In this document: positions 1-64,000 of the stretch, piece after piece | Numbering within the stretch: position 1 is the stretch's first letter | Layout of the letters: the number at the start of each line of letters is the position of its first letter | Origin: Rhizophagus irregularis | Lineage: Eukaryota | NCBI RefSeq assembly: GCF_026210795.1 | Contig: NC_089433.1 | Coordinates: 1,984,001-2,048,000 of the forward strand | Direction: 5' to 3' | DNA length: 64,000 nucleotides | Program-made: the position numbers and the translations under genes | Notes under the pieces: generated by a model | What the model was told of the DNA's origin: nothing | Databases searched by the model: none | Seen by the model: only the letters and a program-made list of their open reading frames with translations

Positions 1-3000
1 TAGGTAGACGACGTCTTTTGCACATAAAAAGGTGCATTAGGTCTTCCATGCGGTCGATACAAGAACGGCAAGTTAATTCGTCTATGTATAAGTCAGGTCG
101 GGTCCGTTTAAGCTTTTCCAATGTAGGCAAATCATCCAAGAAGAGTTTGAATTTAAAGGTTAAATGTCTTGAAGCGTGCTCGAGAGTAAAAGATGCGTCA
201 TAAGAAGGTTTGAAATTCAAAGTGAACCAAGTAAGTTCCCAGTCAACAATATAATCTGTATTAGATGATAATAAAGAAATAAAGTAAAATCGCGTTAAAT
301 TTAACAAGTCACGCATTAACTGCGTTTGATAATATTGTTTGAGGAGGTGTCGTGGATTAGATTCACAGACTATATCATTGTCATAAGTTAAAACAAAATC
401 ATGGGCAGAGGCTAGGTCCATTCCAGAAATCAAAATACTGGATGACGCAGTATGAGCAGTGTTGGCCAAGGAATCAGCGAAATCATTTAAATAGTTGCCA
501 GAGTGAGCTTTAACTTTGACAGGAAGAACTGTCAAATTCTTGGAAAGGATGGTCCGTTCAATAATAGCCCAAAGCTCAAAATTGGAAGTTTTATAGTACA
601 AACGACTATTCAAGTAGACGGAGGAAGAGCAACTTCGAAGACCATCAATGGCAGTTTGCGAGTCAGTATAAATAGTAACTTCTGAGTCGCGAGGGGAAAT
701 GGTTAAAACTGCGTAAATAGCGGCAGCTTCAGCTCGAAAAGAAGAAGGATTATCTCGAATAAGGCCATGAGCATAAGTGGCAATGGAGTTGGGAAAACCA
801 GCATCTGGAACAATTTGCATCCAGGACCAGCCCATGGAAACATCAGGGGTGCCTAGATTAATAAGGGACCCATCAGTGAAAAAGATATAACGTGAGTCTG
901 AAGACACAACCAACGGGGAATTTGAAAAAACAGCAGCAGCTGAGGATTCTATAGTGATAGGAGGAGCAAAAGCTTCAACAATATCATCAGAAGAAGAGAC
1001 AAAATCAAAATCCAATCGACTATAATAAAGACGGACACCATCTTCTATATCAGCCCAAGTAAAAGAAGAAGTCACTTCAGAAGTGTTGCGTCTAATTCGC
1101 TCATTGGTGGTCGGCAAAATAAGCGAATGTTGTAAAGAAACCGTAGGCGTGCAAAGGGTTAAATCAGCATTCTGTTTTTTGGAAGGAGGCAAAGGAGTAT
1201 GAGCAGCGCAACCAGGGCAAGGAGAAAGTCTAATGAGATCACCAGGTGAAGATTCACAATCAGGAGAAATCCAATGGACAATAGAACAAGTACCACGACT
1301 TGCTTGGACCAAAAGCTGTTTGCCAAAGAGGGGAGAGCCGTAGTCGTCTAACGTGACAATCCAATTTTTAGTAGTGGGAGGAGAGGATGTGCAAGGAGCC
1401 AATTCATAAAATGAAGAGTCAATCGTAGGCGTAGCAATAAACTGAGCCAGCAAACGATTGTTGGTGTCAGGAATAGTGGTAGCTTGCTGGATATCTTTAT
1501 ACCAATAGGGGATACGGCCAGGGCCACGTCGTCCAACCAAATTATCATAATAGGCTTTCCAGGAAATTAAATGAGTTCCTTGAGGAGTGACAAGCTGAGA
1601 TAGATAAAACAATTGACATTTTCGCAAAATAGGAAAATACGCTTTGAAGGCCTTAGGTGTCATGCATTCGAATAAAGGAACGCGTCCATTCAACAAAGTT
1701 AGGTTCGGAAGCTTCGAAAGTTGAGTATGAAGCAAACGAAAAGGAGTAGAAGATAAGAGAGCAATAGTGCATGCGATATAATCTTTCTTAAAAGAAAAAA
1801 AGAGAAGACCATATAGACCAGTCCTTAATTAAAAGAGGAGAAATAGGAATTAAAAAATTATATTGTATCAAACTCAATCTATAAATAAAAAGAGATTGAA
1901 TAAAAGAAAAAGAAGAATTAGCCATTAAAAATAAATTAGTAATATGACATTGTCGTTGATGAGCAAACAAATTAGTCAAGCCTAAGGCTTGAGATAAAAA
2001 TAAAATGGGATTGGGTAAAGAACGAGAAAAATTTACTTTGTGTTTTACAACAGATCGTATACTTCGCGTAATTAGGTGGCAGTCAGATTCAGACAAGTGG
2101 GTGACTTGCATCCGGTATTCAAGTTTCGGTATAAGGACAGCATTATGCAAGTATACAACTTGTTTGGGAGAGAGCTTTGCAGGGCGGATGGTCGCAGCGA
2201 ACGAGCAACATTCGCGTTTGAGTTGTTTTTTGACAAAATCCCGGGAGCTTTTAATATTAAACCAAACACCTAAAAAATGAAAAGAAGTTGTCATAGAAAT
2301 TGGGGTAATAGTAATAGAGGGAATATTATTTAAAGAGGATAAACCCAAATTAAAAGTGATAGGAGATAAAGTGGAATTCGAAGTCAAAGGCAACGAATTA
2401 GTAATTAACACATATTTGCTATAATTAGCAGAAGTGTTATTAATCTGATAAAATTCTTCTGTAATGGATAACATAAATTCCATGCCAACTTTCGACGAGG
2501 AAATAAGAGTAGAGTCATCCATAAATACTAAATTATTAATCTTCAAATCGAAAGAAGGATTTGGAGAATCAATTAAGGAAGGTGTAGATAGAACATAAGG
2601 ATCCATCATTTCATTCTTCAAGACAGTCAGTAAAGGATCAATATAAATAACCCATAAAAGAGGAGAAATAACTTCGCCTTGGTCAATACCAATGCGAACC
2701 CTATAAGCAGGCGTGGATCCATGAGCAGTAAAAACGCTATTAATGCGTTTTGTGAAGAGGGAAAGAATAAACTTAACAGCAGAAGCTGGAAGGCGTATTC
2801 GTTCTAGAGCAAAACATAACATCGTCAAATCGACCGAGTCGAAAGCTTTAGAGATGTCTTGGGAAAGAATCCAAAGTGGATTTTTGTTGATATCAGCATC
2901 ATGGATAATAGATTCTAGAGTAATAATAGGGTCTCGACAAGAACCACCAGGAAGACCAGCGAAGTTACCACCTTTAAGAACATCATGTAAAGCCATAATA

Positions 3001-5063
3001 GTAGAAAGGCGATTATAAAAAAGTTTGACAAGAGACTTTCTAATCACTTCAAGTAAAGTAATAGGACGAGTATTTTTCAATTGACATTTCCATTCGTGAG
3101 GTTTGGGAATGGGAAAAACCATTGCTTGGCGCCATAAATCAGGAATATCAGCTTTGGAAAGGCATGCTTGAATTAAAATGAGGAGTAGAGCCGAGGTACG
3201 GGATCCAAGATGCTTGAGCATTTCATAGGTAATCATGGAAGGTCCAGAGGCTTTACCGTTAGGAGTAGAAGAAACAGTGGTTAACCATTCGTCAAGGGTA
3301 GGGGGATTCATTAAAGAATCATAGATGGAGGAGGACACATCATCCATGGGTTGGTAGGCAGAAGACCATCTATCAGGCAATGTATCTACAGATACAGGAG
3401 GAGTGGACTTTATAGGTACAAAGTTTTGGAAATGGTTAACAACAGCATCATCAATGTCCTTAGGATCAGTTAACAACTGAGGGTGAGTAGGATGATCAAT
3501 AAAGACACGATCCAAGGTGATACGGCGGCGAGTACGAGAAAGCGCTGACTCAATGAAAGAAGAAAGGTCCGTTTTAAAATTATTATTTCTATCGTCCAAG
3601 TGAGCACGGATGGATGAATCTTGAAAATCTTTCTCTTGAAGCAAATGAAATCCCCGTAAGGATTTTGAAATATTGGATAAATCATCGAGAAGTGACTTGA
3701 AATTATCTTGTCGACATGATGAAAGAGAAAAGGGCAAAGTAGGAACGAAAGTAAAAACTTTCTTATATAATTGCAAAATGTTTTGAAGTCTAATTAAATG
3801 AGTAGACCACTTATGTTCATGAGCAGCAGAATAAGAAGAAGGATATTTGCGCAGTAAACGTATCGAATGCATTAGGCGATTTAAGAACCGATAGTGTTGA
3901 GTTAAGATTTCCAGATCTTTAGGGACCTTAGGAGTATAATTGTTGCCAACAGTAGAAGAAGGTAAAGTAGCGTTGGCAGCTTTAAGGATGCGCGATTAGA
4001 GATATTCGCACATTTGATTGATATGCCAGAAGGAAAAAGTTGAAGGTAAGACATCACATAAAGCATCAGCTTTGTCAGCGAATTCTGTCCATTGAATATC
4101 AGTTACAGTATCAAATTTGAAAATGCGACAGGTTTGGCGCTTGAGTTGACGAGCGCGAGCCAATTTAGTAGAGGCAAAAAGTAAAGACATATCATAGTAT
4201 GTGATGACAGGGTTATGGTCAGATGTGCAGATGTCTTGAGCATCAAAAATGCAAGCAGTAAGGGCAAATCTTTTAAGAAGAGGACAGGACCATACATAAT
4301 CAACACGAGTAATTTGGTCATTGCGATGAAAGGTGCCTAAAGAGTAGGAAAGATTAACAGGAGTATAGTCTTCATATCCATGAGAAAGGAGATGAAAAAA
4401 TAATCGGTGAATATGTTTTGAAGCAATTTGGGGTTGATTAAAATAAATAGGGTAATATTTATCTAAATGCATATTAAAATCGCCACAAACAGCATGGTGA
4501 AAACCAGCTTGTTTAGTAAGGATAAGTTGTTGAATAAGCAAATCAATAGTATCAGTGCGCAAAACACTTTCAGCAGGGGGAGGGATATAGATAACAAATA
4601 TACGCAATTTAACATTGCCTTTGAAATATAAATCAACAGAGAGTAATCGTGAAGAATGGGATTTAAAATCTTGAACATGTGAGGCAAGAGAATTTTCTAT
4701 AAAAAGAGAAACACCGCCAGAAGAAAGAATTTGTTTAGAAGTATCCAAATTGGAAGAGAACACAGTATAATTAGAAAGACGTTTGGATAAAAACTTCATT
4801 TGTTTAGGGTGAAGATGGGTATCAACAATACCACCAAAAGAAATATGTTTTAACAAAAAGAAAGTAGAAATTTCTTCTAATTTAGTCTGACCATACATTT
4901 TAAGGCCATTAACATTAAAAGAAGAAATATTGAATGAATTGGGGATAGGGGAAGTGTTACTGGGGGAAGAAAACAACGATTCATGTGAAAAAATATCAGT
5001 AACATTATCAGGATTGGGAGGGTTTCGTACAAAGGTATCATATTTAAAATTATTGTCCGACAT
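1..5063 (-). pseudogene. LINE ORF2: APE endonuclease, reverse transcriptase and RNase H, with premature stop and frameshifts
   Basis: APE: SFNVNGL, GDFN, RVDYVW, SDHNPV. RT: QDISKAFDSV, GIDQGEVISP, FMDD. RNase H read by hand at about 465-892: FFTDGS, RAEAAAI, YTDSQ, KVKAHSG...NDFADSLA. In-frame TAA at 3996-3998; frame lost near 1790. Confidence 0.92.
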
Positions 5064-5112
5064 TAAAACACAATGATAAAAACAGTCGGGGAGTAAAAGT
5101 TAAAGAAGAAAA

Positions 5113-7235
5113 TTAAACAGAAGAAGCTGAATCAGCTTGTTCCGGGGGAGCACCACCAAGGGAGCCAATGAATTGTTTGATATGACCAGTAAGTTGGTCT
5201 AATTTGCTTTCAATGGCGACTCTACTATTTTTGAGATCATTAATTTCTTCTTGCGTGGAGGAGATAGGAGTAAAGGGAGGAGCATTTGGAGAAAAGTGAG
5301 AAGAAGGAAGAGAAGTGTCAGGGATAATAGTGAAGGTAGGCGAGGGTCGCGCTAAAATGCTTTTGGGAGCCAGTGGAGATTTAGCGGAAGATTGGATATT
5401 AAGCGGAACGTGAGTTATAGGGGCATCTTCTTGCATGAGGTCCGGTTCAGGTTCATTGGGCAGAGGGAGTGGATCAAGGCCAAGGTGTGATTCAATACGA
5501 GTCATCCGTTGGTCAGCAAGTTCAAGAGCGGAGATGCGTTTGTGAAAGTTAGCAACTTCACATTGTAATTCTCGCAAAAGGTTTAAAATGTTATTAGCAT
5601 CATCAGGAGATAATGCAGAGTTAGGAATCTGTCGGGGTAATGGACGTGCTGTAGAACGAGAGGAGGAAGAAAAGGAGACCGATCGTTCTTTGCTATTATG
5701 GCGGGCACGTTGGGAGGTATTGGGAGGGGTTTGTTATGATTATTATCATTATTAGTGCGGTCGTGGGAAATGCTATAGGCACGTCCAGAATTAGAAGCAG
5801 ATCGATCTCTAGATTTGGAATGAGATCGAGAGCGAGAACGTGCATTGACAGTATTAGAATTGGAACGACGAGGTTGATTAACGTTAAATCGTTCTTTGAG
5901 TTTTGCAACAGGGTCGCGAGTGCGACTTCTACCTCTGGTTTGTTTGAGAGGGCAAAAATTGGGAGCACAACCTAATTTGCCACATCTGCGACAAAGTTTA
6001 TTAGTATTATCGGGGGAGGACCAGAAAAGCACTTTGCCTTGGAAGCTGACAGTCTGTTCCATAGCAGCATCCATGGTCTCTTGGGAGTTGAAGGTGACAT
6101 AGGCCCATCTTTTGGGTTTGTAGGAATTTAAAGAAAGCGGGACATTGACAGCCTTTGCGCCAAGGTCACGTGTAAGAGGAGCCAAGTTGATATCCTTAAC
6201 ATTGGGGGGAAGTTGAGTGAGGGTAGCAACGTATTGACGGTGCGCAGCCTTTTGATCCACAGTATAGAAACATGGAGTAATTCTAAGACAGGTGGAGAAA
6301 CAGTATACAGCCCATTGATCGGTAAAACGAGCAATTGAATCGGCGTGATCATAAACAATACGGGCTTGCTGGACTTTGGCATTAGGCCTGGAGAAGAGGC
6401 GGCAAGAGGTAATATTACCAAATTTTTTGAAATAGGCCATGAGGTTATCCTTTTTGATAAAAAAAGGGATATCTGTAACTTGGATAGCCCGGAGATCTTC
6501 ATTGGATCGGAGTTGGCGAGGGTCATGAGCATGAAAGATCAAGTCAGGGAACTCGGGATGAGTGGAACCAACGCACAAGTCGCGTGCTTCAGCGGTATGG
6601 AAGTGGATAACGAGGCGTTTAGCCTCACCAGAACCAGTCATACGAGCTTTTCCAGTGAATGACTCGTATGTTTCTAAAAAAAGGTTATTCACAGCCTCAA
6701 TAAGGGCTTTATTGGTAGGGAATTTCTTGAGAGATTCAGGGGCAGCATTCGGCGCAGCCGCAGCCTGAAAATCATCTCTGGTTATGGCGAGGGTCACCAC
6801 TGGATCTGGAGTATGATCGCCATCTGGAGCACCATTGGTATCCAAATTAGGCGACGCGTTAGGGGGTTGTTGTAAGTCTTTGTTCGAAGGTGCATGCATG
6901 GACGCGTCCACATTTCCAGAAGACGCGACGTGACTGGGCGCAGTTGGCGCAGCAGATTTTTTCGGGGAGGAGGTCAAAGTATTTTCGCCAGAGATATTTT
7001 GTTGAGGAGAAGAGGAAGGTCCATCTACTCCAACGTCAGCCGTCTGGGTATCGGCAACGTAGTCTTCTTCCATAGAATTTTCGGTAATCGTACGATTACG
7101 TTTCTGCTGGATAGTATTTTCACCATCGGAGCTTGAATTATCGGAGTTATTATTATTTTTTCGTTCTTGACGGGAAGCTTTCCTACTGTTAGGGTTATGA
7201 CTTCCACGGCCTCTCTTGGCATAGTTACCAGACAT
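5113..7235 (-). pseudogene. LINE ORF1 (two RRM-like domains, zinc knuckle, RS-rich tract, coiled coil), split into two ORFs
   Basis: RRM-like IQVTDIP...FKKFGNI and WAYVTF; knuckle CRRCGKLGCAPNFC; ORFs 5583..7235 and 5113..5577 are in different frames. Confidence 0.85.
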
Positions 7236-7430
7236 AGTAGAGGGCTTTGAGTTGGGAATATATAAAATATAAAATTTTATTAGTAGCTTGTATTATTTTT
7301 TTTAAAAATAATAAAAAAAAATTATTTTCGTCGAAAATTTTCGTTTTTGAAAAATTCAGGAGAGAGTTACTCGCTAGTTAAAAACCAATATATCGGGTAG
7401 CAGATATGTATCAGATATGTACCCGATATG

Positions 7431-8147
7431 TAGGGATGGTTAGGTCGGTCCTGATCTAGTCCTGGTCCTGGGACCTATAAGTCCTATTGAACGGACCTGC
7501 GGACCAGGTCCTGTTAGGACCAGTCCTGGACCTGGTCCCAGGACCTGGTCCTGACTAAGTTATTTATAGATTTTATGAATTTTAGTAATAATTAAATACA
7601 AAAAAAGTGAGTTGCGATATCGGGATTCACTTTTTTATATTGATTTTATATAAAAAAAGTGAGTTGCGGTATCGGGATTCACTTTTTTATATTGATTTTA
7701 TATAAAAAAAGTGAGTTGCGGTATCGGGATTCACTTTTTTATATTGATTTTATATAAAAACAGTGAGTTGCGGTATCGGGATTCACTTTTTTATATTGAT
7801 TTTATATAAAAAAAGTGAGTTGCGGTATCGCGATTCACTTTTTTATATTGATATTAATATAAAAATGTGAATCGCAATATCGCAACTCATTTTTTATATG
7901 ATTTTAATAATATAAAAATTGTATTGCAATATTGCAGTGCACTTTTTTATAATTTATAATTACTTAAAATCAAATTTACAGCAAATTATACATATATAAT
8001 TTAAACATATAGATCTCTTATAACCTTATTGGCTAGGACTTTTTAGGACCTGGTCCGCTTCTGGTCCAAAATTTGGACCTAAAGATCTGCAGACCAGGTC
8101 CTAGGACCAGGTCTTTAGGTCCAGGACCTAGGACTTTACCATCCCTA
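7431..8147. mobile_element. hAT-like MITE
   Basis: TIR TAGGGATGGT/ACCATCCCTA; 8-bp TSD CCGATATG (7423-7430, 8148-8155); many subterminal GGACC/GGTCC motifs. Confidence 0.88.
7600..7900. repeat. 52-bp tandem repeat, about 5-6 copies, inside the MITE
   Basis: gtgagttg recurs at 7607, 7659, 7711, 7763 and 7815. Confidence 0.9.
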
Positions 8148-9800
8148 CCGATATGTGTAGTATTAATGCAGAAAATCGGGTACCCGATATATGTAAGATA
8201 TGTGTAAATATATATATCGTCTACATATTATTTACATATCATATATATATCGGTACCCGATATATATATGATATATATATTTACATATATCTTACACATA
8301 TCGGGTACCCAATTTTCTGCATTAATACTACACATATCGGGTACATATCTGATACATATCTGCTACCCAATATATTGGTTTTTGACCAGTGCAGGTGGGC
8401 TTTCATGTTCTGAAAAACAGAAAAACTAAGATTTATAAGTAAGTACGAATCTTGGTTTAATTTTTTTAATTTTTTTTTAATATTAATGAACAGTTACTAA
8501 TAACCGTTCTTTCTTTTTTTAAGCTTCGGGTGGGCTTCTGATTTTCGGGAAAAGAGGAACCAAGATTTGTAAGTACGAATCTTGGTTTATTTTTATATAT
8601 ATATATTTTTTTAATATTATAAACGATTACTAATAACCGTTCTTTACTTTTTTTTAGGTTCGGGTGGGCTTCCAAAGAACGGAAAAGATTCTTTAACGTC
8701 AAAAATTTTTTTTCTTTAATATTATGGCTCATCCTACAGAAGAATGTGATCAAAACGCTACGGTCTATATCAGTAACCTTTGATGAATATTGTACTGAAA
8801 CTCTGATTTAGGAGTTAATACTTCTGGCAGAGGACATGTTGGTAATTTTCACTCTCTCTGCTTATTTTATTTTGTTATAAATTCAGCATTACTAATCAGA
8901 AAATATATTTTAACTTCAAGTCAATGTTCATTTACCAAAAGATTGCATAACTCAAACACATCAAGATTGAGTTTTGTGAGTTTACGAATAAAGATGATGC
9001 AGATTAAAATAATGAATCAAATCAAGTTGTATGGGAAGCCTATTCGTGTTAATAAAGTAGGCAGTTTGTTTTTATTGTTTGTTGTGTAGCATACTCAAAT
9101 ATTGATTTATTTTACAATATTTTTAATTTAGATTGCATGAGATCCCGATACTGGTAATTAGTAAAAGATATGGGTTTATTTCATATATTTTTTGGTTTTT
9201 TATCCGAAATTTCTTTTTATTTCTTTTTTTTTATATAAATACTTTATTTATTTTTTAGATACACTTTTTTTTATAGGATGCTGAACTCAAACGAACAAGA
9301 CAGCAGGACAGGTAAATGGGGTGAATGGTATGTGTTAATTAAGGAATGTTTCTAATGTTCTTTTTTTTTTTTGTAGCACTGGACTTTTGGAATGGACTTA
9401 GCTTGATGAGGTAAAGTGAGAGTAGTGTTTTTTTTTAAATTTATTTTTAAGAAACGTTCTAATGTTTCTTTTTCTTTTACTATAGAGACGCTGGCTTTTT
9501 GGGGTTGAAATGGACGAATTAGACTTTATGCTGATGAGATAAAGAGACTTAAAGGAGGATAGGAAGCGTTTATTTTTAATTTTTCTAAATTTTTCTATTT
9601 TTAGGACATTTTACAGCATTAAGATTGTGATATTAAAACATTATAATGGAATTATGATATTACGGCAGAATTATACAAAAAGTTATACAACTATCAGATT
9701 GTGGAAGATTCATTTCTCTTTTTTATTTTTTAATCTATTTACATTTATTTAATTGATTAATATTGAAATTTTGCTTTATTTTACTTTCTCAGGGACATTA

Positions 9801-10334
9801 CACAGGTCAAAAAGTGAAAAATCAGGCACCAATCAGTCACCAATCAGGTAGCTGATTGGTGACTGATTGGTGACCGATTGGTACCTGATTGGCATTTTCG
9901 ACAAATACCATCACCAATCAGGCAGTTTGCTAACTTTTGATCCAGTGATCAGAAAAGAATGAAATATAGCTCATTGGAATCGTCTCAACAAGACGAATCT
10001 AATGGTAGTAATATCATATTTCTAGGATTAATACTTGATGAGAAATTAAGTAAAATATAAAAATAAAAATGTATCATTTATATTTTATTTAATTTTTTAT
10101 TAACTATTAATCCTAGAGATGCGATTTTACTACCATTAGATTCGTCTTGCTGAGACGATTCCAATGAGCTATATTTCATTCTTTTCTGATCACTGGATCA
10201 AAAGTTAGCAAACTGCCTGATTGGCGATATTTGGCGAAAATGCCAATCAGGCACCAATCGGTCACCAATCAGGTACCTGATTGGTGACCGATTGGTGACT
10301 GATTGATGCCTGATTTTTCACTTTTCGACCTGTG
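9801..10334. mobile_element. Foldback MITE, nearly palindromic over its whole length
   Basis: Ends CACAGGTC.../...GACCTGTG; TTA on both sides (3-bp TSD); arms contain repeated ccaatcag/ctgattgg. Confidence 0.85.
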
Positions 10335-11403
10335 TTATTTCTAATATTTTAATTTTTTTTTTGATATATATATATATATATATTGCTTCTAATTATTTTT
10401 TTTCTGAAATGTTTCTTTTTTTTATAGTACAATTTTATTTCATGATATCCTTTAAAGATAACTTCAGAATTTTATAGATTTTTTACTAAAAAGATATTAA
10501 AGATATTAAATCATATGAGCCAATCCTTAGAATCTAATTTTTTTACACAAAAATAATTTTATTAAAGCAAATATAAATTATCATTTATATAAGAATAATA
10601 AATTTATACTAGATAATGCAAAAAAAACTAATTAATTATATAATTTTTAATTTTTTTTTAATATAAGATATCATTAAAATTTAAAAGATCAAATATAACT
10701 CTCATGATAAAATCATTGATAATTCTTCGTAGAAATAAGCTATACAAATAAATTTACATTCATTTAAAAGAAAAATTGAGATCTATCTAATGAATCTAAA
10801 ATCAAATGAATTGAATCACTAGTTGCTCAGTAATCACATTCAGTATATTTATTGAATTTTATCTAAATTTGATCATTAATTACTTCACATGTAGTGATTC
10901 AATTTGAATGATAAATTTAAAATAATTCGTTTATATATAGATGTTTAGGAATCATCAATTATATTAATAATATAAAATTTTATATGTTTAATAAAATCTG
11001 ATATAAAAAAATTTATTAAATACCTGTAGATGCAAGCTACACAAATGAAATTATATTCATTTGAAAATTGAGGTCTATCTAATAAGCCTAAAATCGAATA
11101 AATTGAATCACTAGATTGTGAATAATTACGTCTAATATATTTATTTTTAATTTTTTAAATTTGATTTGACTTTGATCGTTAATTACGCCTCATCCAGTGA
11201 TCCAATTTTCCTGATCTTTGATTTTTACAATAGAGCAAATTCTCAGCTTTCAAATGAATGTAAAATGATAATGTTAGCATATCTCCAGGAATAATAATGC
11301 ATGATTTTGTCACCTGCATAAAGTTCGATCTGAAAATTTTATTTCTTACCAAAAAATGCTTTCATAAGAGAATCCCAAATTCTTTTACTTTATTTAAAGG
11401 ATT

Positions 11404-11463
11404 AGTAGATAGATTAAGTAGACATCACTATATATATAGTGATGTCTACTTAATCTATCTACT
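11404..11463. repeat. Perfect 60-bp terminal palindrome, left (candidate telomere-resolution site)
   Basis: AGTAGATAGATTAAGTAGACATCACTATAT|ATATAGTGATGTCTACTTAATCTATCTACT. Confidence 0.97.
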
Positions 11464-12817
11464 TACACCATAGTGATGCCTACTTATAGATATTAATGCC
11501 TACTTACTTATTTTTAGGTGTCTATGCCCCTTCTGATGCTTTATTGCTACCCATCTGTTTTCACTAGTCTGTGACTGTTTGGTTGCTTTATAGATATTTG
11601 CTTGATTTTATTGTTCTGCCATCTTTTTACTGCCTTGTAACTATTTGCTTGTTTTCATTGCTCTGTAGCCTTTTTGTGGCCAAAATGCTTGGCCGGCCTT
11701 GATTGCTAAAAATCATGTTGTGATCGGGTGGCGCAGTAAATTTGCTAATCAGATTTTGGCCGGCATTATGCTATATTTTTGACCTAATCTTTAGGGCGGA
11801 ATATCTTGGCTTCCTGTGATTGGATTCATGCGGTTTTAAGCTCGTTCTGATGAGGACGTTGAGAGCTTTCCAATGATGCTAAGATCGCATGAATCAGATG
11901 CCTGGATGCCGAGATATTGCATCCTGAAATTTATGCAAAAAAAATATGGAATAGTGCTAGCCGAAATTAACGAAATTCTACTGCGCCTACTGCGTTAATC
12001 ATGTGATTCAGTTTCTCGCCAGTTCCAGGCACTTTCCCGTCACTTTCTCGCAACCTTCTTGCAACTTTCAAGGGATATTCAGGATTCGATCTGGTGTATC
12101 AGTTGGTCGGAGATTTGGAGATGCCTATTTGATTGCCGGATGAGGCACAAAGTGCCGAATTTGCAATCCATCTATTTGCCGAAGACATTTCACAATCCAT
12201 TTCCTCACTTTTTGATTGCCAGGGATGAGGCACGAAGTGCCGAATTGGTGACCTAGATGTGCAATCCTGCCTTCCATAACCCTTTTGATTGCCGAGAATG
12301 AGGCACAAAGTGCCGAATTTGTGCCCATTCTTGCAATCCCGCCCTTTATATGCCCTTTCTGATTGCTGTGTGAGGCTCATGCGAAGTGTCGAATTGGTTC
12401 AGGCTATATCGCTTTCATATCTTTTTTCGTGTATTCTCCTGAACCTTTCTGCCTTTCCAGTCTCTTTCCTGCCTATCGGTGGTAGGCCACTCAAGTGAAA
12501 TTTCTCTTTTCTTTCCTATATATAATTCTGCTTGAGTGGGTTACCATAAACTTGCTTGTTTTCGCCTTCTAGCTCTTGTTCCTGTATAGTTTCTACTCTG
12601 GGATACTTTGGAGTACTACTACATCGATTACTTTTAGGCATTATTATATTGATTACTTTGGGGTACTACTACTGACCCAGTATTTTGCCCACGCTAGCAA
12701 GCATATTCGCTCAAAATTATATAGAATTTTTATTTTGAACTTTGCTAGTTTCTCTGTTATTTTATACTGCTTTCTTGCATATACACCATGCTTCTTGCGC
12801 AAAAAAATGCTGGGCCT
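11404..12817 (+). repeat. Left TIR (1,414 bp)
   Basis: Reverse complement of 40682-42095; about nine substitutions seen by eye; mirrored ORFs in the track. Confidence 0.97.
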
Positions 12818-15800
12818 CACCCCGGAGTAATAAAGCTTTTCTCAAGCTTAACTGACCTTAATTATAAGCCTGGTCATAATAATCATGTGTATTTCCAAAA
12901 CTTGTCTATCAGTAAAGATGATGTCGCTCTTCTAGATACTTATGATCCTGAAGAGATTTTAAATAAATATATAGTTCGGGTTGCAGGAAAGGGCTTTACA
13001 GTAGTCGATCATCCATCCGAAGTTTATGGGTTTCCTGATGCTCACGAGTGCATTGATGGGAATTTGCCTCTCCGTCTGGTTCTAGATATTGATGCGAGGC
13101 AAAAGCCCGATCCCATGAATCCTAAATTTCCTTCCTTAGATGAGAGTAAAATTTCTCGTGAAGATTTATTATCCAAAATCTTAATTGCCTGTGTCGATAT
13201 TATAAATACTGATTTAAATTTTGCAATATTAGATGCTTTTACTTTAGCCAGCTCGTCTAATGCTAATAAATGCAGTTGGCATATTGTATATAAATATGCA
13301 CGGTTTATTGACTACAGAGATCTTAAGGGTTTTGTGGAAAAAGTCGCTGATAAGGTTGGAAAACCATACTCAAAGTTTATTGATATTGGACTTTATAAAT
13401 ATCGCTTTAGTCTCCGGCTCCTTGGATCAGCAAAGGAAGATAGAGTTAAAAGACCTGCGATTTCTTCAGTTAAGAAAGGATATCACAAACTAGAAGATTA
13501 TTTAGTTCAGCCTAAGTGGAACGCTTCTGAAATCTGGCCACAGACCTTTTCTCCTGAGAAAGAAGAGAAGAAATTTCAGCCCATCGAAGATGAAACCGCC
13601 TTAAGTAACGGAGCCAGCTTAGTTATCGCAAAATATGGATGGCTTGAGATCAGAAAAATTGGGAATGGATTTGTCCACTTTCAAGCCCAATTATATGAAG
13701 CATGTCCTATTTGTGAAATCAAGCACGAAAAGGATCAGTTATATGGCTTTCTTCGAAGTAATGGCTGTTTTGTACTCAAATGCTATCGGCAGAAAATTAT
13801 AAACCAGATCATAAAGGATTAGCATTTGGAAAAGTGATCAAAATTTCTGCAAAACCTAAGCGAGGAATAGTCGAAAGAATAGGTGATGCTATATCAAATC
13901 CACGCCCCCTTGTAGAATTATCAGAGACAATGATTAATGTAGAAAAATTAAAGGATGCTCCAGAAGTATATCCCGATTTCTTGGGTATTAAGAAAATGAC
14001 AACACTTATTCGTTCTCCTCTGGGAACATGGAAAACCACTACATTAAGAGAGATTATTATGGCATTGAAAAATAAGATACATGATCTCTCTTCTTTGCCA
14101 TGTTATATCTGGGTTTCTTACCAAAAGTCTCTTAGTAATGAATCAAAAACGAAACTTGATGAGCTAAAAGCATCTGGTTTTCGAATTTGCAATTATCAAA
14201 ATATACAAGGAGACTTATCTATAAATGAGTGGGATATTATCATAGTACAGGTTGAGAGTCTTTTCCGTATCGAGTTTACAGCCCGTCCATTTGTAGCTAT
14301 TCTTGATGAAGCTAATGCCATTATGCGTCAAATGTTTAGCGGTACAAATGCACGAGAATCTGAGAATGCAATACGTGATGTACTAAGATCTGCGAGACAT
14401 GTTTTGGCCATGGATGCTTTTGCAAATAAATCAACACTAACCTTCCTCCAGACTTATCGTGGTGAAAATATTTGCATAGTTGATAATAAGTATCAGCCTC
14501 GTATAGGTGAGACAGTTGAATTTATTTATGATCCGAATAGCGGAGCTGAAGCCATGCGAATAGGATATGATCTTTTGAGGCAGGGCAAACGTGTAGCATT
14601 CGTATCTACTGGAGCAGTGATGGCTAGAGCGTTAGTAGAAAAAGCATCTAAGTTGTTTAAACCCGACAATTCTCCTGTTAAAGCCCGTGCATATTATGGG
14701 AATATGGATGGGAAGCAGAGACAAAAAGACTTCTCTAATATTGATGTTGCTTGGGGTGAGCTTGACTGTGTAGCTTACACAAATACAGTGGAGGCGGGAA
14801 TATCATTTGAGGTTACGGGCCATTTTGATATAGTTATAGCTATTACAAACATCACCACTCCAGTTCATGTTGAGGCTCTTGCGCAAATGCTTTATCGAAT
14901 TCGTGACTGTCCTTGTCGTATTGTTTCTGTGTTTTATCAAAAAAATTCTAATGAACTTTTTCGTCCACCAGGTCGTGAAAATATCCGAGCAGAACTTGAA
15001 AGTGCTCGACCTAATAATTTGCCTACATCAATAAAGGGTCACTGTGAATGGGATAGCAACGCCGTTTCTTATAAAATCGATGAATCTCCTGCTGTAATAA
15101 CATTTGTCGAAGTTGAGCATCAGAAACGGCTTTCTGCGAGATATTTTATTGAGAAGCTTTGTAGTCTTATAGCCAGTACTGGTGCTTCTCTCCAACTAAT
15201 AAAAATGGATGAGAGCCGAGGAGTTATAGGGAATCGTAAAAAAGTCCGCAATGAGGTTAGAGTTGAAGCACTAGTTATCAAGGAAACAGATTTTGATGCA
15301 GTTGCTACTTCCCGAAATCTCGATCCTGAAGAAGCTGAAAATCTTAAGTTTGACCAAGAACGCTCTATCCCAGATACTATGGCACTTAAACGTTTCTATA
15401 TGCGAAATATTTATGGTAAAGATATAGACAATGAGATTTGGGATAATCTTTGCAATAAAAAGTTTGTAAAACATTTCAGTCCGCCCGAACCTCGGAAACA
15501 TTTCTTGTGGTTATCTCACTTTAGAAAGCAAGGCTATGATGAGGAAAGTGCAATGAAAGGGTTAGAGGTCAAAGATATTGCGCAATGGGAAGATAGCCAT
15601 TATAAAGCTGGTTATAATTCTGAGAAATCAATAGCAGAGGACTTGCACAAATCATATTCAGCTAATCATTGGAAAGTTATAAGGGAACTCTTTCAAATAC
15701 TAGGCTTTACCGGCATAGATGATAAGCGTATTCTTTCCAGTAATATAATATCAGAAACATTCACACAATCCTGCGAGAGGTTTATAAAAGTCCTGGATCA

Positions 15801-16095
15801 ATCCCTATTACTCTTCGGATTTAAGTCTCGTGCTAAGGTAACATCGGATCTTAATTCAGCTATAAGGGCAATTAATGCAATTGCTGGAAATTGGTGTGGC
15901 TATACTGTAAAGATAAATAGGAAAAAAATAGGGCCTAAAGAAAAACAGGTTTGGGAACGTTCATATCAAATTAATCGGCAACCATATGATGGTCTTGGTT
16001 TTGGAGATAAAGGTACGCCAGAGCTTCCACCATATAGGCCGAAAACAGATAATGATATTCAGGAACTCTTTGATTCTATAGGGCAAGACAAATAA
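12788..16095 (+). CDS. AEP primase-polymerase + zinc-binding domain + UL9/origin-binding-protein-like SF2 helicase; one frameshift near 13795
   Basis: AEP motifs LVLDID, SWHIVY, IDIGLY; zinc ligands CPIC..H...C; helicase RSPLGTWKT, LDEAN, AMDA, YTNTVEAGISF, QMLYRIR; the two ORFs overlap at 13780-13822. Confidence 0.85.
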
Positions 16096-16120
16096 TACTT
16101 CAGCTCAGATCGTTATTCAA

Positions 16121-16387
16121 CTAAGTCTTGACCATATCTGATTCTGTTTTAGTTTTTTTACTTTCGCGCCAGGCATGGTCATAAATTCCACCATGTGTGC
16201 TACAGATTCCAGTATCGGAATAGGTTCCCATCTTACAAACAGGGCATATTGTTCTAGGACGGGCATAAAAATGTCTGGAACATCCTAATTCGCTCATGCA
16301 CCCTTTTCCACAAATCGAACCATCTCTCTTGATATATTGGCAGATAAAACGACCCATACGAGGTAATTTTGATACTAATAATCTCAA
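16121..16387 (-). CDS. Small Cys/His-rich putative zinc-finger protein
   Basis: CQYIKRDGSICGKGC...CSRH...CPVC...CSTH. Confidence 0.6.
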   Translation of the reverse strand: MRLLVSKLPRMGRFICQYIKRDGSICGKGCMSELGCSRHFYARPRTICPVCKMGTYSDTGICSTHGGIYDHAWRESKKTKTESDMVKT

Positions 16388-16479
16388 AACTTCATCTTCA
16401 CTTTTATTATAGATATTTAAAATTCCTTTGCTTTAGCGGGTCAGCTTAGTAACCGCGTCTTCGGCCAAAGTTACAAACC

Positions 16480-16734
16480 CTACTCACTCTTTTTGCGACT
16501 CTCTAGCCAGTTTTTCTTATACATCATACGAAAGCCAGTTCGAGAATGGATTGGCCCATTATAGGATGCACACATTTTATTTGGTGGAGACTTATAGTGT
16601 CTGACACACCCGCCCTCGCGAAAGTATCTTTTCCCGCCGATAGACCCATCATCTTTCTTATTTAGGCAAGGCCAAGTTGGGTAATTCTCGTCCTCCGAAT
16701 CAGATATGTATTCATCAAAGAGACCAAAGGGCAT
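16480..16734 (-). CDS. Degenerate paralog of the adjacent zinc-finger protein
   Basis: KKDDGSIGGK...GCVRH...SRTGF...WLESRK aligns with the 16121 ORF; shared upstream sequence. Confidence 0.5.
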   Translation of the reverse strand: MPFGLFDEYISDSEDENYPTWPCLNKKDDGSIGGKRYFREGGCVRHYKSPPNKMCASYNGPIHSRTGFRMMYKKNWLESRKKSE

Positions 16735-17004
16735 AGTACTTCTTTCTGGAAAAGTTTTTAAGATTAATATACGTTAAACTTATCTTCATTTTTATTATAG
16801 ATATTCAAAAATATATTATGCCAGTCTGGGAAGTGCCTTAATGGCAGAGCATAAGCTATATCATTTTTTTTTTCGCTCCTAGTCAAGAGCCATCTCTGTT
16901 ATTTTTCCTTTTCGAAGAAGTATAGCTCTGAGGGAATTTTTCGAATTGAATTTTTTCTCACATAATATAAGTAGAAGAAACAACTGAAGTCTACTTATAT
17001 CAAC

Positions 17005-18322
17005 ATGTCTACTGTAGAACCCACCCAAAAGACCCGGAAAGCGAAAACTAATAAATTTGTTTTGATTCTAGAACAGTTCTTAGAAATATATAACTTATCC
17101 GCAGAGTCCAGCCCAGAGCAATTAAGCGAACATGCCCTGAACTTAATGCTTTACTTCCAGATTGGAAGGCCCGTAAGTGCGTTAAGGAAGCCCTTGCGAG
17201 AGGCACTGAAAAGAGAAGTGCATTTAGCAAAGAGCAGAAAGAGGCTCTCGTGCCAGATCAGAGAAATATAATATATTCAGTCAGGAAAAGGGCTCAAGAA
17301 GTCACTAAAAGTGAAGATAAGTGGGATATTTTTATTAATACTTTAGATTTGGGACCAAAAGGAAGTAAGGATGGAGTAATTGATGATAAGGAAATGGTTG
17401 CTTCTAGCTCAAACCAATCACGATTTCGTAAGTATTTAGCAGAATACGGGGCCGATCGTGAACTTATTGATCGCTATGCCAAAGATTCAAAGACCACTAC
17501 AGCTTCCAATAAAATCCAGCAAGAGCGGACTGAGAAGCGCTTGGCTAATCCAGGTAGAACTCCAGAACATTTCACCTTTGAGAAAGTGCATAGGAGACTC
17601 CAGAATATCGATACTTCTAAAATTCCCTCTATGCAGGATCTCGCGGATGTGAGAGTGATGCTGATACGATGAGGCCTGCTGAAGTATCATCTCTCCAGAT
17701 TATTAATTACAAACCAGATTCCGAAGATCCGCCAGCGTGGTATAAAGCTGGTTATTCTTGGTATTGCACTGGATGTCGCAAACAGAGAGATAAACCGATG
17801 CCTATGCGCTTACTCTCTATGGAAAAGGATCCAGAACGTGCTAGGGAATTACTTACCTGGATTCAAGACGCTATTAAGGCTGGGAAGTTGCGTGATCCAG
17901 TTTATACTGAAACTGGAAAGCGTAATAATGTGCCATTTGCCAAATTCATAAAGAGTTTAAAAACTAATCAGGACGAAGATGAGATTACCCCCGAGCTTCT
18001 AAGAAAAATAGGAGCTAAACACGCCTCGATGATTCATGCCGGTCCAAATCCAACCCCTCAACATCTCGACAATCTTTCAGAAATCGCATTAAGACATAAA
18101 ATTAACCGTCTTGATGCAGGAAAAAATTACGCTTTGGGTGATCCAAAATCAAAGAAGGAGCCCAAATCTGAACCAGAGACAGGTGATGGTCCAAACCCCC
18201 AAACACAGGCTTCTTCACCTGCATCTCAGTCTAGAAATAACGATCCAAAAAAGTCTCAGACTATGGATATGGATTCAATGTTAGCAGAAATCGATGCAAT
18301 GTTAGCTGAAATTCGGAAATAG
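17005..18322 (+). pseudogene. Tyrosine recombinase, protelomerase/telomere-resolvase-like; two frameshifts (about 17136 and 17668)
   Basis: Ordered catalytic-type motifs MRPAEV (R), TGCRKQR (K), LLRKIGA (R), IALRH (H), AGKNY (Y); three ORFs join into about 440 aa. Confidence 0.72.
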
Positions 18323-18885
18323 ACGAGCCATACACAGCGCCTTCGGCCAGATTGTGCGATAAATATTCAGTTTATTTTTTTCAGATATATAAAAATGTTA
18401 AGAAGTGATATAGATGAAATGCCAGGTTGATTAATCAGCCCTCCCTTATTTCTCATATTTGTTCAGAAAAAGAATAGATTAATTGAATCAGACAAACTAT
18501 CTGGTAATGGCTAAAAAATCAAGAAATAACAGGCGCAAGACAATGGGTAAGTTTACTACTAATCCCACACAATATTTGCCCCTATGCAATCCAGCCAAAT
18601 ATGAGCACACATATGATAGGGCAACCGGCTTTATCACTGTCAAGAATAAAAGACAGGATAGGATTGTAGGCGTGTTCGATTATCCCGAGCTGAGTGAATA
18701 TCTGGGAGTTCGATCCAACTAGTCCGGAGCGGTGATCACTTCGCTCGAAAGAAGAATTTGCTGGGCCACTCCTGTGCGACAGAAAAATAAGTGGATCATC
18801 AGTCAGGTCATGTGCAACATAATTTTCACATATACTGAAAAGAAGCTATGCACGCTAACAGTACTTTATTTTTTATTAAGTATAA

Positions 18886-19674
18886 TTGATCTACAATATT
18901 AGCAAAATGTTTGATGACGCGGATGAGGCCTATAATGAATTTATCAAAGAATATGGGGAAAGGTATGAATGGGGCAATGAAGGAATTCCCGAATTTACAC
19001 CAGAGTGGGAAGACTGGGAAGATCTTTTTTGCGAAATCAAAATCTATTGGAAGACAAAGGCAATTAGGCATTGGAAAGAAAAAATACTTAAGAAATTTAT
19101 ATATAGTCTGCCCGGTATAAGAAATCCAGCATCATTATTCCATGTATTCATACAATCCAATGCTTTTTACCTCCCACAAATTTTAAGCCTAATAGAATTA
19201 CCGTATAGTGCCGAGGAACTTCGATGGGAAATATGGCCGGATGGTAAAGATACAGATGAGATCAAGGTAGAAAATAATGCAGATGAGGTTGATAAGTTCC
19301 GGTGTGGATCATTGCTTCAAGATGAAGACTCAATAGTGGATTATTACTCGAAGATAAAGAGATGTAACGATGTTATCAAACTCTGTAAAAATCATCTTAA
19401 AGAAGTATTCATTAAAGGGTTAACGCCCAAAAATAAGCATTTCGCTTTAATGGATTTTGAATATATTTTTCCACCAGATTTACCTCTTGATGTATTGGTA
19501 ATAATGCTTATTCAAGTAGAAAAAGGTACAACGTCTAAACTACTCTTGCAAGCATGCTTAGACTTTATATCACAACAGCAAAGATTTGCTATTTATAAGT
19601 CCCCAATCGGTACATACAAGATTCTCGACCGGAAGAGGAAAATGGATGATAACCGTAAACCGTCTTACATTTAG
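18886..19674 (+). CDS. Hypothetical protein (likely start ATG 18907)
   Basis: 262-codon intronless ORF flanked by a direct repeat of about 105 bp. Confidence 0.6.
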   Translation: MIYNISKMFDDADEAYNEFIKEYGERYEWGNEGIPEFTPEWEDWEDLFCEIKIYWKTKAIRHWKEKILKKFIYSLPGIRNPASLFHVFIQSNAFYLPQILSLIELPYSAEELRWEIWPDGKDTDEIKVENNADEVDKFRCGSLLQDEDSIVDYYSKIKRCNDVIKLCKNHLKEVFIKGLTPKNKHFALMDFEYIFPPDLPLDVLVIMLIQVEKGTTSKLLLQACLDFISQQQRFAIYKSPIGTYKILDRKRKMDDNRKPSYI

Positions 19675-20330
19675 GTAAATTTAGGTAATATCAGTCCTAG
19701 TATTGTTAATCGGCTTGGATTTTTTTCGAGTTTCATCATTTTTTCGAAGCATTTTGCGATAATAGTTTTCGTGCCGGATTAACAACACTAATCAGTCCGG
19801 AGCAGTGATCATCAGCTCGGAAGATTTTGCTGAGCCACAAATTGTGCGACAAAATAAGTGGATCATCAGTCAGGTCTTGTGCGACATATTAATTTTTCCC
19901 GAACAAATGTGAGAAAATGTGAAAGGAGGTCTAGTTGCAACACAGGACCAACTCCAAAAGTAAATACTGACGGCAAAAGCATATGTTATGAAAGGCTGAG
20001 GGATAAGCAATTTCGAGATCGCCAGGCGTAAAACCAACTATGTCTTTCCGGTAGATCTACATGTGAAAAGGTATGAGAATTCTATTTGCATGTGCCTTCA
20101 TAGAACTCTTGGCATCATACGACAATGCTAATCACTATTCTTATCTCCTTAACTTCGGCTTGGCGCTCTTTTTCCAGCAAGATATAAAGCATGTAGGAGT
20201 ATGTGGAAGTTCAGCCAACTTTCCGCAAAAAAATTTAAGGTGCGTATGTGATAGAAGTTATGTATGGGAGCGAAGTGCGACATAAAAAATACTCACTATA
20301 GGCTCTTAAATTTAGGAAATTCGCTACACA

Positions 20331-20672
20331 ATGACCGATAACAATGATAGGGATGGTATTGATATCACTCTCAATTGTCTTATCGTTCCCATAGGGAACC
20401 TCTTCGATCTTCCAAGCAACCAAGTAGATCAAGCAATTACAATCAACACAGGTCGAACGGTTGGCGGACTTGAAATTGCAATTCGTAACCGGTTAAACCA
20501 GTTAGGCCTGTTGGGGGTACAATTTTCTAATCTTTCTCTAAGTATTCGTCAGATCCATCCCGGAACAGTTAGCGAAAGACCAATGAACTCTCAAGCCTAT
20601 ATTTCTGTTTTTTTTAATGATCAATTTCAACCTCGAGCGGGTCACTTCCATGTCACCGTATATTCTCCATAA
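20331..20672 (+). CDS. Crinkler N-terminal-like (ubiquitin-fold) small protein
   Basis: ITLNCLIV...TVGGLEIAI...HFHVTV parallels the Crinkler header. Confidence 0.55.
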   Translation: MTDNNDRDGIDITLNCLIVPIGNLFDLPSNQVDQAITINTGRTVGGLEIAIRNRLNQLGLLGVQFSNLSLSIRQIHPGTVSERPMNSQAYISVFFNDQFQPRAGHFHVTVYSP

Positions 20673-21101
20673 TTTTAGTGTTATGTAGCGCTATAGTCGC
20701 AATTTTTATGTATTGTAAGCCGGCTTCCGGCAACGTTTTTATTTCATAAATAAAGTATTTTTATCGAACGTTATGAGAAACGGGTCACGTCTAATGAAAT
20801 GGGGTGCGAACCCGATCACTATGTAATATCGGACTATAAATCTAACCAATCTAGCCTATATAAAAAAGCGTAGCACTATATCAGGTGATAAGTGAGAAGA
20901 GTCTTCACAGTTAGGGAGGCGCAGTGATTAGGCGTTCGTTGCACCATGCAATTGCTGATCATACGGCAGGCTTGTGAAACAGAATAATTTCTCACATATA
21001 GTGCTCACTCAGTATTCAATAAAATTCTTTTTACTCTTGTCCTCATATACCGCACTTTGAGCCAATAACATTTCGCAAAAAATACTATATAAGTCGGAAA
21101 T

Positions 21102-22816
21102 ATGTCTATCACTTTATTCTGTCTCGTTAAAGGAAATACAACCGCGAACGCTTTCTCTGTTAAAATAAACAGGGACGAGCCTATTAGTGAACTCAAGGAC
21201 GCTATTAAGGCAAAAAAGTCACCAGAGTTCGACAATTTTCCTGCAGACAGGCTCAGGCTATGGAAAAAGGAAATTCCTGACGATCAGGACGATCTCTTAA
21301 GCAATCTCATTCTCAATGACGAACCCGAGCTCCTTGCAACAAGAGAAATTGGAGACTACTGGACTGAGAAACCGCCTAAGAGGCATATCCATGTTATTGT
21401 AAAATTGCCCCGTAAGTGTCTGGAGTGTCTGGTATAGTCTAATTTTTCGTCATTTGCCCTTGTAATATTAACACGCATTCGTTTCCAGTTCTCAGCTTGG
21501 AAGAGGCGTTGTCGTGTATTCCACCACCCATAACATATTCTCCGGACTGCGTTACCTCGAAGACCACTACTAAGGCTGTAGGTGACCCGCCGGCAAGTGT
21601 GCAACTTTGGGGAGACTTTTTCGAGCAAGTGAACAGCTTTCATTTCGACCAACAGCCGATATTCGAGAGGCCGAGATTTAATGATAGATTTGCTGTGGTC
21701 GATGAAGAGGATGTTCGTAATGCCATAAATGTTAATATTTGTATGATATTGAATGATCTTACAGGACCAGACTACGTATATTCAAGGAAATCTACTGACA
21801 CTCCCGGCATACCAGATTTCAACTGTCATCTCGTGGGTTCATTGATCTTGGTGATGGAAGCTAAAAGAAAACATGTTTTAGAAGATATGGGGGAACAAAC
21901 ATTTCCCGAATTTTATCAGACGAGTAAAGGCAAGGATGTAGTTCAACAAATCTATAATTATATGGGAGGAAACGAACTTAGATATGGTATTCTCTCCACC
22001 TATGATAATCACTGGTTTCTACTCCGAGAGCATACAGAGCTCCGGATCTCAAAAACCCTCCCACTTCAATCTGAAACTCCACCTGTACTCAAGGCATATG
22101 CTTATCTAACTCGACGGGCGAAAGAGAATCCCAAGTCTCCTAAACCTCAAGTACTAGTGCCGGCTCATGGAGACAATAATTCACGTAATCTTCGGTCACA
22201 TTCGAAATCGACTTCCAGCTCCTCAATAGATCAACAATCAACTTCCGGCACTTTTGCAAATCAACAATCGTCTTCTAACATCCCAGTAAACCAGCAAAAG
22301 TTTAGCTTCGCGGACTTCAAGTTTAAGGGCATACTAGGTGAAGGACGAAGTGGTAAAACACTCCTTTGCGAGTTTCGTGGCGATACGATTGCTTTGAAGA
22401 GCGTAGACTTGTCGAAGGCTCCATCGTATGTTCTGAAAGAAATGCAGAAGGAAGTAGAGATTTACAAGGAACTCGCTGATATCCAAGGCAAGTATATCCC
22501 GAAGTTGGTCTGTTATGGATATTATGGAGGAGGTATGAGCTTCGTTATCGGCATGACTATTGTCGGCACTTCGTTGAGCGACCAAAAAATAAAGAAACAG
22601 CAAAAGACAAGGGCTATTAAGGGATTAGAAGCGATCCACAAGCATGGCATCCTCCACAATGACATTCGGGAGGAAAACATCTTAATTAACGATGACGGTG
22701 GCGTCTATCTGATTGACTTCGGTATGGCAAGTCGGGAGGACACAAAAAAGAAGAGAAAGCTTTTCGAGGAGGAACAGCTCAAATACTCTAACTTGCTAGA
22801 TAGATATAATACGTAA
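21102..22816 (+). CDS. Crinkler-family effector-like protein: N-terminal header + restriction-endonuclease-like domain + protein kinase; intron 21412-21488
   Basis: MSITLFCLVKG, LRLWKK, HIHVIVKLP; the GTAAGT...CAG intron restores the frame; PDF...MEAKR; LGEGRSG, ALK, HNDIREENIL, DFG. Confidence 0.9.
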
Positions 22817-23226
22817 GATTTATTATTTCGCAAATTCCTATTTCTTGCAATCTTGCGAAGCGCCTGCGAAGCGCCTTAATGGCTAACGGCTAATTTTTTA
22901 TAATTAATAATCATGTATTTTACAGACATTTCGTAAAGAAGGAGGGGCGAATTTCCAAGTCACGTAAATGTCAGGTGGTTAGTTAGACTGTAGGGATATA
23001 CATTAGACATTTAGTATAGAAGCGTCATGTATCACGGGCAAAGTCCCGAACATTTGTATTTATTTTTAGCATGTATTAATAAAAATTTTCTTGGCATTTT
23101 CCGAGACCGCGCGGTCCCGGAAATCTGGTGACTTTATAACCTATTTCTCAATGACACAGTTTCTATATAATTATATATACTAACTATTTTTTGAATATTT
23201 CACTTCTTATATAAAATTTATCAATA

Positions 23227-24690
23227 ATGTCATCCGAGCTTGAAGTATTGAAACAGCGTATCTTTGAACTTGAGGCTAAGAATGCCGAGCTTGAAGCCGA
23301 AAAAGCTGAACTTTTAAAGCGGATTATGGAGGAGAATACTAGACGTGATGTTAGAGTTGAGGAACTGGAGCAAAAAAATAAGGAGCTTGAGACCAGACTT
23401 GCGATAGTGGAACAGGCTTCCTTACCAGTGGAAGAGCAGACGTATAATGATAATCCTTCTGACAATAGTACATCTAACTTTAATTCAGTTACAGAGTATC
23501 ATGAGAAACCATTGGTGGATGTGGAAACAGATAATTCCTTTCCTGAAGAGGTTTGCTATAATAAACAAGAACCGTTGGAAGAGAAAGATATGGATAGTTT
23601 CTTGCTTGAGGCTCATAAGAAAATCGTTAGTGATGAGATAAGGCAGAGAAAGCGAGAGGAGAAACTTCAACGTGAATCGACAGTTGCCAGCCCATCATAC
23701 AACTCTGAAAAAGATGATCGGGTGATTTCGGAAATTTCGGGAGAGTTCGAAAAAACCGTTCCCTCAGGGAACGATCAGAGTCATGTGACTTCAGGTGAAC
23801 CGGATCTTCTATCTGTGGAGCAAGACGATGACATGATTCAAGAGGAATCGCTTGATGAAAATCAAATCGTAGAACAAGGCCTAATACATGAATTATGTTC
23901 ATCCATATTACCTGAAGATAATGTCAGCTCTACCGAAATCATCAGCTCTTGCGTTAGTTTAGAGAATTTGATTTCGGGTTCTGCCCAGCACTTATCTTAT
24001 TTATTTGAAACAGCAATAAAATCCAGTCAGCAGGAAATATTAGACTGGTACAATTATTCCTTTGAATTTGAGAGCAAGGTTGATGCTCTTATGGCTGATG
24101 GTAGAATTAAGGATAAAACGGCAAGATCAACGATTTACAAGGAAATGAAACCATTTCTCCCTACTAAAATCACACAAGCTAACTTGCGCAAGAAAACTCA
24201 TAGGGCTAGAAAACATTTTATGTTATTTGGAAAAAATGGGATTGGACTAGATAAAATTAAGCTAGTCTCATATAGCGCAACTGAGATTTCAAAACTGACT
24301 AATGCACAAATCCAAAATGTCATAGATCAAGTAAAAAAATATACTAGTGATCATCAGAGTCATATGACTTTAATAAAAACCGTTCCCTCAGGGAACGATC
24401 AGATTAAGGCTGAGGTAAGTACATCAGCAAATGTATTATCTGTATCTTCCTCCAGTCAATCTAAGCCAACTTATGACCGATCCTATTTTTGCAACAAGAC
24501 ATTGGATCAATATCCAAATTTATATAGAGAATTTAGTAGTGAAAATTTCGATTATTATGGTATTACCGATGAGAAATTATGTCCATTATGCAAGTTAGAG
24601 CATGGTGATGAGGAAAGCATAGAAGGTACATATAAAGCTGGATCTTATTTTATTAAATGTGAACAGCGCGAAATTGAGATGGTTGCATAG
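23227..24690 (+). CDS. Hypothetical protein with N-terminal coiled coil and C-terminal CxxC..H..C motif
   Basis: 487-aa ORF; heptad-rich N terminus; CPLCKLEH...C. Confidence 0.75.
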   Translation: MSSELEVLKQRIFELEAKNAELEAEKAELLKRIMEENTRRDVRVEELEQKNKELETRLAIVEQASLPVEEQTYNDNPSDNSTSNFNSVTEYHEKPLVDVETDNSFPEEVCYNKQEPLEEKDMDSFLLEAHKKIVSDEIRQRKREEKLQRESTVASPSYNSEKDDRVISEISGEFEKTVPSGNDQSHVTSGEPDLLSVEQDDDMIQEESLDENQIVEQGLIHELCSSILPEDNVSSTEIISSCVSLENLISGSAQHLSYLFETAIKSSQQEILDWYNYSFEFESKVDALMADGRIKDKTARSTIYKEMKPFLPTKITQANLRKKTHRARKHFMLFGKNGIGLDKIKLVSYSATEISKLTNAQIQNVIDQVKKYTSDHQSHMTLIKTVPSGNDQIKAEVSTSANVLSVSSSSQSKPTYDRSYFCNKTLDQYPNLYREFSSENFDYYGITDEKLCPLCKLEHGDEESIEGTYKAGSYFIKCEQREIEMVA

Positions 24691-24873
24691 TCAGGTCACT
24701 TTGTGACTACATTTGCCAACTTATTTATTGTGATATTTTTTTACACATGTCAACTATTACCTAATTAGATTGATTTGCAATTATAAAAAAAGGCAACATG
24801 ACCAAGTCCGATAAAATATTAACTCCCGAATACCTGGATTTGGCATGCCAAATTAACTGGGTTACCAAGCATT

Positions 24874-25356
24874 TTGACGGATAAGATTCGGTCCAGCTTA
24901 TACAAAAAATATAAAAAAGAAACTGGGCATGAGCCATGGCAATTATCAGAAGTACATGCATCGGAAGTCATAAATTCGAAGCCAGAAAACAAAGTATCCT
25001 ATTTATCTTCTTCTGAGCAATGTGAAGAAAAAGGGCCTATCACCTTCGAAGCCAGACCCGATCCAGAATTAATTATCAAATCCGTCTTAGAGCATTTCAC
25101 ATACTTGAAATTCCGAAATAGTTTCAGAGGGATTGATAATTATAATTTTGCATCACCTCAGCCGTTGAGCTCACCATGCCCTATTTGTGATGGAAAACAT
25201 GGGAATTATGGATTACATGGCTCATGGTACTGCGAAAATGGGAATCAGTTCCCTTATGATCCTGAATTAGCGAAGTTGCTATCTCAAGATAAGTTGGAAT
25301 ATTGTCTTACCTGCAACACTTCAAGCAATAAACTCAAGTTCGCGATTGTGGCTTAG
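24874..25356 (+). CDS. Hypothetical protein with CPIC..H...C motif
   Basis: 160-aa ORF resembling the C terminus of the upstream protein; start uncertain. Confidence 0.5.
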   Translation: MTDKIRSSLYKKYKKETGHEPWQLSEVHASEVINSKPENKVSYLSSSEQCEEKGPITFEARPDPELIIKSVLEHFTYLKFRNSFRGIDNYNFASPQPLSSPCPICDGKHGNYGLHGSWYCENGNQFPYDPELAKLLSQDKLEYCLTCNTSSNKLKFAIVA

Positions 25357-27189
25357 ACCGGAGGAATTATGAAGAAAAAATATTCGTATATTATTTCGTT
25401 TCTTTTTTTTCGAATCTCGTGGGTGGCTTATGCAAAAGAAACTGGAATCGGATGCGCAGTTGATATTGGGAAAATTCTTGCCGAGATTTTTCTGAGTACG
25501 TCATTGAAATTAAAGTTTATCATATGATTAACCGGTAGATCCCGCTTCTATTGGTTGGAAGTGTGAAGAGTCTTCACGATTATCATATGACATAGCATGT
25601 ATCGTGGATACGTCTCCTTTGCCTCAAGCTAGAATAGAGAAATATCGTTCGAAAAAATAATCGTGTATAATAGTCTACAATCATAGAATGGCATCATATA
25701 CCCAGGGCTAGTCCCGCACCATGTAATTTATCTCAGCTCAATGTATTGCAAATAAAAAACGTTTAGGGCACTAACGGAAATCTGGATCGGCAAATTAAAA
25801 TTGCCAGCGAAGATCCAGGGACTTTTATTCTCAAACTTTCTCGCATATTCTCAAAATTATTACGTATATTATTGTAAAAGGACTCCTTGATGATCTTTAC
25901 ATATGGGTAGCGTTAAATTCTTTTATTGTTAAATTTAAGGAGAGTCCGTTGATCAGATTTTCGTGATGCGATCATATTAACGTAATTTCCCCAAAAGCGT
26001 ATAATAAAATCAATCCTGCAAATATTATAAAAAGGTGATGTCCTGGTTAGTGAACCCTTTTATCCGCCTTATGCAAGTAAAACGAAAAAATCAAGCAAAA
26101 TAATAAAACTTACATCATCAATATTATCAAACTAACTCCTATATTCCGCAAAGTAATAACAAAGTAAGTTGGTTTATTGCTCGGCTAGTTTCTCTAAACA
26201 TGTCATCACGATGTTAATCGGGTTTCCCGCCTCTTAGATGTTCCAAAATAAACCAGACATATTACTTCCTCCGGTCTTCTTGTTATATATCGGCATTTTG
26301 ATCTTCGCCGAGAAAATCACTGACCATCATCACGCGTACAATAGACGCTGTGAAATTGCTCACATGAATCTCGTCACACGCAACGGCACAGCAAAAGTCT
26401 GGCGTAGTATATCAAATGGCACAAGCATCTTCACGTGCCGAATTCTTGAAACTTTGCGCAGTATCGTTCTGGCGATAACGCAGAAAAAATTAGGCAATCA
26501 ATCCTTGTATATGAGGCGGAATGGAGTTATGTGAAAATGAAGCATAGCGGTAAGTGTGAATCGGAATATTGCATTGTTTATTTACCTCGGTTGCTAATCT
26601 CCGGAATTTATGCTATAGGTTCGAAATTTCTTAATCCCAGAGAAGTTTTCTTTCGAGAAATAATGTTTTGTGTATTTAGGAGAGATATAGATAGACAAAA
26701 ATTCTGTAAATATGGGTGGAATAATTTATTTCGGAAATCTAGTATAGTAAAAGGGTGTGGGAGTGAGAATCACATAATTAGCAATAAAAGTATAAACAAA
26801 ATTAGTTATAGATACTTTTCGTAAATGTAAGAGAGTAAAGAAATAACTTGATGCTGGGATTCGCATTAAATGGCCTAGGATCCGCGTACTCCCTCCCTCC
26901 TTGATAGCATCATATGTTTCATTTGCTTCTCTAACATTTTAGCTATGTATCTGAAAAATCAATAATAAAGTTTCGGAAATTTGCATTGAAAATTTTTCTT
27001 GGCAAAAGTGATCGTACGTACTATGTAATTCACGTGATGTTCATTTTTTATATATGGACGCGTGTTAAGTTCATCAGTATCAGTTAACTCGCGTTTCATT
27101 TTTCAAACACTAACTCAAACTTTCACAATTGATCATTTTTTTTTCTCTACTTAACGTTTTTTGCTTCTGCTTTCAGAAATTTTCGCACA

Positions 27190-30100
27190 ATGTCCGTCAC
27201 TCAAATAGATCTGTTGATGAATTCATACTTTGAGCGTACACCTACTATAGAGTGGTCATACGTAGGATTCCTTGAGGCAATGAAACCTTACTTAAATTCA
27301 GTTCAGGGTCCGCAGGACAAGCAAAAGTCCGTATGGCGAAAACGGTTTCTAACCCTTCTAACTAATATTCTTGTTGATGAAGAGGATCAAAAGACACAAA
27401 ACGATAATAGTAAAACACGATTTGAAACAGCAACTTATCTGGTTCAACAGGTTAGCCAGCTTTCTACTTATTTAAACCTTATTTCTGAATCATCAAGTGC
27501 GACTTCTGGACGGTGTCGTCCTTCTAGGAGTACAGGGTGTCGTTCCCTAGCACATTTCACGAGCTTCTCCACTGTTGCACAGCCCAGGGCGGTGTCGTCC
27601 TCCTGTGGGTATGGGGTGTCGTTCCCCAGTGTGACAAGTGTGGGGTGTCGTTCCCCTAGAGAGCTCCTGATCATATATGGCATATACTACGCTTTTGATT
27701 TATATTTACTAACTGTAAGTATCCTTAGCAACATCCACCTGAAGCTACGAGATTTTTGGAAAATGTTGATTTAGATAGACAGCTGGTGACGAAAAAGGTG
27801 TGTATAGATCTTCTTTGAAGTATACAATGATTTGATTTTAACGTGTTCACTTGTCAAATTCTAGGATATCTTTGATAAAAAATCGCAAATAGAAGCATGG
27901 GATGTGCTCTGCATTTCTCGTAGTCAGAAAGCTGGCGAATACGTTAATGAAGTTAAGTCACGCATAATGAACCAAGCTGAGATGGCAAGAGATGAAGAAG
28001 CGGGTACATCATCTGGACATAAGCATACCGAAGGAGCTACAATTCCAGCAAAAAAGGTGAGATTAAGTGACTCTATTAACGTATTAATTCTTATGTTCCC
28101 AAAGATTTCTAATTTTTCTGTCCATTAAAGTCAGCGTTGGAAGATCCAAAAAAAGAAAATTCCAAAAAACGACCAGCCGAAGAAGCTCCATCAATCATCA
28201 CACCTGCCCCCAACCTTCGCGGTCGTTCTCCCCCTCCATCCTATAAAAGTGGAGATAATTCTTTTGACGCCGAAGCATCAACTCCCTCTCCAGTAATGTT
28301 TCTTCGTTTTGTTTGCCATATGATGTGATAAGTTCGTTTCTAATCTGCATTGCTCTTCAAAGTCAAACGACCATGACGTGTCGGATACAGGGATTCATGA
28401 AGACGAAGATGAAAATCCTTTCATCACAAAGAATGAAGAGGGATCAAGGAACAATAAGGTTATTATTAATCGGTATTAAGTAAAGAATTTTTATTCATAA
28501 AACGTCCTTAATATAATCTTTTTATTAATTAATTCGATTTCTAATTATAGTTTAAGACAATTCTATCATGGCAACATGCCATAAACCGTATTGATATAAA
28601 TGATGCTTCTACAAATGACGTAAATATCGAGAAGTATTATGAATTTATCATCACTTTTCCCGATATAGTAATAATCTTTTCTTGCCTATAGTGGGTGGCA
28701 GATGGTTACAACATTTCTCTTGATTTCCGTGAATTTCAATTAACATCGATAAACCTATTAGAAACCAATCAAACTTTTTCGTACGCAAAAGATATAGATC
28801 GGATACTGTAAGTGTTTGTTATGCAAACAAATCAATTTCAATATCTAATTTTTGTATATGTCTGCAGGTGTCTATCGTCTATAATGTATTGTAATGAAGT
28901 CAAGCCAGAATTTGTAACATGTTCCGAAAAAGTATGGAATAAAATTCGGCCAAGACCCTTAGTTCCAAAGATGTTGCCATCTGTCGTGCATTTAATAATA
29001 ATTGAATATAATATGGTAAGTTTTTCATCAATTCTAACAAATGATCGGCAAAATTATTAATTTGTTATATTTTGTGATTAGTTTTTAAACGACAAACAGT
29101 TATTGGACATAAAATGGCATGAAAATTGGGTTAAATGGAGTACATTATCAACAGACGAGGATAAATCCATCTTCGATTGTGCACAAGAAGTCACGAAAAA
29201 TTTGTAAGTTCTAATTATTGAGAACATCTTTGTACGTTGTTGATATTTACTGTATGTATGTTGCTTTTCAGTTTTACATATCTGTCTTCAGTGAGTTTCG
29301 ATGAGGATAAAAAACTGGACGAAGATACCTTCGTTCACCGATATTGTCATAGAATTCTCGAAGAAATTTTTAGTAAAGATGATTTTTCATTGATCTGGTA
29401 AGTTCCATGTAAAATTATTACAATACACTATACAGTATATCAACCTATGCTCATATTTTTTGTTATCGGAACAAAGGGCAAATGGAGAGTCCGAAAGTTC
29501 GAAAGAAAGACGAATACTAGATGGGAATAATCATGGGAGGAAGCCAGATTTTCGTGTACTCTAGAGCTTGGACTCGCACTCATGTAACTCGAGTTGACTC
29601 GAGTTGAACTCGCACTCGAGTTAGAAATTTCTTGACTCGAGTCAACCGGGATCACGTGGTTTATAGTGCCGGCTGAACCCTATTTGTAATTCCTGCCGGC
29701 ACTATGACTATAACAGTCTGGGTAAAATTATGGGTAAGTTTTTTGGCCCGCACTTTAACTTTGACTCAAATTAACTCGAGTTAACTCGAGTCCTGACTCG
29801 AGTCCTAGACTCGAGTACTCTTCGAGTCAAAAAAATTCTTGACTCGTTTTACTCGAGTTGACTCATCCTAACTCGAGTCCAAGCTCTAGTGTACTCTCAA
29901 AGATAGATGACGTAAATATGGAATTTTTATTTGGCGAGATTAAACCTCCGAGCAATTCAACTTCCATAAATAAAGGTATCATAAAGTTGGCAGAATTCAC
30001 AAAAGGATCGTTAGATCTTATTATTAATAGTTATGGTTATGTTGACGGTCTGGAAACATATGGAGTATTGATTTATGGTAAGTTATCGATCACTATTGTA

Positions 30101-30486
30101 ACTTTATGATGTTTTAATGCCGAGCTAATTAGATTTAAATCCAATAGGAAACGAAATCAAGATATTTAGCATGGATTTAACTTTTGACGGTTTATACCGT
30201 TATAATCAATTATCAAAAATCTTGTTGCCAACGGAAAATGCGAATTTCTTAAATATAATTACTGTAATATCTACCTTTTATTCTTTATTGGTAAGAGTCT
30301 TACTTTATAGTTCAAACAAGTTGCTTTGCTGTTTAATCACTAATTATTTTTATTATGTAGGAAAGGATAAGATCCACCATTGTAACTATGAATTCATCTC
30401 AACCATCATCATCCTCTGGTCACTTGTATTGTCGAAAGTCGAATTCGTCACCTAGAAAAATTCGTGTACCGATAGTTAGAGTTTAG
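27190..30486 (+). pseudogene. Multi-exon host-type gene with PD-(D/E)xK nuclease-like C-terminal domain, disrupted by a MITE
   Basis: Many short GT-AG introns; removing the MITE gives GRKPDFRVL-SKIDDVNMEFLFGEIKPP; last exon 30361-30486 ends in TAG. Confidence 0.7.
29562..29888. mobile_element. hAT-like MITE
   Basis: TIR TAGAGCTTGGACTCG/CGAGTCCAAGCTCTA; 8-bp TSD GTGTACTC; many ACTCGAG motifs. Confidence 0.92.
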
Positions 30487-31181
30487 TTATGTTCACACAA
30501 ATTCAAATGTTGACTTGAAATTAACAGTATTGTGCTTTTATGTTAATGTAATTACTTATAATATTGATGTATGTGTGCGCTATATGTATATTAATAAAAA
30601 TATTAGCAATATTCACGGTATTATAATATTGTCAGATAAATGCATTGTATTATTTTGGTGATTTTTGCCATTTATCTTTGCAACCTTGTAGTGAATACTG
30701 AAATATGTACATCGGAAAAATAAGAATTATGTGGAAATTTCCGTGTTTATTATGTCAAATGCGTACTAACCTACATATTTTTGCACGCGATTTCTCATTT
30801 TGATCTGGCTGAGCAATGAAATGAATAGATCAAGGGAGGTGAAATCTGATTGGCCAATCATCTTATGATTTATAGAAACTCGCCAGCGCCTAAAACTCTC
30901 CTAGAACTATCGAGGAACTGGCAGGGAGTTAGGGTGATACTGTGATATGATATACGTTGTACCACAAACCAATTTAGCCAAGGCGTTGTGCATATGCATG
31001 TAAATATAAAATTAGCATAGTCGAGATATGGCCCTATATAAATCCTCAGTATGCTTATAATCGAATAAAAATGAATCTGATATTTATTAGAGTATACTAT
31101 TGCTAAATTGGCTAAAATCGCTAAAAACAGTATAAATCAATAAAATCGTTATATTCTGTTATAATCTACCAAAACACTAAT

Positions 31182-32045
31182 ATGGATTTAGATAGTAAAG
31201 CCTATTCCAAGTTAATTCATGCACACAATAGTATTGGAGGCTCTGAAGAATATATAAGAATTATTGTTGCAATATTGCCTTTAGCAGAAAAACATGATTA
31301 TGAAACACCAGAAATGTGGTGCTCTCGTATTCGTGATCCATTTAGGAAAATACTAGAAGAGAACTATTCCAGGGGAATCCTTTCTAAAAATGGATATATT
31401 ACAATGTATGGAAAGCTATATGTAGATGATAAGATTCATAATCGTCTAACCAATTATATATATTGCAGTGTATGTAACTCCTTAGTTTTCATACCTGCAA
31501 ATAGTCTTTTTGAGGATTGCTATGGAGATAACCACTTGAAGAGATGTATTTCTGGAAATACTATTTCGAATGAACATGCAAGAAGAAATGAAATTCTCCA
31601 AACTATTGATAGAAGGGAATTTCAGATCTGGCAATATAAACAATACATATTACAAAAAGAGGCTAAAATTAATCGTCTTCAGCTAGAGCTTTCATCCCAA
31701 TCTATTCCACATTCAGAAAAGGATAAATTGGCATCGGTATCATATGATATTGATGGAAATTTTACGGCTAGCTATGAAAATTATGCACAATCTAAAGCAA
31801 AAGATACTATGCCAAATGCTTCAAATTTCGAGCCAGCTTATATTTCACCTACTAGACAAGAAACGATTTTACCAACTTCTTATCAATCATCAAGTCCTAG
31901 CCAAAGGCGCTCAGAGCAAGGGATTACAAGTGAAATATTTATCTCATCTCGGTATGCTAAACAAAATAACTTATTACCATCTATAGACCATCTTAATCAG
32001 CCCGCATTAAGATTGAGAGATAGTACAAAAATCACATTCGTTTAA
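31182..32045 (+). CDS. Hypothetical protein with a possible zinc finger (CSVC...H...C)
   Basis: 287-aa intronless ORF. Confidence 0.65.
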   Translation: MDLDSKAYSKLIHAHNSIGGSEEYIRIIVAILPLAEKHDYETPEMWCSRIRDPFRKILEENYSRGILSKNGYITMYGKLYVDDKIHNRLTNYIYCSVCNSLVFIPANSLFEDCYGDNHLKRCISGNTISNEHARRNEILQTIDRREFQIWQYKQYILQKEAKINRLQLELSSQSIPHSEKDKLASVSYDIDGNFTASYENYAQSKAKDTMPNASNFEPAYISPTRQETILPTSYQSSSPSQRRSEQGITSEIFISSRYAKQNNLLPSIDHLNQPALRLRDSTKITFV

Positions 32046-32322
32046 CGACTGAGAAATATATTAATTATAGACTATTGAAGATTAATATCATTTAGCTAAA
32101 AGCGCAATGTATAACTTATACTTTATTTTTTATGCTAAATAATCTGCATACATGATCGCCTAGTAAAATTGGTTGAAGGCGCTATACATTTCATGTATCA
32201 CCTGCCAAATTTTTCAGATTAGTCCTTAACCCAGATCCTGGTTAAGATCATGCGCTTTCTGAAGATTGATATAAATTGATCCAAGGGGTTCTCCCATTCT
32301 CTTTTATAATCACAAAAAAAGA

Positions 32323-34783
32323 ATGTCATTTCACAAATCTCACCCAAGGCAGAGAAGAACATGTGAAGAATATAAAGCTGAGCTGGAAGAAGAGAACTAT
32401 CATCTTCATAGTGAATTGCAGATAGAAGTTGATACTAATCGCCAGAATGAGAGACGAATTAATCAACTGGAACGGGATTATACCCGATGTGAGCAAGAAA
32501 TTCAAGATCTTAATAAGGAGATAGAGCGTCTTGAAAATGCTTCGAAAGAAGAGATAGTAGAGTTAAAATCTGAAATCTCTACCCTAAAAAGTCAGCTATA
32601 TCAAGCTAGGAATGATGTGCGAGATAAGGGAAAATATATTTCTAGTTTAGAAGAGCAGTTAGTAGAATCTGAGGAACAAGTTAAGAAATTGCGATGCCGG
32701 ATCAGAAGCATCTCATCACGAAAAAATTCGCCTGAACGAGGGAATTCTCCAGACTTGTATAATTCTGATGATAATATGGCCACAATCACAGAGCTAGCAA
32801 ATGCTATAGATGGTTATGTGGATAATAGAACAACAACTAGGGATATTCTTATAGACCAAATAAAAAGAGCTACAAGGCAGATACGCCGAAAAGAAAATAA
32901 TTTGCATCAGGATTTAGTCCGTGAGCAACGAAGGCGTTATGATGCAGAAGCTGAACGTGATAATGAAATTATACGAAGGCAACTTGCTGAAGGTAGGATA
33001 ACTAATGTTATTGGTGATCTCCATCAATATCAAACTAATACTCAAAACCAGGTAAATAGAATGATAGGTAATATGGCAAGAAAACAAGCCCGTATAGGTG
33101 TGCTGGTACAAGAAAAATTTGCCTTACAATTATTGTATCAGCGAAATGCCCACCACTTACAGCGAAGTAGAGGGGATATAGGTCTGTTAGAATTTAATCG
33201 AGACAGGCTCTATGAACGATATGAGAAATGGAAAAATAAGACCCAAGCAGAGCGCCAGAATAATTTAAATTTACAGGGACAAATTTTGGCGCTTCAGAAT
33301 AATCCACCTAATCAAGTAAACATGGCAGGAATACCTCATCCATATTTCAACTGGGATGATAGTATCCCAGACTTTCTTGCACAACTTAGACTAGACTTGC
33401 AGAATCGGGGAATAGATCCAAATGATAATGTAGCAGGTCCTCCAACAGGAAGAGATAATGCAATAGGACATTTAAGAGCCTGTATGAGAGGAAGGACTTT
33501 AGAATGGTTCGATGATGAGATTACTACAAAGCAGAATTGGGAGCTAACTAACTTACTCGATAATACAGGGCAGGCTAACTTAGTTGCAGTAAATGGGCGA
33601 ACTGCAGTACAGATAGGGGCTAATGCATTAAATGAGGCTGTTGGCCAACCAGGAAATGCAATAGTCAAGTTAAGAGCTGTAGAAGATGCTTGGAATGAAG
33701 ACTGGCGTATAGCAGGTGGCCGTCCTACTAATGATCCTGTAAATGCACCAAATGCTAATGCTGAAAATACAGTAGTTGTAGCTGGTATTCGATTTGGTCA
33801 AGCCGTATGGTGGCTAAAAACTCATTTCCCTACAGTAGAAGAGGAACTTCGGGATTTGATGTATGGAACAATCAGAAAGGGAGACATGACTATAGATGAA
33901 TTATATAGAAAAATATTACGAATAGGTAGACGAGCCAACTATAGACCTGAAGAATTACGTAGAAAGTTCTTAGATGCTTTACCACTTTTATGGCTTGAAA
34001 AAGCTGAAGATATTGGTGAACATTTGCCATTAGATGAATTAGCTAAAAAGCTTTATGAGATAGAATTACGCCGAATAGCTAGACATAAAAGAGATAGAAC
34101 ATCTGATCCGCTAGTATCTAATCGAACATCTTGGCAAATATATGAACCTTCACCTGTTTCAGCCTCACAACAGCATGGAATATCTTTCGAAGATATGCAA
34201 AAAGCAATCCAGAATGCACTAGCACAGCAAAAAACTGAATACCAGTCTTTATTAGAAAAACAAAAAGCCGATTTCCAATCACAAATGGTCCAGCAAACTA
34301 AAAAGATACCTCCACCAGTTCCTCCTAAAAATATGGAACAGCTTCTTAATACATATGAAAGCGCTAATCCTTTCCCTGATACACTTACTAGGGAAGAAAT
34401 AATGAGAGTGGTCGCAAAAGCTTATGGGCCACCTCCTAAACCGCAAAAAGCCAGAAAAGTTGCAATCATCTAGAATCGATAGATTAGAGTCAAAAATAGA
34501 TGAAATTGGTCAAATGACATCTAAGTTTGGTAGGATATCACTTAATGATCAATCTCGAAAGCCTTTTTATTGCAGTAATTGCGGACAGGAAGGGCATAAG
34601 AAAAACAATTGCTCAAGGTTAAATCCTGTAGCTAAATCCAATTTTACTCAATGTTACTATCCTCAACTTCCATCTACACAGCCCCAATATACGCCTCCAG
34701 ATTCAGATAATGAGGAAGATGGTTATGATAAAGTAGAAAATGCGTGGTATTATACACCTGAAAAAAAAAACAACTACCACTAA
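32323..34783 (+). CDS. Gag-like polyprotein: coiled coil + capsid-like region + CCHC knuckle; frameshift near 34455
   Basis: FLAQLR...WFDDEI; TIDELYRKILRIG...LRRKFLDALP resembles a Ty3/Gypsy capsid C-terminal domain; CSNCGQEGHKKNNC in ORF 34424..34783. Confidence 0.72.
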
Positions 34784-35358
34784 ATGATATGTTACCTCTA
34801 GAGTCCAGTCAGCCAAAAACATATGATGAATTATTTCCAAAACTTTCACCGGTAATGCGAAAAATGTGTCAGTCTCATACAGTTCAGAAGAAAGAATCAA
34901 TATCAGATGAGTGGTTTTCATCATTACAATATCTGAATGCTAAAATAGATGATTTAACGATCTCTAATTCTTTTTTAGATAGTGCAAGTGAGTTCAGGGG
35001 AGCGAATGATGCAACAATTAATGCCCTTGGGTGGAAAGCTGATAAGCCATCGGACTTCGCAATAAAAGGTAATTCCAAACACATTACCGATTCATTGGGA
35101 TGGTTTACTGATGTACCAATCAGTATAAAGGATAAGGATGGTAAAACTGTCACAGCTACTGGAAATTTTACTCGTATTGATAATGGAGAAACCGAACCAA
35201 TGTTATGTTTAGGTATGACATGGATTAGGAAAGTTCAAGGTGTCCTCGACCCAAATAAAAATCAATTCCGAATGAAGTTACATGGGAAAGCTTACATTAT
35301 CCCAACTTTTAGCAAAGCTCCAGAAGTTGAAGATCCGCCAAAAGAAGATCAGGACTAA
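34762..35358 (+). CDS. Retropepsin-like aspartic protease, probably expressed by -1 frameshift
   Basis: FLDSASEF (DSG-like) and LCLGMTWI (LGxxW-like); frame is open from 34762, across A_AAA_AAC. Confidence 0.75.
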   Translation, partial: KKKQLPLNDMLPLESSQPKTYDELFPKLSPVMRKMCQSHTVQKKESISDEWFSSLQYLNAKIDDLTISNSFLDSASEFRGANDATINALGWKADKPSDFAIKGNSKHITDSLGWFTDVPISIKDKDGKTVTATGNFTRIDNGETEPMLCLGMTWIRKVQGVLDPNKNQFRMKLHGKAYIIPTFSKAPEVEDPPKEDQD

Positions 35359-35502
35359 GTATCTACCGATTCCTCTAACCTGACTAGTGAGGAGGATTTA
35401 AAAAAAAGTGTGAAGAGCTTGAAGAGTGACTAATAAAAACTGAGAGATGGCTTGACATAGCATTAAATGCAGGTAATATTCTTGCAGAAAAATGCTCACG
35501 AC

Positions 35503-36063
35503 TTATGGAGAATAGATCGGATGCATGACAGCTTCTCTAGTAATATTTACTAATTTATTAAGATCAAATTCCCGTCTAGATGTATCATCTTTAAAAGAAT
35601 TGGCTACTTTATCTGCAGAAGAAGATTCGTCTTTTGGCTTTATACTAGCCTTTTTTTTCCGACTAACTTTATCTTTTCGCCCATTAGTTACTGTATTCAG
35701 ACCATTAGAATTTGCATCATTCTTATTATCCATAGGATATTCTGTATGAGTGATCCCGTCTTCTTGTATGATAGTGGAGGAGGAAGTATCATGTAAAGAT
35801 TCCTGATTATTTTCTGAAATCTGGTCAGAGATGCTAACAGATTCTATGATTCTACGCCATTCCTCAGTAGGTTCAGGAGGCCTTTTATTATCAATTATTT
35901 TTTGATATGTTGTTGATCCTATACGATGCTTTTTACACATAATACGCCGAGCATCTGGAATATTATTCTGAGCATTTCTAATTTCTTCAATAGCTTCAGA
36001 TGACAAGCGTCGGGCATCTGATCTAAGAAATTTACGAGTATGGGTTGTTTGTTTTTTGCTCAT
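35503..36063 (-). CDS. Hypothetical basic protein with a possible N-terminal helix-turn-helix
   Basis: RLSSEAIEEIR...IMCKKHRIGSTTYQKII. Confidence 0.55.
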   Translation of the reverse strand: MSKKQTTHTRKFLRSDARRLSSEAIEEIRNAQNNIPDARRIMCKKHRIGSTTYQKIIDNKRPPEPTEEWRRIIESVSISDQISENNQESLHDTSSSTIIQEDGITHTEYPMDNKNDANSNGLNTVTNGRKDKVSRKKKASIKPKDESSSADKVANSFKDDTSRREFDLNKLVNITREAVMHPIYSP

Positions 36064-36430
36064 AGTTTGCTAGTAATAAATCTGTATAATACTAATAAAA
36101 AACTTGTAGAAAATTTATTTGATATTGGTCTGGCATTAGTCTGGCATTAGTCTAGCATTGGTTTGTTACATATATGTAGTTCGCTTTCTTTACAGTGTAG
36201 CGTGCTATAATCATGATTCAAATAAAAAATAGGTTTAGGATATATATACTTCAAATATCATATTTGTTTTAAACTAGTTTGTTATTGGTCTTTTATTAGT
36301 TTGATATTGGTTTGATTCTGAACTCCTTTTTTCCATATTCGAAGAAAAAATATACATATGAATGATAATTTCGCTGATGGCCGTCAGGAAAAAAAAAATC
36401 ATAAAAAACTTTGCCTTCAAATAAATTCAT

Positions 36431-37315
36431 ATGGCAAACATATATACGCTAAATGAAATAAATAATGGGACACCCTTGGTATCTGGCAATAAACTTGGAG
36501 ATTCACCATTTAATCGTTATCCATCTAGCCGAACTGAGCTTGAGAACCAACGTTTAAAACATGATCTAGATATCGCTTTAAGCTCAGGTATTCAGCTTGG
36601 CACTAGAAACAGTCTCTTGATAAAAAATAATGAGAGTTTTTCAGAGCGTGTATGCCAGCTTGAAGATGAGGCGAGAGAATTCAAAAATGAGATTAATCAA
36701 AAAGAGATTTCTCTTGCAAGTACTAAGAGCGAGATCGCTATAAAATTAGAAGAGATACAAGCTCTTCAATCAAGAATAGAGGAATTAGAGCAGGATGTTT
36801 CTTTGGTACAAAAGAGATTATCAGAGATGGATTTTCTTAAGCGTAAATCTGAACTGGAATACATAAAACTATCTGACGAAAATATTAGTTTAGAATTGGC
36901 AAATACGGAGTTAGAAGATACACTGGCCAAAAAAAAGGATGAATTAATGCGGGTGAGAGATGATTTACTTTTAGCACAAAAGGCAGTGATAGAGAAAGAT
37001 TCCCTTCTTCAAGAAACTAATTCTCTTTTATTAGAGCATATTTCAAAAACATCCAGTGAATCTAAGCAAAATGAAGCGATTGGAGGTGATAAAGGACTGG
37101 AGAAAGGTAACGAAATCACTAGCCCCGAAATAACCTCAGAATCGCCTTATTCCTTATTTTTTCAGCATGCAATCATCTTCATAATAGTATTACTAATCAT
37201 ATACATCTTAAGGTGCGTATTCTCTCGTCTATATTCATCTTACAATGAAGAAAAAAATATTCCGAACTATAAAATACCCTTAAATAGAAATCAAGGTTAT
37301 GCATTTCAAATCTGA
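36431..37315 (+). CDS. Coiled-coil protein with a C-terminal transmembrane helix
   Basis: Long heptad region; hydrophobic AIIFIIVLLIIYIL. Confidence 0.7.
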   Translation: MANIYTLNEINNGTPLVSGNKLGDSPFNRYPSSRTELENQRLKHDLDIALSSGIQLGTRNSLLIKNNESFSERVCQLEDEAREFKNEINQKEISLASTKSEIAIKLEEIQALQSRIEELEQDVSLVQKRLSEMDFLKRKSELEYIKLSDENISLELANTELEDTLAKKKDELMRVRDDLLLAQKAVIEKDSLLQETNSLLLEHISKTSSESKQNEAIGGDKGLEKGNEITSPEITSESPYSLFFQHAIIFIIVLLIIYILRCVFSRLYSSYNEEKNIPNYKIPLNRNQGYAFQI

Positions 37316-37394
37316 TACGCAGAAGAACCAAAAGACAGGACTACCCCCTATGAAACTTTACCTTATGGATATGGATGAGGCCACAAAGCACGAA

Positions 37395-38183
37395 TCAATC
37401 ATTTTGCCAATCCTTTAAAGGTTTGTCCCATCTAAATCTAATTGATAAGGGGTCATCAGATGGTCTTTGGATATCAATAACCACGAAATGTTTTTTTATC
37501 ACTTCATAAACTTTTTTTGCTAGAGGCTCATAATCATCATACATATCTTTAAGAATTCGTTTTATACTATCTAATGTTCCACATCCACGATGCAGCGAAA
37601 TATATTTAAAATTTCTGCGTATATTTTGATGGATTTCATAGAAACGCTGGGCAATATAAATTGAGCTAATTCCTTCATGTCTGCCTGATCTAAAGAAAAG
37701 AACAATTTTTAGCTGAGTTGCCAAAGGTTCCCCAGCAAGATCATCAAAGACTATAACAGTAGATCGGCCAGTTCTTTTGAAAGATGAAATATCAGATAGA
37801 TCTTCAGGTGCGATTAGCTTGAATCTCACATTTTCATACCATGGAGCTTGCTTATCCATGGCTATAAATTCATAAAAACATTGTACTACTTCCCATAGCT
37901 CATCTTGGTGTTGCGCAACAACAATTAGATCATTACACGGAATATATCTTTCACCAAAATTTTTGCTTCCGCCTTTTGGTATTTTATGACCACGTTTTTC
38001 ACCAGACATCCATGGATATACTTTTGGATATTTACTTCCTAGGAGCTGATGTACTACCATCTTTGTCTTTCCTGACTCAGAGGTGCCCGCAACTCCTAGT
38101 CTAAATGGAAGTTTAGGAGCAAATGGATTCTGTTTTTTCGAAGGTACAGTTTCGTCTAATTTGCATAGCTCGTAATACTCCAT
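37395..38183 (-). CDS. A32/FtsK-HerA-type DNA packaging ATPase (Polinton/virophage-like)
   Basis: Walker A GTSESGKT; Walker B IVFDDL; FRSGRHEGIS; IAQ...IRRN; ATG at 38183. Confidence 0.88.
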   Translation of the reverse strand: MEYYELCKLDETVPSKKQNPFAPKLPFRLGVAGTSESGKTKMVVHQLLGSKYPKVYPWMSGEKRGHKIPKGGSKNFGERYIPCNDLIVVAQHQDELWEVVQCFYEFIAMDKQAPWYENVRFKLIAPEDLSDISSFKRTGRSTVIVFDDLAGEPLATQLKIVLFFRSGRHEGISSIYIAQRFYEIHQNIRRNFKYISLHRGCGTLDSIKRILKDMYDDYEPLAKKVYEVIKKHFVVIDIQRPSDDPLSIRFRWDKPLKDWQND

Positions 38184-38314
38184 AGTTTTTGAAAAGCTAG
38201 GATACTTATTCAAGAAACATATTTTTGTTAACCGCAAGGAAAAAAGTGCCCTAGCTAATAAATAGAATCTGACTTTATAGATGCTAGCTTTTTTTCGTAA
38301 TTATAAAAATTGGA

Positions 38315-39526
38315 ATGGGAGAGCGTCAAGTCGAAAGACCGGTTATTTATATCGATCCTCAAAAAGCGCGAGAGCTAAATCAAATCATAGCAAAACAAAT
38401 ACCTACGATTAATATCGATTCCCAAAAAGCTCATAATTTAGACCAGCATCTTGCCTTGCAAAAACTATATTATTGTCCTGAAGGTCTGTATCAAAATGTT
38501 AAGGGATTGTGGGATGCTTGTAAAAAAGCCGGCTACAGCTTTCTATTTATTAATGTAAAAAAATGGCTTGAGGGCCAAGCAATGTATCAAATTTTTCGTC
38601 CTTCACCAAAGCATATACCTTATGCCAGTTACTCTAAAATCACGAAGCCAAATACTGTACACCAATGTGATTTAATCAAAATACCATATGATGAAAATGT
38701 GGATACAAATTTACTAGATAATGATGGCCCAATATATTACTATGTACTATTGGTTATAGACTGCGCGACTAGATATAAAGATTTCATTTTTTTAACATCA
38801 AAAAGCAGTGAGGAAGTTGCGGAAGCATTTAAGAGTATATATGATAATCCTGATAAACCTCTTAACTGGCCTCGAAAATTGCAATGTGATAAGGGCACTG
38901 AGTTTATGGGATACGTGACTTTATTAATGGATGAACATGGCGTTGAGATCCGAAGAATTATAGCACGTTTCAGGCATACAAGTTTCGCAATGATCGATCG
39001 TTATGCTGGATTATTCGAATATAGAGTTTTTAAAAATCAGTATTCAATAGAGTTTCTCCTACCTACTGGCAAGCGCTGTAGAGAATGTGAGCGGTTTGCA
39101 AGAAAAATTGTTGATAATATGAATGATAGCCCAACTCGATTGATTGGGATGAGTCCTAATGACGCCACAAAACTTGAGCAGATATATTCCAAACCATCAG
39201 TAAAATATAATCGCTCAATAGGTGTTGATGAACCACAACTACCAAAGGGTACTACTATCCGATTTTTGCTCGCTCCTGGAGAGTGGGAAAACGATCCTTT
39301 CGAACGACGCAGAATAACAGATCCGATATGGTCTCCCAGCCTGCATAAGATTCGGAAAATTGTTGTTGGAAAGAATCCTCCAATGCCTATTTTATATTAT
39401 TTAGATGAATCAGGACCCCAACGCCCTTTCGTGAGAGAACAATTGATGCATATTAAGGAAGAGCCCATGTTACCTCCTAGGTGGGTATTGGGAGATAACC
39501 GAATGCGTACAAGGCGCTCTTTATAA
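38315..39526 (+). CDS. Retroviral-like (rve) integrase, Maverick/Polinton type
   Basis: HQCDLI, VIDCATRY, LQCDKGTEF, MIDR (D at the usual E position); N terminus LYY...VKKWL; intact 403-aa ORF. Confidence 0.92.
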   Translation: MGERQVERPVIYIDPQKARELNQIIAKQIPTINIDSQKAHNLDQHLALQKLYYCPEGLYQNVKGLWDACKKAGYSFLFINVKKWLEGQAMYQIFRPSPKHIPYASYSKITKPNTVHQCDLIKIPYDENVDTNLLDNDGPIYYYVLLVIDCATRYKDFIFLTSKSSEEVAEAFKSIYDNPDKPLNWPRKLQCDKGTEFMGYVTLLMDEHGVEIRRIIARFRHTSFAMIDRYAGLFEYRVFKNQYSIEFLLPTGKRCRECERFARKIVDNMNDSPTRLIGMSPNDATKLEQIYSKPSVKYNRSIGVDEPQLPKGTTIRFLLAPGEWENDPFERRRITDPIWSPSLHKIRKIVVGKNPPMPILYYLDESGPQRPFVREQLMHIKEEPMLPPRWVLGDNRMRTRRSL

Positions 39527-40016
39527 AAGTTTCTAAGTCTACTACACAGTAAGGGATTGTAATAAGGATTACTCCTTTCCGATAGCATAACACTTTCTTT
39601 TTCCAATCACGCCAGATTTGTGCATCTAGATCCATCTGCCCTTGCAGGTGAAAAAAAGGGACGATTTGATAGTGCTGATTACCGCTATATTCAAAAGCCA
39701 AGCCTAGCTCTTCATTATATCCATCTAGATGTAATCCCTCCAAGAATTTAGGTTTTCGGAGAGGAAATTTTTTATGCGATAAATCCTCAAATATATACCG
39801 GCATGTTCTTTCTGGTACATTAGGACAAATATTGCACCATCTATAATTCTGTTTCATATTTTTATATGGCGCCTCCCATTGATGGCCTTTTTTACATGCC
39901 CATAAATATGTATTAGGACTAACTTTAGCTAAGCATCTTCCTTCACGCTTTTGGGCATATGCCAAAGCTTTAGTATTAATATCATCTTGCATTTTATAGG
40001 TACAATAGAATATCAC
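39477..40016 (-). CDS. Zinc ribbon + PD-(D/E)xK/Vsr-like endonuclease
   Basis: WACKKGHQW...WCNIC; LHLDGYNEELGLAFEYSGNQHY. Confidence 0.78.
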   Translation of the reverse strand: MIFYCTYKMQDDINTKALAYAQKREGRCLAKVSPNTYLWACKKGHQWEAPYKNMKQNYRWCNICPNVPERTCRYIFEDLSHKKFPLRKPKFLEGLHLDGYNEELGLAFEYSGNQHYQIVPFFHLQGQMDLDAQIWRDWKKKVLCYRKGVILITIPYCVVDLETFIKSALYAFGYLPIPT

Positions 40017-40243
40017 GTACAGAAATTTGCGGTAGTGATCATTAGCTCTGGACTAGTTTGGCCAGAAGAATCGATCTGGATATATGCAAATCCAGGTGCA
40101 AGTTCGAAAGTAAAATTAAACTTGGCTACTACTATTGCATAAGTAAAAATAAATATCGCCAGTATTCTTAGCAGGAAGTGGCAATTTCGGCTAAGAGTAC
40201 TTGACAATACAACTCAACAATCTTGTCTATATATTCGCTCTTT

Positions 40244-40711
40244 TTATGTATTATTGATATTATCAAGTAGATCGATATCTTTTAACAATTTTTTCGTTTG
40301 TTTATAAAGATTTTGCCATTGTACATGAAATTTGTTTCGTAAGACAGAAGACTTAATAAGACAGGGAAGAATACTTGTAAGATTATTTATATGGGATTTG
40401 ATTACTGCATGAACATTTGCAATTTTTTCTCCTGCTGTAATCCAATCATAATACAGAGTATAAAGAACTGTATGAATACGGGTTATTTCTTGTTTACTCC
40501 AGTTTAACCGATATTTTATAAAATCAAGATCTTCACGAAGTTCCCTTTCTTTTTGCTTTAAAATAACTCGAAATGCTTCAAAATTCCATTGATGATTTAT
40601 AGTAAGACAGGAATATAGTATATCTTTAATCTTGAGATTACTAAAAATTAATTCAAGCAGTTCAGAACAAACAAGTGGGCCAGGCCCAGCATTTTTTTGC
40701 GCAAGAAGCAT
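40244..40711 (-). CDS. F-box protein
   Basis: SELLELIFSNLKIKDILYSCLTINHQWN; starts inside the right TIR. Confidence 0.7.
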   Translation of the reverse strand: MLLAQKNAGPGPLVCSELLELIFSNLKIKDILYSCLTINHQWNFEAFRVILKQKERELREDLDFIKYRLNWSKQEITRIHTVLYTLYYDWITAGEKIANVHAVIKSHINNLTSILPCLIKSSVLRNKFHVQWQNLYKQTKKLLKDIDLLDNINNT

Positions 40712-42095
40712 GGTGTATATGCAAGAAAGCAGTATAAAATAACAGAGAAACTAGCAAAGTTCAAAATAAAAATTCTATATAATTTTGAGCGAATATGCTT
40801 GCTAGCGTGGGCAAAATACTGGGTCAGTAGTAGTACCCCAAAGTAATCAATATAATAATGCCTAAAAGTAATCGATGTAGTAGTACTCCAAAGTATCCCA
40901 GAGTAGAAACTATACAGGAACAAGAGCTAGAAGGCGAAAACAAGCAAGTTTATGGTAACCCACTCAAGCAGAATTATATATAGGAAAGAAAAGAGAAATT
41001 TCACTTGAGTGGCCTACCACCGATAGGCAGGAAAGAGACTGGAAAGGCAGAAAGGTTCAAGAGAATACACGAAAAAAGATATGAAAGCGATATAGCCTGA
41101 ACCAATTCGACACTTCGCATGAGCCTCACACAGCAATCAGAAAGGGCATATAAAGGGCGGGATTGCAAGAATGGGCACAAATTCGGCACTTTGTGCCTCA
41201 TCCTCGGCAATCAAAAGGGTTATGGAAGGCAGGATTGCACATCTAGGTCACCAATTCGGCACTTCGTGCCTCATCCCTGGCAATCAAAAAGTGAGGAAAT
41301 GGATTGTGAAATGTCTTCGGCAAATAGATGAATTGCAAATTCGGCACTTTGTGCCTCATCCGGCAATCAAATAGGCATCTCCAAATCTCCAACCAACTGA
41401 TACACCAGATCGAATCCTGAATATCCCTTGAAAGTTGCAAGAAGGTTGCGAGAAAGTGACGGGGAAGTGCCTGGAACTGGCGAGAAACTGGATCACATGA
41501 TTAACACAGTAGGCGCAGTAGAATTTCGTTAATTTCGGCTAGCACTATTCCATATTTTTTTTGCATAAATTTCAGGATGCAATATCTCGGCATCCAGGCA
41601 TCCGATTCATGCGATCTTAGCATCATTGGAAAGCTCTCAACGTCCTCATCAGAACGAGCTTAAAACCGCATGAATCCAATCACAGGAAGCCAAGATATTC
41701 CGCCCTAAAGATTAGGTCAAAAATATAGCATAATGCCGGCCAAAATCTGATTAGCAAATTTACTGCGCCACCCGATCACAACATGATTTTTAGCAATCAA
41801 GGCCGGCCAAGCATTTTGGCCACAAAAAGGCTACAGAGCAATGAAAACAAGCAAATAGTTACAAGGCAGTAAAAAGATGGCAGAACAATAAAATCAAGCA
41901 AATATTTATAAAGCAACCAAACAGTCACAGACTAGTGAAAACAGATGGGTAGCAATAAAGCATCAGAAGGGGCATAGACACCTAAAAATAAGTAAGTAGG
42001 CATTAATATCTATAAGTAGGCATCACTATGGTGTAAGTAGATAGATTAAGTAGACATCACTATATATATAGTGATGTCTACTTAATCTATCTACT
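40682..42095 (-). repeat. Right TIR (1,414 bp)
   Basis: Reverse complement of 11404-12817. Confidence 0.97.
42036..42095. repeat. Perfect 60-bp terminal palindrome, right
   Basis: Identical to 11404-11463. Confidence 0.97.
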
Positions 42096-43029
42096 GGATT
42101 TTATTTGCCATTTAAGGATTTTAGTAGAATAAATCTAATAAAATAAATTTAAAAGATAAAAAACAAATATATAATTAGTTATTTTGAAAAAAAAAGAATA
42201 TCTTATTATTCATTTTACAACTATTTTACATCATAATTATTTTTTATTTGCATGTATTTTTTACAAAGAAAAAACAATAAATTAAAGCTAAAAATTATGA
42301 AAAAATATGTCTTTCTATGTATATAAAATATTAAGTTTTTTTTTTACTTACCACTTAAAAATAACTGCTATATTTGCTTATAAACTTTTTTTTCATATTT
42401 AATAAAAGTGAATAGAAAAATGATGGAAAAGTGATGGGCAGTGATGGGGAAAAAGAAGTGGTTATTACCGTTATTTTTAAATATTGATTAAAAAAATTTT
42501 TTTTATTTTTTATTAAATCTGAGTTATGTAAATATGTAACACATATTTAATTTAGATTTGTGTAATGTTAATTTTACTAAAATATTAAATTTTTATAAAA
42601 ATCTTAATTTAGACTAATTCCAAAAATTAGCACATATGTAATTAATTATAACGATAATGTATTTTTAAAAATGTTTAATAAAATATCAAATTAATGAAAA
42701 ATAAACTAAATAAAATTCAGAAATAAATCAGCTGGCTTTAGATTACAATTCTCATATATGAATACAGATCGAATCATTTACTAATGTAAGTCAAATATCC
42801 TTTCCGAATATAAGACGATTGGCACCCTAAATGTGCCCAAAAATTTGATCTCAATTTGATACAGGTTAGATCATCATTCGACCTATATTCGACCTGATCA
42901 AATTTAGGTTGAATTGTCCTATTTCAACTAGATAGTGTAACACCTGCTTTTCCAGAAACATTTTTATTTTACATCAGTCAATCACTCTGAACGTAACACA
43001 TTTTTTTATCTGAGTCTTATAATACATAA

Positions 43030-43580
43030 TACTATATCTAAAATTAATACGCAACTCAGTACTAAATGTAATATATTATTAAAACAAACTCAGAGAGCAA
43101 GAAATATATACAAATTATTTGAAAAAATAGGAATTGATAAAATCAAGTATATCACAACATATACTGTGAATTCTATTGCAGAATTATCTGATAATCAGTC
43201 AAACTCAAACTATTATTGGCTATTTCTCCAAGAATCCTAACATTGGATTACCTGATGATCAAGATAACTCTATTATCGATTCCGAAGAGGAGATTTCAAA
43301 TGAGCAGACTAACACATCAGAAGTGCGAGTGAATACTTTAGTTTCAGATAAAGCAAACGTCTCAACAGTACCTATTCCGTTAACTTATGTCTCTGATTCT
43401 GTTAAATCTCAAGTCACAGAAAATAGAGTATGGTAGGTTGAATGGAATTACTGTGAAGATAAGGACATGTATGATAACTGCTATTATGAGAAGATAAAGG
43501 TTATTATTATCATAATGGAAAATATGAAAGAAAAGTCTCACCGATGACGAGTCCAATCATCACTCCAGTATATGCTTAAG
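43030..43580 (+). pseudogene. Decayed paralog of the 23227 gene family
   Basis: Reads FEKIGIDKIKYITTY..., compared with FGKNGIGLDKIKLVSY; frameshifted. Confidence 0.5.
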
Positions 43581-44139
43581 TATAATACCTGCTACTTCAG
43601 AGCTGAAATACGCAGTATAGACTAGGATAGTTCTGGATGATATGGTCTTAGCAAGTTATTAGCTTTTTTTGTATCGAATAAATAAAGCGCATGTATTCTA
43701 AATTACTAATCGCAGCCGCAGTTATGCCTGCAGCCGTAATATAGACTATTTATTTCTGATTTAGCTAGTCCAGATGTTGATCATATCAGCTTTACCAAAA
43801 TCATGTGATATACCAGATACTATTAATTCTGCATATATTTATAGTACAACCATTTTTTTTTTGTAGAAATCATCCCAAAGCATTACAACTGTTAACCTTC
43901 ATAGTGGTTTTCAATGTAGTACATTTTAGAGAATATGTTACTGGTGGAGAAATGCGTGAAAATGCCTCTTTCAGACTGAGAAACGGCCCTAAATACAAAG
44001 ATATTATATTAAGATAACTGTTTCATACACTTTGGAAATAATTCCTCTAAGTAACATAAGTGTAACTATGTATATTTTGGCCATTTTGATACTAGTAAAC
44101 ATAGTAGATATTACATCAATTATTATGATGAGGTTCCAA

Positions 44140-44590
44140 TCATTATATTCAGGAGCCATGCTGAGAACTGGAAATAAAAACGTGTAAATATTACAAGGGC
44201 AAAAGATGAAGAATTAGACTGTACCAGACATTTATGTAGCAACTTTACGATGCCTCTTAGGCAGTTTCTCAAGCCAGTACTCTTCTAATTCTCTTGTTGC
44301 AAGAAGTTCATCCCCATCATTGAGTGTGAGATTCCTCAAGAAATCGTCCTGATTATCACATTCCATAACTTTAAGTCCTTCACTTTGAAACCAGCAGGAA
44401 CATCTATTTCCGCTTTTATAGCTTTGTTGAGCTCACTAACAGGCTCGTCCCTACTAATTTTGAAGCATTCACAGTTGTATTACTCTTAACAAAGTAAGTG
44501 ATAGACATTTTTCAACTTATATAGTGTTTTTTGCGAAATGCTATTGGCTCAAAGTGTAACAAGAGTAAAAAAGGAATTTTATTTGCGAAT
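44140..44590 (-). pseudogene. Decayed Crinkler 5' region
   Basis: Inverted similarity to about 21020-21490 (upstream region, exon 1 and intron), with indels. Confidence 0.7.
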
Positions 44591-44879
44591 GGCACTAATG
44601 AGAGAATTGAGAAATTCATCGGTTGTACAGACCCCCCTGTTGTATGACTCATTTATTTGTGACACAAATGCGGTGATATTAATCAATTAATGCTCCGGAT
44701 CAGATCGGAATTAGTACTACATCAAGTGCTTACGACCTGAACAGCTCTACTGCGGATGAAGCTATATAAGATCATGCGTTCAATAGATAAGTATAGACAT
44801 ATCAATCAACAAAAGGCAATTTTTTATTACGTTTTAATATTTAGGTGGAATTTCGATATAAGTTTGAGGCATATAGTTA

Positions 44880-46290
44880 TTTTTTAATTTCTTACATTCT
44901 CTAATGTTCCCTAGGAATTTCCCTTCACGTTTAATTAAAATGTTAGCGGTGCAATTATGATAATCTTTAGGTCTGTATTCTTTATCTAACTTAAACTCAT
45001 CAAGCAACCACTCTTCAAGCTTATTTAACGAAGAAATTATATTTTGTTTTTCTTCATGATCAATAAGAAAGCAATGGTTAATTTGCCATCATTAATATTA
45101 GTTACCCTACATCCAATATTAACTTGTTTTTTATACTTTTTCCCGTCTTTTAATTCATAATCTTTTAATATCCATAACTCATCATTTACTCTAATAACTT
45201 CAGCATCACATGCGTCCCGAAGATATTTATCTGCGCTTTCATCTAAACATTAAATGTATGACTGTATCAGAATCGTATATTAATTATACCAAAAAATGTC
45301 CCATTAGTTGCGGAACAACGACACTTTCAGTAGAGCGTATCGTCGCACTACAACTCTTTTAGTCTAGATTGAACTGTAAGACGCTCAAATAAATACCTGG
45401 AGCTTTTCCTTTATCATCCAGATGCATAGTATCAAACGTTTCTGCTACTATAAAATTAGGTTATTTGATAGGTTTCTACAAATAAAAACACGTTATTATA
45501 AAAATTACTTACAACTTCCTATATTTGGTTCATCACCGAACTCTTTGACTTTCCATCCGAATGCGTCTCTAAGTACACCCAAAATATCATATTTGTATGT
45601 TTTTTGGGTTACCGATGTTGCATTCAAGTAAGAAATGGCATGGAATATAATGTATGCACGTGGTTTATCACGGATAAGTTCTTTAAGGGTTGGCTTTTTT
45701 AATGCGATCCATGTATGAATATCGTTAGCATAGAGACGTTCCATGGCGTCTGTCGTCTGTTTGTACCAGAGTTCGATAAGTAAGTATATCTCAGTTATTA
45801 GGAAATCTCGCACGCCCCTCAAGTCATCATCTTTATGGACTAATTCCTTTAACTCTGCATTGGCCTTAATTTCACATAGATTCCAATTAAGATTTTTTAT
45901 TGCATCTCCGTACTCTGCTAATGTCATTTGCATCGTTGGTACTATACAAAAGTGCCATCCTTTTTGACAACACGTAGGAAATCGAAGTCTAGTCTTGTGG
46001 GTGAAAACAATAGCTAATCCTTGAGGTAGGAGAGTATCCTTGGGAAGAAAGTAGCAGTCAATTTGATCACTAATAGGATTTTTATGAGGGGGTTCGCCCA
46101 AAGGTGTAAAACATGAAACTCCTATTGGGTTAATATCATCGTGTATGTAGTGTCTTACGAAATTTCCATCCACAAGTTCGTAGTCTACATGTCTAATCTC
46201 TTCAGTTGTAACTCCAAGTCGGTGAATGGGGCAAGGAGTCTTTGTTAGAAGCTTACCTTTCCTTGGTGGTCTTGAAGTTGCAGATTCCAT
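44880..46290 (-). CDS. Tse2-like ADP-ribosyltransferase-fold protein, spliced (3' exons approximate)
   Basis: HRLG...GVSCF...LPKDTLLPQGL...HFCIVPTMQMTLAEY; GTAAGT donor at the ORF end; downstream exon DESADKYLRDACDAEV. Confidence 0.55.
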
Positions 46291-46764
46291 GGTAAATAAT
46301 TAACCAGAAAATTAATATATATGTTGCTGATATTTTCAATTTTCGTCTCCAAATTTGACCTTTTTTATATTTTGCTGAAAGTAGGAAAGTGATTAATAAG
46401 CGGCAGAATTTTAGTATGGGAGAATTAAATCCCTTTTAACAACATGATTTTTTTTTTATAAATCAAGCATAATCGACAAAATTTCATGAATTACACGTGA
46501 TATTTATCAAGTAAACGTTTCACATAGAGACCTTCTGACTCGTGGAGATCACGAAGTTCATAACAGGTCCCTTTTTGGGACCACATATGGTTTTGTCCCT
46601 GCTCTCCACACCATGCTTGACAAGGCAGAATAACGTGACTGACATTTTCGGGTTTTATACGGTTTTTCGTGAAATGTTATTGGTGCAAACTAGCGTGAGA
46701 AATCAATCTGTTATACAAATATGTTATCAGTTATGTGATCGTTTATTTTGTGACAGGAGTACAT

Positions 46765-47111
46765 TAGGGATGTTATTCGAGTTCGAAGTAAAAACTACTT
46801 GAATCGAGTTTTATGGTCAATAGTATTTAAAATTCAATGAAATCAATTTTTGAGCATAAAGTATAATAGCATAACAATTCATATATGCATTAATTTTACA
46901 AATGAAATAAAAATAATTATTTTGCGTATTATATTATTAAATCAGGGTTAAACTAATTGCTTGAGTAAGCAAACTTTACTAATACACTTATAAGCATAGT
47001 TTCAAACATGATTCAAAAATTGGTTTATGTAAATCAATTTAAAGCCGGATTCAAATTAGTTTAATCAGGTTTAGAACCTGAACTAAACGCTTAAGCAATC
47101 TAACATCCCTA
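46765..47111. mobile_element. hAT-like MITE
   Basis: TIR TAGGGATGTTA/TAACATCCCTA; TSD GAGTACAT/GAATACAT (1 mismatch). Confidence 0.75.
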
Positions 47112-47541
47112 GAATACATGCATGTTGGCAAACAAACATCTTAAATTGTGAACATACACATGGTAACAGAAATGGCCTATTCCTGGTATATCAATATTTT
47201 ATTTAATATAAAATTTTGCTACAGTATGAATATCAATACATAATTTTTCATCTGGAGGGTTGTGATCTGCCTGATTCACTTTAATAACTATGGCAATATC
47301 AATCCTATATAATTCACCCAAAACAAATGAGTTTAACATTTCATCGCTTTCAAGTAAATCATTTATAAAGACTAATGTTCCAATTCTTGACTCCAACAAG
47401 CTCAGAGAAACATTTGTGAACTCTGTCCTTTAATCCAACTAATGCCATATCGCAACTAATATTTCAGCTAATATTTTTCTTATTATACCTATAACAAAGT
47501 TTGTAACAGATTTTCCTCTAATTCATAGAACTCACCATGAT

Positions 47542-49050
47542 AGGATCCCGAAAAATACATATAAAAGTCAGCAAAATTTTGCCTTAAAATAAGCAAATGT
47601 TTTTACTAAAATCAATACGCAAAGTTGACTTCTGACTTTATAATTTATATTAGAATAAGCAAATTTTTTTTATGACATTTGTATATTAAAAAAATAAAAT
47701 CATGGCTTTTTTTTTAATTTAATTAGTTGTATTTAGCAGTATAATTGATTTTCAATTGCTAGCATAATGCCAAATTGCATAAATTAATTTGTACTAACAT
47801 ATTTATTTATACTACTATATTTAATTATTTGATAATTCAAGTATTAACACTAAAACAAAAAGATTGTTCATTATTTTTTAATAAATTATAACAAAAACTT
47901 AGAATATTGATAACATTTTAAAGTTAAAGAAAAGTCAATATAATTTATAAAATCATTTCTAAAAGAAAATCCTATTTCTAAAGAAAAAAAATATTAATAC
48001 TACTTTCACATATAAAACAAAAAAAATTCCACCCTATTCTCAACTTACTAAAAATTTCAGTTTAGTTTTAATCTAAAAACTATTTCTAATAGAAAAAACA
48101 ATAGAAATGTTAATAATACTTCTAAAATAAACAAAATAAAGCTAAAAAATTCTTTACTTACAGTGAGCATTGGAGTTCCAGTCTGAATTCCAAGTTCCTA
48201 AAAAAAAGTAAAAGGAATATTAGTATGGTAATATTTCCAAAAAAATTGACTATACTTTTCTCTTAACTCATATTTTTCTAAGATATTGGTATCTAAAATA
48301 ATAAATTTTAGATTTAAGAAGTTGCTTTTAAAGAAAAATAATAAAAAGGAATATTAATAACATTTTAAACCAAATATTTTTTTTAAATAAAATGGCCTGT
48401 TGTTAAAAAAATATAACAGTAAAGGTCAAAAAAAAATTTTTATTGAATAAAATGGTTTGTTACAGACCAAAAAAAATTATTTTATTTTTTTCTTTCAATA
48501 AAATGGTCTGTTAAAAGTCAAAAAATTGAAAAAAAAATTATCTATTATCAATCAGATTAGCCGTCAATTATGTATTTTCAAAAATTTATGTATTATACTA
48601 TGTGTAATGCTGCTTATTAGGGAATTCCAAGGTATTATGCTACTAATTAGTAGAAAATTGCTGGAATTCCAAGGCATTATGCTACTAATTAGTAGAAAAT
48701 TGCTGGAATTCTAAGGCATTATGCTGCTAATTAGTAGAAAATCGCCAGAATTCCAAGGTGTTATGCTGCTAATTAGTAGAAAATTGCTGAAATTCCAAGG
48801 CATTATGCTGCTAATTAGTAGAAGACCGCTGGAATTATATATATATATATATTTTATTAAAAAATACCGTTGATTATGCAAATTAAAATATATGACATAT
48901 ATAAAAATGATTATTATTATGCAAACTATATATATAACCTTTTAAAAAATCTCAAAATCTATGCAAATAAAATTTTATGACTTTTGGAAATTTTACTAAT
49001 ATAGTTAAGCAAACTTATATGTGACCTTTATATATATTTTTGTGGGTCCT
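47542..49050. mobile_element. Non-autonomous DNA transposon with AGG...CCT ends and 8-bp TSD
   Basis: Imperfect TIR of about 29 bp; TSD ACCATGAT; 42-bp tandem repeat at about 48600-48840. Confidence 0.8.
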
Positions 49051-49155
49051 ACCATGATATAAAGATATCTCAAATTATAAATACAGTCGGACCTCTATGT
49101 ACCAATACTGTTGTTTTAGGAAAAATATATCAGTATATCAAATTATCGTTACATA

Positions 49156-50239
49156 AGGACCCCGAATAATACTGATATAACTCACAAACGGGTTTGCGTA
49201 GAGTTTATATGAAATTACTTTTTAAACCCATAAATTGAGTTTGCGTAGATCGGTCAATTTTGGAATAACTCACATATTACGTTTGCATAGAGTTTATAAA
49301 TATATTGCATTATATGTTGCGCAACACCATTAAGGATGGGTCCGTAATATATTTCTGAAATTTGCAATATTACGGATATGATAATTAATTATATATAGTA
49401 ACAAAAAGTAATGCATTTCGCATTATTTTAATATTTTTTTAATAGAAAAAAAGTGCGAAATGCGCTAGTTTAACAAAAAAAATGGTGGATTTCGCACCAT
49501 TTTATTAACATTTTAATAGAAAAAAGTGTGAAACGCACCATTTTAATAAATAATTGGTGAGTTTCGCACTATTTAATTAATATTTTGATATAAAAAAGTG
49601 CGAAACGCACCATTTTAACAAAAAATGGTGAGTTTCACACCATTTTATTAATATTTTAGTATAAAAAAGTGCAAAACGCACCATTTTAACAAAAAATGGT
49701 GAGTTTCGCACCATTTTATTAATATTTTAGTATAAAAAAGTGCAAAACGCACCATTTTAACAAAAAATGGTGAGTTTCGCACCATTTTATTAATATTTTA
49801 ATAGGAAAAGTGCGAAACGCACCATTTTAATAAAAAAATGGAGAGTTTCGCACCATTTTATTAATATTTTAATAGGAAAAGTGCAAAACGCACCATTTTA
49901 ACAAAAAAATGGAAAGTTTCGCACCATTTTATTAATATTTTAGTATAAAAAAGTGCGAAATGCACTATTTAACAAAAAAATGGAGAGTTTTGCACCATTT
50001 TATTAATATTTTAATAGAAAAAAGTGCGAAACGCACTATTTTACAAAAAAATGGAGAGTTTCACATGATTTTATTAATATCTTAATAGAAAAAATGTGAA
50101 ACGAATTATATTAGTAACAAAAATTTTTTTGAACTAAGATTTGGATTTGCGTAGCATTACTATGAAAAAAAGTTGCGTAGAGTTAATAGTAAATGCATGC
50201 CGATTATTTGTGAGTTATATTAGTATTATTCGGGGTCCT
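49156..50239. mobile_element. Non-autonomous DNA transposon with AGG...CCT ends, 8-bp TSD and internal tandem array of about 70-bp units
   Basis: TIR AGGACCCCGAATAATACT..ATAACTCACAAA; TSD GTTACATA; array at about 49400-50100. Confidence 0.88.
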
Positions 50240-50433
50240 GTTACATATACATCATCAGTGAATCATAATGCGAGCCAAAATCCAATTCTTACCAGCATTA
50301 TGTAAACTCTGGATAGCTAATATATTAAAATGTCATGTGATTTGGATGGAACCTTTATGTTTAGTAACTCTGGCCAAATTCATAGTGTTGACTCAAATTA
50401 ATACCAGTGTAACCTAAAGTATCGGTACATCTT

Positions 50434-53400
50434 CTTTACTAAAAATGGCTATTTTTTTGAAATACTTTTATAATATTCTTATTATACTTTTGCAATACTG
50501 ACATTATTTTGTAATGGTTGAAATTGTTTTTATATATTTCGCAATTAATTACAAAAATTATATCACAAGGGCTAATAAAAGTATTACAAACCATAATTTC
50601 AAAACAATTTAAATATTATGTTGCAATGGTGTTTGTAATTGATTTATTATTAATAATATAATTATAAATTGAAATTATTATGAATTGTATTGCAATATTT
50701 ATAATATTAATATAAAATTGTATTGCAATGGTTTATATATCTTAATATGAAATTGTATTGCAATGGTTTATATATCTTAATATATATGAAATTGTATTGC
50801 AATGATTATATTTTATATGAAATTATATTGAAATGGTAATTGCATTAAACTTTACTACTGAAGACTCCTCTTTTTGTCACTATAAACAGATGGAGAAGCA
50901 GCAATAGCTCTCCTCCTATAGGTACTAAAGACCTCTACCTGTTTACAGAGGAGGGCTTTTCGTAAAGTTATTAGATATATATATATGTGTATATATAAGC
51001 ATATATATATATATCATTAAAAAATTATAAAAAAAAGAATTGGATTTTGGGGGAAAAGGCCTATTTATATAAAATAAAAATCACGTGATCGCGTTATATC
51101 ACGTGATTCATATTAATAATAACTGCGGTTGCGAGCCACAGTTAAGCTTTTTTTTGACTTTTTCCCGCACTTCGTCCTTTCTGATTTTCCCATTTCCTTT
51201 TCTCTCGTTTTTTCCCTCTCCCTTTCCTTCGTTCTCTTTTTCCCCTTCCTTCGTTCTCTTTCCTTTTCTTTCCCTTTTTCCCATACATTCTATTAAACAA
51301 ACTGATCTTTTTTCTAGATAGTTCTACCGGTCTTCCTGGACGCGACATTTTGTAAGTAATTAATTTTTTTGTTTCATTTTTTTATTTTAAAAAATGATTT
51401 TTTAAAAATTCGTTTTTTCTTTTTCTAGATGGTCGGATTGCATTGAATTAGGTAGGAAAGGGGGGAGGTCGGGAGAGTGTATTCTTTCGTATTTTCATTG
51501 ACGAAACATTTATTAAAGTTTCGAGTTTTCTTTTTTTTTTAGACGGTTTTCTGGATTTCTTTGGACGGGCGAGTTTTTTCGGCTTTTTAGTTTGGGATTT
51601 CGGTAAGACAATTTTTTTATTAATTTTTCTATTTTTAACAAACCTTATTAAAGTTCGTTTCTTTTCTTTTTTGGGTCAGACGTTAGTAAGACGTTTTTTT
51701 GAAAAAATATTTTTATTTTAACGAAACAGCTACTAACGTTTCATTTTTTCTTTTGTAGACGGTCAGTCTTAGACGCATGAAATTTCAGTGAGGGGAATTT
51801 TTGGCTTTTGTAAATAATCTTTTTCAACAAAACTTCTAACATTTCGGTTTTCTTCTTTTGTAGGCTCCGGACCTCGGACGCACGCGTAGAAAACTCAGTA
51901 AGGGGAAGGAGGTTTTGTTAATTCTTTTAACGAAACGTTCACTAACATTTCATCTATTCTCTTTTGTAAATTTCGGAAAATTTAACGCGTGGGTATGGGC
52001 AATGGAATTTAAATTAATGGGAATATCAGAACGCTGGTGGGACTGTTCCAGATTTTCAGGTCTTTGGCGCATAGTAGGATTTTCTGACACAAAGAAGAAA
52101 TATAGAACTTTAAAAGCTCGGCTGGGTCTTCAGACGTGTGTGACGCGTGAGTTTTGGTATTTTTGATTTATTTATTTTAACAGACTGTAACTAATAGTTC
52201 GTTTTTTTCTTTTTTTTAGGTTGCTAGCTCTTCGGGTTTCTTTGGATAACTTTGGACGTGTAAGGTTCGTTCGGATTTCACTTTTTTTTCTTTAATTTAT
52301 GCATTTCAACGAAAAGTTCTAACAATTCGTTTTTTTTTTCTTTTCTTTTTTTAGACAGCTAGTATTTTCTGACTTTCCAAGTTTTTGTTTTCAATGACAT
52401 TTCCTTCGGCTTTGATTTCGGATTTTTGGATATGCTGGATATAGGTAGATGTGCTTTTGTCAATTTTTTATTTAACGAAACGAAACATTTACTAACGTTT
52501 CTTTTATTCTTTTTTTTTTATTTTGTAGGAATCTGACTCGAACTTTGAAGAAGTCGAATGCCCTGGTAAGTTTTCATTTCGAAAACTTAGTAAATAAATT
52601 TTTATGTAAAAATTATTTATTGTTTTATTTTCTATTTTGTAGGTGTCCCGTTCTGATTTCAGAAATAGGGATTACTTTTTAAACTTTTTTTCCTATTATG
52701 TGGATTAAAGTATAGACTTTTTTCCTATTACGTTTGTGAACAAGATAATAGTGTTATAAAAAAATATATTCGCGTTTAAAGGAGGGGAAAGGAGAAATGA
52801 AGGATAATAATATTTTTAAAAAGAATGGAGAGGCAAGTTTTCGTTTCAAAAACATTACCTTTTTTTATAATAAGAAGTCATTTTATTAACTTTTTTTTAT
52901 TTTTTTGTAGGAAACCGCTGAAGCACTTTCAAACACTTCTTTTAAAAGCTTTTTTTAAAACAGTTTCTTTCTTTTATAGAACATCTGTAGAGCGGGTAAG
53001 CACTTTTTTAACGAAAATTCCAAATTTCCTTTTTTAAAGACAATATTATTAACTTGTTATTTATTTTTTTTATAGGTCTTCAGCTTTTGATTAATCGTAG
53101 GTATATCTCAGAAGAATTCGGAACATAGGAATTTAACATTTTCTTTTATCTGGTATCAAATCTTAGATTCATTGTTGATTCTGAGTGAGTATCCGAAAGA
53201 TTTAGAAAATAGCCCAAGAAATTTTTTTACCAACATTTTTCTTTTTTTGTAGGAACTTCAGCCCTGGATTCCCAAATAAAATTTCAAAACGCTATTAGAA
53301 ACAGTTTAGCTTTTAGGAATCCTGCTTTCAGGATGAGTGGATGGTAAATTTCGAAGTTTTAACTTCAAAATCTTACTTTTTTAATTAAAGAAACAGTATA

Positions 53401-53907
53401 CTGACCATTTCTTTAACTATTTTGTAGGTTTCGTATTTTAAAGTGGTGGATGCAGTCACGTGAAAGGCGTATGGTGACCTAAATGGTCTAACTGCAGAAC
53501 GTGTACTGGGAAAAATACGATCAGTAGATACTATTACGAATTAGCCATTGGATCAGGATAAATTTTACTATAGTGTTATAAGTGTTATAGTATTTGTATT
53601 AACATTTGTAAAACAATTAAAAATCAATTGAAAATATATTATTACATTTGTATTATAGATTCACTATAAATTCATTATAAATAAATTATAAAGCTATTTT
53701 AAAACTATTACAAAAACTATTACGAAAACAAGTATAAATAATTGCAGAACTATTTCACATTATTTCGCAATGAAATTATAAGCCTAGATAACATGCTTTT
53801 AATAGTTGACGAAATGCATATGAAATGCATTAAAACTATATAAAAATAATATTATCTGTTATAGCTATATCAAAAGCATTTCGAAAAAATAGCTATTTTT
53901 AGCAAAG
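50434..53907. mobile_element. Non-autonomous CACTA/Plavaka-like element
   Basis: TIR CTTTACTAAAAATGGCTATTTTTT/AAAAAATAGCTATTTTTAGCAAAG; 2-bp TSD TT; same end type as the transposase-bearing neighbour. Confidence 0.8.
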
Positions 53908-54331
53908 TTATTATGTATTAATTATAAAGGGGCAAAGAAAAGTATCGGTACATGTTATATCGTGAAACCATATATAATATCGGTACAACGACTTTACTAA
54001 AAATGATACTTTTTTTGACATATATTTGTAGTATTTCTAAATGTCTTACAAAAACCCTACAAGAACATTTTGTTATGCATTACAACCATGTTATCTAGGC
54101 TTATAATTTTGTCTCGACATATTTGATATTATTTCGTAATACATTTTGAAATAGGTTTGAAATAAACTTGAAATATATATTTATTAATTTAGTAGTTAAT
54201 GCATAATAGTTTTACAATGTATTTGTAGTATTTTATTAATTAATTTGAATAATTGCGCAATCTTTTACATAATGGTACTATAAAGTATATAATTACTAAC
54301 TATATAGCAGTATAATAAAAAATATTATGTA

Positions 54332-54804
54332 CAGTCACGTCGGAAAGTATCGCCCGATTCACTATTACATAGTAAATTACATATAAAAAATGAATACTGA
54401 GTTTTAAAATTAAAACAGCTCTTGCATTTTAACCTTCCCAAGGATCAAATATTGTTATTTTAAAGAATATTATATTGGCTTTATAGTGATATAAAATTTA
54501 GAAATAATTAATAAAAGAAATATAAATATATATGCAGCTCATTTTTATATATAAATTTTATTTTTCGGGTCTAAAACATATAAAAAAAAACTTTTTTACC
54601 TTATAAATAATATAGCTCTTGCATTTTAACTTTCCCAAAATTCAAACATCAATATTTCAAAGAATATGGTATTGGGTTTAAAATGATATAAAATTTAAAA
54701 ATGGTTATTAAAAGAAAGTTGAATATGTATATAGCCTGAAATTTTCTATTTTTTATATGTTTTACTATAAAATTTGAATCGGGCGATACTTTCCGACGTG
54801 ACTG
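54332..54804. mobile_element. Tc1/pogo-like MITE in the transposase 3' end
   Basis: Perfect TIR CAGTCACGTCGGAAAGTATCGCCCGATTCA; TA TSD. Confidence 0.92.
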
Positions 54805-57383
54805 TACGTAGTATACATTATTTTCATTATGCTTACCATTATTACAACCTGATTTTCGGCATTGATGTACAAAATGCACATTTGGTTGATGATCTACCCA
54901 TTTAACTACATAAATTCGATGCCATGTTTGATCAGCTGAACGTTGAAGTCTATAACGTGGACAACATAATTTTAAATCATTAGTATTTAATGAAATAAAC
55001 CAATCTAATATTAAGAAAGGAATTTCTAATTGATCTTTGGTATGAAGAAAAATTGCCTGAATTCGTGCATAAGAAATTGTTGTTTTTGCTTCATTTTCTC
55101 TACTATCAGTTGTATCACTTGATACATCTTCTAAAATATCAATAACATCACCAACATGAAGATTTACATTAACTACTTCATCATCATCAACTATAGTATA
55201 GCTAATACTTTTGAAATATTTTACCTTTTGTGATGCAATATGTTCAGTACAATTAAGTTCATCCTGGTATGAACGTTCAAGTTCAGCAAATAGATCATCA
55301 TTAAGAATGCTTTTAAGACCAGCAGTTTGTAAGTCATCTTTTTTGTACATTTCCTGAACTCTTATATTAATATAATTTTTGTCCATGCATGTTATTTGTG
55401 TATCATTATCTCGTTCTAATTCAATTTTTGGTAAAATATACCATGAATCAAGAAGTAAGCGTATACAGTGGTCTTTTGATAATATATTAAAATCAAATTG
55501 TTCTGTTAAATTACACCTTTCATCAGTACCTCCATCTAACAAAAATTGCAAAGTTTGCAAGCAGTTATCACGACGTACAAAGTCCAGTTCAATATTCTTT
55601 TTGTTTGAATGAGGAATGATAGCTTTATATAGTCTATGAACCATTTCTTTCGTAGGTACAGCTATATTTACTAAAGTTGCAAAATTTCTTGCATGCATAA
55701 TAAAATGGCGTTGAATATGAAAATTTGGTAATTGTGCAATATTAGGAAAAATCTAAAATTAAATAAACAGTTATTAATAATTATAAATAAAATATTGCAT
55801 GCAATCAATCTAATAATAAAAATTATATGTTATGCATTCAAATTTTTTGTACATGTGACTTACTTTTGCAACTTGTACAGCCCATTGTACTAAATTTCGT
55901 TGCAAATCGTTGAAACAATTTTCAGAAAATTCTTTGCGAAATACTAAATATACCATTTTAGAAAATGATATCTATAAATTTAGCAATTGATCTATTACGC
56001 GACTTTTTGTGATAGTGCATGCTTTAATTAAATGTTCAATAAATGACTTGTTTAACATTGTAACATTAGATATTGCTCGATTAATAAGAAATGGCATGAT
56101 CATACTTAACCGAAGATAATCAGAAAAAAAGTATGAGCCTAAGTGAGTAATTGGGTTTTGTTGGCAAGATCAAATTAAGGGAAATTCAAAATTACACCAA
56201 GTTTTCAAAAATTTTTCTTCTCCAACTGCAGTTAATATTTCAAAAGTTGCTTGGAACATTTCTCTAGCCATGCCACCCATACAGTGAAATAGGTCGTGTG
56301 GACACTGAAGATGACGATCACGCATAACTTTGTTAAAAATAGAAGGATTTTCTCGAATACCATATTCTGTAGCAAAAAAATCTCGTTCAGTTTAAGTCTG
56401 TGCATTTTTTACATCAGCAATTTGCAACATAGTTTTGTGATGATATCGTCCATGTTTTGCAATATTAAAAAAAATATCATGTAAATCGTTATGATGAATC
56501 ATACAGTTACAGCATCCATAATTTGCATTATGATTCTTTACTCCTGCTTGTTTGTTGCCTTCTGGTAAATCACTAGTAATAACACCCAATCCACCACTTA
56601 CCCACACACGTTGATTATTAATTTCTAATTCATATCCTTTCTCAAGTTCTTGAATATCCTTAATAATTGGCTGAAGTACCTCATCACTTGCGGCTGAATA
56701 AGGGATAAATCCATAAAGAAAATGGTTTTTAAATTTTTGGCGTAAAACCTGCTTCATATTACTAATTTGTAGATAGATTCCACCAATGGCATGATATGCA
56801 TTACGAAATGGGCCAAACTTATCGATGTAAATATCTAAAAAAAATTTGTATATAGGTAAATTAGGTGGAGAATTTTGAATGGTTATATATTCAACAGGAT
56901 GTTGATGTCGTAAATCAATTGGTCTTGTGATCCACCGCCCATTTATATAATACACTATTTCATTTATAAAATACTGATAATTGCTAAGTTCGTTAATATC
57001 ACTTAACCAGATATCTACTTTTGATAAAATATTTATTGGATTAATAATAATTGTGTCATCTGTCATCCATAGACATCCATCATTAGAAGCAGCTTTTCTA
57101 TGTTTAGATTTGAGTACCAAAGGTAACAAACCAAATTCAAAAATACGTTCAATTTTAATACAGGTATCTTGAGTATCATCAACACGTAATATAGAAACAA
57201 TTCTACCATGCATACCATGTTTCATTTGTATCTTTATCACAATACGTGATGAAATTACCAAGAATGTAAACAACTATTAAGAATAATAATATAAATTAGT
57301 AAATTATATAAAGAGTTTTACGTTAATTAGCACATAATATTTACCATCATTTAATTTGAAGCTCATTTCACCAAATAATGGTG

Positions 57384-57672
57384 TAGTGTTTGAAATCGAA
57401 TATATTCGAATATACTCGAGTATTCATTTAAATTTATAAAGTGTATTCGAATAATATTTGAATAAGTTAAATTTCTTTTTATAGTAACGATTTACATAAT
57501 TTTTAGCCTGAATTATGATTTTAACTCAGTTAAATTTAAGGATTTAATGCCCAATTAGAATTTTAACTATACTATATCTGGCTAAATGAATACTCAAATA
57601 ACCACTATGCTTATTCGAATACTCGAATATATTCGAGTTATTCGAATAACTATTACATAATTCCAAACACTA
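57384..57672. mobile_element. hAT-like MITE in a transposase exon
   Basis: TIR TAGTGTTTG/CAAACACTA; 8-bp TSD TAATGGTG. Confidence 0.88.
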
Positions 57673-59092
57673 TAATGGTGATTTATGCCAGAGATCTCCA
57701 TGCCATATTTCACGTTTATTTTCACAATATATCCCTGGCCCAAAGTACATATGCTCATGTAATTATGGATTCGCTAATATACGACAAAGAATATTTTTCA
57801 AAGAAAAAATTAAAGCTTGACCTGCAGATTTAGAGGTAGATGGTGTATTGCGATAATTAAGGTTAACAGGATGGCCTTTAAATGGGAGGAGTGGTAAACC
57901 ATCTCAGTATTTCTTAATAGTTGCAAGTGATAGCAGAACATCTTTTGGATTGAACTTAGAATGTTTAACAATATTTGCAAAATCCCTATATGCTGCTAAA
58001 CCTGATTTTACGAAAAAATAATTAGAAATCACGTTAGTTACATATTTAACAAATTAAATAATTTTTTATTTACTGAAAATTAGTTATATGTTACCTATTT
58101 GATGCTTTGTCACCCACAAAAACAGTAAAAATGTAGTGTAGTTTGGAAAATACGAGCCTGTTGTATTTTTAGAGTAATGATTCTGTTTTTTACTCCCATC
58201 ATACATTTTTTCGTTAAACTCTCCATTTGTGTCTTGGTCATCATCATCATCAGAAATATTATAAAAATCGCCACTATCATTAGGGATATTTAAAAAAATG
58301 TTATTATCATCATAAAGATTATCGCTTTCATTTATAAGAATGTCCTCAAGTTGTAATGGAATCTTGTTTTTTTCATATAAATTCTGAGTTTGCGAGTTAA
58401 TATTGCTTTTTGTGAAAGGGGAAGTTGTACCACTTGAAAAAGCATGATTTGATAGATTTGGACTTTTTGCTCGTATATATTTAGGTTTTTGTAAATGAAA
58501 ATTAGAAGTTTATTGTTGTTGATCAGCTCTAACCTGTCTTAAGAACATTATTTACAAGTTTAAAAAGGTAAAAAAAATTTTCTTAATTTATACATTCCTT
58601 TACTGAATTTTTTTTTCAATTTTTTTTTTTTCAATTAATTCGTCCTGATTTCATAATTCCATACTTATTTTTTATAGTATAACTACGTCACGCTGCGCCA
58701 GCTACAAGATGTATTATGTTGCGTTAAAAAAAAAATTAGCCATATAAGAAAAAAATGCATTAAATAAAAAATTAGCCGTAAGCTTTTAAACTAACCAAAT
58801 AAAGATAAGCAACAGTAACATTAGTAATCACCAACCAACGATTTTTAATTATAAAATCAGGAGACAAAGTAGGCGCAGTACAAACACAGCCTCAGATTAT
58901 TTATATAGGATAATCTAAATAAACATTACCGATCGATATGAATTTTTTTTTAAAAAAAAAGATTAGATTAGTACTTAATAGTTTAATTAAGCTTAAATAG
59001 TTTTAGTAAATGATTAGTAAGACAATAAATATAAATATAATTGAAATTTTTTTAGCAATTAAATATTATTTTTTTTCTTTTATTTATTAAAT

Positions 59093-60606
59093 ATGCCTCG
59101 CCCTTGTAAAAATACAAAACATACTGCAATTACTAGAAATACGCCTCAACCTACTATTAATGAAACTTCTTCAACAACATCTACTGCACCTTCAATTACA
59201 ATACCTTCAGTTACAATTACTGATAATTCCAAGGTAGATGTACTAAGTGATATAGGTAAGCACAACGGTAACTTAGTGAGTATAATTTATAAATAAAATA
59301 TTAATAAATTCACATTTTATAGAAAAAAATGATTTAAATGAGCTAGTTGATAAAAACACGGCAAACTTCTCAAATAAACATAGGAAGCTTAGTAACGGAA
59401 AAAGTATGATATTAGGGTTTGAATTTACTAAGAGTTTTTTTATATAATGTGTATAACTACTAAATAAAACTATAGAAACTGTGGAATGTAATCATCAAGA
59501 AGTTGATAACGTCCTAGTTCATAAACCCTTAGAAATTAGTGATGACGATGATAGTGATACAATTGATGCTACAATCCAACCAGCATCTCCTGTAAATACA
59601 GTGTTATCCAAAGAGACAGTTCCGTTTAAAGTTGATACAGTTTTCTCTACAAAGGACCAGGACTCAGCAGCACTCATAGCATCTCTTGCATTTAACAATT
59701 TTACGCCGATATTTGCTGCATTATTTCAAGCAATGGCTTCAAGTATAATTCCTTCAATTACAGGATCTACAGCTGCGACCACTTCAACAATAACTAATAC
59801 TACGAATAATACAGTTTCAAATAATATAAATATTTTAAATTTTTCATCAAGTAATTTTTTAAATTAAAAATAGTATCTAATAATTTTTCTTTTTATAGAC
59901 TCAACAGTCTCAACTCGCCACATTATTTATCAATGAATCAAAGGTCTTTTTTCTCCATATACGTAAACCAACACCAGAGTTGATTCTATCATTAGCTAGA
60001 GAATGTGCAAGATATCTTGGGATTACTGAATCATTAAAAGCTGGTGATATAAAGAAAAAGGGTTACAGATGGTTTTCAACCTGAAGAGTACGATTGTATG
60101 ACCAATGTGCTGTAATGGCCTTCAAATTTTTAGACTGTTACAGGTAACTTTTTGTATGATCTTTCTTTGATGCGTTATATTAATATTTAATATGGTAATA
60201 AAACTAATTAAATCTTTTTTTATATAGTATAACTATGAATGATCTTTCAAATTCGTCTCACCTTCGTAACTTTGTAAGTACAGATGATATTGCTGACATC
60301 TTTGAGGCACAATTGAAGCAAATCAAAAAGGACCAATTGTTTGAAGATCGCTCTTCTTTAACAATGCTTAAAAATTATTTGGCAGAAGCCATTTTAATTA
60401 TGGTTTATTATTTTGTGTGCAAAAATATTGATTGTACTACATATAACAATGCGTCGAAAATTCGACGTACAGAATGGCGAAGTGCTATATTAATTGATTT
60501 ACATGCTTTTGATCATATGACTGTTGATTTGCATGTTACTTTTGAAAGCGGAATAACAATCGCACAAGACATAAATATTCGTGGTTATATGAATTGGAAC
60601 CATTAA
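59093..60606 (+). pseudogene. Spliced accessory gene of the CACTA-like element, probably decayed
   Basis: Exon-like ORFs at 59093, 59481 and 60235 separated by AT-rich GT-AG introns; divergent from the transposase. Confidence 0.5.
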
Positions 60607-63133
60607 TTACTATAAAAAATGAAGTTATAAGTATATTTAATATTGAAAATTCTATAGTACTACTAGCTTAATATAATTGTATATGCATTGAAGTATTGTA
60701 AATACGTTTATTTCTGAAATAATACATAACCATTGTAATCATAGCAAAATTTATAAAATATATTTCATATTAATTTCAATTTATTTTATTTCGTAATATT
60801 TCTATTATTATTTGTAATCTATTCATAAACTATTTCAAAATGCATCACAAAAATAATACAGATATAATTTATTATTACAAATCAATTTCAATTTATTTTA
60901 TTTCGTAATATTTCTATTGTTATTTGTAACCTATTCATAACAATTTCGAAATGCATTGCAAAAATAATACAGAGATATTTTACTATTACGAAATCATATT
61001 GACTTATTTTATTTTGTAATATTTCTATAACCTATTATAAACCATTTTGAAATACATCACAAAAATAATATAAATATGTTTTACCATCACAAAATCATAT
61101 CATAATTACATAAAATTAATATCAATTTATTTTATTTTGTAATATTTCTATTGTTATTTGTAACCTATTCATAAACAATTTCGAAATGCATTGCAAAAAT
61201 AATACAGAGATATTTTACCATTACAAAGTCATATCATAATTACATAAATACTTCTGAATTATTACCAAAACATTAAAAATATATGCCAAAAAAAGTATCA
61301 TTTTTAGCAAAGGAGATTTTTTTATTAATTGTGAAATGGGACATAGAAAATTTATCAGTATAGGCAATTATCGGTACATAGGATATCGGTATATAGAGGT
61401 CTGACTGTATATGAAAAATGATTAAAAGTTTAAGAAATTTTTTCTAACAGTTTCAAGACATCATTCAGTTTATAATTAATAGGATTTAATAGTAAGAGGT
61501 TCATTGATACACATTAGCTTAAATTCATCATAAACTATACGATTAAAAAGAGAATTCCACTATTTCTTAATCATCACCAATGTTTTCCTTTATGGAAATT
61601 GTTATTGAATAATGAGAATCTGAAGGATATCCAGATATTCTACAATTGAGAATTATTACTGACAAAAAATGAGTTATCATTTACAATTATATTTGTTACA
61701 AAAAAGTACTTTATTACATACCATTAGGTAATTTAATAAATACATAGAGATATTCTTTTTTTGGCTGTGAACTTTTCTAATATTCATTGACCTTATAGAC
61801 TGAAACTAATTCGCTAGAGTCAAAAAAATCTGGTCTTAGCATTAAACTTTATCCAAGTACTATTTCTGTTCACCATAATTTAAGATCATTTGCGCCAAAA
61901 ATAACAATCACGTTTTTCAGCTTTAATAAGTCTCTTAAGATCACCAACCATTTCGTTCAAACTAATTTTAACAGGAAAGGCATTCAATATGCAGTAATAT
62001 AGTAATAGATATCATGAATGCTAAAAGTGATCAACTATCAGATGCAAGGTTTATTAATAGACTGCATACTAAGAATAGACAACTGCAGTCCATCAAATGG
62101 ATTTAATGAGTGAAAAGTTTGTTATCCATATATTTTGTATACTTTGCATGCATGAAAAGCAGGTTGTATTTTGATTAATAAAAATATGATATTATTCTTT
62201 ATATATATGGCAAAAGTATAAATATTGTGTTATTCTATCCTACTGGTTAATCATGTACAATAAAACCATAATAACTCCTACTATCATAATATAATTGTTT
62301 ATACAAAGACTGGACAATAAGTTTAAAGAAGCTGAAAAGTGTATGAATAGAGAGCTATATGAGGATATTAGGAAATAGCTTCTCAAACAGCTTGTAGCCA
62401 TTGGATGTAATAGTAGAGAAATTGCTTTATATCAGTTTTTATGTAACACATATCCAAATGGTATTGACAAACCCTTTACTACATTTTATGAAAACTATGC
62501 AATTCAGACAAGTAGTTCAATGACTAAGAAGTAAGAACTTCGCTTCTTAGGCTTTAGAAGCTATCGGATTAAAAGCTAAAATGTTAAGAATTGACTTTAA
62601 AGAACGTAAAAAAAGTGCTATAATTCTTAGGGCTACTGTGAATGAACTTTGTGAGATTCTTACAAAATACTATTAATTCCTACTTATAGTACTTGGTGGT
62701 CCATACTTTAATACCTTTTATTATTTTTTGTCATTCAGAGAGTGATTAGATTTCAGAACTTTATATCAGGAAAATAATGACTTTATAGTTTTAGCCTTTG
62801 AAGTTTCTGTATTCTCCATATTTCTGTCAACCTCTGTGGCTCATTGTACTTTTGCTAGGAAATTTTGGAAATCTGATTCCAGAGTTTTTCCAGAGAGTCC
62901 ATAAGCTTCCTAAAAAAGATACTTAATATACAGAATCAAGTTCCTTGAAATAGTTTTATAAATTGATGGAAACTCAACTGATGGATTTGATCTATAATAA
63001 TCATTAATTCAAGTATATTGGAATTCTTTATCTAATTTACGCTCAATATATTACTACTAGTTCTTTTAACAATATTTTTCAATCTACAGGTTTTTTTTTT
63101 ATAATATTATTGATTGATTTCACATGCTATATA

Positions 63134-63305
63134 CAGTCAAACCTTGATATAGCAAACCCTTGATATAGTGAATTTTTCAGACAACTATAATAAATTTCCC
63201 CTTATTATAACAAATTAACCAATTAAATCTCTTAAAATCTTTACTATAACCCTATAGTGAAGTTGAGGTCTAGAACCTAGGGTTCGTTATAACAAGGGTT
63301 AACTG
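63134..63305. mobile_element. Small Tc1/pogo-like MITE
   Basis: CAGTCAAACCTTGATATAGCAAACCCT is the imperfect inverse of AGGGTTCGTTATAACAAGGGTTAACTG; TA TSD. Confidence 0.7.
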
Positions 63306-64000
63306 TACTTTCAATTCCTGCAGTAAATATTTTTGAGATACAATATATCAAACCCAAGATTCTCAACTGACTCCGTACCATTCTTCATGACACGATTAGC
63401 TTTATTTAAAGCATATACTCACTTTGTGTAACCATTATTTCCTTATATGGAAAGTATTACACAATAAGAATTTATAATTTAGGCCAGAATTACAAACAAT
63501 TTTTTGTAATTCTAGCCAGAATTAAGATATACCTATATGACACTTATTTCTTTGCCTTCCTACATATAAATCATATGATTCTGACTTCATAGCATAAAAA
63601 ACTTTCTCCCATTACTCTCGCGACAATATTTACAAAAAATAAAAATTTTTTCAAAGTATAATTTTACTATTACTTTGCGTTACTACTAACTATTACATAT
63701 TTTCTAGTACCTACTGCTTTCTATAATCATGACAAGTAAATGAAATAATAAAGCTTCTGGTTCTTCTGCTATAAAACGTTCTACTCAGAGTTCTCCTTCT
63801 GGCAACGTTCAAGGTCAAGGTTCCTCTACTTCCACTCCCGTTAATACTTGCAACCTTTGGCTAACACTTCTGCAAAACGCATAAAAGTCTCTGGATTTGA
63901 AACTATTATGAACCAAGATATCGTTATCCCTCCTCCTCCTGCTCCTCAGAATACTACTTCAACTTCTTCTACTCCTCTTGGTAATACAAACGCTTCTACC

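Follow-up and report, generated by a model that had tools for sequence, protein, structure and literature searches.

The question raised by this locus is what a broken, recombinase-like gene does within a large mobile element of Rhizophagus irregularis. The gene lies in a stretch of 64,000 nucleotides (contig NC_089433.1, positions 1,984,001 to 2,048,000), referred to below as the window. Telomere resolvases, which cut a palindromic site with a 6-bp stagger and close the ends as hairpins, have been described in bacteria and phages and in a small number of giant viruses of algae. A sequence-only reading of the window had likened the gene to the resolvases TelN and TelK, and had proposed that its product acts on palindromes at the ends of the element, insertion being left to a separate DDE integrase.

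The element is Polinton-like, 30.7 kb in length (11404–42095), and is bounded by inverted repeats of 1419 nt. Its features, in window coordinates, are the following.

11399..11403, plus strand: left target-site duplication, GGATT; empty site found in runs X10 and X11
11404..11463, no strand: left terminal palindrome, perfect, 60 bp; candidate tel site, centred on 11433/11434
11404..12822, plus strand: left terminal inverted repeat, 1419 nt
12788..13822, plus strand: primase-like N-terminal part of the replicase; AEP-type motifs by eye; weak match to the poxvirus OPG117 profile (E 0.011)
13762..16095, plus strand: UL9/origin-binding-type SF2 helicase part; PF02399 5.8e-20; phrog_4913 6.5e-16; CyRepA1 5.3e-40, below cut-off
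16121..16432, minus strand: small ORF rich in Cys and His, conserved next to the resolvase gene
17005..18322, plus strand: telomere-resolvase-like gene with two frameshifts; intact form 437–438 aa
17672..18130, plus strand: predicted catalytic residues of that gene; Arg 17672, Lys 17780, Glu 17993, Arg 18002, His 18095, Tyr 18128
21093..22816, plus strand: cargo; Crinkler N-terminal domain and protein kinase ORFs
32275..35358, plus strand: coiled-coil ORF, zinc-knuckle ORF (zf-CCHC, E 0.0009) and a third ORF
37395..38300, minus strand: A32-type ATPase; PF04665 9.7e-6; Walker motifs
38288..39526, plus strand: rve (DDE) integrase, open frame; PF00665 7.9e-7, 29.7 bits, just under the cut-off of 32.6
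39477..40052, minus strand: homing-endonuclease-like ORF; phrog_559 1.6e-12
40677..42095, minus strand: right terminal inverted repeat, 99% complementary to the left one; 11 differences, two of them at the inner edge
42036..42095, no strand: right terminal palindrome, perfect, 60 bp
42096..42100, plus strand: right target-site duplication, GGATT, 5 bp

It is apparent that the ends of the element are as the sequence-only reading described them. The terminal palindromes are perfect over 60 bp and identical to each other. Their perfect arm of 30 bp compares with at most 10 bp in 20 shuffles of the element, and no other perfect palindrome with an arm longer than 10 bp occurs in the interior. Parts of the arm recur subterminally in the left repeat, at 11475 and 11496. 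The DDE integrase and the target-site duplication were likewise found, as the rve frame and as GGATT on both sides. DDE integrases leave a short target duplication at insertion. The terminal repeats differ by less than 1%, which indicates that the family moved recently. In a divergent copy, the palindrome arm shows no difference in 27 bases as against 15 in 531, which is not a significant contrast.

Additional data on the ends were obtained from contigs of four runs. In two of these runs, a contig passes from the left flank, across one copy of GGATT, into the right flank of the window. This empty site fixes both the ends of the element and the 5-bp duplication; it may derive from a sister copy rather than from the same locus, as the flank is a high-copy repeat. 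Four contigs, from three of the four runs, continue from the palindrome arm, at 11463–11466, into unrelated sequence that differs in each case. These are read as other insertions with the same type of end, though they could also be the interiors of other elements. Two contigs cross the centre of imperfect variants of the palindrome. Contig stops near the palindrome centre (11419–11437) were considered as evidence for hairpins and were rejected, since assembly graphs treat any palindrome in this way and a replicated junction holds no 31-mer that is missing from the integrated copy.

Each terminal repeat contains a short motif, itself holding an inverted repeat, in three to four spaced copies (12145–12395 in the left repeat). 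Situated upstream of the replicase, these copies are candidate origin-binding sites. The primase-helicase gene (start 12788) and the rightmost ORF (40244–40750, minus strand, start 40711) both begin inside the repeats with the same first residues, and would therefore share a promoter. The Crinkler-kinase cargo (21053–21575) has an inverted relative, 72–92% similar, just outside the element at 43896–44556, which suggests capture of a host gene.

Elsewhere in the window, a LINE-like retrotransposon occupies 1788–7292 on the minus strand, with RRM, endonuclease and reverse transcriptase frames. MITE-like units of nested palindromic and tandem repeats with inverted ends are found at 9794–10341, 7374–8389 and 49156–50239, and a perfect 46-bp palindrome is found at 10252–10297. 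An ORF on the minus strand (45505–46299) matches the Tse2 ADP-ribosyltransferase family weakly (E 2.7e-5, below the cut-off).

The gene itself is spanned by three overlapping frames. Its frameshifts had been proposed from the letters alone, with their repair, or an intact homolog, recommended as a check. Such a homolog was found in P0292, a protein of 437 aa whose cluster has 41 members, with several copies of 438 aa. The first frame (nucleotides 17005–17145) corresponds to P0292 residues 1–47, with 43 of 47 identical; the second (17130–17666) to residues 43–221, with 174 of 179 identical; and the third (17663–18298) to residues 220–431, with 207 of 212 identical. This piecewise match, at 91–98% identity over the three pieces, places the two frameshifts near 17130–17145 and 17663–17666. 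Judged by its sequence, the window copy is inactive on account of them. The third frame is identical to one named R. irregularis protein.

Homologs of the gene are numerous. In total, 116 were found, and the named ones all belong to genera of the Glomeromycotina, including Rhizophagus, Glomus, Funneliformis, Gigaspora, Dentiscutata, Cetraspora, Diversispora, Entrophospora and Acaulospora. A profile search returned 493 representatives at E ≤ 0.001, of which 150 were listed, and several of the distant homologs are near 30% identity. Seven compact distant homologs (P0186, P0200, P0210, P0226, P0238, P0242 and P0247) retain every catalytic residue; their hosts may lie outside the Glomeromycotina. 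The protein ends in an acidic, disordered tail, and one clade carries an extra loop.

The four motifs on which the assignment had been based are all present, and all lie within the third frame: RPAEV at 17672, YCTGCRKQR at 17762, LLRKIGAKHA at 17996 and IALRH-x10-Y at 18083–18130. To assess conservation, 284 proteins of at least 150 aa were reduced to 91 by removal of sequences with an incomplete core and of those more than 95% alike. Among these 91 homologs, the residues expected to be catalytic are retained in 88 (R223), 80 (K259), 54 (K330), 79 (R333), 61 (H364) and 83 (Y375). They are among the most conserved columns, in homologs down to about 30% identity. The window copy has Glu, at 17993, in the position of Lys330, a substitution that the sequence-only reading had missed; the intact homolog P0317 retains the Lys. 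That position lies three residues before the second Arg. It is never occupied by His, so that the HxxR motif is absent from all 91 homologs; TelN and TelK likewise have Lys there and never His. H364 is replaced by Gln in 27 of the 91, and these form a whole subfamily that includes full-length, multi-copy members such as P0290.

The active-site residues given in the cited parts of PMC11317167 and PMC3558466 are K224, H324 and Y335 in ResT, and R255, K286, Y363, R366, H394 and Y405 in TelA. In a profile alignment over 226–228 columns, R223, K259, R333, H364 and Y375 of the fungal family fall in register with R199, K224, R296, H324 and Y335 of ResT. The alignment to ten resolvases scored 33.9 and was collinear over about 227 columns, whereas 16 control recombinases scored 25.5, over 82 columns, and none of 15 block shuffles exceeded 19.1. 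The profile-profile probability against the resolvases was 12–22%, and a local run with a second alignment gave the thin margin of 28.4 versus 23.2. The putative linker helix has a conserved Asn and Gln, without the Tyr/Arg pair of TelA. According to the cited part of PMC3558466, TelA requires this pair for hairpin formation, and the pair is not conserved among resolvases.

Conventional sequence searches gave no family assignment. The family matches no model in Pfam, PHROG or NCBIfam. PF16684, the telomere-resolvase model, was matched by none of 34 family members and by none of the window frames, and PF00589 by neither family members nor window frames; the Pfam models of Crypton-, DIRS- and Starship-type recombinases found no match among family members. 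When the third frame or alignment A1 was searched against the sequences of solved structures, the matches did not rise above chance level. In a language-model (Atlas) search, by comparison, the ResT/TelK clusters rank directly after the family's own clusters, and PF16684 is carried by 19+1 of the 30 matches and PF00589 by one.

Structural evidence was obtained from a model of the catalytic domain built on homolog P0003 (mean pLDDT 84.3), a protein that shows 93% identity to the third frame. Of 48,161 chains searched, the four telomere-resolvase chains are the only ones with a Z score of at least 8: TelA at 11.0 (rmsd 3.9, 163 residues aligned), TelA again at 10.6, TelK at 10.0 and ResT at 9.4, with an overall range in rmsd of 3.9–4.3 and in aligned residues of 139–169. 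The next tyrosine recombinase has a Z score of 7.1, and Cre and XerD, the comparison recommended by the sequence-only reading, score 5.4 and 4.9. Integrases, Xer, Cre and topoisomerase IB all rank after the resolvases (Z 7.1–3.7), in solved-structure lists that contained no Crypton or Starship enzymes. The top six Foldseek entries are all TelA (best E 7e-4), and the integrase of Tn1549 stands just above ResT. The best viral structure match is the telomere resolvase of the coccolithovirus EhV-86 (E 3.9e-3). All of these searches rest on the one P0003 model and are not independent of each other. Structural identity to the resolvases is 12–18%, at an rmsd of about 4 Å, and the catalytic Tyr sits in a region of lower model confidence (block pLDDT 64–81).

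An earlier, full-length model had a mean pLDDT of 59 in the catalytic half, and its search returned mostly helical bundles. In that model, the N-terminal helices (82–171) match TelA 130–216 with a Z score of 5.8, at rank 9 among unrelated helical bundles that score equally; the stretch is contiguous with the catalytic match at 217–400.

Taken together, three structure searches and the language-model search rank the resolvases above other tyrosine recombinases, and the catalytic residues that align with ResT fit the same assignment. A tyrosine-recombinase fold with telomere resolvases as its closest relatives is thus predicted for the homolog, and it is very probable, on this modelled structure, that the gene family belongs to the telomere-resolvase branch.

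The neighbours of the gene were also considered. Primase and helicase form a single protein in homologs, as one frame in metagenome locus L114, so the primase-helicase gene in the window must also be frameshifted, a point that had escaped the sequence-only reading. The helicase matches phrog_4913, the family that contains RepA of phage N15, and CyRepA1, to which the annotated neighbour of the resolvase on a linear plasmid of Shewanella belongs; pairwise comparisons with N15 RepA (E 0.78) and with the Shewanella protein (E 0.21) were not significant. In 52 metagenome loci, each of at most 4.8 kb, no element ends were found. Where more than 1000 bases were available upstream, a primase or helicase adjoins the resolvase gene in six of seven loci, in two arrangements; where more than 500 bases were available, a primase/helicase or the small Cys/His gene is present in 11 of 21 and neither in 10. 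In L107 and L114, which represent a distant clade, primase-helicase and resolvase genes are arranged head to head; in the window they stand in tandem. Viral contigs contained no relative of the resolvase, the helicase, the integrase or the palindrome.

The palindrome resembles the sites of N15, PY54 and HAP1 in its size and in its alternating centre. The N15 and PY54 sites measure 56 and 42 bp, and have alternating pyrimidine-purine centres like that of the fungal palindrome. For HAP1, 12 of the 14 central bases match, of which seven are independent, so that this is a weak hint.

From the predicted fold and the anatomy of the element, it is probable that intact members of the family cut the terminal 60-bp palindromes, their presumed target sites, at the centre and seal the ends as hairpins. 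The element would accordingly be a hairpin-capped linear replicon that is inserted by its DDE integrase. The proposed cycle would begin with exit from the chromosome, which is likelier to occur through cutting of the AGT...ACT ends by the integrase than through the resolvase. The resolvase would then turn each palindrome into a closed hairpin. Such hairpins would solve the end-replication problem for an element that has an RNA primase and a UL9-type helicase, and in which no protein-primed family B polymerase was detected by a Pfam scan of 25 element frames. Replication through the hairpins would produce inverted-repeat junctions about the same centre, to be resolved by the resolvase. If the integrase were to cut an unresolved junction 30 bp beyond the centre and insert the product, this would explain why an integrated copy finishes with a complete palindrome, the outer edge of which coincides with the terminus. 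The window copy could not run this cycle alone, since both its resolvase and its replicase are frameshifted.

Several other readings have to be weighed against this cycle. One of them is a variant that differs in the exit step: the resolvase itself would excise the element through both chromosomal palindromes, and the 30-bp stubs would then be fused. The presence of a complete site at both ends would permit release in a single step by one enzyme, but hairpin-capped chromosome breaks would be left behind unless the stubs were rejoined. No footprint in the form of a solo palindrome was found, and the empty site is without a palindrome, though it is perhaps a repeat copy that was never occupied. 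We regard this route as unlikely. A lower probability still is given to a resolvase-derived enzyme that acts like Cre between the palindromes and forms no hairpins, its role being to circularize the element, to excise it or to resolve dimers. According to the cited part of PMC13221069, ResT can form Holliday junctions and two substitutions switch TelA to Cre-like recombination, so the fold alone does not fix the reaction; the hairpin residues of TelA are not visible in the fungal family, and end modules of Polinton-like viruses pair tyrosine recombinases with primase-helicases (PMC11296320, in the part cited). Against it, the site is perfectly palindromic and lacks a directional spacer, which is the form of a resolvase substrate, and insertion left a 5-bp duplication of ordinary flanking DNA, for which an empty site exists.

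The palindromes might instead serve in fold-back priming or in integrase binding, the resolvase gene being a passenger from the replicase module with another site or none. The subterminal recurrence of parts of the arm, like binding repeats, would suit this account, as would the many broken gene copies and the subfamily with Gln for His. It is nevertheless rather improbable, because the catalytic residues are so well conserved across the family and the terminal palindromes are the only perfect ones of their size in the element. Finally, an ordinary tyrosine recombinase of the Crypton, DIRS, Starship or Polinton-like virus type might be the element's integrase. Tyrosine recombinases do come next in the structure list, the Tn1549 integrase precedes ResT in Foldseek, and the ranking extends over solved structures, with Crypton and Starship enzymes outside it. 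This reading is largely refuted by the structure ranking and the missing HxxR, and is very improbable; in addition, PF00589 finds no match, and a separate rve integrase with its 5-bp duplication accounts for insertion. The duplication and its empty site thus lend strength to the earlier view, in which a telomere resolvase was favoured over an integrase.

The hairpin-telomere cycle favoured here would, if correct, carry several implications. There is a somewhat better than even chance that the element represents an undescribed class of giant element in mycorrhizal fungi, an N15-type hairpin-telomere replicon combined with a retroviral-type integrase, that integrates from replicated telomere junctions. 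The individual parts are already known, and their combination was not found in print. No report of a protelomerase was found for Rhizophagus or for Polintons, nor any of such a system among titles and abstracts more widely, in a search whose scope stopped short of subscription papers, Repbase, supplements and the original 2006–2007 descriptions of Polintons and Mavericks, any of which could hold an earlier mention. A family of resolvases across Glomeromycotina transposons would extend hairpin telomeres to fungi. The element would be the first hairpin-telomere replicon in the nuclei of fungi, and its resolvase the first one known whose site also serves a DDE integrase. It would also provide a testable answer to how ends are copied in Polinton-like elements that lack a protein-primed polymerase. 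The link between AEP replicases and tyrosine recombinases is called 'more elusive' in the cited part of a 2026 preprint (10.64898/2026.10.13.758929). Among genes of Polinton-like elements that bear an "integrase" annotation, some may encode resolvases. If active, an enzyme whose sites are scattered over the chromosomes could cause breaks and rearrangements in the fungal genome, and a eukaryote-adapted resolvase with a new site would complement TelN as a tool for closed linear DNA.

In comparison with TelA, TelK/TelN and ResT (PF16684), the fungal family has the same predicted catalytic fold, possibly the same interdomain linker helix, the same order of catalytic residues, the His-x10-Tyr spacing of TelA H394/Y405 and ResT H324/Y335, and a candidate palindromic site of similar size. 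It differs in lying beyond the reach of the Pfam model, in its eukaryotic host, in showing no match to the muzzle and stirrup domains of TelK, and in its acidic disordered tail and the extra loop of one clade. Phage N15, a linear plasmid prophage with TelN, telRL and RepA, likewise has its resolvase next to a primase/origin-binding-type helicase, one that falls with the fungal helicase into phrog_4913. N15 is not an integrating phage and its single site is internal, whereas the fungal element has two terminal sites and a DDE integrase, and its primase, unlike that of N15, appears to be of AEP type.

Among eukaryotic systems, the phaeovirus elements of Ectocarpus (EsV-1, FsV-158 and EVEc) are also integrated and also have a telomere resolvase, with fold-back reads reported at a single internal palindrome (PMC13236599). 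Within the part of that paper cited here, the integrated systems described so far have one internal tel site rather than two terminal ones; the phaeoviruses are giant (about 350–400 kb), have a capsid and their own polymerase, and integrate through a circle by a separate tyrosine recombinase. The end modules of Polinton-like viruses, as presented in the cited part of PMC11296320, have the same order from the end inwards (repeat, primase-helicase, recombinase-fold gene); in those viruses the recombinase takes the place of rve and has been interpreted as an integrase, whereas the fungal element has both, and its enzyme is predicted to be of resolvase type.

With regard to Polintons proper, elements without a detectable capsid are described from Glomus intraradices (R. 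irregularis) in the cited part of PMC7805220, and Polinton-type A32 genes from fragmented Rhizophagus assemblies in that of a 2026 preprint (10.64898/2026.06.19.733378). The fungal element shares with Mavericks/Polintons its long inverted repeats, AG...CT ends, rve integrase, A32 ATPase, size (15–40 kb) and target duplication. Polintons usually have AG...CT ends and a target duplication of 6 bp, as against the 5 bp found here. The fungal element differs from them in that no protein-primed family B polymerase was detected, nor a capsid or protease by Pfam or PHROG among its frames, and in the addition of a resolvase gene and terminal palindromes.

What the first reader, a model, noticed from the sequence alone, without database searches (positions are those of the whole stretch)
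32323..35358. Gag-knuckle-protease module with no RT, RNase H or LTRs inside a DNA element
Seen: coiled coil, capsid-like helical region, CCHC knuckle and retropepsin-like ORF, followed by unrelated genes. I see no RT and no flanking LTRs. Inference: this may be a co-opted retroelement capsid replacing the jelly-roll capsid. Pairing Gag with a DNA packaging ATPase would be very unusual. The alternative is a truncated Ty3/Gypsy insertion.
Basis: partly seen in the sequence, partly recalled or inferred. Interest (0 to 1): 0.82.

Follow-up and report, generated by a model that had tools for sequence, protein, structure and literature searches.

The report
Fungal DNA element with retroviral capsid
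A 31-kb Polinton-like DNA element of mycorrhizal fungi carries retrovirus-type capsid and protease genes, but no reverse transcriptase or jelly-roll capsid, beside its DNA-packaging motor, and likely uses that shell as its particle, which would be a new way to build a DNA virus.

Summary
The module lies in a 30.7-kb element (11404-42095) with 1.4-kb terminal inverted repeats and a 5-bp target duplication, in a Rhizophagus genome. The element encodes a primase-like protein, a UL9-type helicase, an A32 packaging ATPase and an rve integrase; no jelly-roll capsid, PolB, RT or RNase H was found. The predicted capsid has the retroviral/LTR CA fold, plus a ~90-residue insertion. This is not a truncated Ty3 insertion: relatives across Glomeromycota stop after the protease (0 of 69 long relatives carry RT), and the module recurs beside the ATPase in other strains and species. 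Gag and protease frames both end in lysine runs (47/74 and 31/52, background 8%). Here these sit on slippery heptamers, pointing to two programmed -1 frameshifts, with a short peptide where pol would be. That Gag is the particle, and that the ATPase fills it, is inferred. A 2021 figure legend already labels Gag/Pro genes on a PolB element, probably from Rhizophagus, without discussion.

The parts
11399..11403 (.). Left target-site duplication GGATT
   Evidence: same 5 bases at 42096-42100
11404..12822 (.). Left terminal inverted repeat (1419 nt, 99%), starting AGTAG; its first 60 nt are a perfect palindrome
12788..13822 (+). Likely archaeo-eukaryotic primase (D5 N-terminal type)
   Evidence: weak PDB hit to poxvirus D5 primase domain, E 0.007; DxD/H motifs by eye
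13780..16095 (+). UL9-like superfamily-2 helicase
   Evidence: Pfam Herpes_ori_bp E 6e-20
17094..18322 (+). Possible tyrosine-recombinase-like gene in two frames
   Evidence: motifs by eye only; no hit in Pfam, PHROG, NCBIfam or PDB
18907..19674 (+). ORF holding a second CA C-terminal-domain-like stretch (19294-19440)
   Evidence: hhalign E 9e-5; family CTD HMM E 8e-7
21102..22816 (+). Host-like cargo: Crinkler N-terminal domain and protein kinase (probably one spliced gene)
   Evidence: Pfam E 9e-28 and 6e-16
31182..32045 (+). Unknown 287-aa ORF upstream of gag; same order in R. diaphanus gene model P0095
32323..33321 (+). Gag N-terminal long coiled coil (aa 1-333), in the place of a matrix domain
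   Evidence: model helices 14-325; 79-85% identical across capsid types
33322..34122 (+). Two-domain retroviral/LTR-type capsid protein, with a family-specific ~90-aa insertion in the N-domain (33526-33792) and the C-domain at 33814-34086
   Evidence: VIA top 37 rows all CA proteins; PEG10 CTD Z 10.2, rmsd 2.7, 83 aligned
34123..34783 (+). Gag tail with one CCHC knuckle (~34568-34615); window shows one extra base at ~34445
34765..34771 (+). Slippery heptamer A AAA AAC in the Gag frame; predicted -1 frameshift into the protease frame
   Evidence: offset confirmed by a gapless short-read contig over 34699-36322; lysine-run ends in 47 of 74 Gag termini
34762..35358 (+). Retropepsin frame (domain 34930-35322, active-site motif D-S-A); stop at 35356 comes 17 codons before the second slippery run that ends homologues
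35397..35528 (+). Second slippery run (U UUA AAA / A AAA AAA in the protease frame) and a ~43-codon third frame in place of pol; internal stop at 35427 in this copy
   Evidence: conserved in P0065, P0087, P0079, P0411
35503..36063 (-). Small conserved ORF, possibly DNA-binding
   Evidence: 78-80% to Gigaspora models fused to the ATPase; homologue in L001
36431..37315 (+). Coiled-coil protein with a C-terminal hydrophobic, probably transmembrane, segment
   Evidence: tail-to-tail with the ATPase in 8 of 12 metagenome loci
37395..38183 (-). A32/FtsK-type genome-packaging ATPase, Walker A and B intact
   Evidence: Pfam Pox_A32 E 7e-6
38315..39526 (+). rve-type integrase
   Evidence: Pfam rve E 8e-7, below the curated cut-off
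39477..39992 (-). Homing-type endonuclease
   Evidence: PHROG hits to E 3e-13
40677..42095 (.). Right terminal inverted repeat, ending CTACT, with the same 60-nt palindrome
42096..42100 (.). Right target-site duplication GGATT

Best explanation
The Gag-protease pair is a resident, family-wide gene module of Glomeromycota Polinton-like DNA elements and likely serves as their particle-building module in place of the jelly-roll capsid and adenain protease. Shown: element boundaries, gene content, CA fold, family-wide absence of pol after the protease, and recurrence next to the ATPase. Inferred steps: (1) the element is copied as DNA by its primase-helicase with host polymerases and inserted by the rve integrase (5-bp duplication). 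(2) Gag (coiled coil-CA-knuckle) is made in bulk; a -1 slip at A AAA AAC gives a minority Gag-protease fusion, and a second slip adds a short helical peptide where retroviruses have Pol. (3) Gag assembles a CA lattice, with the insertion probably on its surface, and the retropepsin matures it. (4) The conserved A32 ATPase, with the membrane-anchored coiled-coil protein encoded beside it, loads or positions the element's DNA. Step 4 is the weakest. This copy has early stops in the protease tail and the third frame, so it may be partly decayed.
For: Boundaries. CA fold: (top 37 rows all retroviral/LTR CA; Copia aligned over model 3-255). No pol: best 150 of 758 profile hits all <=893 aa; 0 of 69 longest relatives hit RT, RNase H or integrase; after a complete protease the tail is <=80 aa in 46 of 52 and at most 179. 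Linkage: on 5 of 10 contigs where numbered Gag and ATPase relatives co-occur they lie within 1-6 gene numbers. Gene models from Gigaspora, Glomus and an unnamed source join Gag or protease to the coiled-coil/TM gene (P0087, P0104, P0085, P0390), and that gene abuts the ATPase in 8 of 12 metagenome loci. Recoding: KK in the last 8 residues of 47/74 Gag ends and 31/52 protease ends, against 8% background and 10/103 ATPase ends. ATPase dN/dS 0.20-0.60 in 14 of 15 segments. 137 CTDs fall into 16 clusters at 50% identity, and capsid types 25-33% identical are swapped under coiled coils ~80% identical. No MCP had been found in the Glomus Polinton (PMC7805220). Elements that lose the MCP often lose the ATPase as well (PMC4028283), yet here it is kept.
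Against: No particle, transcript or frameshift product is shown. From established knowledge (recalled), Gag shells assemble around RNA through the knuckle and are not filled by portal ATPases. The knuckle is missing in several homologues. Five of the 10 shared contigs have the pair 27-551 gene numbers apart, and two of the five close pairs may be this same insertion in other strains. No stable hairpin follows the first slippery site (z -0.4 to 0.3) and only a weak one the second (z down to -2.0). The active-site motif is D-S-A here and D-P-G in 18 of 65 relatives, so protease activity is uncertain. A very divergent jelly-roll gene cannot be excluded without folding every ORF and reading other full elements. 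Selection on gag/pro rests on 7 of 11 synonymous variants (p~0.05).
Confidence: 0.5

Rival explanations
1. The module is resident but does not package the element's DNA. Gag forms RNA-containing or empty shells (an Arc/PEG10-like RNP), or restricts host LTR retrotransposons as a dominant-negative capsid. The ATPase has another job or serves a helper capsid.
For: The CCHC knuckle suggests RNA binding. Capsid types are swapped and diverse, as an arms race could produce. A second CTD-like gene sits in the element, recalling CTD-only Ty1 restriction factors (PDB rows). The element carries host-like cargo.
Against: A restriction factor would not obviously need a protease, two conserved slippery ends and a fixed place beside the ATPase block.
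Confidence: 0.3
2. The element moves through a retro-type cycle with RT supplied in trans: Gag, protease and integrase are the remains of a split Ty3 pol and act on an RNA copy.
For: Gag, retropepsin and rve integrase all belong to the LTR toolkit; the target duplication is 5 bp.
Against: Termini are long inverted repeats, not LTRs. The element has its own primase-like and helicase genes, genes on both strands and 30.7 kb.
Confidence: 0.08
3. The element is packaged by a jelly-roll capsid that I failed to recognise, or that a helper supplies; Gag is an accessory protein.
For: A32 ATPases normally work with jelly-roll capsids (PMC4028283). MCPs are very divergent and have been missed before (PMC7805220). 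24.7-31.2 kb is fragmented.
Against: The ORFs over 250 aa are assigned, or look helical or disordered by eye. Earlier surveys found no MCP in the Glomus element.
Confidence: 0.08
4. It is a truncated Ty3/Gypsy insertion in this one copy.
For: The fold and protease are of LTR type; this copy has lesions.
Against: No LTR or pol remnant. Relatives in Glomerales, Diversisporales and Paraglomerales share the module; those with a complete protease stop at the same point, and the same neighbours recur in Rhizophagus, Glomus and Gigaspora.
Confidence: 0.04

Closest known systems
[quoted passage not shown]
   Same: Size, long TIRs, short target duplication, rve integrase, A32 ATPase. A 2026 preprint places Glomus/Rhizophagus ATPases with Maverick-Polintons. 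Fig. [quoted passage not shown]
   Different: No PolB here (primase-like plus SF2 helicase instead); no jelly-roll MCP, penton or adenain found. The text I read does not discuss the Gag genes, their spread, the frameshifts or the link to the ATPase.
Ty3/Gypsy retrotransposons (Metaviridae) and beta/deltaretrovirus gag-pro-pol
   Same: CA fold, CCHC knuckle, retropepsin; protease in the -1 frame behind A AAA AAC, one of the shiftiest heptamers (PMC5009743). The double-frameshift layout of MMTV/HTLV is recalled.
   Different: No LTRs, RT or RNase H; the third frame is a ~43-codon peptide; ~330-aa coiled coil in front; ~90-aa insertion in CA; integrase is a separate gene 3 kb away.
Domesticated Gag genes (PEG10, Arc, PNMA2; Ty1 p22/Drt2)
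   Same: Closest solved folds. PEG10 as Gag plus a -1 frameshifted protease without RT is recalled.
   Different: Those are host loci; this module sits in a multicopy mobile DNA element beside a packaging ATPase.
Ngaro retrotransposons nested in EMALE virophages (PMC8547959)
   Same: A gag-bearing retroelement inside an integrating DNA virus; a plausible route of origin.
   Different: Ngaros are complete insertions with RT, RNase H, YR and their own repeats, and EMALEs keep their MCP.

Membership tests
Polinton/Maverick | Long TIRs and short target duplication | tested here: met
   1419-nt TIRs, 5-bp GGATT
Polinton/Maverick | rve integrase | tested here: met
   Pfam rve E 8e-7, 29.8 bits against cut-off 32.6
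Polinton/Maverick | A32-type packaging ATPase | tested here: met
   Pox_A32 E 7e-6; motifs conserved
Polinton/Maverick | Protein-primed PolB | tested here: not met
   No PolB hit among element ORFs; primase-like and UL9 helicase instead
Polinton/Maverick or PLV | Double jelly-roll MCP, penton, adenain protease | tested here: inconclusive
   No profile hit and no evident candidate, but only Gag was folded; divergent MCPs escape these libraries
Ty3/Gypsy LTR retrotransposon | Gag CA fold | tested here: met
   Retrotrans_gag passes cut-off in three relatives
Ty3/Gypsy LTR retrotransposon | Retropepsin | tested here: met
   Asp_protease_2 passes cut-off in two relatives; activity untested
Ty3/Gypsy LTR retrotransposon | RT and RNase H after the protease | tested here: not met
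   None in the element; 0 of 69 long relatives; tails <=179 aa in 52
Ty3/Gypsy LTR retrotransposon | Flanking LTRs | tested here: not met
Virus with particles | Particles that hold the genome | not testable with these tools
   Needs expression and EM
Programmed -1 frameshift | Slippery heptamer in frame, conserved at the junction | tested here: met
   (conservation seen at protein level only)
Programmed -1 frameshift | 3' stimulatory structure | tested here: inconclusive
   No significant hairpin at site 1, weak at site 2; pseudoknots not modelled

The most novel reading that the evidence does not exclude
These elements are DNA viruses with no reverse transcription step that replaced their jelly-roll capsid and cysteine protease with a retroviral-type Gag shell and aspartic protease, kept the Polinton packaging ATPase to load a ~30-kb DNA genome, and use a membrane-anchored coiled-coil protein for budding or cell-to-cell movement: a chimera of two virus realms in mycorrhizal fungi.
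Probability: 0.4. Interest if true: 0.93.

Novelty: new variant of a known kind. Interest (0 to 1): 0.76.

Why it matters
Capsid type and packaging motor are treated as a fixed pair, and Gag shells are known only from reverse-transcribing elements and their domesticated genes (recalled). A DNA element that kept the motor and changed the shell would break that rule. It would explain why no capsid was found in Glomus Polintons, and it offers a route for moving cargo genes such as Crinkler domains and kinases among mycorrhizal fungi. Even under the RNP or restriction reading, it is a widespread, largely undescribed Gag family with swappable capsids and two predicted frameshifts, and it can be tested directly.

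Tried and rejected
No whole genome is held for the window, so other copies were not read as DNA; linkage rests on accession numbers, fused gene models and short contigs. Viral-contig scans with Gag, ATPase and their alignments and one prokaryote-genome scan found no relatives. The metagenome scan gave 12 loci of 1.2-2.9 kb, none reaching the protease. The search of longer proteins covered only 1919-5000 aa and found none, which is weak evidence; 1254-1918 aa was covered only by the profile search, of whose 758 hits the best 150 were seen. The closest true LTR relative was therefore not identified. Foldseek gave no E<=0.001 hit for either model, although PEG10 CTD ranked first; the third Foldseek job was not used. 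The protease profile hit DDI1-like structures only at E 1.6. No RNA holder was listed; expression is untested. DNA-level conservation of the slippery sites in other copies was not obtained, and no complex prediction was made. I first thought the third frame was the start of the coiled-coil/TM gene; relatives end it at the same place (P0065, P0243), so it is a separate short frame. The tyrosine-recombinase call is unsupported by any library. Three look-ups of earlier findings returned nothing. Nine literature searches found no analysis of this module beyond the 2021 legend; the original 2006-2007 Polinton papers and that paper's cut supplement could not be checked.

Full report
Setting. The window is from an arbuscular mycorrhizal fungus: the Gag protein is 98% identical to a Rhizophagus irregularis protein, and every species-named hit among 104 is a glomeromycete. 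The finding lies inside an element at 11404-42095 with 1419-nt inverted repeats, ends AGTAG...CTACT, a perfect 60-nt palindrome at each end, and GGATT duplicated on both sides. It encodes a UL9-type helicase, a likely primase, an A32 ATPase, an rve integrase, a homing-type nuclease and host-like cargo. No PolB, RT, RNase H or jelly-roll hit was found among its ORFs.

The module. A model of the long ORF shows a ~330-residue coiled coil followed by a helical two-domain protein. Folded alone (mean pLDDT 73, pTM 0.59), the second part matches retroviral and LTR capsids. The top 37 rows of a search of 48,161 chains are all CA proteins: PEG10 CTD Z 10.2, rmsd 2.7 over 83 residues; Arc C-lobe Z 9.1; Copia aligned over residues 3-255 at Z 8.8 with rmsd 12.3. 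Single Z values of this size are not decisive for helical proteins; the consistency of the list is. Foldseek ranked PEG10 first but only at E 0.05. A ~90-residue insertion of low model confidence interrupts the N-domain; 177 of 206 family proteins with a CTD also match it. The knuckle and protease are real; relatives pass the Pfam cut-offs for Retrotrans_gag (3 of 69) and Asp_protease_2 (2 of 69).

Frames. The window splits Gag from its knuckle by one extra base near 34445. Short-read contigs of four runs lack it and homologues read through, so Gag is one frame ending at 34783. The offset between Gag and protease is real: a contig covers 34699-36322 without gaps. The junction holds A AAA AAC in the Gag frame, with the protease in the -1 frame; this heptamer is among the shiftiest known (PMC5009743, passages). 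A second run, U UUA AAA / A AAA AAA, lies where homologous protease frames end. Across relatives de-duplicated by their last 30 residues, 47 of 74 Gag ends and 31 of 52 complete-protease ends have KK in the last eight residues, against 8% in nearby windows and 10 of 103 ATPase ends; these sets include truncated gene models. The frame after the second run is a ~43-codon peptide, matched in four relatives, among them Cetraspora and Gigaspora models. In this copy it, and the protease tail, carry early stops that short reads confirm. No stimulatory hairpin was found at site 1, so the frameshifts are predicted, not shown.

Not a truncated Ty3. A profile search of 1.84 billion representatives gave 758 hits at E<=0.001; the best 150 are all 893 aa or shorter. 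I scanned 69 long relatives (58 of those hits at >=300 aa plus 11 from earlier calls): none has RT, RNase H or integrase. After a complete protease, 46 of 52 have <=80 further residues and none more than 179. The longest of 321 family proteins (1379 aa) continues into non-pol sequence. No direct repeat flanks the module. Limits: the remaining 608 hits were not seen, and an RT in a separate downstream frame in other copies is excluded only indirectly, by what gene models join to the protease.

Linkage to the ATPase block. On 10 contigs where numbered Gag and ATPase relatives co-occur, five pairs lie within 1-6 gene numbers: CAB4407378/384, CAB5190896/899, OCT59_022622/618, OCT59_012628/625 and C1646_760589/588. 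Five lie 27, 48, 145, 356 and 551 apart. The lists were partial (10 clusters each, at most 15 members), and the first two pairs may be this insertion in other strains. Gene models join Gag or protease to the coiled-coil/TM gene in Gigaspora (P0087, P0104), Glomus cerebriforme (P0085) and an unnamed source (P0390). That gene lies tail-to-tail with the ATPase in 8 of 12 metagenome loci; of the other four, two end within the ATPase and two show no hit. L001 repeats the order small ORF, coiled-coil/TM, ATPase, integrase. For the second common capsid type the link is indirect only (P0085 to L003), and three of the distant pairs involve that type.

Selection and modularity. ATPase dN/dS against metagenome loci is 0.20-0.60 in 14 of 15 segments and 0.88 in one; several loci are decayed. 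Of the 11 best-supported gag/pro differences, 7 are synonymous (35% expected for transitions, p~0.05); the upstream ORF has 1 of 8. The family holds 16 CTD clusters at 50% identity among 137 domains, and capsids 25-33% identical sit behind coiled coils 79-85% identical. Whole capsid units are thus exchanged, while fold motifs and frame layout persist.

How it likely works. The element replicates as DNA and integrates by rve. Gag-protease stands where Polintons have MCP, penton and adenain, beside the retained ATPase. Polintons that lose the MCP often lose the ATPase too (nine cases, PMC4028283, passages), so its retention suggests a particle. I infer that Gag builds that particle, a minority frameshift product matures it, and the ATPase with the membrane-anchored protein loads or positions DNA (0.5). 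Against this, known Gag shells form around RNA and are not motor-filled (recalled). The main rival is a resident RNP or restriction role (0.3).

What is known. Mavericks are expanded in Glomerales (PMC11952901, passages). No MCP had been found in the Glomus Polinton (PMC7805220, passages). Glomus/Rhizophagus ATPases group with Maverick-Polintons (2026 preprint, passages). Primase-helicase Polinton-like elements were suspected in R. irregularis (PMC11296320, passages). Starrett et al. [quoted passage not shown] I could not see the figure, and the supplement is cut. So the gene content was probably labelled once; nine searches found no analysis of it. Passages of PMC5751038, PMC8547959, PMC8778642, PMC11075540, PMC11071296 and PMC6431247 added context only.

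Verdict. A real, family-wide Gag-protease module without pol in a capsid-less Polinton-like lineage: a new variant of a known kind, and a new kind of virion if particle tests succeed.

Noticed in passing
window 11404-11463 and 42036-42095: Each end is a perfect 60-nt palindrome. With the possible tyrosine-recombinase-like gene at 17094-18322, this recalls protelomerase targets and hairpin-ended linear replicons (idea from recall; no library confirmed the enzyme).
   Followed up: partly
window 18907-19674: A separate ORF carries a CA C-terminal-domain-like stretch, a possible stand-alone CTD regulator or restriction factor.
   Followed up: partly
window 27190-30455: Fragmented, probably spliced or decayed host-like gene; resembles Crinkler-type nuclease effectors by eye.
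   Followed up: no
window 21053-21575 and 43896-44556: Inverted 72-92% copies of the Crinkler N-terminal region inside and just outside the element, suggesting cargo capture from a host family.
   Followed up: no
window 45505-46290: ORF with a weak Tse2-like ADP-ribosyltransferase Pfam hit (E 3e-5), outside the element.
   Followed up: no
window 1788-7235: LINE-type element (RT, endonuclease, RRM-bearing ORF) on the minus strand, unrelated to the module.
   Followed up: no
window 35443-36749: In run X7 a deeper contig joins these places, so other copies differ between the third frame and the coiled-coil/TM gene.
   Followed up: partly
L002:370-1714: Two ATPase copies of opposite orientation on one 2-kb contig.
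   Followed up: no
window 48580-50193, 7528-7943, 9794-10341: Tandem arrays (42, 71, 52 nt) and foldback repeats outside the element, probably MITE-like.
   Followed up: no
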